Assembly (NCBI GenBank): GCA_977017575.1 | Contig: CDRNVI010000018.1 | Location: 186,001-250,000 of the forward strand | Length of the DNA stretch: 64,000 bases | Direction of reading: 5' to 3' | Source: Paramoeba atlantica | Lineage: Eukaryota > Protista > Discosea | Part shown: positions 1-64,000 of the stretch, piece after piece | Position numbering within the stretch: position 1 is the first letter of the stretch | Layout of the letters: each line of letters opens with the position of its first letter | Translations under genes and position numbers: made by a program | The notes under the pieces: generated by a model | What the model was told of the DNA's origin: nothing | What the model saw: the letters and a program-made list of their open reading frames with translations, nothing else | Databases searched by the model: none

Positions 1-49
1 TTTTCAATCACGTTATGTATGGATGGTAGGTGCATTGCGGGGGGGCATT
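1..49 (-). pseudogene. Distal continuation of the interrupted RT frame of YR element A (continues left of the window)
   Basis: Joining 12090-12130 to 1-49 across the 16-bp duplication gives the uninterrupted minus-strand frame RKLNRVFECPPAMHLPSIHNVIE, which resembles a DIRS-type RT N-terminal segment. Confidence 0.85.
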
Positions 50-55
50 GCGGGG

Positions 56-3000
56 GATCAAGTTTTTTGTAAGATCAAGTTTTTTGTAAGATCAAGTTTT
101 TTGTAAGATCAAGTTTTTTGTAAGATCAAGTTTTTTGTAAGATCAAGTTTTTTGTAAGATCAAGTTTTTTGTAAGATCAAGTTTTTTGTAAGATCAAGTT
201 TTTTGTAAGATCAAGTTTTTTGTAAGATCAAGTTTTTTGTAAGATCAAGTTTTTTGTAAGATCAAGTTTTTTGTAAGATCAAGTTTTTTGTAAGATCAAG
301 TTTTTTGTAAGATCAAGTTTTTTGTAAGATCAAGTTTTTTGTAAGATCAAGTTTTTTGTAAGATCAAGTTTTTTGTAAGATCAAGTTTTTTGTAAGATCA
401 AGTTTTTTGTAAGATCAAGTTTTCTGTAAGATCAAGTTTTTTGTAAGATCAAGTTTTTTGTAAGATCAAGTTTTTTGTAAGATCAAGTTTTTTGTAAGAT
501 CAAGTTTTCTGTAAGATCAAGTTTTTTGTAAGATCAAGTTTTTTGTAAGATCAAGTTTTTTGTAAGATCAAGTTTTTTGTAAGATCAAGTTTTTTGTAAG
601 ATCAAGTTTTTTGTAAGATCAAGTTTTTTGTAAGATCAAGTTTTTTGTAAGATCAAGTTTTTTGTAAGATCAAGTTTTTTGTAAGATCAAGTTTTTTGTA
701 AGATCAAGTTTTTTGTAAGATCAAGTTTTTTGTAAGATCAAGTTTTTTGTAAGATCAAGTTTTTTGTAAGATCAAGTTTTTTGTAAGATCAAGTTTTTTG
801 TAAGATCAAGTTTTTTGTAAGATCAAGTTTTTTGTAAGATCAAGTTTTTTGTAAGATCAAGTTTTTTGTAAGATCAAGTTTTTTGTAAGATCAAGTTTTT
901 TGTAAGATCAAGTTTTTTGTAAGATCAAGTTTTTTGTAAGATCAAGTTTTTTGTAAGATCAAGTTTTTTGTAAGATCAAGTTTTTTGTAAGATCAAGTTT
1001 TTTGTAAGATCAAGTTTTTTGTAAGATCAAGTTTTTTGTAAGATCAAGTTTTTTGTAAGATCAAGTTTTTTGTAAGATCAAGTTTTTTGTAAGATCAAGT
1101 TTTTTGTAAGATCAAGTTTTTTGTAAGATCAAGTTTTTTGTAAGATCAAGTTTTTTGTAAGATCAAGTTTTTTGTAAGATCAAGTTTTTTGTAAGATCAA
1201 GTTTTTTGTAAGATCAAGTTTTTTGTAAGATCAAGTTTTTTGTAAGATCAAGTTTTTTGTAAGATCAAGTTTTTTGTAAGATCAAGTTTTTTGTAAGATC
1301 AAGTTTTTTGTAAGATCAAGTTTTTTGTAAGATCAAGTTTTTTGTAAGATCAAGTTTTTTGTAAGATCAAGTTTTTTGTAAGATCAAGTTTTTTGTAAGA
1401 TCAAGTTTTTTGTAAGATCAAGTTTTTTGTAAGATCAAGTTTTTTGTAAGATCAAGTTTTTTGTAAGATCAAGTTTTTTGTAAGATCAAGTTTTTTGTAA
1501 GATCAAGTTTTTTGTAAGATCAAGTTTTTTGTAAGATCAAGTTTTTTGTAAGATCAAGTTTTTTGTAAGATCAAGTTTTTTGTAAGATCAAGTTTTTTGT
1601 AAGATCAAGTTTTTTGTAAGATCAAGTTTTTTGTAAGATCAAGTTTTTTGTAAGATCAAGTTTTTTGTAAGATCAAGTTTTTTGTAAGATCAAGTTTTTT
1701 GTAAGATCAAGTTTTTTGTAAGATCAAGTTTTTTGTAAGATCAAGTTTTTTGTAAGATCAAGTTTTTTGTAAGATCAAGTTTTTTGTAAGATCAAGTTTT
1801 TTGTAAGATCAAGTTTTTTGTAAGATCAAGTTTTTTGTAAGATCAAGTTTTTTGTAAGATCAAGTTTTTTGTAAGATCAAGTTTTTTGTAAGATCAAGTT
1901 TTTTGTAAGATCAAGTTTTTTGTAAGATCAAGTTTTTTGTAAGATCAAGTTTTTTGTAAGATCAAGTTTTTTGTAAGATCAAGTTTTTTGTAAGATCAAG
2001 TTTTTTGTAAGATCAAGTTTTTTGTAAGATCAAGTTTTTTGTAAGATCAAGTTTTTTGTAAGATCAAGTTTTTTGTAAGATCAAGTTTTTTGTAAGATCA
2101 AGTTTTTTGTAAGATCAAGTTTTTTGTAAGATCAAGTTTTTTGTAAGATCAAGTTTTTTGTAAGATCAAGTTTTTTGTAAGATCAAGTTTTTTGTAAGAT
2201 CAAGTTTTTTGTAAGATCAAGTTTTTTGTAAGATCAAGTTTTTTGTAAGATCAAGTTTTTTGTAAGATCAAGTTTTTTGTAAGATCAAGTTTTTTGTAAG
2301 ATCAAGTTTTTTGTAAGATCAAGTTTTTTGTAAGATCAAGTTTTTTGTAAGATCAAGTTTTTTGTAAGATCAAGTTTTTTGTAAGATCAAGTTTTTTGTA
2401 AGATCAAGTTTTTTGTAAGATCAAGTTTTTTGTAAGATCAAGTTTTTTGTAAGATCAAGTTTTTTGTAAGATCAAGTTTTTTGTAAGATCAAGTTTTTTG
2501 TAAGATCAAGTTTTTTGTAAGATCAAGTTTTTTGTAAGGATCAAGTTTTTTGTAAAGATCAAGTTTTTTGTAAAGATCAAGTTTTTTGTAAAGATCAAGT
2601 TTTTTGTAAAGATCAAGTTTTTTGTAAGATCAAGTTTTTTGTAAGATCAAGTTTTTTGTAAGATCAAGTTTTTTGTAAGATCAAGTTTTTTGTAAGATCA
2701 AGTTTTTTGTAAGATCAAGTTTTTTGTAAGATCAAGTTTTTTGTAAGATCAAGTTTTTTGTAAGATCAAGTTTTTTGTAGGATCAAGTTTTTTGTAAGAT
2801 CAAGCTTTTTGTAAGATCAAGTTTTTTGTAAGATCAAGTTTTTTGTAAGATCAAGTTTTTTGTAAGATCAAGTTTTTTGTAAGATCAAGTTTTTTGTAAG
2901 ATCAAGTTTTTTGTAAGATCAAGTTTTTTGTAAGATCAAGTTTTTTGTAAGATCAAGTTTTTTGTAGGATCAAGTTTTTTGTAGGATCAAGTTTTTTGTA

Positions 3001-6000
3001 AGATCAAGTTTTTTGTAAGATCAAGTTTTTTGTAAGATCAAGTTTTTTGTAAGATCAAGTTTTTTGTAAGATCAAGTTTTTTGTAAGATCAAGTTTTTTG
3101 TAAGATCAAGTTTTTTGTAAGATCAAGTTTTTTGTAAGATCAAGTTTTTTGTAAGATCAAGTTTTTTGTAAGATCAAGTTTTTTGTAAGATCAAGTTTTT
3201 TGTAAGATCAAGTTTTTTGTAAGATCAAGTTTTTTGTAAGATCAAGTTTTTTGTAGGATCAAGTTTTTTGTAAGATCAAGTTTTTTGTAAGATCAAGTTT
3301 TTTGTAAGATCAAGTTTTTTGTAAGATCAAGTTTTTTGTAAGATCAAGTTTTTTGTAAGATCAAGTTTTTTGTAAGATCAAGTTTTTTGTAAGATCAAGT
3401 TTTTTGTAAGATCAAGTTTTTTGTAAGATCAAGTTTTTTGTAAGATCAAGTTTTTTGTAAGATCAAGTTTTTTGTAAGATCAAGTTTTTTGTAAGATCAA
3501 GTTTTTTGTAAGATCAAGTTTTTTGTAAGATCAAGTTTTTTGTAAGATCAAGTTTTTTGTAAGATCAAGTTTTTTGTAAGATCAAGTTTTTTGTAAGATC
3601 AAGTTTTTTGTAAGATCAAGTTTTTTGTAAGATCAAGTTTTTTGTAAGATCAAGTTTTTTGTAAGATCAAGTTTTTTGTAAGATCAAGTTTTTTGTAAGA
3701 TCAAGTTTTTTGTAAGATCAAGTTTTTTGTAAGATCAAGTTTTTTGTAAGATCAAGTTTTTTGTAAGATCAAGTTTTTTGTAAGATCAAGTTTTTTGTAA
3801 GATCAAGTTTTTTGTAAGATCAAGTTTTTTGTAAGATCAAGTTTTTTGTAAGATCAAGTTTTTTGTAAGATCAAGTTTTTTGTAAGATCAAGTTTTTTGT
3901 AAGATCAAGTTTTTTGTAAGATCAAGTTTTTTGTAAGATCAAGTTTTTTGTAAGATCAAGTTTTTTGTAAGATCAAGTTTTTTGTAAGATCAAGTTTTTT
4001 GTAAGATCAAGTTTTTTGTAAGATCAAGTTTTTTGTAAGATCAAGTTTTTTGTAAGATCAAGTTTTTTGTAAGATCAAGTTTTTTGTAAGATCAAGTTTT
4101 TTGTAAGATCAAGTTTTTTGTAAGATCAAGTTTTTTGTAAGATCAAGTTTTTTGTAAGATCAAGTTTTTTGTAAGATCAAGTTTTTTGTAAGATCAAGTT
4201 TTTTGTAAGATCAAGTTTTTTGTAAGATCAAGTTTTTTGTAAGATCAAGTTTTTTGTAAGATCAAGTTTTTTGTAAGATCAAGTTTTTTGTAAGATCAAG
4301 TTTTTTGTAAGATCAAGTTTTTTGTAAGATCAAGTTTTTTGTAAGATCAAGTTTTTTGTAAGATCAAGTTTTTTGTAAGATCAAGTTTTTTGTAAGATCA
4401 AGTTTTTTGTAAGATCAAGTTTTTTGTAAGATCAAGTTTTTTGTAAGGATCAAGTTTTTTGTAAAGATCAAGTTTTTTGTAAGATCAAGTTTTTTGTAAG
4501 ATCAAGTTTTTTGTAAGATCAAGTTTTTTGTAAGATCAAGTTTTTTGTAAGATCAAGTTTTTTGTAAGATCAAGTTTTTTGTAAGATCAAGTTTTTTGTA
4601 AGATCAAGTTTTTTGTAAGATCAAGTTTTTTGTAAGATCAAGTTTTTTGTAAGATCAAGTTTTTTGTAAGATCAAGTTTTTTGTAAGATCAAGTTTTTTG
4701 TAAGATCAAGTTTTTTGTAAGATCAAGTTTTTTGTAAGATCAAGTTTTTTGTAAGATCAAGTTTTTTGTAAGATCAAGTTTTTTGTAAGATCAAGTTTTT
4801 TGTAAGATCAAGTTTTTTGTAAGATCAAGTTTTTTGTAAGATCAAGTTTTTTGTAAGATCAAGTTTTTTGTAAGATCAAGTTTTTTGTAAGATCAAGTTT
4901 TTTGTAAGATCAAGTTTTTTGTAAGATCAAGTTTTTTGTAAGATCAAGTTTTTTGTAAGATCAAGTTTTTTGTAAGATCAAGTTTTTTGTAAGATCAAGT
5001 TTTTTGTAAGATCAAGTTTTTTGTAAGATCAAGTTTTTTGTAAGATCAAGTTTTTTGTAAGATCAAGTTTTTTGTAAGATCAAGTTTTTTGTAAGATCAA
5101 GTTTTTTGTAAGATCAAGTTTTTTGTAAGATCAAGTTTTTTGTAAGATCAAGTTTTTTGTAAGATCAAGTTTTTTGTAAGATCAAGTTTTTTGTAAGATC
5201 AAGTTTTTTGTAAGATCAAGTTTTTTGTAAGATCAAGTTTTTTGTAAGATCAAGTTTTTTGTAAGATCAAGTTTTTTGTAAGATCAAGTTTTTTGTAAGA
5301 TCAAGTTTTTTGTAAGATCAAGTTTTTTGTAAGATCAAGTTTTTTGTAAGATCAAGTTTTTTGTAAGGATCAAGTTTTTTGTAAAGATCAAGTTTTTTGT
5401 AAAGATCAAGTTTTTTGTAAAGATCAAGTTTTTTGTAAAGATCAAGTTTTTTGTAAGATCAAGTTTTTTGTAAGATCAAGTTTTTTGTAAGATCAAGTTT
5501 TTTGTAAGATCAAGTTTTTTGTAAGGATCAAGTTTTTTGTAAAGATCAAGTTTTTTGTAAAGATCAAGTTTTTTGTAAAGATCAAGTTTTTTGTAAAGAT
5601 CAAGTTTTTTGTAAGATCAAGTTTTTTGTAAGATCAAGTTTTTTGTAAGATCAAGTTTTTTGTAAGATCAAGTTTTTTGTAAGATCAAGTTTTTTGTAAG
5701 ATCAAGTTTTTTGTAAGATCAAGTTTTTTGTAAGATCAAGTTTTTTGTAAGATCAAGTTTTTTGTAGGATCAAGTTTTTTGTAAGATCAAGCTTTTTGTA
5801 AGATCAAGTTTTTTGTAAGATCAAGTTTTTTGTAAGATCAAGTTTTTTGTAAGATCAAGTTTTTTGTAAGATCAAGTTTTTTGTAAGATCAAGTTTTTTG
5901 TAAGATCAAGTTTTTTGTAAGATCAAGTTTTTTGTAAGATCAAGTTTTTTGTAGGATCAAGTTTTTTGTAGGATCAAGTTTTTTGTAAGATCAAGTTTTT

Positions 6001-7789
6001 TGTAAGATCAAGTTTTTTGTAAGATCAAGTTTTTTGTAAGATCAAGTTTTTTGTAAGATCAAGTTTTTTGTAAGATCAAGTTTTTTGTAAGATCAAGTTT
6101 TTTGTAAGATCAAGTTTTTTGTAAGATCAAGTTTTTTGTAAGATCAAGTTTTTTGTAAGATCAAGTTTTTTGTAAGATCAAGTTTTTTGTAAGATCAAGT
6201 TTTTTGTAAGGATCAAGTTTTTTGTAAAGATCAAGTTTTTTGTAAGATCAAGTTTTTTGTAAGATCAAGTTTTTTGTAAGATCAAGTTTTTTGTAAGATC
6301 AAGTTTTTTGTAAGATCAAGTTTTTTGTAAGATCAAGTTTTTTGTAAGATCAAGTTTTTTGTAAGATCAAGTTTTTTGTAAGATCAAGTTTTTTGTAAGA
6401 TCAAGTTTTTTGTAAGATCAAGTTTTTTGTAAGATCAAGTTTTTTGTAAGATCAAGTTTTTTGTAAGATCAAGTTTTTTGTAAGATCAAGTTTTTTGTAA
6501 GATCAAGTTTTTTGTAAGATCAAGTTTTTTGTAAGATCAAGTTTTTTGTAAGATCAAGTTTTTTGTAAGATCAAGTTTTTTGTAAGATCAAGTTTTTTGT
6601 AAGATCAAGTTTTTTGTAAGATCAAGTTTTTTGTAAGATCAAGTTTTTTGTAAGATCAAGTTTTTTGTAAGATCAAGTTTTTTGTAAGATCAAGTTTTTT
6701 GTAAGATCAAGTTTTTTGTAAGATCAAGTTTTTTGTAAGATCAAGTTTTTTGTAAGATCAAGTTTTTTGTAAGATCAAGTTTTTTGTAAGATCAAGTTTT
6801 TTGTAAGATCAAGTTTTTTGTAAGATCAAGTTTTTTGTAAGATCAAGTTTTTTGTAAGATCAAGTTTTTTGTAAGATCAAGTTTTTTGTAAGATCAAGTT
6901 TTTTGTAAGATCAAGTTTTTTGTAAGATCAAGTTTTTTGTAAGATCAAGTTTTTTGTAAGATCAAGTTTTTTGTAAGATCAAGTTTTTTGTAAGATCAAG
7001 TTTTTTGTAAGATCAAGTTTTTTGTAAGATCAAGTTTTTTGTAAGATCAAGTTTTTTGTAAGATCAAGTTTTTTGTAAGATCAAGTTTTTTGTAAGATCA
7101 AGTTTTTTGTAAGATCAAGTTTTTTGTAAGATCAAGTTTTTTGTAAGATCAAGTTTTTTGTAAGATCAAGTTTTTTGTAAGATCAAGTTTTTTGTAAGAT
7201 CAAGTTTTTTGTAAGATCAAGTTTTTTGTAAGATCAAGTTTTTTGTAAGATCAAGTTTTTTGTAAGATCAAGTTTTTTGTAAGATCAAGTTTTTTGTAAG
7301 ATCAAGTTTTTTGTAAGATCAAGTTTTTTGTAAGATCAAGTTTTTTGTAAGATCAAGTTTTTTGTAAGATCAAGTTTTTTGTAAGATCAAGTTTTTTGTA
7401 AGATCAAGTTTTTTGTAAGATCAAGTTTTTTGTAAGATCAAGTTTTTTGTAAGATCAAGTTTTTTGTAAGATCAAGTTTTTTGTAAGATCAAGTTTTTTG
7501 TAAGATCAAGTTTTTTGTAAGATCAAGTTTTTTGTAAGGATCAAGTTTTTTGTAAAGATCAAGTTTTTTGTAAAGATCAAGTTTTTTGTAAAGATCAAGT
7601 TTTTTGTAAAGATCAAGTTTTTTGTAAAGATCAAGTTTTTTGTAAAGATCAAGTTTTTTGTAAAGATCAAGTTTTTTGTAAAGATCAAGTTTTTTGTAAA
7701 GATCAAGTTTTTTGTAAGATCAAGTTTTTTGTAAAGATCAAGTTTTTTGTAAAGATCAAGTTTTTTGTAAAGATCAAGTTTTTTGTAAA
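56..7789 (+). repeat. Tandem array of 17-mer GATCAAGTTTTTTGTAA (about 450 units) with 18-mer and point variants
   Basis: Directly visible. Variants include GTAAAGATC, GTAAGGATC, GTAGGATC, AAGCTT and TTTTCTGT. There are no spacers. Confidence 0.99.
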
Positions 7790-7801
7790 TTTATTTGCAA
7801 A

Positions 7802-10800
7802 ATGGCGGATGCTTCCGGTGCACGAATGCCCACTGCTATTATGAATCTTCTTGCGTGTTCCAAGCTTGATCGGGGGATTCTTTTCCGTCCTGCGAAGGGT
7901 GGAACGGAATCTGCTAAACTCCGCGCGAGGTCGTTAGGACACATTATGCGACTGCTTTGTTTAGGCGCTAAGCTTTCGGTGGTTTGGAGGTACGCGGATT
8001 CATCGAACTACAGTGTTTGGGAGGGGGTAGTAGAGAGTTGGGTGCCGAGCCGCTGGCGTGTTCGCTACGCTCAGTGTTCGCGATTTACGCTTCCGTTCCC
8101 TCCGTGTAGTCCTCACATCGTCCTCTGTGCTGCTCGGGTTTGTGCGCCTAAGCGTAGACGTCGTTTCAAAAAGCGCTCTCGCAAATACAGGGCACAGTCT
8201 GGCAAACGTGCTCTCCGTGACTTGGTGGGCCCTGGGGGCCCCGCTGTGAAGAGAATGTTGAGTGTGGGAACCTTGAACGTAACTACTCTTAAGCTGAAAG
8301 GTGAAGACGAGTTTAGCCTACGAAAGTGCGGACACCTTTGCGAAGTACTTGCCTTCATTGATCTGAAGGGAATAAATATTCTGGGCCTGCAGGAAACGCG
8401 ATTTAGATTCCCATCTTCTGAAAAGTCGGATGTCCTTCACCGCAAAGTACAATATCGGAACGCAGAGTTTCACTTGAACCTCATTCCAGCGCGCGCAAAG
8501 GATGCATACAATGGAATGGGATTCGTCAGCACTTTTCCCTTGTCTAAGGTATCTAAAATCAGTGAAAGGATTATGTCGGGTGAATTTGAGATGGAGGAAG
8601 GAGTCGCAACAGTTATTAACGTATATTCTCCTACACGCGATTCTAAGGACGTCGAGGTTACGGAGTTCTACGGAGAACTCGAACGTTGCTGCTTGAGAAT
8701 AAGGGAAAGCAACCCGCGTCGCCCATTAATTGTGCTGGGCGACTTTAATGCACCTTTGACACATATAACAAATAAGGATCTAGATCCCATTGCGGCCGCC
8801 CGTCTTAAAGGACTTTCTTGTTCTATAGACTGTAAGTCTGCGCACAGTCTTTGTCCAAGTAGTCGGAAATGGACATGCGAATTACCAAACAAAGCTTTAA
8901 GGCAGTTAGATCACATATTTATTTGTAGCAGATTTGCATCGGCAATTCAACGACACAAAGTGATCAAGGCACCCATTCCTACTACTCACTGTTGTGTTAT
9001 AGCCAGAATTAAAATTAAATGGCGAGTCAGTGATCCCAAAACGAATACGAATCAGCTCTCGTGGATTTCTCTTCGAAATAGTGAGGATAGGAAGAATTTC
9101 ATCAATAAAGTTCACGACCAATATCGAGCAACCTCGAACTCTTGTCGATCATGGGGCGCTCTCGCACAATATATGAAAAATGCTGTAAAAACTTTCAAAA
9201 AACCGACGAAACGAAATTTGAACAAAGAAGCTGTAAAGGACTCAAAAATACATGATTTGCGCGGTTTATATCACAAGAGCAGAAACAAAAAGGTGTTCAA
9301 CGCTCTCGTAAAGGAGAATAAAGCGGAAGTTGAAGAGATTATTTCTGACGAATGCTTGGAGATTGAAAAACAGCTTCGTAAAAACCATTCAAACCCATGG
9401 AGAACGATTCGAAAGATATGCGGGCAATATCGTGATACCTTTAGCACGAACGGAAGCTCACGAAATGATAAACTTAACGAAATTCGATCGTACTTCATGA
9501 AATTTAGTGGCGCTGATGATGGAGATCCAAATCTTAGCTTTGAACTGCTGCCGCCGCCGTTAGTACCAATATCCGATGCAGCATTTACAAGCGAGGAGTT
9601 AAGCACATCTTTAGAACATTTCAGAAGAGGAAAAACACCGGGAAGTGATGGAATACCAATGGAAGCCCTTCAAGCTATAGCGGTCCACCCTGATCTGAGA
9701 TCGCATCTCCTGAATATAATCAACCAGGTACACGAAACGGGAGTCACAGAGGAAGCCTGGCGCAACACTCTTCAAATACCCATCCCAAAGAAAGGAGACC
9801 TCACTAACATTGAGAATTGGCGGCCTATATGCGTAGTAAATAGCGTAGTTAAGCTCATGAATCATATGATACTCTCCCGCATTAGACCCAACATTGAAAA
9901 GTCTCTTCGGGGTAACCAGTATGGGTTTCGACCTAACCGAGCGACTTCTGGAGCTCAGATTATCATGAACGAAATAAAAACCAAAGCATTCAGAGGACAA
10001 GGCCTTTCTGTAGCTTTTATAGACTTTGCTAAAGCATTTCCTTCGGTATCGTTCGCTGCTATTAAAGCTAGTTTGCATGCATTTCGAGTAGGTCCATGTC
10101 TTTCTAAGATGATAATGTCTATATACGATGAGCTGAAAGGCACTGTACGAACTTCTATTGGAATCACAAAACCTTTCCCTATCACTACAGGAATACTTCA
10201 AGGTGATGTATTGGCGCCTTATCTGTTCGTTATGGTGTTAGATAGAATTCTCAATAAAGCACTAGATGGAAAATCAGACGGGGTTCTTCTCAGCTCTAGG
10301 GGTACAAGAAAGCGGGGTCTTCATGAAAAGCGCCTGAGTGACATTGAGTATGCGGACGATATAGCGTTATTTAGTGACACGAAGATTGGTTTGACAAATA
10401 TGATAGACAATGTAGCTGAAGAGTCACGCAAAGCTAATCTGAAACTAGCCGTCGGAGCAAACAAGACAGCCTGGTTAACTTTTGGTAAATCTCAAATGAG
10501 CAGCGAGAGCCTGAACAGCAAATTCTCGGGGATGATTCCGAAAGTTACGTCTTACAAACACTTAGGGCATCGGCAGGAAAATGATTTTACATCTACAGTT
10601 AAAGATCGATTGAAACTAGCTTGGGGATCTCTCTTTCGAATGAATGGTATTTGGTCTTCACAACTTAGCCCGGAGACTAAGCTGCGCCTCTACGATTCAA
10701 TAGTATATCCGGTGCTAAACTTTGGGACAGGTGCACTTTCTATTTCAAAATCCATGCTCCGAAGAATTGACGTTGAAGTTAATAACATGAGAAGAATAGT

Positions 10801-11881
10801 TTGCCAATGCAACAGATTAGATGAATACGGAATGAGCTACCCGAATGCTTCTCTGTATCTTGAAACTGAGCGCTTTTCTACTATACACAAGGTTCAGAGG
10901 GCCAAGCTCGTCGGGCACATGCTGAGGCACTCCAGTGATTTTCAAGAGCTTGTACAGTGGAAACAACGCCCGTATGCACGCAATTTATCTCCAAGCGAGG
11001 CTTGCTTCAAGGATCTTAACATTACACTGGAAGAGGCATTGGTATTTGCGTCAGACCGTGAACACTGGTATCGTCTGACAGAAAAATTGCGACGTGAACT
11101 TGAACCGCTCATAGAATACGAAAAAATTGGGTCAGCAAAGTGGAAAACTGCTCTTGCCAAAGCTAAAAAACAAAAAAGTCCTTCAGAATTACAGTTCGTT
11201 GAAGAATCAAATGTGCCTTTTCCAGCCTATAAAGCCATACAAATATATACCGATGGCTCTGTTCTGCCGATGAAAAATACGAAAGAGATTCGAAGTGGCA
11301 TAGGTATCGTAGTTCTAAAACCACGATGCGAACCCTCACGGATATCCATACCATTGGAATCAGACACTATTGAGCGAGTAGAGATCTTAGCTTTTCAGCA
11401 TGCCCTTCTCCAACTGCCGTCAAAACCATGCGCTTGTCTGTTTCATACAGACTCTTACTATCTAGGGGACTTCTTTCACAATCTTCGATATCGGCGGCGA
11501 ATCGTTGGTTACAAGGGGGTTTTAAATGGAGATTTGTTCTCCCAGTTAGACGGAAAATTACGGTCCTTAAAACATGATTTGTACTCAATATATATGTGCA
11601 AAGTCAAGGGTCACTCAGGAAATAAATGGAACGACGAGGCAGATGGGTTAGCACTGATTGCAGCGCGAAAAGTTCCTCGACCGCCTGAGCAGAAAAAGAG
11701 AAAAACAAGTAATGATTCCAACGCATCACAAATCGACAAATCCTTGGAAAAGCTGATAAAACATAGAACCTTGGAAAAGGGAAAGACGAAAACCAATCCA
11801 GCACCCAAGCGTGGCGCCGAGGCTAAAGTCACGCTGTGCGGGAAGATTGCGAAAACTGGTGGAAAGAGGGTGCCTTCATAG
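7802..11881 (+). CDS. Non-LTR retrotransposon polyprotein: N-terminal beta-barrel-like domain, AP endonuclease, RT, C-terminal RNase H (1359 aa, intact)
   Basis: APE motifs GLQETR, NVYSP, LGDFNA, LDHIF. RT motifs QYGFRP, FIDFAKAF, QGDVLAPYLF, YADD, YKHLG. RNase H motifs YTDGS, E-I-L-A, HTDS, KVKGHSGNKWNDEADGLA. Confidence 0.95.
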   Translation: MADASGARMPTAIMNLLACSKLDRGILFRPAKGGTESAKLRARSLGHIMRLLCLGAKLSVVWRYADSSNYSVWEGVVESWVPSRWRVRYAQCSRFTLPFPPCSPHIVLCAARVCAPKRRRRFKKRSRKYRAQSGKRALRDLVGPGGPAVKRMLSVGTLNVTTLKLKGEDEFSLRKCGHLCEVLAFIDLKGINILGLQETRFRFPSSEKSDVLHRKVQYRNAEFHLNLIPARAKDAYNGMGFVSTFPLSKVSKISERIMSGEFEMEEGVATVINVYSPTRDSKDVEVTEFYGELERCCLRIRESNPRRPLIVLGDFNAPLTHITNKDLDPIAAARLKGLSCSIDCKSAHSLCPSSRKWTCELPNKALRQLDHIFICSRFASAIQRHKVIKAPIPTTHCCVIARIKIKWRVSDPKTNTNQLSWISLRNSEDRKNFINKVHDQYRATSNSCRSWGALAQYMKNAVKTFKKPTKRNLNKEAVKDSKIHDLRGLYHKSRNKKVFNALVKENKAEVEEIISDECLEIEKQLRKNHSNPWRTIRKICGQYRDTFSTNGSSRNDKLNEIRSYFMKFSGADDGDPNLSFELLPPPLVPISDAAFTSEELSTSLEHFRRGKTPGSDGIPMEALQAIAVHPDLRSHLLNIINQVHETGVTEEAWRNTLQIPIPKKGDLTNIENWRPICVVNSVVKLMNHMILSRIRPNIEKSLRGNQYGFRPNRATSGAQIIMNEIKTKAFRGQGLSVAFIDFAKAFPSVSFAAIKASLHAFRVGPCLSKMIMSIYDELKGTVRTSIGITKPFPITTGILQGDVLAPYLFVMVLDRILNKALDGKSDGVLLSSRGTRKRGLHEKRLSDIEYADDIALFSDTKIGLTNMIDNVAEESRKANLKLAVGANKTAWLTFGKSQMSSESLNSKFSGMIPKVTSYKHLGHRQENDFTSTVKDRLKLAWGSLFRMNGIWSSQLSPETKLRLYDSIVYPVLNFGTGALSISKSMLRRIDVEVNNMRRIVCQCNRLDEYGMSYPNASLYLETERFSTIHKVQRAKLVGHMLRHSSDFQELVQWKQRPYARNLSPSEACFKDLNITLEEALVFASDREHWYRLTEKLRRELEPLIEYEKIGSAKWKTALAKAKKQKSPSELQFVEESNVPFPAYKAIQIYTDGSVLPMKNTKEIRSGIGIVVLKPRCEPSRISIPLESDTIERVEILAFQHALLQLPSKPCACLFHTDSYYLGDFFHNLRYRRRIVGYKGVLNGDLFSQLDGKLRSLKHDLYSIYMCKVKGHSGNKWNDEADGLALIAARKVPRPPEQKKRKTSNDSNASQIDKSLEKLIKHRTLEKGKTKTNPAPKRGAEAKVTLCGKIAKTGGKRVPS

Positions 11882-12089
11882 TAAGAGTTGGGCGGAAGAC
11901 GTGTTTCCACCAGCAGGTTCGGAATACCCTGAGGAAGAGTTCAGGAAGATAAAGGAAAAGTATTGTGTGAAAGTAAAATAGTAGGCACTACTAAACTCTG
12001 AACTGGAAGGCGAGGGAGTATAAGTTCGGGGGGAAAACATTTAACATTCTAACCGACATATGTCGGTCTTTTGGATTGGATTGGATTGG

Positions 12090-13528
12090 ATTGCGGGGGG
12101 GCATTCGAAAACTCGGTTGAGTTTCCTACAATCGCAGATTAGACGAAGTGTGGAGTCTTTCTTCGGAACTGTAAAGGTACGATGTACTACTATCGGTCCT
12201 TCGGTCTTCTCTACAACCCCCATGCGTAATAAGTCTGGTAAATGATGTCTCATAAATCGAGACACTGGTCGATTGCCTTTAGGTGCACGCAGCATGTGCG
12301 CGTGAAAGGCGTTGACGTTCTGTAGTAGATGTAAAAAGTCTAGGCTGCCATCGTCATTCATATTGTTCAGTATAGAATATGACAGTCTTGTGGTTGTGAT
12401 AGGAGCAATTATTCCCTGATTTTTGTACGCTCGCACGCTCGGTGGTCGGGTGAGCTTCCCGCGAGACATAGACTGATTGTTTGTGTCTTCAATTTTCTTC
12501 GTTGCAATGTTAGCAATGTCCGTTGAATTATGCACGTAGATAGGTTCGGGATTCGGTTCGCCTATAATGTTATCGCTGTCTAGCGTGATCTTACCGATGT
12601 GCAAGGGGAACCTACCTTGTAATTGACGTTTTAGTATGTAAACAGCTGATTTAGTTTTCTTGTCATGTCCTTTGGTGTTTTCTGGGTTCACAGTAATTTT
12701 GTCGCGTCCTGTAGCCCTAGGGACAAGGCCACTTCCAGTCGAGGGAGATATATCCACAATGTCTCCAGATCTTTGTGCTTGGCCAACAGCTGTATTACCG
12801 ACAGTGGAACTCCCTTTCTGAGGAGTGATACTAGAGCCCCTCTTTTTACAGAATGTGCCGACAACTCTGCTTTCACCCGCTTCAGCACGGCATTGGCTCT
12901 CAGCGTCGTTAAAGTCGTGAACTTGTCTTCTGGCTTCAGCTTGTCCAATTGGTCCATGAAGATTTTCCACTCCGTCAAGTTGCAAGTCATTGGAATAGCA
13001 GTCCCTACTCTGAAGGGATCCCCTTTGTGAGTCGGAAACGTTACTCCCAGTATTCTCCGCTCGAGATCTACCACTTGTAAATCTAATTTCCTCAGATGTT
13101 TGACATCGTCTATTCTGCTGCATGTTTTCCACGCCAAGGTCAGGCCCGCGGCTTCGCCCGGAAGCAGCCATTCGCACGCCTCCAATACTTGTTCGCGTGT
13201 AGCCGGGGGCGCCTGATGCTCCGGTATTTGAGCCCCTTGACGCTGAAGGGATCGCATGTAGGCTGTTACTGTCGACTTTTGCAATTGACCCCCAGATCGG
13301 AATATGATTTGTATCAGACTCTTTGCATACGTATGTGCGGTTTGGATGCTGATGGTACCCCGTTGAGTTTGCGGATTGATTAGTCTCATTTTCGACTCCA
13401 AGAAGCATATTATGCACCAATCTTCGCTTGCAACGTCGTTTCCGAGATTTTCCTTCCAAACTGTATACTGTTTGTACACGCTGGAAAGGTGATTCCAGGG
13501 CGAGTTGGATTTCTCTTCTAATAGACAA
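12090..13528 (-). pseudogene. RT ORF of element A, overlapping YR and cut by the insertion at 12090
   Basis: DLLRMGVVE, TFTVPKKDSTLRLICDCRKLN is an LTR/DIRS-type RT N-terminus. After FECPPA the frame runs into the (TTGGA)n tail. Confidence 0.88.
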
Positions 13529-13836
13529 TCCTGGCCTAGAACGATCATTTGTTGAACGTCGACTGTAGGAATCGCGGCTCTTGTTTCTCTGTTGCCTTCC
13601 ACGCGGTCGAGGAAGAGGTCTTCGATCTCCAGTAAGTTCTTTGCTCTTGATCTTGTTACTATCCCTGTAACAGCCCTGTTGCTCGTGGAAGGTTGCTTGT
13701 ACTGAGTACTTCGGACATGACTGGTAGTGCCGGCGCCGGTTGTGGTTTCCGTTTGATTTCCGTATGTTTCGTTTCCCTCTTCTTGAAATTGATTTTTTAT
13801 GCCCCTTAATAAATATATTTCCAGAATATTCTTCAC
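12688..13836 (-). CDS. Tyrosine recombinase of element A (frame open back to the gag stop at 13933)
   Basis: Catalytic-type motifs WKTCSRIDD (R), AHSVKRGA (H-x-x-R region) and AKHKDLETLWIY (H...Y). Confidence 0.9.
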   Translation of the reverse strand: MKNILEIYLLRGIKNQFQEEGNETYGNQTETTTGAGTTSHVRSTQYKQPSTSNRAVTGIVTRSRAKNLLEIEDLFLDRVEGNRETRAAIPTVDVQQMIVLGQDCLLEEKSNSPWNHLSSVYKQYTVWKENLGNDVASEDWCIICFLESKMRLINPQTQRGTISIQTAHTYAKSLIQIIFRSGGQLQKSTVTAYMRSLQRQGAQIPEHQAPPATREQVLEACEWLLPGEAAGLTLAWKTCSRIDDVKHLRKLDLQVVDLERRILGVTFPTHKGDPFRVGTAIPMTCNLTEWKIFMDQLDKLKPEDKFTTLTTLRANAVLKRVKAELSAHSVKRGALVSLLRKGVPLSVIQLLAKHKDLETLWIYLPRLEVALSLGLQDATKLL

Positions 13837-13932
13837 TGTAAAGATTATTGCCCCTAATGTCGATAGTTCTATTATATTGCCCCTTATATAATCTATTGTT
13901 TCTTGGACTAAATTTCTGTTGAATTCTTCGAG

Positions 13933-14688
13933 TCAGAATTTTTTCCCTTGCGGTTTTGTCATCGGGCCCGCGTTTCGCCCTGTTCGGTCGTTTTTTGTAT
14001 CCATGGCTTTGATCATTGCAGGTAGAATTTTTCCCCGCAGTCCCCCGGTCGTTTTTGCTTCTTCAAGAACCTGTGCGAAGACGCGGCAGTCCCCATGTTG
14101 AACGCGAACTTTGTAAGCAACCAACGCCGCCAATATGTTGTCCCCGACCGCCATGTTCCCGTCTGATTTCCATACAAGTCCCATTTTCATTGAGTTTCGC
14201 ACCCAAGCCAAAAATGCTAGCAACAAATCGTTCTTCCGATGCTCGTCTTGGTGATAGCGTGGGGCATTGCGTTCGGCAGCTCCAATACCAAAGTAGCGAC
14301 GCAAATGAGCGTCCAATTCCACAAAACTACGATCTCGCGTCTCCGAGGGTGCCTCGATGAACATCGCGTACGTAGATAATTCAAGCGGTTCGAACGTTCC
14401 AGTCTCTCGGCCTTCAACACGCTCCATCGCAGCGGAGTAAGGGTCAGTGGCGAGTTTCTCCACCCCATGTAATCGAGCATTCGTCGGAGGAAACGTAAGC
14501 TCGCCAAATTTCGCATAGTCCACCAACATGGTTGTTTTCTCTTCGCCAATCTTCTTCACCACTCCCTTCCACATTTCTCCACGTGGCACTTTGTCTGAGG
14601 ACCATAAAACCGCGATAGTGTCGCCAACCTGACTCTCGGCCACAAACCGTCCAATGCGAGAGTCAGATAGTGGGGGGAGGTCATTCAT
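13933..14688 (-). CDS. Gag-like ORF1 of YR element A
   Basis: First ORF of the element, with N-terminal beta-barrel-like motif (IAVLW..WKGVV..VDY..FPP). No CCHC knuckle seen. Confidence 0.65.
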   Translation of the reverse strand: MNDLPPLSDSRIGRFVAESQVGDTIAVLWSSDKVPRGEMWKGVVKKIGEEKTTMLVDYAKFGELTFPPTNARLHGVEKLATDPYSAAMERVEGRETGTFEPLELSTYAMFIEAPSETRDRSFVELDAHLRRYFGIGAAERNAPRYHQDEHRKNDLLLAFLAWVRNSMKMGLVWKSDGNMAVGDNILAALVAYKVRVQHGDCRVFAQVLEEAKTTGGLRGKILPAMIKAMDTKNDRTGRNAGPMTKPQGKKF

Positions 14689-14963
14689 GGTGCGTTTTTT
14701 TTGCTTTGAAAATACGGCTAGGATTACAATGAGCTACACATAATTATCCATCGTTTACTTCCATACATGTATGAATACGGTGCATTAAAACGATTTCACA
14801 TTTTTACATGTATTACTCAAAGAGTTCCTGCAATACTAAATATTATAAATAAATGTTATAAATAAAATAATACGGGCATTTTCTAAAATTTTCATCATGG
14901 GCTGAAAAAGGACTACATGTTTTCGTACGTCCCACTTGGGGATTAGCATCCCACACGGAAACA

Positions 14964-15473
14964 ATGGGGCTGAATAATGTATCACTCTTACTGTTATCTA
15001 AAAGCATCAATGTACGACATAAATTCCATCTTCGTGTGCACACGCCAGACGCGACAGAAGCGCTATGTAAGCAATTTGAAGAGAAAGTTGAAGCAGTGCT
15101 GCAAACTTGGCTTGGAAAGCTATCCGAAAAACATTTATCATGGTGTCGCCTTCCGGTGAAACAGGGGGGTCTAGGGCTTGTTTCGTCCAACGAAATACGG
15201 ACATCATCCTACATCGCTTCAAAACGCGTCTCTCTAGAGCATCTGAAAACCAATTCAGCTCGGGTGACGGGTGTGGAAGTGTGCAAGGTTGGTGAGGCAA
15301 GCGCATCTATAGAAGTGACGGAGGCCGTGGCTAACCAGCGCGCGCACAAAGAGTTGTTGAAAGACAAGGACCTCTCACCACTAGTTCAAGTCTGCAGCGA
15401 AAAGGGCAATAATGACTGGCTCCAAGCGAAGTCAAGATACATCCCATCCCCACAGTTCACGTTTCGATTTTGA
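14964..15473 (+). pseudogene. CRE-like family 2 fragment (post-RT region)
   Basis: MGLNNVSLLLLS..NVRH..RVH..RLPVKQGGLGL..KGNNDWL aligns by eye to 57748-60168 and 48326-50550. Confidence 0.85.
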
Positions 15474-16159
15474 TTTTTTTAGGCATTATATCTCCGAGGA
15501 GATGTTACCTCCCTAGAACAAGCCCCCCCTTATCGCTTGCTAGGAGCTGTGCCACGCAGCACGCAAGTCAAATCCGAAGATTTCACCATATCGAGCGCGA
15601 GCAGCCAGCTTATCTTTTTTTTTTAACCCCTTTCATATACTACAAGATCTTCTTTATGAAAAAAACACTTCTTTTGAAGTGAAAAAACACAACACACTCC
15701 AAAGATTATGCTGAATGACACCCACCCTAGTTCCTTAGTACCTTGTTATATCCGGTACCGGGCGATGTCATTCTCACGCTGCGATGTCTGGGTGACCGTT
15801 ACCCTAGTTATTTTGTGCCTTGTTTTGCTGGCACCGGGTAGTGTCATCCGCGGGGCCTTGATCGTACCCACCCTAGGTATGTAGCGTCTTGTTGTGCGAC
15901 GCTGGGTGAGTTATCTAGGGAAGCTGGGGTCGCTACGCCCCATCATCCGACAAAAGTCGAATGCCCTGACAGTTCACGTTGATGATCATGGCTCGCCTAG
16001 GGTTTTTTTTCTTACAATAAGGAAAGGTCTTAGTGTTCAAGTCCTCCGAGCCACTGAATTGGTGGAAAGTATTGTCGGAGTTGCGTGGCAATTGTGTACG
16101 CGTTCATCTTCTCTATTTCAAGTTGGAATGCTTCTTTGACATCCTTCACGTTTTGTTGT

Positions 16160-16790
16160 CCCCTCTTTCACGCCCTGGGCTTTCCGTCTGCCCCGTATCA
16201 TTGCTATCATCCTTTCCATTCGCAATTTCCGTGCTGCCGTTTGTTGAACTCTCGGAAGTCGAGGAATCAGATGGCGTATCGAGCGCTAGGGGGGTCGGTG
16301 CAATGTCATGGTGTTCCGATGCTTTTTCAGAATTGAATATGGCTTCGGACATGACATTCGTCGCTGAGAGGGAAGGACGAAGTGGGGGAATACGATGCAG
16401 GGGTTAGGCGGAGGTGGCGGAGTGGCAAGAATTCAAAGTTTGAAGCACATGGTGCTCAGACGGCGAGTTCAAAACCGCTCATCGCAATATTCCTGGCGGC
16501 CTCACTCTAAAAGGCTGGGCTGATAACCGACTAGGCCCAGTACTCGGAGGACCGTCCCGGACCCTCCCCTCAGGGAACCAGCTCCCTTACCCGACCTACA
16601 CCTCTTGCGTAAGCCGTGTTGACGTACAATTCGTCGACGCAGCGTGTTGGCAACAGCACGTTGGTGCCGCCTTGGACAAGCGGAAACTGGTAGAGGACGT
16701 CGGCCTCGGAACTTCCAAATCTGTCTGTGAAGGGTCTGGCTTGCCAGTGACCATCCGGAGCAATCCGGAATGATTTGGATTTGGATTTGG
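16160..16790 (+). mobile_element. Short insertion with (GATTTG)3 tail and 12-bp TSD (truncated LINE or SINE-like)
   Basis: ACGTTTTGTTGT occurs at 16148-16159 and 16791-16802. The tail is at 16772-16789 and the 3' half is GC-rich with hairpins. Confidence 0.6.
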
Positions 16791-16873
16791 ACGTTTTGTT
16801 GTGACCGTTGAATTAAAAAATCCTTTTATGAATAAAATATCTTTTCGTAAACTTTTATAGTTTTTTTTTTTTT

Positions 16874-17538
16874 GGGTTGGCCTATGGTTGGCTCACAGCG
16901 AGATGCCCAATACAATACTGTGCCCCGGATGCAAAATGATACTCGAAGCGAAAAATGCGTTACCACACTTCCTGGGATGTGTGAAATGTTTCGGCTCAAA
17001 TGCTACTACACGGCACAATGCCTTAGTTCGACACATATACGATCTGTGCCTGAAAGCTGGTCTCCCGTGCGAGCGAGAGCCTCGGCAGTTCTCGACATTT
17101 CGTTGTGTGAAGTGTGCAGAAACGGTGGCTGATGGCCAAAAACTACATCATCAGAGGAAATGTGGCACACATTCGTTTCACCGCAGTGGACCTGACTTAG
17201 TTGTGTTCTGGGCGACAGGCGAAGTTTATTACGATCTCACAGTAGTCAACGAACTTGCGAAATGACACTTGGGAAAAAAATCGAGTCACCTATTACAAGA
17301 GGCTCAAAAAAAGAAAGTCGCAACATATGTGGACTCCAATTTAATTCCGCGCGAGCAATTCGTATGCCTACCGCTTTTGACAGGTGGTGCCATGAACAAG
17401 AGCACTATAAATTTCCACCATAGCCTCGCGGATGCAAACGGATTCGAACGCCGTCATATTCTTGAGGACTTCAAGTTGCTTCTTCAAGAATTGAACGGAG
17501 CTCTTCTGGCTTCGCAACTGCGAAAGACAATGCAATAA
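16874..17538 (+). pseudogene. CRE-like family 2 RLE 3' fragment with premature TGA
   Basis: CPGC..H..C..C, RHN, CEREP, RSGPDL, YYDLTV motifs. An in-frame TGA at 17263-17265 precedes continuation in the same frame. Confidence 0.88.
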
Positions 17539-17681
17539 AACAGGTCATCTCATATTACAAGATGTTATTATTACAAGATTTTATCATTACAAAGATCACT
17601 ATCAGATTACAACCAAACATTAAATGATTGAGATACAGTTTATTTCTGTTATATCGCTCGCGTAGCTTATGGACTATTATT

Positions 17682-18180
17682 ATTAGTTTACGTGATGAAA
17701 TTTAGACGAGTATATTATAAGAGTTTAAAAAAAAAAAAAAAATATTTGCATCGAGTTGACGACGCTATAGGAGTGAAAAGAGATTTAAGCTGTGGATTCT
17801 ATCAAGTACCACTTCCTCTAGCTGCGCGTTGTAAATTTCGCTTTTCATCAAAAGGCCGTACTTATGAAATGAACGTTCTTCCGATGGGACATAGGTGTGC
17901 CCCAGAAATCATGCATACGATCACTTCCGCCCTTGGGGGACTTATCGCAGTGTGTAGCGCTAAATCTGCTTTTACACTAGGAGCTATGGATGTGTACGTT
18001 GATGGAGTTCGGTTTTCGGGAACTGTGGAACAAGCGCAGGAGTACGCACGCTTTGTGGATAAACGGTGCGATGAGATGGGAGGAAAATTCAAGGAGAAAG
18101 GTCATGAGCCGACACAGCACTATGTATTTAATGGAGTTCATTACGATCACGTCAATCACAAGGTCAGCCTGGGACCTGGA
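17682..18180 (+). pseudogene. YR-element relic D: left terminus, A-run, then internal RT fragment
   Basis: ATTAGTTTACG..GAAATTTAG matches the left ends at 20764, 49870 and 50551. RT motifs KRDLSCGFYQV, LPMGHRCAPE, YVDG. Confidence 0.8.
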
Positions 18181-19070
18181 GCAATGCAGGTGTTCGTCAA
18201 GGCTCCCCACTGTCGACGGTTTTCTTTTGCTGCTTTCTGCAACCCATGTTGGAGACCATAGCGCAGGAATTTCCAAACGTCAAAGTTCTAGCTTACGTCG
18301 ACGACGTCATCCTCACTTCTCCTAGTGGAAAAGAGGTCGAGGCGGCATACCACCGGTTACAAACCCTGCTTCTCACTAAAGGAATTCAACTCAATAACGA
18401 AAAATGCATCTGGTTTGAAGGGAAAAGCGACGCCCCCATTCCATCAACACTCAAAGAAGAAGGTGTGCGTACAGAGAGCGAAGTCATTAAAGTACTGGGT
18501 GCATTCGTTGGGGAGGAACAGCGCATAGGATCCGAATTAATCCGAACGCTGGAAAAACACCATACGATATTCAGACGTCTTAAAATGATGGGTGCCAACA
18601 ACGCGTCCCTGCTTTTGCTATCGCTCAGCGTAAACGTTCGGCACCGTTATCACGTACGGGTACATAAACCAGAGGCCTCACTTGAGCTAGCGCAAAAATT
18701 TGACCACGAGATCAAGAATGTCGTCACATCGTGGTTGGGACCTCTGAGTCCAGAGCAAGAAATGATAGCAAGACTACCTTTAAAGAAAGGTGGATTGGGT
18801 ATTCCAGCAACAGAACCCTTGCGGAACGCTGCGTACACTTCATCGCGACATGCCGTTTTTGAGCATCAAAAATCCTTTTCAGCTCGGATGGCACAGCGCA
18901 TGGAACCGCCAGCACCTGCAGGGACGTTGGAGGAATCACATAAGACACCTGAGGACGAGGTGGTGACGGAGACCAAAAGAGCCACAGAAATCCAGACAAA
19001 TCTTCTCAAAAACAAGGAGTGGGCTCCGACGATTAAAGCTTGCAGCAAGAAAGGGAGCTATGAATGGCTT
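18181..19070 (+). pseudogene. CRE-like family 2 RT fragment, part 1 of a twice-interrupted copy
   Basis: GVRQGSPLSTVFF..AYVDD..RLPLKKGGLG..KGSYEWL. It resumes in frame at 20607. Confidence 0.9.
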
Positions 19071-20606
19071 GATGATGATGATTCTTGCACCCTTTTGGCC
19101 TTAACAGGCTATGGGCCCTCTACCGTCCACGCGAGGGGGCCCGACGGCTCGGATGGTACTCCGATGCGTACGACCGGTCCTTGCGGACCGGCGGGCGAGC
19201 CAGCCGTAGCAAGCCACGGCTGGCACTTCACAGTGGACGGGAGTCGGAGACGCAGCGTGGCTAGGCCACACACTGACCAGCGGTCCCTACGAGAGGGGCA
19301 ACCAATCCTCCGCGCGCCTTCAAAGAAGGTGGGTAAAAGATCATTTTTTCAACATTTAACGTAATGCTTTCCTCTGTTTTGCGCTTCCTTTCTCATCTTC
19401 TTTGTATCTCTCTATCGCTTCAGACCAGGTGGATTTGTTTTGGGCTGCATACTTCCATGTCAGCATGGGAATACCAACTCGATCGCAAGCAGTTTCAACC
19501 GTCTGTGCATATACGGATTTGCGAAGAGACGTTTCTTGGCCTGTAAAAGTGCCGAATAATATTTTGTTCGGGTGTCGAGTTGCATCCATCCGTGCTACAT
19601 GTCCGGCGAAACTAAGTACTCTAACCGTGGTAAGTGAGTGGAAAGGCTCCATATCGAGTTGTTTCAGCATTTCCGAGTTACTGATCCGTTTCCATGCGGG
19701 AGTGTTGCTATCTCCCATGAGAGCGGAGGCCATTGGTATGTTAATTGCTCGTCGGATCATTCTAATATATTGAACGTTTAACCTTGCGTGCAATGTATTA
19801 GTTAAGCCCCAAGAAGCACTTCCGTATAATAGCCTGGGAAGAATGCAAGTCTTAAATATAACCGACTTTCGGTGTCTGGTAATGGATTTATTTTCCCAGA
19901 TTGGTTCTAATTCTTGTAACTTGTGATGCGCCGATTTTATGCGAAAATCTAATTCCGGTTCTAGCGAGGCATTTTCATCAATTACGGTTCCCAAATACGT
20001 GAACTGTTTGACTTGCTCGATTTTGATTCCGTTTAGATAGATCTCTGCCGAAAGATATGCCTTGGACTTCTTTGGTTGTATCACCTGCAATTTTGTTTTA
20101 GATACATTTATTCTAAGCCCCCAGTTTTCCAAAGTCTTCATAAGTATATTGGCACCCTTTTCCAATTCTCCAATGTCGTGGCTCCATTGGGCTATATCGT
20201 CTGCATAAGCGGATAGTCCAATGTGGTCTTCACCTTGCACACGATGGCCTCTGCACGATCTGCCTCTAGGTATTCTCCAAGATATCTTAACTCCAGGAGA
20301 TGCATTACGTAACGCCGCTCGGAGAATACAGTCGAGCACTCCATTGAATAGTACACAGCTTAGTGCACATCCTTGTTTAACCCCATTCTGTATTTCGAAG
20401 CCAGCGCTAGTGGAGCCATCCGTTGCCTTAACTGCAGCCATCGTTCCATCATATAGTGCTTTAATTAATTCAACAAGGCTTCCGCTAATTCCCATCTTTG
20501 CAAGCACTTCCCACAGTACAGCCCTTGGAATGCTGTCGTAAGCCTTAGTTAGATCAATATATAAAATGTAGAGCGGTGTGCTCAATCTTCGCGCCTCTTC
20601 TGTTAT
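19071..20606 (-). mobile_element. 5'-truncated RTE-like LINE (RT C-terminal half, CDS about 19356-20606) with (ATC)n tail and 10-bp TSD
   Basis: YIDLTKAYDS, GVKQGCALSCVLF, YADD, FTYLG. TGAATGGCTT occurs at 19061-19070 and 20607-20616. The host frame rejoins as KGSYEWL|IGNRKII. Confidence 0.92.
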
Positions 20607-20763
20607 TGAATGGCTTATCGGGAATCGCAAAATCATTCCTTCGCACATCTACACGCTAAGCATCATGTCACGACTAAAAATAAGCCACCCACAACTGCCA
20701 AACTCGTTGCTATGCCCGGGATGCAAAAAGCTGCTAAGCTCCTCGGAAGCGCTAACCCACATT
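20607..20763 (+). pseudogene. CRE-like family 2 fragment, part 2
   Basis: EWLIGNRKIIPSHIYTL..LCPGCKKLLSSSEALTHI, then interrupted by YR element B. Confidence 0.85.
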
Positions 20764-20959
20764 AGAAGTCTACGCATGGAAATTTAACCGAGGGGCTAAT
20801 ATCGGGTCAAATGCCCCGGAAGGGGGTTATAATTTTCATTGTTCTTTTCCCCGAAAGGGGGTTGTAATTGAATCATGTATAAAAGCTACAATATGTATTC
20901 TGAAAATTTACATATTTACTGATTACTTACTTGTAGAATCTTTTTCCTTTACGCGTTTT

Positions 20960-22273
20960 TTGTTTACCATGCGTTCCCAGCGACTTCGCGTGCCGGCGAA
21001 CCCAGGACATGAGCGAGACCGCAGCCCTAAGCGAACACGTCCTCTCTCCCCTTTGGACCCCGACAAACGCCGTTCCTTGTCTTGTCCAGCTGGGCGACCA
21101 CCTCGTTCTGACCCATCTTCGCCAGTAGACTCTTTCGCGGTTCCTTCGCTGCGCTATTCTGGCCGAAACCGACGCACAGTACACCCTTCTCCTTACCCCA
21201 GCCCTTACCCTGACCCCCTAACGGCCCCCCAGAACTCGGGAGATGTTCCCCCACGGCGGCAGAGCACGCTCAACCCTGACCAAGTTGAGCCTTCCCGCTC
21301 CCCTCAGCGTTATGAAGACCTTAATCTCGACCATGTAGACCGTGCTATTCGATCCAACCAAAATGCGCGTGGAATATTGACTCAGACTGCTAAGGAAGAA
21401 TTTGTAACCAAGATAATTAATCTTCTTCGCAAAGAATACCAGGTCACTGTCGAGGCAGTGTGGTCTCGACCAGGTGATGACATTCGACAGACAGTCATAG
21501 GCGACGTTTACATGAAGCACCCAAATGACCCAGTGTCCTTAGAATTGGTCGCTGAGTGGGATGGTGATGTCAATACGGCATACCGCTTTCCCCATCCCGA
21601 CATTACGTATCACGATTTGACGGTCGTCCGTGTTCGGGCAGAGATGCCTGGAGGGCAGCCGGTGGAATCTTTAATCCCGTCCTTTGAACGAGTACGTATT
21701 ACAGACCCCAAAAGCTTCTCCCCCTACGACCCGGTTACGTGGCAACCGTGGATCGACACGGAGGATTTGTTCAAGCCCCGAGACCTCATCCGTGAGCTGC
21801 GGGAGGCGCCGCAGCTAGGGGTTCGATTCAACCCGCCACCGCATCGGGACCGTTTATTCAAGATCCTTATCGAATGGATCTACGCTGCTCGCCTGACGGA
21901 GGGTTGGATGGAGAAACATAACCTTGCTGTGGCAGAACTCATAATCGAGGAACTCCGCAATCTCTACTGGGCCGCTGCGGGTGTTGCTGTCGAACGCGTG
22001 CAACAGCGACTTCATCGTGATGATGATCCGAAGGATCGTTATGGGCAACTCGTTCTCGACGAACAACTCCGAGGTCGTCCCCAAGTTCGATCCTCCCGTC
22101 GTCGGCCTTTCTGCTTCTCGTGTCACCAGCCGGGCCACATTCGTGCGGACTGCCCGCAGATGGCTCAGGCCCAGCACCAGTTTCGTCCCTCCCATCCGAC
22201 GAATCAGGATTTTCGCGGAGGGGTGGCGGGCGGCGCCGTCCGTTACGCCGGCGCAACACGGGGTTCCCACTAG
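20960..22273 (+). CDS. Gag-like ORF1 of element B with CCHC zinc knuckle
   Basis: CFSCHQPGHIRADC; homologous to 50798-51832. Confidence 0.85.
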   Translation: MFTMRSQRLRVPANPGHERDRSPKRTRPLSPLDPDKRRSLSCPAGRPPRSDPSSPVDSFAVPSLRYSGRNRRTVHPSPYPSPYPDPLTAPQNSGDVPPRRQSTLNPDQVEPSRSPQRYEDLNLDHVDRAIRSNQNARGILTQTAKEEFVTKIINLLRKEYQVTVEAVWSRPGDDIRQTVIGDVYMKHPNDPVSLELVAEWDGDVNTAYRFPHPDITYHDLTVVRVRAEMPGGQPVESLIPSFERVRITDPKSFSPYDPVTWQPWIDTEDLFKPRDLIRELREAPQLGVRFNPPPHRDRLFKILIEWIYAARLTEGWMEKHNLAVAELIIEELRNLYWAAAGVAVERVQQRLHRDDDPKDRYGQLVLDEQLRGRPQVRSSRRRPFCFSCHQPGHIRADCPQMAQAQHQFRPSHPTNQDFRGGVAGGAVRYAGATRGSH

Positions 22274-25031
22274 GGAATGCCCCCCACCCCTATTACTCGT
22301 GCCCCTTGCCTCAGGCGGCAAAGGGCTCCTACCGCTCCAACCTTACAAACGCGCTTACCCCGACGGGACTCTCCGGTGAGGCGTCCTCGACCCCCTCTTT
22401 CTTCCAATCCTCCCCTTCCTCATGTTGTTTCCACTCGTCCTCCGCGAAGTCGGTCCCTTCCCATACGCGCACTAAACCAGTCCGCATGAGAAAAACCCGC
22501 CGCAGACCGCAACGCCATTCTCCAAGCCATCCTTCGCCTTCCTCCGAACGACCCACGCACACTACAACTGAGCGACGCTCTCGAACCGATGTGGGCCACG
22601 ACCACATGGGCCAACAGGGAGCGAATTTGGCTACGTATGCAGCAGTACTGCGCGGCAAAGGGTGTTCCTTCAAATTCCACAAACCCGGTTCTCTTCCTAC
22701 ATTCGCTGCCTCTAGCCAGCTCGACGAGAATGGGTTACGCAGGAGGCTTGCGAACTTTATTTCAGTTAATGGGGGAAGAGTCGACTCCCTTAAAACTATA
22801 TATAAAGGCCCTGCAAGCACAGGGGGGGCTAGAGCCCACGCGCCAAATGCAGCCCGTCAACCCCATTCTTCTACAAAAGCTACGCCGACACTTGAATCCG
22901 AAGGAGAGCATGTGTTGCCCCCTATGCTGGAAGGCAGCGGCGCGTTGGACCGAGACCGCGGATTTAAGAAGAGAACAGTTCGTGAGTGTAACAAGCTGCG
23001 AAGTGATAATTTATTGGGGGAGGGGGACAAAGACCACACGCCTAAACCCTTTTCGACCACACCTTTACGCCATTGTAACTGGGCCAGGAACGCCAGAACT
23101 CGCGCAGCATATCCAAAGCATGAACCCCGGGCAACGACTCTGTTACACGACAGTCCGCGAGATGGACCATCAAATACGATCAATACTCGGTCAGGGGTAC
23201 GGGACGCACTCTATCAAAAGGGGGGCAATCACTCATCTGTTTCACGAAATCTCTCTCGGAAATTTGCGCATGCAGGAGGTTCAAAACCTAACAAAACACC
23301 AGAACATAGAATCACTGCTCAGATACAATGCAAACAGCGTTACAACGGCACGGGCCCTCGGGACACAACGAGTGTCTGCACTCCTTCCGGTACTTTAACA
23401 ACCTCTCATGTTACAAAGTGTTTTCACGAAGTCCCCTATCTCCGTAGGCACTCCGTTATATGTGCCCGCCGTAGCTCGCGGCTCGCTATACCGAAGGATA
23501 TGAGTCTACCCCTCCATGTGAAAAAGTCAATCCCGGTGATTAAATTGGACAAAGTGAAGGAATGGTTAAATCCTGCGGCAGCCACACGTTTTCGCAAGGT
23601 ACTAAATGAACTTTTATGGGTTCCTACAGGCCCGTACCCCGAGCCTTCGGTACGTGGTTCTTTGCCCGAGGAAGACATACGTCTACTTGAGGACGCCGGC
23701 GTTATAAGCAAGGTTTCGGGGAAGGACCTACTCAAAAGACCATCCATGCAATATATGATCCCCTTTACAGTGGTTGAACCGACGATGAAGGTAATCAACG
23801 CCGCAGGTTTATATCCTGGACACGAGATGACAACAACAGGCTTTTAAATTATGAACCGGAAGTTGCGCTGTATCACCCATCCAAATATCTACACAAAGCA
23901 CATGATGCTATGGCAGTGAAGCGCGACTTCACTTGTGGTTTTTACCAAATTAGTATTCCCTTGAAGGCACGGCCCAAGTTTAGATTTCGATCGACATTGG
24001 GCGAAGTTTTCGAGATGAACGTTCTTCCCATGGGTCATCGCTGCGCACCAGAAATCATGCACACTGTTACCGCCGCAATTGCCGGCGAGAGGTCGGTGTG
24101 TCAGGAGCGTTTCTCGTTTCACAGAGGTGCCACTGACGTTTACGTCGACGGAGTTCGTTTTTCGGGGACAGCGAACGATGCCGTCGAATACGCTCGCTTT
24201 ATTGACGAGCGGTGTTCCAAAGCAAACGGCCTCTTTAAAGACGCCGGACAGCCCCCTGCTTTGAAGTATGTTTTCAATGGGGTGGCTTTCGACCACGACA
24301 CTCATACGGTCTGCCTGGGACCGAGAGTGGTCAGTAAACTGCAAAAAGACAAATTTCATAAATTGTCTTTTGGTGATCTTGAGGCGGCGGTGGGGCGTCT
24401 TCTGTATGGATCTGCAGTCTTGCGGCTCAATATGCCACGCTTTTATTTCGCGATGAAAGTCGCGCAGCGTAGGATCAACTTATTAAATCGCTGTCCGTAT
24501 TTGATCGACAAGCCAGTTGATCTTCCGGTAGTTACTCGTTCTACACTTACCGAATGGCGAAATGAATTGATATGCAATCTTCCCCGACCCCCGCCTCCTC
24601 ATCCTGACACCGTTCCTCACCACCACAAGTTATACACGGATGCTTCTGCGAAGGGATGGGGGGCCATCATTTACCTTGATTCTGGGGAGGTATTAATTAC
24701 TGGTGAGGCATGGCCGAAAAATTTTAAGTATGAAGTGAATCGGGCCGAAGCGATGGCGGTCCGCTTAGCTATTAAAAAGTTTGCTATGCACTCCCCCAAA
24801 GGAACGTGCTTGGATATCTTCGTGGATAACACCTCCTGTAAGGCAGCGTTGAACAGGAGATTATCGAAGTCAGAAGGAGTGTCAAAGGAATTGAAAGAAA
24901 TAATACGAGACACTGAGAAACGTGGGATTTGTGTCGAGGCGAGATATGTGTCTACGTTGAACAATCCGGCCGATCATATAAGTCGGGGTAAAGAAGTTGA
25001 CATTAAACAGATTGAAAAGTGTGTGATGTAA
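22120..25031 (+). pseudogene. RT-RNase H of element B with a 1-nt frameshift near 23778
   Basis: Restoring one base gives VE.DDEGNQRRRFISWT, matching element C (VEADEGGQFRRRFISWT). KRDFTCGFYQ, LPMG, YVDG; RNase H LYTDAS, AEAMA, VDN, NPADHISR. Confidence 0.9.
22589..23398 (+). CDS. Tyrosine recombinase of element B
   Basis: WKAAARWTE, GTHSIKRGA, TKHQ..LLRY. The upstream part of the same frame (22274-22486) is separated by a TGA. Confidence 0.9.
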   Translation: MWATTTWANRERIWLRMQQYCAAKGVPSNSTNPVLFLHSLPLASSTRMGYAGGLRTLFQLMGEESTPLKLYIKALQAQGGLEPTRQMQPVNPILLQKLRRHLNPKESMCCPLCWKAAARWTETADLRREQFVSVTSCEVIIYWGRGTKTTRLNPFRPHLYAIVTGPGTPELAQHIQSMNPGQRLCYTTVREMDHQIRSILGQGYGTHSIKRGAITHLFHEISLGNLRMQEVQNLTKHQNIESLLRYNANSVTTARALGTQRVSALLPVL

Positions 25032-25378
25032 AGGGCACGATAATAGACCGGTCATCTATTATTGTGTTATCCTTCCCTAGTTATTTTCGAAAAAAAAAAA
25101 AAAATTACTGTGTGTTTGGGAAAATATTGTGACGTGTGTGTGGGCAGGTAGCCGCCGGGTTTGGCGGGTGCAACCCGCTAACATAGTGATATATTATAAA
25201 TTTATATTGTTTGTTTTGAAAGGCCTATTTTGTCAAGATGATGTAGAAGCTACATACGTTTCAATTTGCTTTTCATGTATATGATATGAATAGGTGAACT
25301 CATGTGAAAATAAATTATTATTTCATCTTTATAGTTATTTTCTTTTATGTCCTGTGCGGCCCCTCGGTGTGGATTTCA

Positions 25379-25545
25379 CCTGGATGCGTCAAATGTGCAG
25401 GACACAATGTAACTACGAAGCATCATGCCCTTGTTCGCTACCTTTACGAGCTATGCCTCCGAGCTGGCTTGCCGTGTGAACGTGAACCTCGTCAGTTCAG
25501 TTACTATGAGTGCTCTGCGTGCGCAGCCACGATCCACCCTGAAAA
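25379..25545 (+). pseudogene. CRE-like family 2 fragment, part 3 (RLE start)
   Basis: PGCVKCAGHNVTTKHHALVRYLYELC..CEREPRQF. Confidence 0.85.
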
Positions 25546-25894
25546 CAAAATTTTTATTAAAACATACGGCGGAAACGACTAGATGTGAGGAAAGGCTTTA
25601 TGCTATTGTTTCATTCCTCCAATCCACTTTTCTTCAGGGATGTATTCCCGGAGCTGTGATACTACGGTGTATGCCGATAGCTTTTCGAGTTCGAGCTGGA
25701 AAGCGTCACGCACATTCTCATATTTTTGGTTTGCACGCTGTGACAACGCTTTTAGTCTTTCCATTCATGTTCCGCGGGGGCGGTTGCCCCTTGATCTCTG
25801 GAGAGAGCTCTGGGGAAAGGGTCGTAAGAAAGGACATCGTGCCTCTGGGATTCCCTCCTGTCTGTCAAAATCTTGGTTCTTCAAACGTTTCTCA

Positions 25895-27070
25895 TGGTTA
25901 CGCCTTCCCCCCAAAAAGGGCGGGATCGGTCTTACGCCTTCGGAACCAATACGCGAGGTTCAGTTTTCAAAGTCGAAACAAGCTGCGCTGGAGCGCTCCA
26001 AACATCTTTCAGCTTCAACCAGCATTTTGACTTTGACAAGTGGATCTCAGGGGTCCCAGAGACCTTCCATTGATGAGTCCGTATCCGAAGAGCTGCATCA
26101 TAACTTAGTACGCGACAACCTGATGAAATGCAAAGACAACGCTGTCATCATCAAGGCAGCCAGCGAAAAAGGAAACTCCTGTTGGCTAAACTCCTCTGCT
26201 AGGCAAATCTCCTCTCAGCACTTCACGCTCGCTTTAATGCCACGCCTAGGCATAGCCCACCCATCATTACCGACGAATCTGAAATGCCCTGGGTGTCAGA
26301 TACTGTTGTCTGCTCAGGACGCGATTGCACACGTCACAGGTTGCGTCAAGTGTACGGGTAACAATGCGTCAACAAAACACAACTGCATGGTACGCAGGAT
26401 TTACGACTTATGCATAAAAGCTGGAATTCCGTGCGAAATGGAGCCTAGACCATTCTCTAGTTATCGCTGCCTGAAATGCAACGAGGTGGTGGAAGGAGAG
26501 AGGAAGTCAGAGCATCAACGGACATGCGGTTCTCCCTCCTTCCACCGTTCCGGACCGGATTTGGCGATATACTGGGCAACGGGAATTATCTATTACGACT
26601 TCACAATCCTGCATGAATTTGCCCCATCGAATGCCGGCAGAAGCGGGGCGCAGTTAATGCGAGATGCAATTAAAAGGAAACACGCCACGTACGTCAAAAC
26701 AGGTTTGATACCGTTTGAGCAATTTAAATGCATCCCCATGCTTTCTGGAGGAGCGCTTCATAGCGGCACTAAGATTCTCCTTAACTCGCTTGCTGATGTG
26801 TGCGGCTTATCGCGAGAGTTCGTAATACATGATCTCGCCTTGCGCTTGCAAGAGTTGAACGGGTCGATCGCGCTTTCTCAGCTTCGGAGATTCATTGACC
26901 CTCGCAGCGACGAAGAGTCTGCCTTTTGAAGAAGTTCTTTTTCGAACGTAGTTAATAAATGAAAAAGTGGAAATATTAACCCCTTTTTGATCTAATCTCA
27001 TATGTAAACCTGGGTGTGTTATTAACTGAAGAGACAGGAAGTTTCCTTCTTGCTGCAAAAAAAAAAAAAA
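25895..27070 (+). mobile_element. 5'-truncated CRE-like family 2 copy (RLE; ORF ends 26929) with A-tail
   Basis: RLPPKKGGIG, CPGC..H..C..C, KHN, CEMEP, RSGPDL, YYDFTI. A-run at 27057-27070. Confidence 0.88.
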
Positions 27071-28208
27071 GACAGCACGCAGCTTTAGAGCAGCAAAAAA
27101 AGTTTTCAGCTCAAGTCGCGACGTGCGATGCCTCAACAGTGGCCGCTGTACCGGAAGAAGAGTCTGCGGAGAAAGCAGTACACAAGGCGATAAAAACGCG
27201 TCTGTGTGAAACCAAGAAAACTGCGCAGATAATGCAGGCAACTACTCGGAAAGGAAGCTACTCGTGGCTGCACGCGACCGAACGATTTATACCGACGCGA
27301 CAATACACCCTAGCAGTGATGCCGAGGCTCGGTATCTGTCACCCGGAGCTCCCTTCATCCTTTCTCTGCCCGGGCTGCAAAACGGAAATCAACGGCGAGA
27401 CCGCTCTCACCCACGTGCCGGGATGCGTCAGGTGCACCGGAACGAATTCGACTACGAAGCACAATTGTCTGATTCGTTACATCTACGACCTTTGCATGAA
27501 GGCCGGTATCCCATGCGAGCGGGAGCCCCGTCAGTTTTCATCGTACACGTGCCTCGGGTGCTCGGAGGTAATTTCCGAAGAGCGAAAGAGGGAGCATGCA
27601 ACAGCGTGCAAAGGCAGCGCGTTGCATCGATCGGGCCCCGATTTGGTAGTATATTGGGCCACAGGGGAGATCTTTTATGACCTTACAGTCGTACACGAGC
27701 TCGCTCCTTCCATTCTCGGTACCAAGCCAGCAAAAGCACTCCAAGACGCGATCACGAGGAAACGCACCAAGTACGTGGCGACCAAAATATTAAGAGAGGA
27801 CAACTTTCGGTGCTTACCCATCCTTGCAAGCGGATCACTTCACGCCAACACAAGAGAGCTACTACACATTTTGGCCGAGAAATCGTCCATGAATCCGCAG
27901 GCGGTGGAACGAGACTTTGCGCTGCATTTGCAAGAATTGAATGGGGCAGTGTTAAACTGCCAGTTGCGTCGGTTCTTGGAGCCCCGTACAGAGGAGGATA
28001 CTTATGGCTTCTAGATTTAGCTTTAATTTCTTTAGAATGGATTTCTTACACTGGTTTTTTAATATATAGTTAGAGATGTGCGGTTGTAGTTTTCTCTCAA
28101 AGAAGCGAGAGAAGGGGGGAAGGAAAAATGAGGAGAAGGAACGAGTCGATTCCCTTTGTAAGACACCTTTTCCAGAACCTTTGCAAAAAAAAAAAAAAAA
28201 AAAAAAAA
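27071..28208 (+). mobile_element. 5'-truncated CRE-like family 2 copy (RLE; ORF ends 28014) with A-tail
   Basis: Same RLE motifs; 3' UTR followed by A-run at 28185-28208. Confidence 0.9.
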
Positions 28209-28244
28209 CTTTAACGATAAAGATACAGTTTCTGTACCTTGTTG
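28209..28244 (+). other. Retro-copied spliced-leader exon (CTTTAACGATAAAGATACAGTTTCTGTACCTTGTTG)
   Basis: Contains the kinetoplastid/diplonemid SL core CAGTTTCTGTAC and ends in TTG. It lies 36 nt before the ATG at 28281. Confidence 0.88.
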
Positions 28245-28280
28245 AATTATTTTTCTTTCCCTATTTCTTTTATCCGGACA

Positions 28281-31200
28281 ATGAGGGAGGCTGATTCATG
28301 CGGCTCGACGACGATACGAGAAGATGACCTTTTTGCCCAAGAGGAGAAAACACACACGCCAGGCTCCTGGGACCAGTTTGAGGGTAATCAGCATCTTATC
28401 GCTGCAACTAGTACATACGATGAATCCCTCTACACGACGCCCATACCAGAAAATATTACACCGGCCTGGCAAGACAAAATGGAAACGGCACTACAATCTT
28501 TGCACCGAGAGAAGCAGACACCTGACACGGAGATGATTTTATCGGCAGACGAAGAGAGAAATCATTCCAGTGTATCAAGAGACTGTGCCCCCAATACGTC
28601 TGGCAAAGGTCAAGAAGTAACAAGCCAAACCCCAGAGCGGTACGAACCACATTCCATGGCCACAGCGAGGCTTCTCCCACGAAAAAGCCCTCTTTCTAGC
28701 CAAAAGTCGACGCCCAAAATTTTCGAGAGAGGGGTTAGTAAAGATTCCAAGACTCGCCAACCAGCTAGACGAGACAAAATGAGACGTCGCACCTGTCCAG
28801 TCGAAGTGTGCAACTGGAGCACCGCATCACACGGAGGGAAGTGGCAGGCCTACTACCATCACGTCGCAAGCCAACATAGCGATACTGTGCCTTCGGAATG
28901 GTGGGAAAAAGAAGGACGTTTCTTATGCCCCTCATGCGGCAAGCACTATGATCACAATAAAAAAGCTTCCCATGAGGAAAAATGTCAAGACTCCTTGGGC
29001 TCTTACACCTCGTCGCTAACCTGTGAGCCAGAAACCGAAGAGGCTTCCATTTCCCAAATTTACAAGGATTCGCTCCCGTCTCTTGATTGTGTCTGCTCTT
29101 ACGCCATCAACACATGCAAAGATGTACCATTCCGATGCAGACAACAGTGGGCCTCTGTTTTGACTCAAACAATGGCTGCAGTGGTTAGAGAGAACTCGGT
29201 TGAGGCCTGTACACGCTTAGCGATGCTCCCAAAATGTGTCCTGCCCGCGCCCAAAAGAGGGGGACGAAAAGGAAATTCGTCCTATACCACGAAAACGAGC
29301 CAACGCATGGATCGCTGGGAATCCAGGGAATACGCGGCACTGTGGAGCGAATCTGTTGCGCAAATGGTAAAGAAGCGGGAGAGGAGCGACGATGAGGAAG
29401 TGGACGAGTCCGGCAAGGCGGCGAAACGAGCCGAGTTGCTGGCCAGACAAGGGGAGTTTTCCCGTGCGATGGCAGCCCTTACAGCAGCACCGATGGCACC
29501 TGAATCCGAAGAAACTTACGAAAAACTCCAATCGAAGCACCCAGGTAGATTACCTTTATCATCTTCCGTCACATTCCGACCCATAGAAGGAGAGCCTTTA
29601 CATCTATCCGAAGGCGAAGTTGAAAAGGCACTACGCAGTTTCCGGCGCGGAACATCGGCTGGCACCATGGGCCTCCGCCCTGAGCATCTCCAGAGCGCCT
29701 TAGCAGCACACCCTGATGACAAGGTACAGCCGCTTTTCTATCTCAAGGAAGTCATGAACCTCTTGCTGTCCGGGAAAGGTTGTCTCCAAGTCCAGAAGTT
29801 CTTCAGCGGCGCCAGACTATGTGCCTTAGAAAAAGGAGAAAATGATGTCCGTCCTATTGCTGCCGGCGAAACAATAAGGCGACTTGTGAGCAAAGCGGCC
29901 TGCTCCGCAGTAAAGGAAAAGGCAAGCAAACTACTCTGGCCTCATCAATACGGAGTCGCAACACCTGCAGGGGCCGAACGCCTGATCCACCTGTGTAAGC
30001 ACGTGATGGCTTCTCAGGCGGGAAGTTCTGATTTCACGCTATGTAAAGTGGATCTGCGAAATGCCTTTAACAACATCTCAAGAACTGCCTTTGCTGCACT
30101 TACGAGGGAGCACTTCCCGGAGCTCTCCCCGTGGGTTGAATGGTGTTACACCACCGAGAGTATTCTCACTTACGGTTTCCGTCAGATTTCTTCAAAGGAG
30201 GGTGTGCAACAAGGGGATCCGTTGGGTCCTTTACTTTTTTCCCTCGTCATGCAAATGGTTACTACCGAGATAGATCGACAACTTCCTGGTCTTCTTAAGC
30301 TTAATCTGTGGTATTTGGATGACGGCATTCTCGGGGGGAAGGCTCAAGACTTCAGACGAGCTTTAGACATCATCGAACGAGTCGGCCCACAGTGGGGAAT
30401 CTTCCTAAACGCCAACAAGTGCGAGGCGATCACACATCCTGAATCCGCCGAACACCTGGACAGCTTCGGCAACATCCCGACGACTAAAAAGACAAGCGAG
30501 GGAAATTTTTCAATTTTAGGTAGCCCTGTAGGAACGACTGATTTCTGCACAGAATTTCTCCGTAAACACACCCTGTTGCCTGCTGAAGAATCCCTAGCCG
30601 CGATCGAATACATGGAAGACCCGCAAGTTTCCCTTGCACTCATCCGACAGTGTGCTGGTTTCAGCCAAATGGCATATTCTCTTAGAACCACACCCACCAA
30701 TTCCGTCCATGAGCTATGCGAAGAACTTGACACAGCAATACTACATACCACGGAACGCTCTATATGTCCTTTAAATGAAGATGCTGCCGCACAAGTACAA
30801 CGTCCAAAATCTTACGGTGGATTCGGGCTGCGCTCTTCAGCGATGCATGCCTCATCGGCGTACGTTTCCTCAGTCTCTTTCGCAGCGGATAAGGACAACT
30901 GGAACTCCCTCGACGCAAAAGATTTTGCTGATGCAGTACTGGACGTCAATTCACGAGCGGGCACCAGCGTCCTGGAAGAGAAAACCGGTCTAATTTCCCC
31001 TCAGCACGCTTCCTCTCTCTCTCACCTCAAAAAAGTACTGGGTCTCCGTGGATCAAAACGACCTCTCCCGGCGAATCTTCCCGTAGCACCACCCGGAGAC
31101 ACGACGACCCCTTACTTTGAACAAACGAAACTCGACCACGAGTTTTCATCTTCCAACGACCGAGTCGCACGCCAAAAGGTGCTCAGCCGTGCAATTTCTT

Positions 31201-32120
31201 CCCGCGAGTACACCGATGCATATCAGAAAGCTGATCCTCAAACGAGGGCACGTTGGATATCTCAATCTGGAAAAGGGGCAGGTGACTGGCTGTTTGTCAC
31301 GCCCTCCAGGGAAAAGGGGCACGCCTTTACTAAAACGGAGTTCCGCACCCTGCGCACCTGGTGGCTAGGACAAAAAGTATATCCAGAAACACACCCCTGT
31401 CCCGTCTCAGGCTGCACGCTTCCGATGGGACCACAAGGAGACCACGCATTGGTCTGTAAACACGACTACGGGATCTCTGCGAGGCAGAATGCCTTGGCCC
31501 TCCAGTTCTTTGACGTTTGTCAAAAGGCCAATTTGTCTCCGAAAAGGGAGCACAGCCTCGGCAACAGAGGTCCAGGGGGGGCACTCACAAGACCAGGGGA
31601 TGTGTTCCTTCCGAGCTACACGCTCGGTAAAGGCCTTGTCTTTGATTTTGCGGTGACCCACGTCCAGCAACAGAAATATACGGACCTGGTCCGTTCTGCT
31701 GGCATGGTAGCTGCAGGGGCCTTCGCAGAGAAATATGCAACGAACCACAAGCGTGGACAAAGGCAAGAGGCTATAGAGGCCGGACATGATTTCACCGCCA
31801 TGGTAGTGGAATCGTAAGGATCATGGAACCCGACGTCCCTCCATATGCTGAAGAAGATCGCGGGAAAAAGAGCCGCAGCATGTAAGGGTGATATGTCCGA
31901 GCAAGCGTCAATGTTTTTTCTTCTCCAGGACATGAACGTTACGCTCATGCGGTCTCAGGCACGAATGCTTGTAAGACGCATGGCAGACGTGGATATCCAT
32001 GCCAGTCTCGCTTTACTGCACGAGGCACCCTCTGACACCACACCAAATCGTGCCAGCTGCGGACCGGCAGGAGCGATCGAGCCTACAGTGCCTATTCTCA
32101 CGCCTCGCCTTCGTGAGTGA
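28281..32120 (+). pseudogene. CRE-like family 1 copy 1 polyprotein (LsmAD-like, C2H2 and C2HC fingers, RT, RLE) with premature TAA at 31815-31817
   Basis: WDQF..STYDESLYTT; CPVEVC..HVASQH; QQGDPLGPLLF; WYLDDG; CPVSGC..DHALVC; RPGD..FDFAV. The frame continues after the TAA to 32120. Confidence 0.92.
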
Positions 32121-32197
32121 GGTACCCCAAGGTGGGATAGGTAGGGATTCGGACTGACAGTCCTATTTCAGCACGAAGACGCCATGGTATCCAGGAC

Positions 32198-32420
32198 GGG
32201 TGCTGGTCGGGTCGACAGAGTCTATACTCACGCCTAGCCCGCGAGGGCTAGGTACCCCAAGTGAGGTAGTACACGGGTAGTGAATCTCCTCCCCGTCGGC
32301 CAGCATCCTGTTTCGTGACCGTGTCGCTGTCGACACAGGCCCGCGCCTGCGCCCTCCCGTATAGCAAGGGAAGGGTTCACAAGTCAGGCCGTGGAGAGGT
32401 CGAAAGACCCGGTCCGGAAC
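32198..32420 (+). ncRNA. Conserved structured RNA element in the family 1 3' UTR (7 copies or part-copies in the window)
   Basis: GCGA and GAAA tetraloop hairpins, a 12-bp helix (32198-32209 with 32297-32308), and compensatory changes in the diverged copy at 43855-44080. Confidence 0.7.
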
Positions 32421-32682
32421 GCGCGAATGGATTGGGCATGGATTGCTTGTTTTAATTTTTACTGTTTTTCTTGTTTGTAGTATATACTTAGGGGAGACTA
32501 AATTGCTAGTTTCGAGCTGAGAAAAAAGGTACAACAAAAAAAAAGGGAGATCGAATTGCTAGTTTTGGGCTCCAAAATATGAAATTGCTAATTTGATTGC
32601 TTATTTTAAAATCATATACCCCCCCCCCAATGGACCTACTTGATTCGTCTAAAAAAAAAAAAAAAAAAAAAAAAAAAGGGGT

Positions 32683-32718
32683 CTTTAACGATAAAGATAC
32701 AGTTTCTGTACCTTGTTG
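32683..32718 (+). other. Retro-copied spliced-leader exon
   Basis: Identical 36-mer after (A)n-GGGGT, upstream of the ATG at 32765. Confidence 0.88.
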
Positions 32719-32764
32719 AATTATTTTCTTTATTTCATCTTTTCCAGGTACGCGGTTCTTTCTC

Positions 32765-35700
32765 ATGTCTGAAGACGATCTTCTCAAAGCCTCACATCCG
32801 CCGATGGACGACGATTCATTTTTACAAGAGGAAGCAGTACACAATAGAGGATCCTGGGACCAGTTTGCTGGAAACGCACATCTCATTAAGCAACGGAGTA
32901 CGTACAACGAATTGCTCTACACGACCCCTATTCCTGCGAACATTCCGGAAGAATGGAACATGAACGCCGCCTTGATCTCGACTGAGAACCAGACACGTGA
33001 TACGGGACAGGTAGATAGTAGCGATGAGGAAACAAACCACTCACGAGTCATCAGATTACATCATGGACACCAAAAAACGCAATCTGATAGCAACACTATC
33101 ACTAAAAAGTTTACTCGATGCCAACCATCTTCCACACCCCCAAGCGTCAAAGGGAATCGGGGAATCGTAAAGTCTCATCGAAAAGCGCGCGAACCAGCTA
33201 CACCTCGAAAAGGGGAAGCGACGGAACATAACCCCGAAAACAACTCTCCACGCCAAATAGTACAAGGAACTTCCCTTGAAATCCCACCTTCGACGAGCGA
33301 AGCAGTTCTCACGTTTCCATCTTCCCAAAACCGTCCGACACAAAGGGAGTGCCCCGCAGAAAACTGTATTTGGAAAACTCGTGCCCATGGAGGTCAATGG
33401 CAGTCGTACTACAACCACGTTGCTTACCGACACGGAAATAACATACCCAATGACTGGTGGACAAAGGAAGGACGATTTCTCTGCGACGCATGCGGTCGTC
33501 ATTACGATATTAGCAAGAAAACTTCTCATTTGAATCATTGTAAAATGCAATCTACACCACCCTCCTCGCAGCCGCCCTCACAACCACAGCAGCCTTCACA
33601 GCTGTCAGAGTCCGGGGAAGCCATGTACGATATACAAGGTACGCATAGTCTACCGTCCCTAGAGGAAGTTTGCACGACTCAAATAAGCACGTGCAAGGAT
33701 GTCCCACACCGATGTCGATATCTGTGGACCAGAATTTTTACCGCAGCCCTCTCCACCGCGGTAAACGAAAACTCACTGAGAGCCTGGACCCTTCTTGCCT
33801 TGCTTCCGAAATGCGTCCTACCAGCCCCGTACCGAGGAGGCCGCAAAGCTCACAAGTCCTATACCTCCTACATCTCAAAGCGAATGGAACTTTGGATACA
33901 AGGCCAATATACCACCCTATGGGCCCAAGCAAATTCGGAGCATGACAGGAAGCGCTCAAAAGTGCCGAATAATGAGATTGAGGGTGAAGAAGACAAGGCT
34001 GCAATACGGGCTGAAATTCTGGTTCGCCAAGGAGAATTTTCCCGAGGCATGGCTGCCCTTACTGCAGCTCCACTTGCACCATACAGCGAGGAAACCCTGC
34101 TAAAGCTGCAGGAAAAACACCCTAGCCCCCATGGTAATCCCATCTCGTGCCCCCTACCTCCCCTGGAAGAAGAAGCTTTAAAACTGGACGAATCCGAGGT
34201 GAGAAAAGCAGTAGATACCTTCCGTCGCGGATCCTCTGCTGGGACTATGGGGCTCCGGCCTGAACACCTCCAAACAGCGCTTCAAGAGCACGTCGACCAG
34301 AATATGAATCCTCTTACGACGCTCACTTCCTTCGTAAACCATCTCCTAGCTGGCAAAGCCCCAGACGAAGTGCAACCTTTTTTTGCAGGGGCACGGCTAT
34401 GCGCACTCGAAAAAGGGGAAGATGACGTGCGGCCTATCGCTGCGGGGGAAACCCTTAGACGCCTGGTGAGCAAGGCAGTGTGCCTTTCGATAAAAGAAAA
34501 AGCAGGATCCTTCTTTGGACGTCGTCAATACGGGGTCGCAGCGTCTGCTGGGGCGGAAAGAGTGATACACCTTTGTCGCCGTCTAATGAGAAATAATGAA
34601 GAAAATGAGAACATAACGTTCTGTAAGGTGGATCTTCGGAACGCCTTTAATAACGTGAGCCGACCCGTCTTCATCTTTCTCACACGAAAGCATTTCCCTG
34701 AACTATCCCCATGGGTAGAATGGTGTTATGCCAATCACAGCTGTCTCACATTCGGCAATGATTTTATCCCCTCGGCAGAAGGAGTGCAACAAGGAGACCC
34801 TCTGGGCCCACTCCTCTTCTCCTTGGTGTTAGCAGAGGTAACAGAAGAAATTGCATCAAATTCTAACCTACGAACACAATTATGGTATTTAGATGACGGT
34901 GTGCTTGTAGGTGAGCCCAAAGAAGTCCGTAAAGCCCTAGACGTCCTCGACGAGATAGGACCGAAGTGGGGACTCTTCCTGAATCTCTCCAAGTGCGAGA
35001 TCATTACCCCCCCAGCATCAGCTCATACCTCCGTTTTCTTTCCTGACATCCCCAGTGATAAAATACGGTACGACGGGAACTTCGACATTCTTGGAAGCCC
35101 AATAGGCTCTGCGGAACACTGTGCGGAGTTTCTCATGACACACGCGATTGAACCAGCCCGCGAAACATTAGAAGCTACTGCTGTGTTAGAAGATCCCCAA
35201 ATAGCTCTCGCACTAATACGGCAATGTTCGGGGTTTTGTCAGATGGTGTACGCACTGCGCACCACTCCTCCCCAAGCCCTTGGAGAATTATGCCAAAAAC
35301 TTGACTCTCATCTAGTCCAGGCCGTGGAGCACGCAATTTCTCCCTTAGGCGTCGCCGCTCGCGACCAAATACAACGACCAAAACGCCACGGCGGGTTCGG
35401 ACTTCGCTCATCAATTCTCCACCAGTCAGCAGCCTACGTTTCTTCCGTCGCGCACGCCGCTAGCTTGGACAACTGGGACCCCACAGAAGCTGAGGGATTT
35501 TCCAGCTCAGCACATGACATAAATGACAAAGTTGGGACTGATCTGGTTGATCCATACACTGGACGCATTACCAAACCTAGTGTGCCTGGTGAATATCATG
35601 CAAATCGGAGCATCCTTTCCCGCCCATCGAAAAGAAAACTCGCACAATCCCTCAATCACGCCCTTCTCCCGGTCTCGACGGATCAGGAAAAGATCATCCC

Positions 35701-36565
35701 GAGGCAAAAACATCTCAGCCAAGCTATCTCGGATAGGGAATTTCAAACGGCATATTCAAAGGCAGACGCAAGAACGCGGGCGCGATGGATCTCGCAGTCC
35801 GGAAAAGGGGCCGGAAACTGGGCTTTCGCAACTCCCTCCAAGACCAGAGGCTACGCTTTCACCCACACGGAGTTTCGTACCCTAACACGCTGGTGGCTAG
35901 GCATGGACGTCTTCCCCGAAGATCGGCCTTGCCCAGCTGACGGGTGCACCCTTCCCTTGCTCAAGAATGGAGAGCACGCTTTGCTCTGCAAGAACGGCCA
36001 TGGTATCATCTCACGGCACAACGCTCTGGCCCAACAATTTACATCGTTCTGCAGCAGAGCCTTCCTGGCGCCACAGAGAGAGAAGAGTTTGGGAAATCGG
36101 GGTCCTGGGGGGGCTCTCACGAGACCAGCAGACGTATTTCTGCCAACTGCCTCCATCGCCAAAGGATCTTTAGCGCAAGGCATGGTCCTAGATTTTGCGG
36201 TCACTCACGCACAGCAAACAAAGTATTTGGACTCAGTCCACAATGCTAGCTGGGTGACCCCGGGGTCTTTTGCCGAGCACTTCGCGGAGACCAAGGCGCG
36301 ACAGCGACAAGAAGCAGAAAAAGCAGGACACCTCTTCACAGCGATGGTGGTGGAATCCTTTGGTTCCTGGAGCGAGAGTGCGCTAGCGTTACTCCGGGAC
36401 ATCGGAACCCAACGGGCGAATGCATCCAAAGGGCTCCTTTCACGAGACCAAGCGCGAAACGATCTCCTAACAGATCTGAACGTGACGCTAATGCGTTCTC
36501 AAGCCAGGATGATGGTTTCGCGCATCCGCGTAGAGGACCCAGCGGATCCTTTGGTAGAGGCTTAA
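32765..36565 (+). CDS. CRE-like family 1 copy 2 polyprotein (1266 aa, intact)
   Basis: LsmAD-like motif, two zinc fingers, RT (QQGDPLGP, WYLDDG), CCHC plus RHN, RPAD..LDFAV RLE. Confidence 0.95.
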   Translation: MSEDDLLKASHPPMDDDSFLQEEAVHNRGSWDQFAGNAHLIKQRSTYNELLYTTPIPANIPEEWNMNAALISTENQTRDTGQVDSSDEETNHSRVIRLHHGHQKTQSDSNTITKKFTRCQPSSTPPSVKGNRGIVKSHRKAREPATPRKGEATEHNPENNSPRQIVQGTSLEIPPSTSEAVLTFPSSQNRPTQRECPAENCIWKTRAHGGQWQSYYNHVAYRHGNNIPNDWWTKEGRFLCDACGRHYDISKKTSHLNHCKMQSTPPSSQPPSQPQQPSQLSESGEAMYDIQGTHSLPSLEEVCTTQISTCKDVPHRCRYLWTRIFTAALSTAVNENSLRAWTLLALLPKCVLPAPYRGGRKAHKSYTSYISKRMELWIQGQYTTLWAQANSEHDRKRSKVPNNEIEGEEDKAAIRAEILVRQGEFSRGMAALTAAPLAPYSEETLLKLQEKHPSPHGNPISCPLPPLEEEALKLDESEVRKAVDTFRRGSSAGTMGLRPEHLQTALQEHVDQNMNPLTTLTSFVNHLLAGKAPDEVQPFFAGARLCALEKGEDDVRPIAAGETLRRLVSKAVCLSIKEKAGSFFGRRQYGVAASAGAERVIHLCRRLMRNNEENENITFCKVDLRNAFNNVSRPVFIFLTRKHFPELSPWVEWCYANHSCLTFGNDFIPSAEGVQQGDPLGPLLFSLVLAEVTEEIASNSNLRTQLWYLDDGVLVGEPKEVRKALDVLDEIGPKWGLFLNLSKCEIITPPASAHTSVFFPDIPSDKIRYDGNFDILGSPIGSAEHCAEFLMTHAIEPARETLEATAVLEDPQIALALIRQCSGFCQMVYALRTTPPQALGELCQKLDSHLVQAVEHAISPLGVAARDQIQRPKRHGGFGLRSSILHQSAAYVSSVAHAASLDNWDPTEAEGFSSSAHDINDKVGTDLVDPYTGRITKPSVPGEYHANRSILSRPSKRKLAQSLNHALLPVSTDQEKIIPRQKHLSQAISDREFQTAYSKADARTRARWISQSGKGAGNWAFATPSKTRGYAFTHTEFRTLTRWWLGMDVFPEDRPCPADGCTLPLLKNGEHALLCKNGHGIISRHNALAQQFTSFCSRAFLAPQREKSLGNRGPGGALTRPADVFLPTASIAKGSLAQGMVLDFAVTHAQQTKYLDSVHNASWVTPGSFAEHFAETKARQRQEAEKAGHLFTAMVVESFGSWSESALALLRDIGTQRANASKGLLSRDQARNDLLTDLNVTLMRSQARMMVSRIRVEDPADPLVEA

Positions 36566-37104
36566 GCCTCTACTGACAGTCCAGTTTCAGCACGAAGACG
36601 CCATAATATCCAGGACGGGTGCTGGCCGGGTCGACAGAGACTATGCTCACGCCTAGCCCGCGAGGGCTAGGTACCCCAAGTGAGGTAGTACACGGGTAGT
36701 GAATCTCCTCCCCGTCGGCCAGCATCCTGTTTCGCGACCGTGTCGCTGTCGACACAGGCCCGCGCCTGCGCCCTCCCGTATAGCAAGGGAAGGGTTCACA
36801 AGTCAGGCCGTGGAGAGGTCGAAAGACCCGGTCCGGAACGCGCGAATGGATTGGGCATGGATTGCTTGTTTTAATTTTTACTGTTTTTCTTGTTTGTATT
36901 ATATACTTAGGGGAGACTAAATTGCTAGTTTTGGGCTGAGAAAAAAGGTACATCTGTGGACAGAAAAAGAATTGCTAATTTGATTGTTTGTTTTCAACTC
37001 GTATACCCCCCCCAATGGACCTACTTGGTTCGTCTACTGGGTCAAAATATAGAGGCAATGCCGCGATTCATAAAAAAAAAAAGGGGTCTAAAAAAAAAAA
37101 AAAC

Positions 37105-37474
37105 CGAGGGCTAGGTACCCCAAGTGAGGTAGTACACGGGTAGTGAATCTCCTCCCCGTCGGCCAGCATCCTGTTTCGTGACCGTGTCGCTGTCGACACA
37201 GGCCCGCGCCTGCGCCCTCCCGTATAGCAAGGGAAGGGTTCACAAGTCAGGCCGTGGAGAGGTCGAAAGACCCGGTCCGGAACGCGCGAATGGATTAGGC
37301 ATGGATTGCTTGTTTTAATTTTTACTGTTTTTCTTGTTTGTAGTATATACTTAGGGGAGACTAAATTGCTAGTTTTGGGCTGAGAAAAAAGGTACATCTG
37401 TGGACAGAAAAAGAATTGCTAATTTGATTGTTTGTTTTCAACTCGTATACCAAAAAAAAAAAAAAAAAAAAAAA
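37105..37474 (+). mobile_element. 3'-UTR-only (extremely 5'-truncated) family 1 copy with A-tail
   Basis: Near-identical to 36660-37005; starts at the GCGA hairpin. Confidence 0.85.
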
Positions 37475-37511
37475 TTTGTTCCGATCAAATACCGCAAAAA
37501 AAAAAAAAAAA

Positions 37512-37547
37512 CTTTAACGATAAAGATACAGTTTCTGTACCTTGTTG
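37512..37547 (+). other. Retro-copied spliced-leader exon
   Basis: Identical 36-mer after an A-run, upstream of the ATG at 37585. Confidence 0.88.
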
Positions 37548-37584
37548 ATTTTTCTTTCTCTTTATTGCTTACTAGGGTCGCACC

Positions 37585-40500
37585 ATGCCGCCCGATGATT
37601 CCTTTGATGCCAACGCGTTACCAATGGATGATGACTCTTTTCGCCAGGAACAAATGTCACACAAACCCGGAGATTGGGACCAATTCGCAGGAAACGCTCA
37701 CCTGATTTCCGGCCAAAGCACCTACAATGAACTTTTGTATACGACACCTATCCCCGAAAACGTACCTAAACACTGGACCGAAAGAGCCTACAAGATCGCG
37801 GCAGAGGAACCTACACCGGACACAGGCAGAATGACCGCGGACGAAGAGACAAATCACTCCCTTGTCGTGGCAAACAACGTGGGAATTACTTCGGAGGCCT
37901 CATCCGCCCACATTTTCTCTCCAACTAAGGCTACAAAGCGCAAGAATACTGATTCTGCCCCTACCACATACCACAACGCCAATACGCAGCAGAAGGATGT
38001 AGAACGTCAATGCCCAGCAGAAGGATGTACGTGGAAAACCCCACCACATAGCGGAAAATGGCAGGCATTTTATCACCATGTAGCTCATCGACACGGCAAA
38101 AACATTCTAAACGAGTGGTGGGAGGGAGAGGGAAGATTCCTCTGCAGAGATTGTGGCAGACACTACGCCAAGAACAAGCTCAAGTCTCACCCCAAAAACT
38201 GCAGGGGCCGCAACAATTCCGGACGGTCATTAGCCCCACCTCTTCCAACGGCACGTCCCCAAAACGCAGAAGAAAATCTAACAGACAATTTGCCATCACT
38301 CGGCTCCATCTGCGCACTTTCCATGAGCACCTGCAAAGACGTTCCACACTGTTGCAGATTCCTCTGGGCGAGCATCCTCACGCAATCCTTGACATCCGCA
38401 GTGAAGGAAAACACGGTAGAGGCATGGACACTTCTCGCAATGCTCCCTAAGTGTGTCCTACCAGCACCTTTCCGAGGCGGTCGCAAAGGCCACACATCAT
38501 ACTCTACGTACGTCGAAAACCGCATGAAACTGTGGCTAGCGGGGGAGTACCTCTTGCTATGGGAAGATGCCCAGAGGGATCATTATAAAAAGCGCTCCAG
38601 ATCACGCGACTCCGAAATCGATGCAGACAGAGCGGCAATTCGAGCCGAACTCTTGGCCCGCCAGGGGGAATTTTCCAGGGGAATGGCAGCCCTAACCGCA
38701 GCCCCCATGGCGCCAGACAATGCAGATACCCTCGAAAAGCTCTTGGAGAAGCATCCAGACCCACACGAAAATCCCTTGCAGAATGATCTACCACCGATCG
38801 AGGGCAACCCCCTACACCTAGAGGAAACAGAGGTCAAAAAAGCGATCGTCAGCTTCCGCAGGGGATCTTCAGCCGGCACGATGGGACTTCGTCCAGAGCA
38901 CCTCCAGGCAGCCATCTTGGAACATGTGGACAAGGATGTGAATCCTCTCTCGGCCCTCACGCGACTAGTGAACCACATGCTTCAAGGAAAAGCGCCACAA
39001 GACGTCCAATCATTCTACGCTGGAGCCCGGCTCTGCGCCCTGGAAAAAGGCGAGGACGATGTTCGACCAATCGCAGCGGGTGAAACCCTTAGACGCCTCG
39101 TAAGCAAGGCGGCATGTATCTCGATAAAGGAGAAAGCGGGTACTCTGTTCAACGGGCGACAATATGGTGTAGCATCCCCCGCGGGAGCCGAACGAGTTAT
39201 CCACCTCTGCCGGAGAGCCATGCTCAATAACCTGGGGAGTGACAATTTTGTCTTCTGCAAAGTGGACTTAAGAAACGCTTTCAATAACGTCAGCAGGCCT
39301 GTTCTCACCCTAACCACGCGCTTAAATTTCCCCGAACTCTCACCTTGGGTAGAGTGGTGTTACTCCAAAGTGAGCTGTCTTACCTACAGAGACAATGTCA
39401 TACCCTCGGCAGAGGGGGTACAACAAGGAGACCCACTAGGCCCTCTTCTCTTCTCTCTAGTACTATCCAGTGTAACAGAAGAAATATCGTCTCGGTCGAA
39501 TCTAGACACTCAACTTTGGTACCTAGATGACGGGGTACTCATAGGGGAGGCTGAGGAGGTCAGGAAGGCGCTCGATGTTTTTTCCAATGTTGGCTCCCGA
39601 TGCGGACTTTTCCTAAACCCATCGAAATGTGAGATAATAACACCGCCTGCTTCATCCCATCTCACAGGATTATTTCCAGAGATACCGAAGACTAAAACTC
39701 GTACTGATGGAAATTTCGACATCTTGGGCTCCCCGATTGGGTCAGCGGAGCATTGCGTGGAGTTTCTCAGGTCAGAAGCCATTGAGCCCGCACGCGAAAC
39801 ACTAGACGCAATAGGTTTCATAGGAGACCCACAAGTAGCCATGTCCCTCATCCGGCAGTGCACTGGATTCTGTCAAATGGTCTACGCACTTCGCACGACA
39901 CCCCCTCAGGCGCTTTCTGAGCTTTGTAATTCCCTTGATGAAAATGTTCTAAAAGCCGCGGAATGGGCACTTTTCCCTCTGGATTCCCACGCGCGTGACC
40001 AAATCCAACGTAAGAAGCGCAACGGGGGTTTTGGTCTCAGGTCTTCGCTCCTCCACGCAACAGCAGCATATGTCTCCTCCGTTGCGCACGCCGCCGATGC
40101 AGACGATTGGGACCCTTCAGAAGCCGAGGGATTCACCATTTCCGTGCAAGACGTGAATAGAAAGGCGGGGGTAGAACTTGTGGATCCCGGTACAGGACGC
40201 ATCCCGAAACAGAATAAACCACATCCAGAGTCCAGCCAAAGACACAACCTCACCTCGAGAAGCAAACGCCCACGACACATACTCAACAACATGGACGCGG
40301 ATAAGACGGCCGAGCCGGAAATGGTTATCCCCCGGCAGCAGCAACTGAGCCAAGCCATATCGCAGCAGGAATTCACTACAGCCTACGGCCAGGCCGACCC
40401 CCGCACCCGAGCACGATGGGTTTCTCAGTCAGGAAAGGGAGCTGGGAGCTGGGCCTTCGTCACGCCCTCAAGGAGTAAAGGTTTTGCTTTCACACCAACC

Positions 40501-41181
40501 GAGTTCCGCACGTTATCGCGCTGGTGGTTTGGCATGGACATTTATGGCCAAGATCGCCCCTGCCCAGCAAACGGGTGTTCCCTACCCCTACAGAAAAATG
40601 GGGAGCATGCATTATTGTGCAAGAACGGACATGGCCTCATCACGCGGCACAATGCGCTTTGTGTAGAATTCGCCTCCTTTTGCAGCAAGGCCAACATGGC
40701 TCCCCAGCGAGAAAAAAGTCTAGGAAATCGGGGGCCAGGAGGGGGTCTCACCAGACCGGCTGACGTTTTCCTCCCCACGTACACTCTAGGGAAAGGCATG
40801 GTACTAGACTTCGCAGTCACCCACGCACAGCAAACAAAGTATTTGGACTCTGTCCGGAATGCTAGCTGGGTGGCTGCAGGGTCTTTCGCCGAGCATTACT
40901 CAGAAACGAAGGAAAAACAACGTCAAGAAGCAGAAGAAGCACAACTAGGGTTCACGGCCATGGTTGTCGAGTCTTTTGGCTCGTGGAGTAAAAGCGCAAT
41001 GGCGGTCTTATGGAAGGTGGGAGCACTACGCGCCAACTCGTCAAAAGGTCTTCTCACGGATGCTCAAGCCCGAAATGACCTTCTGAAAGAGCTTAACGTC
41101 ACACTCATGCGCTCTCAGGCCCGCATGATGGTCTCCCGGATAGTCGTCAGTGACCCCCAAGCTCCCCTGGAAGGGGAGTAG
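37585..41181 (+). CDS. CRE-like family 1 copy 3 polyprotein (1198 aa, intact)
   Basis: Same domain order and motifs as copy 2. Confidence 0.95.
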   Translation: MPPDDSFDANALPMDDDSFRQEQMSHKPGDWDQFAGNAHLISGQSTYNELLYTTPIPENVPKHWTERAYKIAAEEPTPDTGRMTADEETNHSLVVANNVGITSEASSAHIFSPTKATKRKNTDSAPTTYHNANTQQKDVERQCPAEGCTWKTPPHSGKWQAFYHHVAHRHGKNILNEWWEGEGRFLCRDCGRHYAKNKLKSHPKNCRGRNNSGRSLAPPLPTARPQNAEENLTDNLPSLGSICALSMSTCKDVPHCCRFLWASILTQSLTSAVKENTVEAWTLLAMLPKCVLPAPFRGGRKGHTSYSTYVENRMKLWLAGEYLLLWEDAQRDHYKKRSRSRDSEIDADRAAIRAELLARQGEFSRGMAALTAAPMAPDNADTLEKLLEKHPDPHENPLQNDLPPIEGNPLHLEETEVKKAIVSFRRGSSAGTMGLRPEHLQAAILEHVDKDVNPLSALTRLVNHMLQGKAPQDVQSFYAGARLCALEKGEDDVRPIAAGETLRRLVSKAACISIKEKAGTLFNGRQYGVASPAGAERVIHLCRRAMLNNLGSDNFVFCKVDLRNAFNNVSRPVLTLTTRLNFPELSPWVEWCYSKVSCLTYRDNVIPSAEGVQQGDPLGPLLFSLVLSSVTEEISSRSNLDTQLWYLDDGVLIGEAEEVRKALDVFSNVGSRCGLFLNPSKCEIITPPASSHLTGLFPEIPKTKTRTDGNFDILGSPIGSAEHCVEFLRSEAIEPARETLDAIGFIGDPQVAMSLIRQCTGFCQMVYALRTTPPQALSELCNSLDENVLKAAEWALFPLDSHARDQIQRKKRNGGFGLRSSLLHATAAYVSSVAHAADADDWDPSEAEGFTISVQDVNRKAGVELVDPGTGRIPKQNKPHPESSQRHNLTSRSKRPRHILNNMDADKTAEPEMVIPRQQQLSQAISQQEFTTAYGQADPRTRARWVSQSGKGAGSWAFVTPSRSKGFAFTPTEFRTLSRWWFGMDIYGQDRPCPANGCSLPLQKNGEHALLCKNGHGLITRHNALCVEFASFCSKANMAPQREKSLGNRGPGGGLTRPADVFLPTYTLGKGMVLDFAVTHAQQTKYLDSVRNASWVAAGSFAEHYSETKEKQRQEAEEAQLGFTAMVVESFGSWSKSAMAVLWKVGALRANSSKGLLTDAQARNDLLKELNVTLMRSQARMMVSRIVVSDPQAPLEGE

Positions 41182-41754
41182 GGCCCACAGGCATGGTCCT
41201 CTAGGGTAACAAGACGATTAGGGTGCTGGTCGCGTCGACAGAGTCTATACTCACGCCTAGCCCGCGAGGGCTAGGTACCCCAAGTGAGGTAGTACACGGG
41301 TAGTGAATCTCCTCCCCGTCGGCCAGCATCCTGTTTCGCGACCGTGTCGCTGTCGACACAGGCCCGCGCCTGCGCCCTCCCATATAGCAAGGGAAGGGTT
41401 CACAAGTCAGGCCGTGGAGTGGTCGAAAGACCCGGTCCGGAACGCGCGAATGGATTGGGTCTGTATTGCTTGTTTTAGTTTTTACTGTTTCTTGTTTGTA
41501 GTATATACTTAGGGGAGATTAAATTGCTAGTTTTGGGCTGAGAAAAAACAAAAGGTACATCTGTGGAAACAAAAAGAATTGCTAATTTGATTGCTTGTTT
41601 TTAACTCGTATACCCCCCCAATGGACCTACTTGGTTCGTCTACTGGGTCAAAATATAGAGGCAATGCCGCGATTCATACTTCTCCCCCCTTATTAATTGC
41701 AAAAAAAAAAAAAAAAAAAGGTAAAAAAAAAAAAGGTAAAAAAAAAAAAAAGGT

Positions 41755-42693
41755 CCATGGTAGTGGAATCGTACGGATCATGGAACCCGACGTCCCTCCA
41801 TATGCTGAAGAAGATCGCGGGAAAAAGAGCCGCAGCATGTAAGGGTGATATGTCCGAGCAAGCGTCAATGTTTTTTCTTCTCCAGGACATGAACGTTACG
41901 CTCATGCGGTCTCAGGCACGAATGCTTGTAAGACGCATGGCAGACGTGGATATCCATGCCAGTCTCGCTTTACTGCACGAGGCACCCTCTGACACCACAC
42001 CAAATCGTGCCAGCTGCGGACCGGCAGGAGCGATCGAGCCTACAGTGCCTATTCTCACGCCTCGCCTTCGTGAGTGAGGTACCCCAAGGTGGGATAGGTA
42101 GGGATTCGGACTGACAGTCCTATTTCAGCACGAAGACGCCATGGTATCCAGGACGGGTGCTGGTCGGGTCGACAGAGTCTATGCTCACGCCTAGCCCGCG
42201 AGGGCTAGGTACCCCAAGTGAGGTAGTACACGGGCAGTGAATCTCCTCCCCGTCGGCCAGCATCCTGTTTCGCGACCGTGTCGCTGTCGACACAGGCCCG
42301 CGCCTGCGCCCTCCCGTATAGCAAGGGACGGGTTCACAAGTCAGGCCGTGGAGTGGTCGAAAGACCCGGTCCGGAACGCGCGAATGGATTGGGCATGGAT
42401 TGCTTGTTTTGATTTTTACTGTTTTTCTTGTTTGTAGTATATACTTAGGGGAGACTAAATTGCTAGTTTCGAGCTGAGAAAAAAGGTACAACAAAAAAAA
42501 AAGGGAGATCGAATTGCTAGTTTTGGGCTCCAAAATATGAAATTGCTAATTTGATTGCTTATTTTAAAATCATATACCCCCCCCCCAATGGACCTACTTG
42601 GTTCGTCTAATGGGTCGAAATATAGAGGCAATGCCGCGATTCATACTTCTCCCCCCCTATTAATTGCAAAAAAAAAAAAAAAAAAAAAAAAAA
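41755..42693 (+). mobile_element. 5'-truncated near-identical duplicate of the 3' end of family 1 copy 1
   Basis: Matches 31799-32650 but has TAC where copy 1 has TAA. Ends ..CCCCTATTAATTGC(A)n. Confidence 0.92.
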
Positions 42694-43195
42694 ACGCCTA
42701 GCCCGCGAGGGCTAGGTACCCCAAGTGAGGTAGTACACGGGCAGTGAATCTCCTCCCCGTCGGCCAGCATCCTGTTTCGCGACCGTGTCGCTGTCGACAC
42801 AGGCCCGCGCCTGCGCCCTCCCGTATAGCAAGGGACGGGTTCACAAGTCAGGCCGTGGAGTGGTCGAAAGACCCGGTCCGGAACGCGCGAATGGATTGGG
42901 CATGGATTGCTTGTTTTGATTTTTACTGTTTTTCTTGTTTGTAGTATATACTTAGGGGAGACTAAATTGCTAGTTTCGAGCTGAGAAAAAAGGTACAACA
43001 AAAAAAAAAGGGAGATCGAATTGCTAGTTTTGGGCTCCAAAATATGAAATTGCTAATTTGATTGCTTATTTTAAAATCATATACCCCCCCCCCCAATGGA
43101 CCTACTTGGTTCGTCTAATGGGTCGAAATATAGAGGCAATGCCGCGATTCATACTTCTCCCCCCCTATTAATTGCAAAAAAAAAAAAAAAAAAAA
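42694..43195 (+). mobile_element. 3'-UTR-only family 1 copy with A-tail
   Basis: Duplicate of about 42187-42690, beginning at the GCGA hairpin. Confidence 0.9.
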
Positions 43196-43429
43196 GAACA
43201 ATCATATATACGCCCACACATGGTTCTGGTTCGGAAGACGCCGTTCCTCGAGCGCCTTAAATCCCTTTCAGCTCGGTTCGGTGACTTTTCAACCGGTGTG
43301 ATGTACAACGCTTTGAACTTTACGTTTCGAAACAGTATAAAGACAGCCAATTTCTCCTGTAGGAAGCAAAGTTTCCGCATTGAAGACAAATCTCGATGCC
43401 TCTGCATTGTGATTTCTTGGATTTTTATT

Positions 43430-43704
43430 TTTATTTTTTTTTTTTTAAGGGGGGAGAAGTATGAATCGCGGCATTGCCTCTATATTTTGACCCAGTAGAC
43501 GAACCAAGTAGGTCCATTGGGGGGGGTATACGAGTTGAAAATAAGCAATCAAATTAGCAAATCTTTTTGTTTCCACAGATGTAACTTTTGTTTTTTCTCT
43601 CAGCCCAAAACTAGCAATTTAATCTCCCCTAAGTATATACTACAAACAAGAAACAGTAAAAACTAAAACAAGCAATACAGACCCAATCCATTCGCGCGTT
43701 CCGT
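43430..43704 (-). mobile_element. 3'-UTR-only family 1 copy, inverted
   Basis: Reverse complement of about 41440-41695, with a T-run at its left end. Confidence 0.85.
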
Positions 43705-46145
43705 TTTTTTTTTTTTTTTTTTTTAATATAGAGGCAAAAAAACAAAGACAAAAAATATATTCTATTTTTTTTTTTAGTATTGAGTCTAACTTTTTATGTA
43801 TGGAGTCCAACAAGATCTTTTTTTTATTTATATATGTATGTACGGTATGACTTTCTGGACCGGGTCTTTCGACCTCTCCCAGCTTGCCTTGGTAACCCTG
43901 CTCTTGTTGTACGAGAGGGCGCAAGCAATGGGCCTCCGCCGGCAGCGGAACAGTCACAGAACCAGGTGGTGGCCGACGGGGAGGGGCAGGGTCCCCTCCC
44001 CGGGCACTACCTCACTTGGGGTACCTAGCCGACGGGGGCTAGGTGTGAGTATAGGTCCTGCCGACTCGACCAACACCCGACGGGTTCAGGCTGGTGAATG
44101 GGGGGGGGGGCGAGAATCACGTAGTTCTCAAATCTCGGAGCCGTAGCCTACGAGGTCTGAATCGGGGGTGGGAGGAGAGCGCAGCACCATCATTCGCGCT
44201 TGTGATCTCATCAAGGTAATGTTCAGGGCAGTTAACAGTTCGTGTAATGCGTCTGCTTTGGATAGGTTCGCGGATTGGAGTGAGCGGTTGACCGATAAAT
44301 CTCGAATGACGGCCATAGCGCTTGGGGACCAAGATCCATACGATTCGACAGCCATGGCGGCGAATCTGAGCTTGGCCGCTTCGGCTTCTTCCCTTTGTTT
44401 CTGCTTATGCTCTGTCGCGTATCTTTCGGCGAAGGATCCCGCCTCAACCAAGTTAGCATCACGGACCAAGTCCGTATACTTCGTTTGCTGAACATTGGTG
44501 ACGGCGAAATCAAGGACCAGACCCTGGCCAAGGCAAAACTCTTTAATAAACACATCGGCCGGTCGGGTCCGACCACCCCCTGGGCCCGTATTATCTAGGC
44601 TGACTTCACGCTTCGTTGTCAGCCCAGACCTGTTGCAGTCTAGGGAAAATTGTCGAGCGAGAGCGTTGTGTCGGGCAATGATACCGTGCCCACTCTTACA
44701 AGAAAGGGCGTGGTCTCCTTCAGGGCCCAATGGCAATCCACATTTGTCCATAGGACAGGGCCTGGCCTTTGGGTAAACGTCGTTACCGAGCCACCACCGG
44801 GTTAGGATGCGAAATTCGGTGGGGGTGAACGCATGACCGTTGTTCTTTGATGGGGTTACGAACGCCCACTCCGATGCGCCATTCCCCGTTTGGGAAACCC
44901 ATCTGGCTCTGGTTCTGGCATCAGCTTTCGCGTATTCCAGCTCATATTCATGAGAGGAAATCGCCTGGCTTAGCTCGCGCTGGCGGGGGATTACCAGTTT
45001 GGGGCGGGATTCTGTGTTAAGTGATTCGCTTGGGTGGGCTGCGTCCGGGATATCTTCATCAGAGCGTGTGCTCTCGGGGTACGATTGTTCCGGTGAGGAG
45101 GGGGAAGGGGGCTTTATAATTCTCCCGGAGTTAGAAACGAGGTCGTATCCTGCACGACTATTCACATCCCGTACTGCCGACTCGAAGCCTTGGGCTTGCA
45201 TTGGGTCCCAACGATCCTTAGAGGATGCGGAAGCGACTGACGATACGTAGGCTGATGTGGCATGCGATTCCGCTGAGCGCAGTCCAAACCCCCCATACCT
45301 CTTGTCACGTTGCGCCTGTCGTCGAGCAGCGCCACTCAAGGGACCAACGAAACGCTCTGCTGCGTGCTGGACTGCATTATCTAGGCGTTGGCAGAGGTCC
45401 TGTAGCTCTGTTGCGGGTGTAGTTCGAAGTGTATGCACCATTTGACAGAATCCGGTACAATGACGGATGAGAGATAAGGCTACCTGTGGATCTTCCAGCT
45501 TTTCGATCGCGTCAAGGGACTCCTCAGCTAGGCTGACCGCGTTGTCTATAAGGTATCGGCGACAGTGGGGCGTGGATCCGATGGGGCTGCCTAGGATGGT
45601 GCCTAGTTCTCTGTCTCGAACGAGTCGCTCAGCTCGTAGTGCTGCCCTTTTTTCGTCTTCCCCTAAACTGGATGCCTGGGTCTGGGGTTTGCGTTTGCGC
45701 CGTAGACTGGATATGGCGTCGCTCCAGAGGGACGAATACTCTTGTTGGTTCCATCTAGCTAGGCTTTTACGAACGAAAGACGCATAAGAGGTTTTGTTCC
45801 CGCTACCGCCCCGGTGTGGGGCTGGGAGTACGCATTTAGGAAGCATAGCGAGGCGGGTCCAAGCCTCCAACGTGTTATCCAGTATGGCTGCATTCAAGCA
45901 TGAGGTAAACACTCGAGAGCATTCCGCCTTGCAGCAATTTGGGATGTGTTTGCTTGTGATAATAGGCGATGCACACACCGAAGACAAGGCCGGTAAGGAG
46001 ACGTCAATATCCATCGTCGAATGCGACTGTTCATTCGCATTAAGAGATGGATCTCCCGAAATGATTACTGTTTGTGGGGATGTTGTAATGCCTGTTGGCG
46101 GTGTGCTGCGGACCGGTGTAGTCTTCTGGGATAGCGCTTGTTGGT
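43705..46145 (-). mobile_element. Diverged family 1 copy, 5'-truncated, with in-frame deletion of most of the RT (ORF 44128-46014)
   Basis: AERLVRDRE|LGTILGSPIG skips the QGDP and YLDD motifs. The RLE (RHN, RPAD, LDFAV) is intact. Confidence 0.88.
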
Positions 46146-46179
46146 CTTTGTTGATTTGTTTATTAATCTTACTCCTTCA

Positions 46180-49100
46180 ATGGGAGTGGTCACCCGCTCC
46201 AAGGCAAAAGAAACAGGAGTAGCTCCTGAGATTCTGCCTCTCATGCCCGTCCGTCGCAGAAAGAAATCGGCACCCATCGCACCGGACACTCTGCCACGGA
46301 AAGCTCCACCCAGACTGAAGTCCACGACCGCGCCCACTGCGCCAACATCGCCGCCACGCCCTCCAACGGAGTGTCTGCCACCGCCATTCTCGCCTCCCCG
46401 GGCTTCCTCTTCTCCGCCACCCTCGCCGCCCCCCACCGTCGCCAACTCAAGCACTCCAAGCAAAGAATCTCCAAGCAAGAAACCGCTAGGCGAATCACCA
46501 CGTAGCCAGAAGAAAAGAAGCCATCAACGTATATCTTTTTATGATTTCAAAAAGAGAATGGATACGAAACAAGAGGAAGAAGAGAAAATTAAAGCGCAAG
46601 ACAAAAGTGAGCCTGTACAACACACCCCTCTTATGGATGAAGTCGAAAGGAACATTCCGCCGTCCCCGACAGCCCTCCCGCCGACTAATCATTTGCAACC
46701 ACTCCCTCCGACGCCGCCATCTTACTCGCAACGGCAAAATAGCACCACGACGGCAGAATCACCCTTGCAAACAAACGAAAAGCAGGCCTCGCAGATCAAA
46801 GTACGTCGAAGCTTTCATGAACTGATGAAAAAATTTGAAGCAGAAAAAAAAGAGAATCAAGCGAAATTGGAAGCTGAGAAAAAAGAACAACAGGCTGCGC
46901 GTTTGAAAGTCTACGCGACGACGGCAAAAAATTCCTATACTCTGCTGAACTCTGCCACGTCTTACATTGGGGCGGCAGCGAAGGCCCTCCTCACATCGTC
47001 AACCGGAAGGATCAGGAGCCCTTCACCCATCGGTGATCCGAACCAAATCGACGACCGGAACCAAACAAGTGTTCGGATCTCCAAAAGCCGAATAGTCGAG
47101 AGTGAAATTCCCTGCGATACACAAGTGAAGGCGAATTCGCAAAAGATGAACCACGACGATGCATCTGAAGTCGCACCATCCAAAGTTAGAGCACAAGAAA
47201 CAAAGGAACGCGGAGCGATGCCGAAAACTCCGAAAGCATCCGAGACGACAGAAACGAAAGCAAAAGAACAGGAAGTGGAAATGTTGCCAGACCCGAAAGA
47301 TCCACGATTCGAAGGTTACAAATGGGTCGGGAATGGGTATGTACACGACGTTTATGCTTTTGACATCTTTTCGGACACACCCGACACAACGTCGGCTCCA
47401 GCGCATGCTTTTTTTCCGAACAGTGAACCGCAAAATTTGCCGGAAACACCACAAACGCCCAGCTCTGAACGTTGCTTCTCAGATTGTATCTCAACACCTC
47501 GGAACGCAAACAGTACTTTCTCAGACTCTAACTCAACGTCCGATCCACCTCGCGAGCCTCCAAGCCCTCCTCAATTTCCGCTCGAGAAATCAGACGACGA
47601 AAGATTGGTTGTCTTATCAGAGGAAATCGGAACATCAGAAAATCAAGAAACAAAATCCGACACCCCCGAGGTGAATGCATTACCCCGGCCACTCGCGCCC
47701 AACGTCGACGCCCGAGAAGCTGTGAGATTCGTTGAGCAAAGTTCATTCGTCGTGCGACCCGCCGACACTTCAGAAAACAAGGATGCAGACAGCATAATTT
47801 TCGTCGAGCATGCAGCATCTCAGGACATTTGCGAAGACTTGCTAAACAATATCAATTCGGATTCACATTTCCCTATACAAGCAGAGCAAATCTGGAAGCT
47901 TTCGTCACATTTAAAGAAAGGATCCCTGTGCACGATTGCCTGGACGTTTAGCAATCAAAACAATATGAACATTTCGATGGGGAAAATCACGAGCGTGTAC
48001 CGACGCAAAGGAACAGGAAGGCTCAACATGCAGTATAAAGGAATTACGGGACACAAGCTAGGAGAAGATTTTTCAGGGACATTACCACCACACGAAAGTG
48101 TCCGAATCTATAAGATAGTTTGGCATGCATCCGCTCCAACCTCGAACAAGATGGAAACGCACAATGAGCACGGCCAGGTGAAGCAAATCACAGAATCAGA
48201 AACCCCCATCCCAGCCGCCCATCTCTGATTGGACTCCTGATGATTTAGATCGCTCGCCGATACCGACCTCGCGAATAATCCAGGCGGAGCTAATTCCAGC
48301 AGCAATAGCCACATATCGGGAACTTATGAGTGACTATGCGCACAGCACGTATACTCAAAGACACAAAATTTGGCACGACGTTTTGTCCGCTATGAAGAGC
48401 TCTCTTGCTTCAATCAGACAGGCTTCCAATCGCAGAAGACGCCGTCGACCTTTTCCAAGTGATGAAAATAACAATAGTGAAAACAATGGGGAAAATAAAA
48501 CAGAGGACAGTGCAACCCTGTTGGCCTCCGATACGCGCGCGATCAAAAAAGCTACGAGGCTTGCCCTGGAAGGCTGCTCACGCAGGGCAGCGAAAGTGAT
48601 GGATCAAACTTATGCGCCAAACCCTTTATCGGATCAAGAGACACTTCAAAAGCTCAACGACCTTCATCCGCAAAACCCGTATCATATAAACCTCCCTGAG
48701 GACGCACCGCTGCTGACAGCGCTAGGACCTGATGAATTAAAAGCGGCGAGCCAGAAATTGGCTAAGGGTGCTAGCCCGGGGCCCACAGGAACAACCGACG
48801 GATTGGTAAGGCTGTTGATCGACGACCCGGTGTGTAGCATGAGCTTATGCCATATGATGATGGATCTCATTAACGGATTCCTCCCTAAAGAAGTGATGCG
48901 TCGGCTCACCCGCGCCAGGCTGGTCGCGCTCCACAAACCGAATGGTGGAATAAGACCTGTCGCCATTGGGGAAGTGTTGATGAAATTAGCGGGATGCATT
49001 CTCGTACAAAGATACGAGAACATTCTAGAGCCACTGTTCGCGCCATTACAGCATGGAGTACTATCGAAGGCAGGGTGCGAACGGGTAGTACACACCCTAA

Positions 49101-50550
49101 ATGATCTGTATCTTGCTGGCTCAAACATTGTATCCATTGACGTCAAAAACGCATTCAATTCCCCTTCGCGCACGAAGATAGCCAAAGCAGTTTTTGGGTT
49201 AGCCACTTTAAAACCTTTTCATCGCTTCTTCTATGCAGAGTACTCGGAGGCGTCGGAGCTGTGTTATTACGGATCGTGGGGTCGACTCACCGGGGCTCTT
49301 TCGAGCACAAACGGTGTACGTCAAGGTTCCACTCTCTCAACAGTATACTTTTGCGCCTTTTTACAACCAATTATTGAAACTTTGGCTGCAGAATTCCCTG
49401 ACATCACGATTGCTGCATACGTTGATGATATTAACCTCGCTTCCCACGACACGCAACTCTTAAGCAAAGCTTTTGTACGCCTAAAAGAACTGCTGGCAGC
49501 GGAAGATCTCCTCGTATCAACTGAAAAGTGCGTCTGGTTCAGCGGGGTAAACAAGGAGCCTTTACCTGATGACATCAGGGATGCAGGGGTGAGAAATGAA
49601 GAAGATGCACTGAAAACACTCGGAGCTTTTATAGGAGATGATGATAAAGTTAGTGAGAAACTTTTAAGTACATTCAAAAAGCACGATGCAATTTTCAGGA
49701 GACTCAAGCTCATGGGAGCAAACAACGTGTCAACCCAATTGCTGTCAAAATGTGTAAACGTACGGCAAACTTATCACATGCGTGTACATAACCCAACTGC
49801 GACTGAGGCATTAACGTTCAATTTTGACAATGCCATTGCGGAAGTTCTCACTTCGTGGTTTGGAAAGCTATAATAGTTTACGGTAAGAAATTCAGGCGAG
49901 AGCTTATTACGTATAGTTTTACTTATCATTGAAAATGTGACTGTTGATTGATTGATTTCGTAAATTCATTAGAAAAGTTATTAACGGATGTGTATGTGCT
50001 TAGGGACTATTCAAATACAAAATCTACACGTTTTCGAAAAGAGACAGAAGTGCGTATTTCTGGAATTAGATACTTTATATTGTTTCTGCTTTATTGAATG
50101 TTCGGACGCCTCGCTGCGGATTTCTCCGACGACCAGATTTCGCTACTTAGACTACCTGTAAAGAAAGGAGGCCTGGGTCTGACTGCGTGTCTATCTACCC
50201 GCAAAGCGGCATATGAATCTTCGAAATTCACAGTTCTTGAACGCCCAAAAACCAATTCAGTTCGGACTGGGGAATTCCAAGAAGCGAATGCCAACATGCA
50301 TAAGGACGTACCAGTAGACGAATCAACGCAGGCGGCAGAGATACACGCGCAAACTTGGGTGCAACTCACGGAGTCGGAATCTCCCATGGCATCTATATTG
50401 CAAGCAACGACGCATAAAGGAAACTACGCATGGATCATGTCAAGCGCACGGTTTGTGCCATCTCATCTATTCACTCTGGCACTTTTACCTAGGCTAGGTC
50501 TAACTCATCCGGAACTTCCACCCCGAATGTTATGCCCAGGATGCAAAGTT
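46180..50550 (+). pseudogene. CRE-like family 2 near-full-length copy: low-complexity N-terminus, beta-barrel-like domain, RT; frameshift near 48200 and insertion at 49870
   Basis: ORFs 46138-48228 and 48326-49873 are offset by one base, and the homologue at 62336 is a single frame. GVRQGSTLS, AYVDD. It continues at 50125-50550 and 55651-56280. Confidence 0.88.
49870..50124 (+). mobile_element. 255-bp non-autonomous YR-element derivative (termini only)
   Basis: Left end ATAATAGTTTACG..GAAATTCAG and right end CCTCGCTGCGGATTTC resemble the ends of elements B and C. It interrupts SWFGKL|SDDQ. Confidence 0.75.
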
Positions 50551-50725
50551 ATAAGTTTACGATATGAAATTTAGGAGACTTTATATTGTGCGTTGATATG
50601 TATATGGTGCCCCGAAAGGGGTCTAAACTATGTCTTCAAATTCCACCCCGAAATGGGTCTAAACTATTTATTTGTATACCAGGGACAGAATGTAATTATG
50701 AAATATATATTAGTGACATTTCCTC

Positions 50726-50761
50726 CTTTAACGATAAAGATACAGTTTCTGTACCTTGTTG
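50726..50761 (+). other. Spliced-leader exon joined at the AG acceptor of element C
   Basis: The SL is absent from A2. It is fused to TGACATTTCC, which in A2 follows TATTAG. Confidence 0.9.
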
Positions 50762-50797
50762 TGACATTTCCTCCTTTAAAACATCAAAAACGTTTTC

Positions 50798-51832
50798 ATG
50801 GCAGGTATTTTAAATACCGTGCGCCGAACACTCTCCATGGGCCGGCAGGATAGTCCACCTCCTCGTGACCCGCATGAACCTGTCAGTCCAACCTTCCAGC
50901 AAACCGGAGAGCAGCGACACACGCTAAACCCGGAGCAGGTGGCGGCCTTGCTTCGCGGCGGCGATGGCGCGGAAGCCATGACAGAGGAAGTTAAGCTGCA
51001 ATTTGCGGCTAAAGTAAAGTCCCTCCTTGAGCGGGGATATGAAGTTTCTGTTGAGGCGGTATGGGGGCATATCGGCGAAACACACCGTCAAACAGTTATC
51101 GGCGTGATTGCTCTCAAAGGGGATGGATCAGGAAATTTGGAAGCCAAATGGGCCGACGAGCCGGGTATGGCTTACGATTTCCCCTTTCCGGACATTAACT
51201 ATTTTTCGTTAGAAATTACCAGCGTCCGTGCGGTTATGCCCGGGGGTAGGAAGACTGACGAGACTCCGCCCACATCCAAGATTATCACCGACCCAGCGAA
51301 ATTCACCACCTACGAGCCTTTGACGTGGGGTCCTTGGCTGGAATCCGAAGATGAACTCCGTGTACGTGACCTCATTCGCGATCTTCGAGCCGCGCCGGAA
51401 TTTGGTTTGTTGTTCAACTCGCCCCCTATACGAGAGCGGCTGTTTAAGATAATCCAGGAGTGGGTGTATGCAGCCCGTGTGTTCCCTATGTGGCGCGAAG
51501 AACACTTCTTGGCGATCGTCCAAACAGCTATAGAGGAGCTTCGAAACCACTACTGGTCCTCCCAGGGTATTCCTATTGAAAACTTGCAGTTAAAGCTGCA
51601 CAAAGAGGACGAAACCAAAGATGCATATTCCAAGGTTGTCGCAGATGAGAAACTTCGCCAGTTGCGCACCACTAAGATGACTAAACCCGGTTTACTATGT
51701 TATAAGTGCCATAAGCCCGGTCATTTCCGTGCACAGTGTCCTATCCTCAATCAGCCGGTACAACGTACAAACACTTCGGGTTTTCGTTTGGGGGTGACGG
51801 GCGGCACCGCTGGTGCGAAGCGGGGCCAATAG
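50798..51832 (+). CDS. Gag-like ORF1 of element C with CCHC knuckle
   Basis: CYKCHKPGHFRAQC; homologous to the element B gag. Confidence 0.88.
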   Translation: MAGILNTVRRTLSMGRQDSPPPRDPHEPVSPTFQQTGEQRHTLNPEQVAALLRGGDGAEAMTEEVKLQFAAKVKSLLERGYEVSVEAVWGHIGETHRQTVIGVIALKGDGSGNLEAKWADEPGMAYDFPFPDINYFSLEITSVRAVMPGGRKTDETPPTSKIITDPAKFTTYEPLTWGPWLESEDELRVRDLIRDLRAAPEFGLLFNSPPIRERLFKIIQEWVYAARVFPMWREEHFLAIVQTAIEELRNHYWSSQGIPIENLQLKLHKEDETKDAYSKVVADEKLRQLRTTKMTKPGLLCYKCHKPGHFRAQCPILNQPVQRTNTSGFRLGVTGGTAGAKRGQ

Positions 51833-54588
51833 GGAAGGCCCCCCACCCCTTACATCGCTCGTGCCCTACCGCTGCTCAAGCGCAGGGTGAATACACCAGG
51901 ACTCGCTCGTGCCCGTCCGCTGAAAAAGCGGCGGGTGAACTTATCAAGCATTTCTTCGCCTTTATCCAAGCTTATAGTTCCATCACATGCAAGTGTTGCG
52001 TTCCCTCCTCAGGGGTTCACAAAACAATTACCTCAAAAGCGTCCCAAGCCCGTACCCCACGCTCCAAAACCAGAACACAAGGAAGCATTCGCAAAGCGAA
52101 AATTAACATGTACAATGCTAAACATACATCAGCAAAGCGCGATAGTGGAACGGGTGTGGCGCGCAATCGAACCAATGTGGACGACCACCACGTGGATGAC
52201 ACGCAGTCGTCTGTGGGACCGCCTCGCCAGCTTTTGCACGGCAGAAATGCTCGGCATCGAACCAATCAACGCCGTCGTATTTCTAAATCAATTGCACCTC
52301 GCACCGGCGACCATTCTCGCATACACCAGGAGTCTTCAAGCAATTTTCAATCTCGCCAAGATGCCCACGGGTCCACTACAGCTTTACGCAAAAGCACTAC
52401 AGGCCAGGGGAGCATTAGAGCCAACCAGACAAATGACACCAGCAACACCATGGCACATTCAAAAGCTCAGATCCGTCCTGAGACCAAGAGACTCAATGGC
52501 GGTGCTCATATGTTGGAAGGCTGTCGCTCGGTGGACCGAAGTCGCGGACCTCACCAAGGACCGATTCGTCAAGTACAATCCAGAGGAAGTAATCGTGTAC
52601 TGGGGAAGGAACACGAAGACGACAAGGCTAAACCCGTATCGAATCTCCATGTGTACGACAATACGCGGTCAAGGAACTCCGGAAATAGCTCGATACGTGG
52701 GCAGTATGATAGCAGGTCAAAGGATAAGTATCACAACAGTACACGAGATGGACCGTGCAATACGCAAGATTCTGGGACAGAATTTCGGGACTCACTCAAT
52801 AAAAAGGGGGGCAGTGACACACCTATTCCGGGAAATCGCTCTAGGAAAGGCAACAATCGCCGACGTGCAAACTATCGCAAAGCATCAGAGCATAAACTCC
52901 CTCTTACGGTACAACGCCGACTTGGTCACGACGGCGAAGGCCCTTGGTACGCATCGAGCTTCGGCCCTCCTGCCGCTCCAATAACCCAAAAGGAGGTTGA
53001 TAAATGCCTCGAACAGGTGCCCCATGTTAAACGATATAGTATACTATGTGCTCGACGGTCGTCTCGTTTGGCACAGGCTAAAGATATGCATTACCCTTTG
53101 CATGTGAAGAGCGGAATTCCAAGTATGGACCTAGATAAACTCAAAGAATGGATGCGTCACGACACGCGGTATCGTTTTAACGAGGTTCTCAACAAATTAT
53201 TTTGCACTCGAATTTCCCCTCAACCGCAGCCCCCAATCAAGGGAAACCTGCTACCCTCTGATATTACTGAATTATTAGAGGCCAATGTAATTGAAAGAGT
53301 AACCCAGGACGCGGCGCAAAAGGCGCCGACCATACAGTATCTCGTTCCCTTCACAGTAGTCGAAGCGGATGAGGGAGGACAATTCCGACGCAGATTTATT
53401 TCATGGACGCTCGACGATAATGAGCGCCTTAAGGACTACAAACCAGCCGTACCTCTCCTCCACCCTTCCAAATATTTGCATCGCGCTGAAGCGGAGGTCG
53501 GGGTTAAAAGGGACCTGAAGTGTGGATTTTACCAAGTCCCGGTTCCAACGAAGGTCCGTGCGAAGTTTCGATTTCGCGGTGGAGATGGTAATCTCTACCA
53601 AATGAAGGTTATGCCTATGGGGCATCGATGTGCCCCGGAAATCATGCAGGTTATAACTTCTGTTTTGGCCGGAGATCCGGCGGTATGTAAGCCGGGAGCT
53701 ACGTTTGCCGACAGTGGCATCGACGTGTACGTCGACGGGGTTCGATATGCAGCGAATGAACAACAGGCCAGCGAATATGCGCAAAAAATTGATTCGCGAT
53801 GCAAGGCAGCCAATGGCCTATTCAAGGAGGACGGATCTCCCCCGGAGACACAGTACGTATTTAATGGAGTTAAATACGATCACACAGTACATAGGGTTAG
53901 CCTGGGACCCCGTGTACTAGCCAAACTGAAGCGCGATCGATTCGGTACAATCACATATGCCCAATTGGAGACGGCGGTGGGGCGTCTCCTCTACGCTTCA
54001 GCGGTACTCGGTTACGTTATTCCTCGTTTTCACTTCACACTCAAGATAGCGAGACGCAGAATCAATCTACTCAATCGTAATTTACACCTCGCGGATGACC
54101 CGGTTCCCCTCCCGAAACATACGCGGTGCATTTTGGCATCTTGGAGAGATGAACTTTTGACGAATACGCCGATCGAGCCCCCACCGCACCCGGATGTTGT
54201 GCCCCATAAACATAGTCTCTACACGGATGCCTCTGGCAAGGGATGGGGTGCGGTACTTTATCTTGATGATGGACAAGTTCATATTACAGGGGATTCTTGG
54301 CCAAGAGAATTTTGCTATGAAGTTAACCATGCCGAAGCCATGGCCGTTACTAATGCCATGAGGGATTTCGGACATCATTTTCAAAAAGGAACGTGTTTAG
54401 ATCTGTTCATTGATAACACATCCTGCCAAGGCGCTATTAACCGACGGGTTGCTAACTCCGACAATATAGCAAAGGAGTTAAAGAAAGTTTTAGAAATGAA
54501 TCAGCTAGCAGGCATCTGCATCAAGGCGCAGTATATCCGCTCCGAGCACAACCCGGCAGATCCTGTAAGTCGTTTAGACAGACACTGA
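51736..54588 (+). CDS. RT-RNase H of element C (950 aa; N-terminal part overlaps YR)
   Basis: KRDLKCGFYQV, MPMGHRCAPE, YVDG; LYTDAS, AEAMA, IDN, HNPADPVSR. Confidence 0.92.
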   Translation: MSYPQSAGTTYKHFGFSFGGDGRHRWCEAGPIGKAPHPLHRSCPTAAQAQGEYTRTRSCPSAEKAAGELIKHFFAFIQAYSSITCKCCVPSSGVHKTITSKASQARTPRSKTRTQGSIRKAKINMYNAKHTSAKRDSGTGVARNRTNVDDHHVDDTQSSVGPPRQLLHGRNARHRTNQRRRISKSIAPRTGDHSRIHQESSSNFQSRQDAHGSTTALRKSTTGQGSIRANQTNDTSNTMAHSKAQIRPETKRLNGGAHMLEGCRSVDRSRGPHQGPIRQVQSRGSNRVLGKEHEDDKAKPVSNLHVYDNTRSRNSGNSSIRGQYDSRSKDKYHNSTRDGPCNTQDSGTEFRDSLNKKGGSDTPIPGNRSRKGNNRRRANYRKASEHKLPLTVQRRLGHDGEGPWYASSFGPPAAPITQKEVDKCLEQVPHVKRYSILCARRSSRLAQAKDMHYPLHVKSGIPSMDLDKLKEWMRHDTRYRFNEVLNKLFCTRISPQPQPPIKGNLLPSDITELLEANVIERVTQDAAQKAPTIQYLVPFTVVEADEGGQFRRRFISWTLDDNERLKDYKPAVPLLHPSKYLHRAEAEVGVKRDLKCGFYQVPVPTKVRAKFRFRGGDGNLYQMKVMPMGHRCAPEIMQVITSVLAGDPAVCKPGATFADSGIDVYVDGVRYAANEQQASEYAQKIDSRCKAANGLFKEDGSPPETQYVFNGVKYDHTVHRVSLGPRVLAKLKRDRFGTITYAQLETAVGRLLYASAVLGYVIPRFHFTLKIARRRINLLNRNLHLADDPVPLPKHTRCILASWRDELLTNTPIEPPPHPDVVPHKHSLYTDASGKGWGAVLYLDDGQVHITGDSWPREFCYEVNHAEAMAVTNAMRDFGHHFQKGTCLDLFIDNTSCQGAINRRVANSDNIAKELKKVLEMNQLAGICIKAQYIRSEHNPADPVSRLDRH
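51887..52984 (+). CDS. Tyrosine recombinase of element C (same frame as gag, open from 51833)
   Basis: WKAVARWTE, GTHSIKRGA, AKHQ..LLRY. Confidence 0.92.
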   Translation: MNTPGLARARPLKKRRVNLSSISSPLSKLIVPSHASVAFPPQGFTKQLPQKRPKPVPHAPKPEHKEAFAKRKLTCTMLNIHQQSAIVERVWRAIEPMWTTTTWMTRSRLWDRLASFCTAEMLGIEPINAVVFLNQLHLAPATILAYTRSLQAIFNLAKMPTGPLQLYAKALQARGALEPTRQMTPATPWHIQKLRSVLRPRDSMAVLICWKAVARWTEVADLTKDRFVKYNPEEVIVYWGRNTKTTRLNPYRISMCTTIRGQGTPEIARYVGSMIAGQRISITTVHEMDRAIRKILGQNFGTHSIKRGAVTHLFREIALGKATIADVQTIAKHQSINSLLRYNADLVTTAKALGTHRASALLPLQ

Positions 54589-55650
54589 ACTTATATAAAG
54601 GGTACTTTGTTAGCCGCCACTAACGATCTATTCTACATCATAATAGTTAGTTTCAACTTTATATAGAATCATCAAAAAAAAAAAAAAAAAAGCTGAGAGG
54701 TGAGAAGTTGTGTGATGGGAAGGTTACTTTGTTTTCTTTGGTTATAGTCAAAAAAAAAAAAAAAAAACTATATAGCTTCTTTTGGTTATTGGCAGATAAG
54801 TGTACGACCAGTGAAAGGGTGCAGTAGTGCGGGTAAGTTGCGTTATGTTGTTGTGGAGTGATGGGATGGAGAGTGAGGGAGCGAGGTGAGTGTGAGAAGC
54901 GAGGAGAGTGAGGGGAGCGAGGAGACGTGGGGGGCGAGGAGACTTGGTGTGCGTGAGTGACGTGCGAACGGGTTGGTTCGCGACGTGGTGGGCATAATGC
55001 CCGTTCGTAAGTTACATATAGGAAGTGATTGCTAGGTTCTAAGAGCTCTATTTTGTGATACTTCTGCTACGTGTGATACTTGTAATACTTATTGCAAAGT
55101 AAATGTGTATAGCCGGATAAATCTTCTACATGGGAAATATTGATTTCTTTGCTTACTTTCTTTTACGAAGTTTATGGCCAGGATAAAGGGTCCGTTGATT
55201 TCTATAAGTTTACGATATGAAATTTAGGAGACTTTATATTGTGCGTTGATATGTATATGGTGCCCCGAAAGGGGTCTAAACTATGTCTTCAAATTCCACC
55301 CCGAAATGGGTCTAAACTATTTATTTGTATACCAGGGACAGAATGTAATTATGAAATATATATTAGTGACATTTCCTCCTTTAAAACATCAAAAACGTAC
55401 CCACCCACCCAACCCCCAACCATTTCGCGACGTGGTGGGCATAATGCCCGTTCGTAAGTTACATATAGGAAGTGATTGCTAGGTTCTAAGAGCTCTATTT
55501 TGTGATACTTCTGCTACGTGTGATACTTGTAATACTTATTGCAAAGTAAATGTGTATAGCCGGATAAATCTTCTACATGGGAAATATTGATTTCTTTGCT
55601 TACTTTCTTTTACGAAGTTTATGGCCAGGATAAAGGGTCCGTTGATTTCT

Positions 55651-56370
55651 CTACTAACATCCGGTTCCATTCTGACGCACATAGCAGGCTGCACAAAATG
55701 CTCAGGGCTCAACGCAACCGTGAAACATAGCACGCTAGTGAATTTCCTCTATGAGTTAAGCTTGAAAGCTGGTATTCCTTGTGAGAAGGAACCGCGCCTA
55801 TATTCAACGTATCGGTGCACGCAATGCAATGAAGTAGTCGGGCCGGAATACAGGCAGACACATAGTAAAGTGTGCGGAGGGAAATCTTTTCGCCGCTCTG
55901 GACCAGATCTCGTAATTTACTGGAATGATGGAGAAATATATTACGATTTCACCGTGGTACATGAATTAGCGCCTTCAAATTTGGGAACGAAATGCAATAA
56001 GCTATTCCGGGACGCCATCAAACGAAAACACGATACTTATGTCGCAACAAATAAAATCGCGAAAGAAAAATTCAGATGTATTCCCATCCTCTCTGGTGGA
56101 TCCCTCCACTTCAATACGAAGTCGCTGTTAATGGCCCTCGCAGATGCGGGCAGCGTACCTCGACAGCAGCTTCAGCTTGAGCTACAACTTTTGCTACAGG
56201 AGCAAAATGGTGCCATACTATATTCACAACTTCGGAATTACCTTGAGAAGGACAAGGGGGCGCTCCAGTTCGCTATATAAAGAGTTTCTAAAGAGGGGCA
56301 GAGCTTCTAAAGCCTGCAGTCAGGATAGATTTTTCAGAACTTGAGATAGTAAAAAAAAAAAAAAAAAAAA
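55651..56370 (+). pseudogene. 3' RLE end of the family 2 copy that starts at 46180, with 3' UTR and A-tail
   Basis: THIAGCTKC, KHS, CEKEP, RSGPDL, YYDFTV; stop at 56280; A-run at about 56350-56370. Confidence 0.9.
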
Positions 56371-56570
56371 GGTCTTACAATAAGGAAAGGTCTTACAATA
56401 AGCGGTCTAAAATAAGGAAAGGTCTTACAATAAGGAAAGGTCTTACAATAAGGAATGGTTGGTTGTAATCCGATAGTGATCTTAGTAATGATAAAATCTT
56501 GTAATAATAACATCTTGTAATATGAGATGACCAATAAGGAAAGGTCTTACAATAAGGAAAGGTCTTACAA
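56371..56570. repeat. Mini-array of 18-mer GGTCTTACAATAAGGAAA (about 7 units) interrupted by an inverted copy of about 17544-17617
   Basis: Directly visible between two A-runs. Confidence 0.9.
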
Positions 56571-56586
56571 TAAAAAAAAAAAAAAA

Positions 56587-57623
56587 TAGCGTATCGCTAT
56601 TCGATGGATGTAGCGGTTGGGCTGGCATTGAGGAGCTGCGGAACGGGCATTTTTTGGCGTGAGAATCTTGTTTGTTTAATTCGTAGTGCTTGTTACAATT
56701 CTTGCACCGGAAACGCCCCTCCCCATTCCACCAGGTGTCTGAAACGTTGTCTCCGTGTCTGTGGTGAACGTGATTGTAGAATGCCCTCCATTGACCTCCG
56801 TGTGGCTCGGTCTTCCATGTGCAGCCTTCAGCAGGGCATTCCCGTACCTTGTTTTGTATGTGTGACCGTTCTGTCGAGACTGGTTGAGTTGAGGCTCTTC
56901 GGGAGCTTTGATCGTGGCGTTTGCGCTTACCTTCCGGGGAGTAGGGGACTTGGCCTACCGCTGTATCTGTGGCTGCCCCATCGCTGCTATCGCTTGCCGA
57001 ATCGTGTTTCGCTTGAAAGTGGGAGGATTTCTTGGGACTCTTCTTCTTTTTCCGACCTTTATTATGTCCGGACACAGAGAAGCTAAGCTCTCGAGGCGTA
57101 AGATCAGGAAAAAACATCTTTTCGGTTTCACAATTGTACGCGTTACGGTTGGACGTCCGAACGTGGCGCTCGAACTTCTCTTTCACAGCCTTGTTTGTGG
57201 ATTTTTGTTGGCTGGGTGAGAGAGAATCCGCTCCGGAAAATTGAAATTCGGAATGCTCGGATGGTTGCACCCTACAGAAAAGTTCTTCTTCGGTACATGT
57301 CTGGTGGTGCCCAGTGTCAGGTGTTTCGCCTTCTATGGAGCTTTCGATGATCATCGAGATTTCGTCGGCCTGTCGCAAAGATTCGGGTGAAGGGTCCGTT
57401 GGAAGTGGCGTCGTGTATAAGTTCTCGTCATAGGTGCTGGCGCCTTCAATGAGGTCTTTGTTCGCAGCGAATTGATCCCAGGAGCCGAGCTTGTGTGCCT
57501 CCGCCTCGCAATCGAAGTTTGAGTCTTTCTTTTCCTTAGAACGTGTCAGTACCATGAAAAGAAAGAATGGCTTAGGGTAAAGAAAAGGAAACAACAAGGT
57601 ACAGAAACTGTATCTTTATCGTT
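56587..57623 (-). mobile_element. 5' part of a family 1 copy: SL (57592-57623), ATG 57555, LsmAD-like domain, two zinc fingers; 3'-truncated
   Basis: GSWDQFAANKDLIEGASTYDENLYTTPLP..RQADEISMIIE; CPAEGC..HVHHRH; CKNC..H..C. Confidence 0.9.
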
Positions 57624-57631
57624 TTTTTTTT

Positions 57632-60203
57632 ATATACTTTTTTTTTTTTACTTTCTCAAGTTTACATAAACTTTTAGTACTGATTTTTGTCTATCTCTTC
57701 GCAGACTTTATAATTCCAATTTGTATCTTTTCTGTACTTTTGATTTCTTAAAGAATAGTGCTTTTCTGATAGTCTTGAGGCTCCAAAAAATGTCGGAGCT
57801 GTGCGTATACTTCGGATCCGTTCAGCTCTTGGAGTAGCAACTTGAATGCCTGTTCGGTTTTTTGGGTATCCAACAGGCAGACATCCGTCAGTGATTTAAT
57901 CAGGCCCCGTGTGCTCTTATGTAAAGACCCGCAGGACAAGACAGGAAGGCACTCAAAAGCTTCCGCCGGAATCATGCCACTATTGACATATGTTTCATTT
58001 TTCCGCTGTATAGCTTCTCGCACGAGTTGGGAACACTTTTTATTCCGATGGGAAGGCGCGAGCTCGTGCACCACAGTTAGGTCGTAGAACACCACGCCAC
58101 TGTTCCAGTAGATCGCAAGATCCGGGCCTGAGCGATGAAACTGCCGTCCTCCGCATGTTTTGTGGTGGAGATGCTGATTGTTGTAGTCGACTGTATTTCC
58201 GCATGTTAGACAACTCCACGTGCTAAAAGAACGCGGCTCTCTTTCGCATGGAATACCAGCTTTCATGCAAAGATCATACAGAAACTTGGTCAACATGTTG
58301 TGCTTCGCTGTGGCGTTGAAACCTGTACATTGCACGCATCCGGGGATGTGAGTTAGTGCAGTGTTTGCATCCATCAATGTTCGGCATCCAGGGCAAGTCA
58401 TAGCATCAGGAAGTCTCGGGTGATGTACTCCAAGACGGGGCATGACTGCTAGCTCGAATAAGTGCGGTGGTACATATCTTACATTGGACAGTAGCCAGTC
58501 ATAACTCCCCTTATTGGAGGTTGCTTTTAACGTCCCGGCCATTTGTGGATCGCTTACGAGTTTGTTCCATGCTTCCTCATGAAGTTTCGCTGCAGCGGTA
58601 ATTTCGTCAGTAGGTGGTTTTTGACGAGCGAGTTCTTGTTCATTTGCTGTCCCAGCGTGTTCAGTGCTATGAAACTGTGACGGCACAACTCGAGCTGAAA
58701 AAGATTTTATATGCTCAAAAGCTGCGTGTCGGGAAGCTTCATAAGCTGCCGCGCGCGTTGGGTGACACGCCGTGAGACCAAGTCCTCCTTTCTTCAGGGG
58801 TAACCTTGCTATGTCAATTTGTCTAGTCTGCAATGGGCCCATCCATGTTTGAAGTACGTTCTCGATTTCGCTATAAAAACGTTTACATGTTTGATCCGTG
58901 GCCTTGGGGTTGTGTGTCCTCATGTAGTACTGTTGACGAACGTTCACACTTTTTGTCAAAAGGATGAGGGATACGTTACTCATGCCCATTAGCTTTAGCC
59001 TGCGGAATATTACTTCTTGTTTGCCGATCTTTTGGAGCAATTTTTGACTGATGGCGTCGTCTTCTCCAATAAAAGCCCCCAGTACTTTAGTGGCCTGGCT
59101 CTCGGTTTGTACTCCTTCGGCTTGAAGAGCTTCTGGAATGGACTTGCCGAGGATGCCACCAAACCAAACACATTTATGCGCCGATAGTGCAAGATTGCTA
59201 GATGCGACAAGTGCCTTCAGCCTTTTAAAAGCGTTCGTGAGCTGATTCGGATCTTCGGATGTCAAATTGATATCGTCGATGTACGCATGTATGTTGATGC
59301 CAGGAAATTCTTCTGCAAGGGTTTCCAATACAGGTTGTAGGTATGTGCAGAAATACAGCGTGGATAGTGGCGATCCCTGTTTTACTCCTGAGGAACTTGA
59401 TACTGTGTCGACCAATTTACCTTCGCTGCCGTAGAAGAGAAGCTGAGATTGCTCGGAATATTCAGCCGCAAAATACCTTTGGAAGGGTCGGAGCGTTGCG
59501 ATACCGAAAACATGCTTTGCGACGTCATTCCTGGAGGGGGTGTTGAACGCATTTTTCAAGTCTACGGATAGGATGGAGTGGCCTGTCAAATATTTTTCGT
59601 GAAGGGTGTGTACTATCCTCTCGCAGCCCGCTTTTGACATTATCCCCTGCTGCATTGGCGCAAAAAGTGGCTCCAGGGTATTTTCATAGCGTTGAAAAAG
59701 AATGATTCCCGCTAACTTTCCAAAAACGTCTCCCATAGCAACTGGCCGAACGCCTCCATCTGGTTTCGGGATAGCGATCAACCTCGCTCTGTTTAGCCGC
59801 CGTAAAACTTGTCGCGAAAGAAAACCGTTCAGTAGATCGGCCATCATGTGACAAAGGCTCGTGCAGCACACTTCATCGTCCAGCAGAAGTCGTAGCACGT
59901 TGTCAGTCGTTCCCGTTGGGCCTGGGCTGACTCCCTTCGCTAGCCTTCGACCTGCTGCACGCAGCTCCTCTGGAGAGACCCCGGCGATGATTGGCGCGTC
60001 ATCTGGCAGTTTGAAGTCACATGTTTGTGCAGGGTGAAGCATTCGCAATTTTTCCAGCGTTTCGGCGTCGGACAGCATGTTGCGGGTGAAGGTCTGACCC
60101 ATGACCTTGGCCGCTTTAGTGGAGCACCCCTCAAGCACGAGTCTTGTCGCTTTCTTTACTGCTCGCACGTCATCGGCAGTTGTCTTGGATGCCGTCGTTT
60201 CTA
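57632..60203 (-). mobile_element. 5'-truncated CRE-like family 2 copy, ORF 57748-60168 (RT plus RLE, open)
   Basis: VDLKNAFN, GVKQGSPLS, AYIDD, CPGC, CEREP, RSGPDL, FYDLTV. Confidence 0.93.
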
Positions 60204-60967
60204 GAGCGCCTTAAACCCCTTTCAGCTCAGTCCGACAGTTTTTCATCAAATCCGATGTGTGGCATTTCGCGTTTCGTGTTCAAGGACGGAAGAGAGATGG
60301 ACAATTTGTGCCCTGCGACGACGAAGCGACACGGAGAGCGCGGTCTGGTTCACGAAAGTCTGCTGCTGCGCTACTTGAGCGACCTAAAACCCCATTCAGC
60401 TCAGTGCCTAGCACAGGAATTCGTACCATTCGCATCTCACGCCGAGATTGGAGAAAGAGTGATTTGTCGATGTGATGCCTATTTGACTTGTCGATATGTG
60501 GGGGTCCTAGTGAGGACCTGAAGATATGAAGACACCCCAAGGCTGGCGTAAAGTTAAAGTAGTACACAGAAAGCTGTAAGAGAAATGTCACATCGTCGGA
60601 GGACCCTCGCTTTCGCCCGCGCTCCGAAGCAAACGACACTGGAAAGGTGAAAAAGGCACTGAGTGTGGCATGCGCATGCAAAAAGATCATGTGCTCGTTG
60701 AAAGCAGGACGAGACACTCTTCATTTTGAAGGTTTGTTGATGAGCACGGAAAACCCACTTACGCTCCGGCAAACTGGAAAGATGGAGAGTGTTGCGGAAT
60801 GCTTTCAATGGGTAAGTGATGAGATTGTGTACTCTGAAGCAGAGGAAAGTGAGACTTCTTGTCTCGGAGGTTTGTTGATGAGCACGGATAACCCATTTAC
60901 GCTCCGGCAAACTGAAGAGACAGGAAGTTTCCTTCTTCCTGCTGAGGAGTGCACGTCTCTTGCGTGA
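60204..60967 (+). other. Degenerate non-retroelement sequence with internal repeats (possible host gene-family relic)
   Basis: LERLKPLSA and LSDLKPHSA repeat and also match 43250. LLMSTENPLTLRQT is duplicated at a 139-bp spacing. No product is recognisable. Confidence 0.35.
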
Positions 60968-61294
60968 TGCATGTCACCTCAAAAATCAAAATACAACACT
61001 GCATATGGTGTTCTTGATATTCAGGTCTGCGGTGCCTGCGATCATTATTTATGCTAACTTTTTCTAGTTTTGCTGAGATAAATTTCGTTGCGATGAAATT
61101 CTACTGCGATAAAAATTCTGAAAAGATAAAATTATGCTGCGATAAATTTCTGTAAAGATAAAATTATGCTTAAGACCACTTTTGAAATGAATAGGTATAA
61201 ACAAAAGGATTAAATCCCCAAATGCATATATACGGTCTAATAGGCATTGTCTTAATAAAAAAAAAATGTATTAAGACCACTTTTTGTATTAAGT

Positions 61295-62293
61295 GAATAC
61301 GAGAATGGACACGCATTGATTACGGTTGACTTCAGCAATGCGTATAACACTCCACGTCGTGACGCTATAACCCAGGCACTACTAGATAATCCCGTGTTTA
61401 AACCTTTCATGCGCATGTTTTATCTGGAATACGGCCTGCCATCTGAACTATTGTTTTTCGCCCACAATGCCCTTTTTGCAACCATAGAAAGCTCTTCAGG
61501 AATTCGCCAGGGATCATCCCTATCCTCCATGTACTTCTGTGCACTCTTACAAGGTCCTCTTCGAGAAGTCCTAAGCCTATACCCTGACGTCAAAATAAGA
61601 GCCTACCAAGACGACGTGACTCTCAGTTCCACCAACGTGCGATCACTCGAAGCGGCGTTCCTGCACTTACGCGAAACCACAGCCGAGCTCAATCTATGCG
61701 TTAACTTTCAAAAATGTGAATTCTTTCAGAAATGTGCGTCATGCGAACCCTTTTCATTAGAAAACTTAGGCGTTAATCTTTGCACCGAGTCGATAAAGAT
61801 CCTAGGAGCCTATATCGGCAAAGACAATGTGGTAGAAGATCTTCTCCTGCGCAAATTGAACAAGCACAAATGCCTATTTCGTCGCCTTCTTCTCATGGGC
61901 CCGAGTAACCTCTCTCTGGCGATTTTGCGCCGCTGTACAATTCCACGCCAAGACTACCATTTAAGAGTTCACCGCCCGGAGGCTACTCTTTACCTAGCCC
62001 AATCTTTCGAGCAGCACATACACGAGGTCCTGCAGAAATGGTGTGGCGCCGATGTCCAGGCACTCAAGCTTGCAGCGCTCCCGCAAAAACTAGGCGGATT
62101 AGGCTTGATTTCTTGCACTCTGAAACAACAATATTACTTCGCAGCTGCCCGAGAATCTATTGAAGAGCAATTTGAACCCAATAACGCTCCGGTAGATTCA
62201 GAGGGCAGCGGCAAGGTCAAAGCTAAAGCTCAGAGCCGCGCGGAAAAGGCCCGCAAATTTCTTAAAAAGAACCTGAGCCAAGCGCATGACAAG
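61295..62293 (+). pseudogene. CRE-like family 2 RT fragment (not in the ORF track because the frame runs off the window)
   Basis: Manual translation gives VDFSNAYN, GIRQGSSLS, AYQDD, KILGAYIG, LPQKLGGLG. Confidence 0.85.
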
Positions 62294-64000
62294 TTCTGTA
62301 CCTTGTTGATTTTAATTTTCTATTTTTCTACGCTTATGACACGCCTCTCTCGTACGTCTTCTCGTTTAGATTCCGAAAACACGCGGAAAAAGGGCAGCAG
62401 AACAACAGTGAACAACGGGAAGTCTCACGGGAGAGTTGAAAAACAACGTACTCAACGAGATCAAAGCAAGACGAACGGAATAAAGGTAGCAGAAGAATCA
62501 GGATCGCACACGGAGACACCAGTGAAGGTGAAGAAGACTCCAAAGATCAAGATAATAGGTTCCAAAACACTAGCCCCGAATTGGGCGGACCATGAGCCTC
62601 CGTGTGAAATCACATCGCGGAATCTAATCAAAATCAAAGCCAAGAACTTCCGCATCGGATCTACGAGTCAATCACACGAGAACATAGCCCATGACGAAAA
62701 CCATATCCAAGAGGACCCAGCCAAAGAAATGTCCGCAACAGAAAGCGAGACCAGTGATACAATGTGTCTGGACGACGATGGATCGACGCAAGATCGAGTA
62801 CAGGAGCTAATGACACAGGCCGGCAACAAATCGCCCGACCAAGTGTACAACATCGTTTCCAAGTGGGGCAAGGGTACAGAATGTGTGATCGAATGGGGCT
62901 TCCGACAGAACACTACAAACTACAAGTCAAACGGCATCGTTGTAGGCAGGACCGTGCGAAAATCAACCGTGAAAGTCAAGATTTCATACGAGCCGGCTCT
63001 AGGTCACGATGGTCCATGCGGTTTTCTTTATCTTCCACCGTCCAATAAAATCAGAATCTGTAACCTCCAAGCCACTAAGTTATTCAAAATCGAGATGCCG
63101 ACACAAAATTTGGAGGAACAAGCGGAGCACATCTCATGCGAAGACGGTCAGAGTGACCTTGATCCGCTCCCGCCTATGGCTCAAATAGACCCATCTTTCG
63201 CGGTTCATGTTGTGGCGATTTTCCGTGCGATAATTCGGGGATATGCAGCGGCGGAGCTTGACTCAGAAAAAGAGGCGATATGGCACAAATTTTTGAATGC
63301 GCCTCGCGATTCACTTGCGACAGTACGTCAAGCAATTCGACGAAACCAAAAAGTAGCTCATGTTCGCAACGACCGAGAAAACTTGGAAGCTAGCAACTTG
63401 AGTGCGGAACAACGGGCGGAGTTAGAAATTGACAGGCGTTCGATCAGGCACGCCCTACAGACGGCGCGGGCAGGAAACCTTGGCAAAGCAACTCGGATCC
63501 TGGACAATGTCTACAAGGAATCAGCCCTCACTCCTGAAGAAAAAGTGCGAAAGCTTCAACAACTTCATCCTGAAGGCGACGCCATACGAATCCCGGAAGC
63601 AGACTTCCCACGGACTGGCGTTGTTGAGAAATCAGAGGTTCGCCTAGCGACCGAAAAATTATCCAGAGGCGCTTCACCAGGACCAACCGGCCTGAGTGAA
63701 AGCATGATGCGACTGCTCGTAGACGACGAAGAGTCATGTCTTTCACTTTGCCACATGCTTCGGGATGTCATCAACGGCGAAGTTCCTCTGAATGTGCGAA
63801 AACGTCTAACCCGATGCAGAATCATCGCGCTAGCGAAACCTCAAAATGGAATTCGACCTATTGCGATGGGGGATACCATTCTGAAGATTTGCGGCTCCAT
63901 CCTTCTACAACGACATGAAAACGCTCTGCAAAATTTTTTCTCCCCAATTCAACGAGGCATTTTGCAAAAAAACGCATGTGAGTCCATCGTTCACGAACTT
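62294..64000 (+). mobile_element. CRE-like family 2 copy: 15-nt SL remnant (62294-62308), ATG 62336, ORF open to the window end
   Basis: TTCTGTACCTTGTTG. Manual translation gives MTRLSRTSS.. CVIEWGF..LYLPP.. GASPGPTG..KPQNGIRPIAMG. Confidence 0.88.

Follow-up and report, generated by a model that had tools for sequence, protein, structure and literature searches.

A 17-mer leader array within the target-site duplication of a LINE, and related arrays across a LINE clade of a kinetoplastid-type genome

Introduction

Each jump costs a LINE its 5' end. A LINE preceded by kilobases of short tandem units, all enclosed in one target-site duplication (TSD), raises two questions: does the array belong to the element, and how did it reach its length? 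We examined such a locus in a 64,000-nt stretch of DNA, hereafter the window, from the Paramoeba atlantica assembly GCA_977017575.1 (contig CDRNVI010000018.1). The spliced leader of the host is of kinetoplastid type, and the host is probably a Perkinsela-like endosymbiont of Paramoeba. Comparisons were made with ENA ERZ24900291, an independent, long-read-style assembly from the same or a very close organism. A literature search for such LINE leader arrays in kinetoplastids found no description.

Results

Insertion boundaries and empty site

The 16-bp TSD ATTGCGGGGGGGCATT is present as exact copies at 34-49 and 12090-12105, its only two occurrences in 64 kb (chance expectation 0.05). It encloses, in order, GCGGGG, a 453-unit 17-mer array, an intact APE-RT-RNase H ORF and a TTTTGG(ATTGG)3 tail, as listed here with the flanking target element:

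1..33, minus strand: interrupted DIRS-type RT ORF (target element), downstream part
34..49, plus strand: TSD ATTGCGGGGGGGCATT, left copy; exact match to 12090-12105; present once in the uninterrupted DIRS copy L011
50..55, plus strand: extra GCGGGG at the 5' junction, a partial target re-copy; TRF, GCATTGCGGGGGG x1.9; missing from the empty site
56..7788, plus strand: 5' leader array, 453 units of GATCAAGTTTTTTGTAA; TRF, 99% matches; ATG-free
7789..7801, plus strand: short unique leader ATTTATTTGCAAA, from the last unit to the ATG
7802..11881, plus strand: intact LINE ORF, 1359 aa, with APE, RT and RNase H domains
8342..8935 (aa 181-378), plus strand: APE domain (Exo_endo_phos), E=7.7e-8
9782..10567 (aa 661-922), plus strand: RT domain (RVT_1), E=7.8e-27
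11231..11656 (aa 1144-1285), plus strand: RNase H domain (RNase_H), E=1.3e-14
11882..12052, plus strand: 3' UTR
12053..12066, plus strand: 3' stem-loop CCGACATATGTCGG, directly before the tail; stem conserved and loop variable in related families
12067..12089, plus strand: tail, TCTTTTGG(ATTGG)3
12090..12105, plus strand: TSD, right copy; exact match to 34-49
12106..13528, minus strand: interrupted DIRS-type RT ORF (target element), upstream part; 99% identical to P0080, an intact 745-aa protein

Deleting 50-12105 restores an open minus-strand frame of 490 codons, reading ...FECPPAMHLPSIHNVIE, and the restored DNA matches an uninterrupted DIRS copy of the other assembly (L011:6767-7115) at 100% over 349 nt without a gap, with the 16-mer present once. 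L011 was rejected as an orthologous allele, its flanks being different and its identity 99.3% over 2.6 kb; it is a paralogous empty site. Because of the TSD and the empty site, the insert can be defined as GCGGGG, array, LINE and tail. These boundaries support a single TPRT-type insertion in which the array belongs to the LINE, and the window element is best explained as a single recent insertion of a full-length APE-RT-RNase H LINE. The initial annotation had described the 16-mer on both sides of the block, an RT frame that reopens when the block is removed, and GCGGGG at 50-55 as a re-copy of target sequence. All three descriptions held, GCGGGG being missing from the empty site; in place of the empty YR-element alleles that it proposed to look for, a paralogous empty copy was found.

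Class of the LINE

Endonuclease and RT share one ORF, as in APE-type LINEs, and an RNase H domain is added; the LINE had been called intact beforehand, and all three domains were detected in the 1359 aa of its ORF. TSD length varies (16 bp in the window; 11, 11, 12 and 14 bp in other copies) and the empty site is clean. A 5'-truncated copy with the common 3' end is represented by a 103-nt 3' piece, L001:6180-6282, which has its own 11-bp TSD and is 98% identical to window 11987-12089. The poly(A) tail of ingi/L1Tc elements is replaced by TTTTGG(ATTGG)2-3 after the stem-loop; the (TTGGA)4 tail of the initial annotation is the window's TTTTGG(ATTGG)3 read into the first TSD bases.

Self-comparison of the window found no second copy of the LINE, and an exact protein look-up of its ORF returned no record. 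The nearest full-length relatives are 48-53% identical to this ORF, and its top named database matches are distant jockey-like proteins only. An Rfam search over the whole window gave no hit at gathering score; around the array-ORF junction there was none at E<=1 either, so no known ribozyme lies there.

Arrays across the LINE clade

In ERZ24900291, homologous 17-19-nt units lie directly 5' of every examined MA[DEN]ASG-type ORF start (11 intact ones and two decayed ones, L007 and L004:3193). The 13 starts carry about 1, 1, 1, 2, 2, 5, 6, 21, 26, 33, 59, 87 and 115 units, and the range is 1-453 with the window copy included. The array-bearing families share just 30-65% amino-acid identity at the N-terminus, and their unit sequences diverge in step with the ORFs.

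As in a monomer-type 5' UTR, the units lie at the 5' end of the element and inside its TSD, both in the window and at L008, where a 33-unit array sits within its own 12-bp TSD. Unit number also differs among close relatives: three copies, two of them with 1 unit and one with 33, share 98.7-99.6% identity, the single-unit L005c being 99.6% identical to the 33-unit L008a. TSDs of 11 and 14 bp flank related single-unit copies. No TSD was found for L005b, L004 and L003, whose flanks are diverged, rearranged or cut by a contig end. Arrays of young copies are 98-100% pure, and L008 has 33 pure units. The L007 array has a 30-unit higher-order repeat: a 540-bp block and its neighbour are 99.6% identical, while unit-to-unit identity is about 87%. 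Its reading as a 'frozen' array, and with it an argument for growth at insertion, was dropped in view of the near-identical higher-order copies. No variant polarity was found in four other arrays, which are too pure for it.

On comparative sequence grounds, we conclude that the array is a native 5' module of the element and a trait common to this LINE clade. A kilobase array with a unit integral to a mobile element is the mark of a transposon-derived satellite, and the window array has this form. The empty site, the L008 array within its TSD and the arrays 5' of every examined related ORF start support the view that the clade carries satellite-like DNA. Membership of the array in the inserted LINE, and the role of the LINE as a satellite carrier, had both been proposed in the initial annotation and are borne out by these data. 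It had also proposed to test whether such arrays always lie 5' of this LINE and inside TSDs: units lie 5' of every examined related start, and arrays lie within a TSD in the window and at L008. The unrelated RT ORF L005:16438 has a 14-unit array.

Array 5' ends

In 8 of 10 arrays, the 5' end lies within 1 nt of the GA start of the unit (P about 2e-5; 3.5e-4 once corrected for post hoc choice of phase), whereas the L003 and L007 arrays start at a different unit phase. Two of the in-phase junctions bear extra non-element bases and are therefore real cDNA ends. None of the examined 5' ends had carried-along flanking DNA. The common phase implies a defined RNA 5' end, and by analogy a putative start-site or promoter function may be assigned to the units.

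Structure of the window array

The array stops 12-13 nt short of the ATG, the exact figure being set by the reading of the last unit as a 17-mer or an 18-mer; the 12 nt given before agrees with this. ATG is absent from the 7752 nt of the window leader and from six other young arrays. The ORF-proximal block consists of 18-mer variants, and 18-mer blocks of this proximal type reappear within the array; the distal 145 units are almost pure. All variants in the array are recurrent, with no singleton, and multi-unit blocks of 9, about 40 and about 118-166 units are repeated: the 9-unit block is present twice, and a roughly 40-unit pattern is found at units 145 and 320. The length of 453 units is that of one assembly.

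The recurring blocks and the lack of singletons speak against a simple telomerase-like process that copies a single short template. The initial annotation had offered two routes of growth, reiterative copying of a short 5'-terminal template by the RT and later expansion of a shorter repeat that arrived with the element; the first, in its simple telomerase-like form, fits these repeated blocks and the lack of singletons poorly. The window array lacks the uniformity of a product copied from a single short terminal template, although the 33 pure units of L008 would fit such copying.

Similarity to the spliced leader

The unit resembles nt 11-30 of the host spliced leader, its boundaries corresponding to the contiguous leader nt 14-30, and the last unit plus ATTTATTTGCAAA is similar to the 3' portion of the leader. 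The similarity is modest (p=0.008-0.035 in three related families; not significant in other families), and hints that the unit derives from a captured spliced-leader fragment turned into a retroelement 5' module. The host trans-splices retroelement RNAs, as judged from five leader relics that head CRE-like elements in the window. The spread of the trait over the clade with 1 to 453 units, the common phase of array 5' ends, and a trans-splicing kinetoplastid host with a leader like the unit all go beyond the initial annotation.

Discussion

We consider it probable that the leader is a start-site-per-unit array, transmitted by RNA and grown by block duplication, in a LINE of a kinetoplastid-type genome. 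It is a variable-number array of 17-19-nt, T-rich, ATG-free, spliced-leader-like units that would pass to new copies via the element RNA. This RNA would start at a fixed point of the unit, most likely since each unit holds a start site (compare the monomers of mouse L1), and a daughter copy could therefore inherit anything from one unit to the complete array of its parent. Array length would be regained and increased through duplication of unit blocks. The main route would be DNA-level unequal exchange or replication slippage, in the window copy or its ancestors, with RT realignment on the repeated template as a possible contributor. We infer this process behind the expansion; the block pattern can be reconciled with DNA-level expansion and with RT realignment, as the RT may jump back along repeated RNA. 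Several points count against our proposal: a single-unit copy is not expandable by slippage, an RNA template of 12 kb would be unusual in its length, the Rfam search gave no ribozyme or other known RNA family at the 5' end, the L003 and L007 arrays start at another unit phase, and the array length comes from one assembly.

Alternatively, the RT itself may build the array, starting from an RNA with one or a few units on which the cDNA end realigns repeatedly in a telomerase-like manner, with hundreds of units added per insertion. The difference of 1 versus 33 units between near-identical copies and the purity of young arrays and of the distal 145 window units are in keeping with this route. So is the in-phase end of 8 of 10 arrays, expected if synthesis stops at the RNA 5' end. 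A piece of target was re-copied at the 5' junction, so the polymerase slipped there, and the element's own RNase H could release the cDNA end. However, the multi-unit blocks and the internal 18-mer blocks are not expected from a short terminal template, and the blocks mean that the RT would need jumps of up to 2-3 kb. A one-unit leader moreover offers no terminal redundancy for realignment, and higher-order repeats like the one in L007 are what DNA-level satellite turnover ordinarily leaves. We regard synthesis by the RT as possible but rather unlikely. We give a similarly low probability to the wider idea that the RT of this clade is an array maker seeded by a captured spliced-leader piece, that is, to repeat addition in an ordinary APE-type LINE.

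It is less likely still that the LINE acted only as a faithful carrier, its parent already having at least 453 units with the same variants, and a roughly 12-kb RNA being copied fully with no expansion since. The perfect TSD, the intact ORF and the lack of singletons in 7.7 kb indicate a very young copy, and its 5' end is in phase, as this account would have it; but it merely shifts the question of growth to the parent, and complete copying of 12 kb is exceptional for a LINE.

It seems very improbable that a real array was given a false length or block pattern by the assembly. Near-perfect 17-nt repeats are difficult to assemble, and circular contigs of the other assembly contain tandem duplications (10.7 and 12.5 kb) that look artificial; nevertheless, arrays of 0.4-2 kb are also present in that independent, long-read-style assembly. 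Spliced-leader recycling, in which each round of retroposition and trans-splicing at an AG in the relic leader adds a truncated leader, has in its favour a host that trans-splices retroelement RNAs and a leader-like unit, and is nonetheless highly improbable. No full leader heads an array, the units lack the last 8 nt of the leader and do not run from an internal AG to its 3' end, their edges are contiguous leader positions rather than a splice junction, and 453 rounds would be required. Finally, LINEs are known in general to land beside foreign satellites or to carry them along, but a pre-existing array or a 5' transduction from the source locus can practically be dismissed here, given an array-free empty site and family-specific, homologous units that diverge with the ORFs before every examined related start.

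In this clade, LINEs seed kilobase satellite arrays throughout a compact kinetoplastid-type genome. If the RT made the arrays after all, the element would be a true satellite generator and LINE synthesis would be linked to telomerase-type synthesis. Telomerase and telomere-specific retroelements likewise tie an RT to short-repeat arrays, and there terminal redundancy offsets end erosion; the arrays described here are interstitial, and their block structure differs from the product of a single short template. Dinoflagellate retrogenes, in a trans-splicing host, bear tandem spliced-leader relics at the 5' end. They share leader-like 5' tandem units with our LINEs, whereas the unit boundaries and the missing full 5' leader do not fit.

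Like the window LINE, the ingi/L1Tc LINEs belong to a kinetoplastid lineage and combine APE, RT and RNase H, and Perkinsela LINEs are reported as ingi/L1Tc-like (PMC5601477). The short 5' module Pr77 of ingi/L1Tc is thought to define the start of an unspliced transcript (PMC8190864). Pr77, however, is one 77-nt copy, whereas the module of the present clade is a repeated 17-19-mer, and ingi/L1Tc ends in poly(A) rather than in (ATTGG)n after a stem-loop. Short arrays internal to retrotransposons, described for the most part from UTRs of LTR elements in plants, can grow to kilobases and be scattered by transposition (PMC7004042). Expansion and scattering are the same here, but the array is a LINE 5' end and lies inside the TSD.

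A close parallel is mouse L1 (L1Md), in which tandem units also form the extreme 5' end of the element, within the TSD, their number varies from copy to copy, and copies share a common 5' end point in the unit (PMC6454616, PMC9022269). In mouse, monomer number is variable, the common truncation point is the start site, and monomers have an additive promoter effect; the duplication mechanism by which 5' units are regained is unknown (PMC6454616). The units differ in size (17-19 nt here, about 200 bp in L1) and in number (up to at least 453 here, a handful to tens in L1), and the host here, a kinetoplastid, transcribes polycistronically and trans-splices its RNAs; a promoter role of the units is putative in this case. 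The clade is an extreme and simple case of 5'-unit regain: units are very short, their number runs from 1 to at least 453, junctions are sharp, and the copies are very young. Unit counts can be compared directly between RNA, new insertions and fixed loci.

Insertion anatomy and the empty site

The window contains exactly two copies of the 16-mer ATTGCGGGGGGGCATT (0.05 expected by chance), one on either side of the array, the LINE and its tail, as the initial annotation had claimed.

Features of the insertion in the window
34-49: left copy of the target-site duplication (TSD), ATTGCGGGGGGGCATT, exact repeat of 12090-12105
50-55: extra GCGGGG between the left TSD and the array
56-7788: array, 453 units of GATCAAGTTTTTTGTAA, 99% matches
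7789-7801: unique leader, 13 nt, between array and ORF
7802-11881: intact ORF, 1359 aa, with endonuclease, RT and RNase H domains
After the ORF: 3' UTR, ending with the palindromic stem-loop CCGACATATGTCGG
After the stem-loop: tail TCTTTTGG(ATTGG)3
12090-12105: right TSD copy, ATTGCGGGGGGGCATT

Removing 50-12105 reopens the interrupted RT frame, as had also been proposed, giving 490 codons on the minus strand across the RT motif region (...PKKDSTLRLICDCRKLNRVFECPPAMHLPSIHNVIE). Upstream of the break, the encoded protein shares 99% identity with P0080, an intact 745-aa DIRS-type RT protein from ENA assembly ERZ24900291, and the restored DNA matches the P0080 copy (L011:6767-7115) at 100% identity over 349 nt without gaps, where the 16-mer occurs once. 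We rejected L011 as the same locus; it is a paralogous copy. The restored frame and this uninterrupted copy thus define the insert as exactly GCGGGG, array, LINE and tail, which entered together in a single event that left a 16-bp TSD.

The initial ATTG of the TSD is equally readable as tail, which would allow 4 nt of pairing between target and RNA tail. Both array-bearing LINE insertions with clean TSDs landed in G-runs. A conserved CCGAC...GTCGG stem with a variable loop lies just 5' of the pentamer tail in the window (12053-12066), at L006:14296-14314 and L005:14306-14324, and in weaker form at L003:12559-12576; the tail downstream of it is (ATTGG)n or (ATAGG)n. The stem is likely a signal recognised by the RT of a stringent-type LINE.

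Arrays across the LINE clade

Ten loci of ERZ24900291 were surveyed for all ORF starts homologous to the N-terminus of this LINE (MA[DEN]ASG...). Homologous T-rich units lie directly 5' of each mapped start.

Arrays 5' of homologous ORF starts
L008:9219-9813: 33 units, 100% pure
L005:8925-9986: 59 units
L004:7432-8983: 87 units
L003:778-1255: 26 units
L009:9605-9987: 21 units
L010:9898-9986: 5 units
L007:3940-6006: 115 units, 87% matches, ORF start decayed
L004:3080-3192: 6 units, ORF start decayed
L001:4508: 2 units
L006:8299: 2 units
L006:9444: about 1 unit
L005:6810, minus strand: about 1 unit
L001:9110: about 1 unit

Mapping the copies, as the initial annotation had suggested, therefore placed related arrays beside every mapped ORF start and yielded a second array inside a TSD, the 33 units of L008 being enclosed by the 12-bp duplication ATCACGTGCGGG. 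Two single-unit copies of the L008 subfamily have TSDs of 11 and 14 bp; the 33-unit copy and one of these two share 99.6% identity. The unit sequence is family-specific and diverges in step with the ORFs (the window and L004 arrays, for example, are 71% alike), so the arrays, on this comparison of sequences, are an old, inherited part of these LINEs and not captured flanks. An unrelated RT-encoding element (ORF from L005:16438, MRFLEIF...) carries a 17-mer x14 array, GAGAACCTTTCTTTTTA, at L005:16199-16437 abutting its ATG; short-unit leader arrays thus extend beyond one LINE family. Only L008:1979-2043 is a similar short array without a recognisable downstream ORF.

Other repeats were seen in these contigs. 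Short 12-13-mer arrays of CCCCCCCC(C)TGGA occur at L001:7849-7891, L002:7840-7897 and L004:6040-6101, and in a flank at L008:17935-17950. A distinct family of arrays with 19-20-nt units (TGCAATATTCCTATACTTA and ATGCATATAGCACATTGATA) occupies L002:6277-6825, L009:6339-6441, 8528-8566, 16433-16604 and 17217-17253, and L006:6209-6274. A 96-bp satellite (L007:7699-10597, about 30 copies, with 191-235-bp higher-order forms), annotated as an 840-aa "gene", directly follows a decayed LINE fragment. The 33-unit L008 LINE is interrupted by a 3.8-kb insertion (L008:10502-14298) headed by a partial spliced-leader relic. In circular-flagged contigs, whole multi-element blocks are duplicated exactly and in tandem (period 10.7 kb in L001, 12.5 kb in L006); these duplications could be real large tandem repeats or artefacts of assembly.

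The 5' end of the element

Eight of ten arrays have their first element base no more than 1 nt from the GA that starts the unit (binomial P about 2e-5; 3.5e-4 once the post hoc choice of phase is allowed for), and both single-unit copies join the target at the identical point, through 3-5 nt of microhomology. Non-element bases separate TSD and array in the window (GCGGGG) and in L008 (ATT), so the phase there marks a true cDNA end. Upstream flank and spliced leader are both missing from the 5' end of every array. This common phase and the bare 5' ends argue against random truncation within long arrays and point to a LINE RNA that would start at a unit boundary; in mouse L1, a common monomer truncation point has been equated with the start site (PMC6454616). 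There is no ATG in the 7752-nt window leader or in six other young arrays, and the array-ORF junction matched no known ribozyme or RNA family.

Internal structure of the window array

Unit types
A: 17-mer, 409
B: 18-mer, AAA end, 26
D: 18-mer, AAG end, 6
C: ...TAG, 7
E: point variant, 2
F: point variant, 2
Unit 453: last, continuous with the unique leader

None of the 453 units, as assembled, is a singleton variant. The 15 ORF-proximal units are mostly 18-mers, a form shared with the older relative L007, and the ancestral unit was probably 18 nt long. The motif D-B(n)-A(m) occurs six times; a roughly 40-unit pattern recurs at units 145 and 320 within larger related blocks of ~166 and ~118 units, with a duplicated 9-unit block beside it, and the 145 distal units are nearly pure. 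The L007 array shows higher-order structure, a 30-unit repeat whose copies share 99.6% identity, versus about 87% between adjacent units. Together these blocks indicate growth by duplication of many units at once. Such duplication is usual satellite behaviour under unequal exchange or replication slippage, and could also arise from an RT back-jump along repeated RNA. Of the two origins first envisaged, simple copying of one short terminal template does not fit the block structure; later expansion and RT jumping are both compatible with it.

Host and spliced-leader resemblance

The host is most likely a Perkinsela-like kinetoplastid, given four observations: repeats common to the window and ERZ24900291 contigs at 97-100% identity; a 38-nt relic of a kinetoplastid-type spliced leader, AACTTTAACGATAAAGATACAGTTTCTGTACCTTGTTG, which in both heads other retroelements of the poly(A) type; an ERZ24900291 contig with an EF-1alpha gene whose product has an identical counterpart in the Paramoeba atlantica transcriptome; and the features reported for Perkinsela, the endosymbiont of Paramoeba, namely a 38-nt leader, 47% G+C, ingi/L1Tc-like LINEs, LINE transcripts bearing the leader, and leader fragments in the hundreds close to retrotransposons (PMC5601477 and supplement).

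In the window, 38-nt relics head CRE-like poly(A)-type retroelements at 28207-28244, 32681-32718, 37510-37547, 50724-50761 and 57592-57629 (minus strand), often directly after the preceding element's poly(A) run; a partial relic lies at 62289-62308. Relics in this position show that trans-spliced RNAs undergo retrotransposition in this genome. At 50724-50779 the relic sits between 18-bp direct repeats, TGACATTTCCTCCTTTAA, whose end overlaps the leader start; either a TSD with microhomology or a template switch could explain this.

A unit plus the end of the preceding one aligns with leader nt 11-30 (TAAAGATACAGTTTCTGTA vs TAAAGATCAAGTTTTTTGTA). Against shuffled leaders, the likeness has p = 0.008-0.035 in three families, and six of nine (window, L007, L008a, L004, L003, L001a) share the register, leader nt 10-30. 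In several families the last unit plus unique leader resembles the leader 3' end up to ...TTG, and duplicating leader nt 14-30 (17 nt) in tandem would yield almost exactly the observed unit. This resemblance is suggestive of an ancestral trans-spliced LINE RNA whose 5' end became a fixed leader relic, part of which would later have been reiterated. Leader recycling of the dinoflagellate type mismatches the unit boundaries.

Origin of the arrays and comparison with known systems

We propose that the array is the 5' leader of the element; it would probably act as a reiterated start-site or promoter module. RNA starting at a unit boundary would leave daughters with anything from one unit to the parent's count, and array length would be regained and enlarged by block duplications. 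If units add to transcription, as monomers do in mouse L1 (PMC6454616), longer-array copies would leave more daughters, which would explain the run to very long arrays. Synthesis of the arrays by the RT itself would account for their purity and for the contrast between 1 and 33 units; we consider it unlikely, as the window array would require kilobase-scale back-jumps and a single unit would offer no start. The empty site, the clade-wide linkage of unit and ORF, the unit anatomy and the arrays without leader contradict three other origins: a pre-existing satellite at the site, 5' transduction and recycling of the leader.

That transposon-borne tandem repeats seed satellites is a known general theme (PMC7004042), and the Perkinsela paper (PMC5601477) makes no mention of LINE leader arrays. 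The closest known system to the leader array as proposed here is the monomeric 5' UTR of mouse L1. What is new is the very short unit and its 1-453 copy range, the presence of such arrays throughout the clade in a kinetoplastid-type genome, the unit phase common to array 5' ends, and the resemblance of the unit to the spliced leader.
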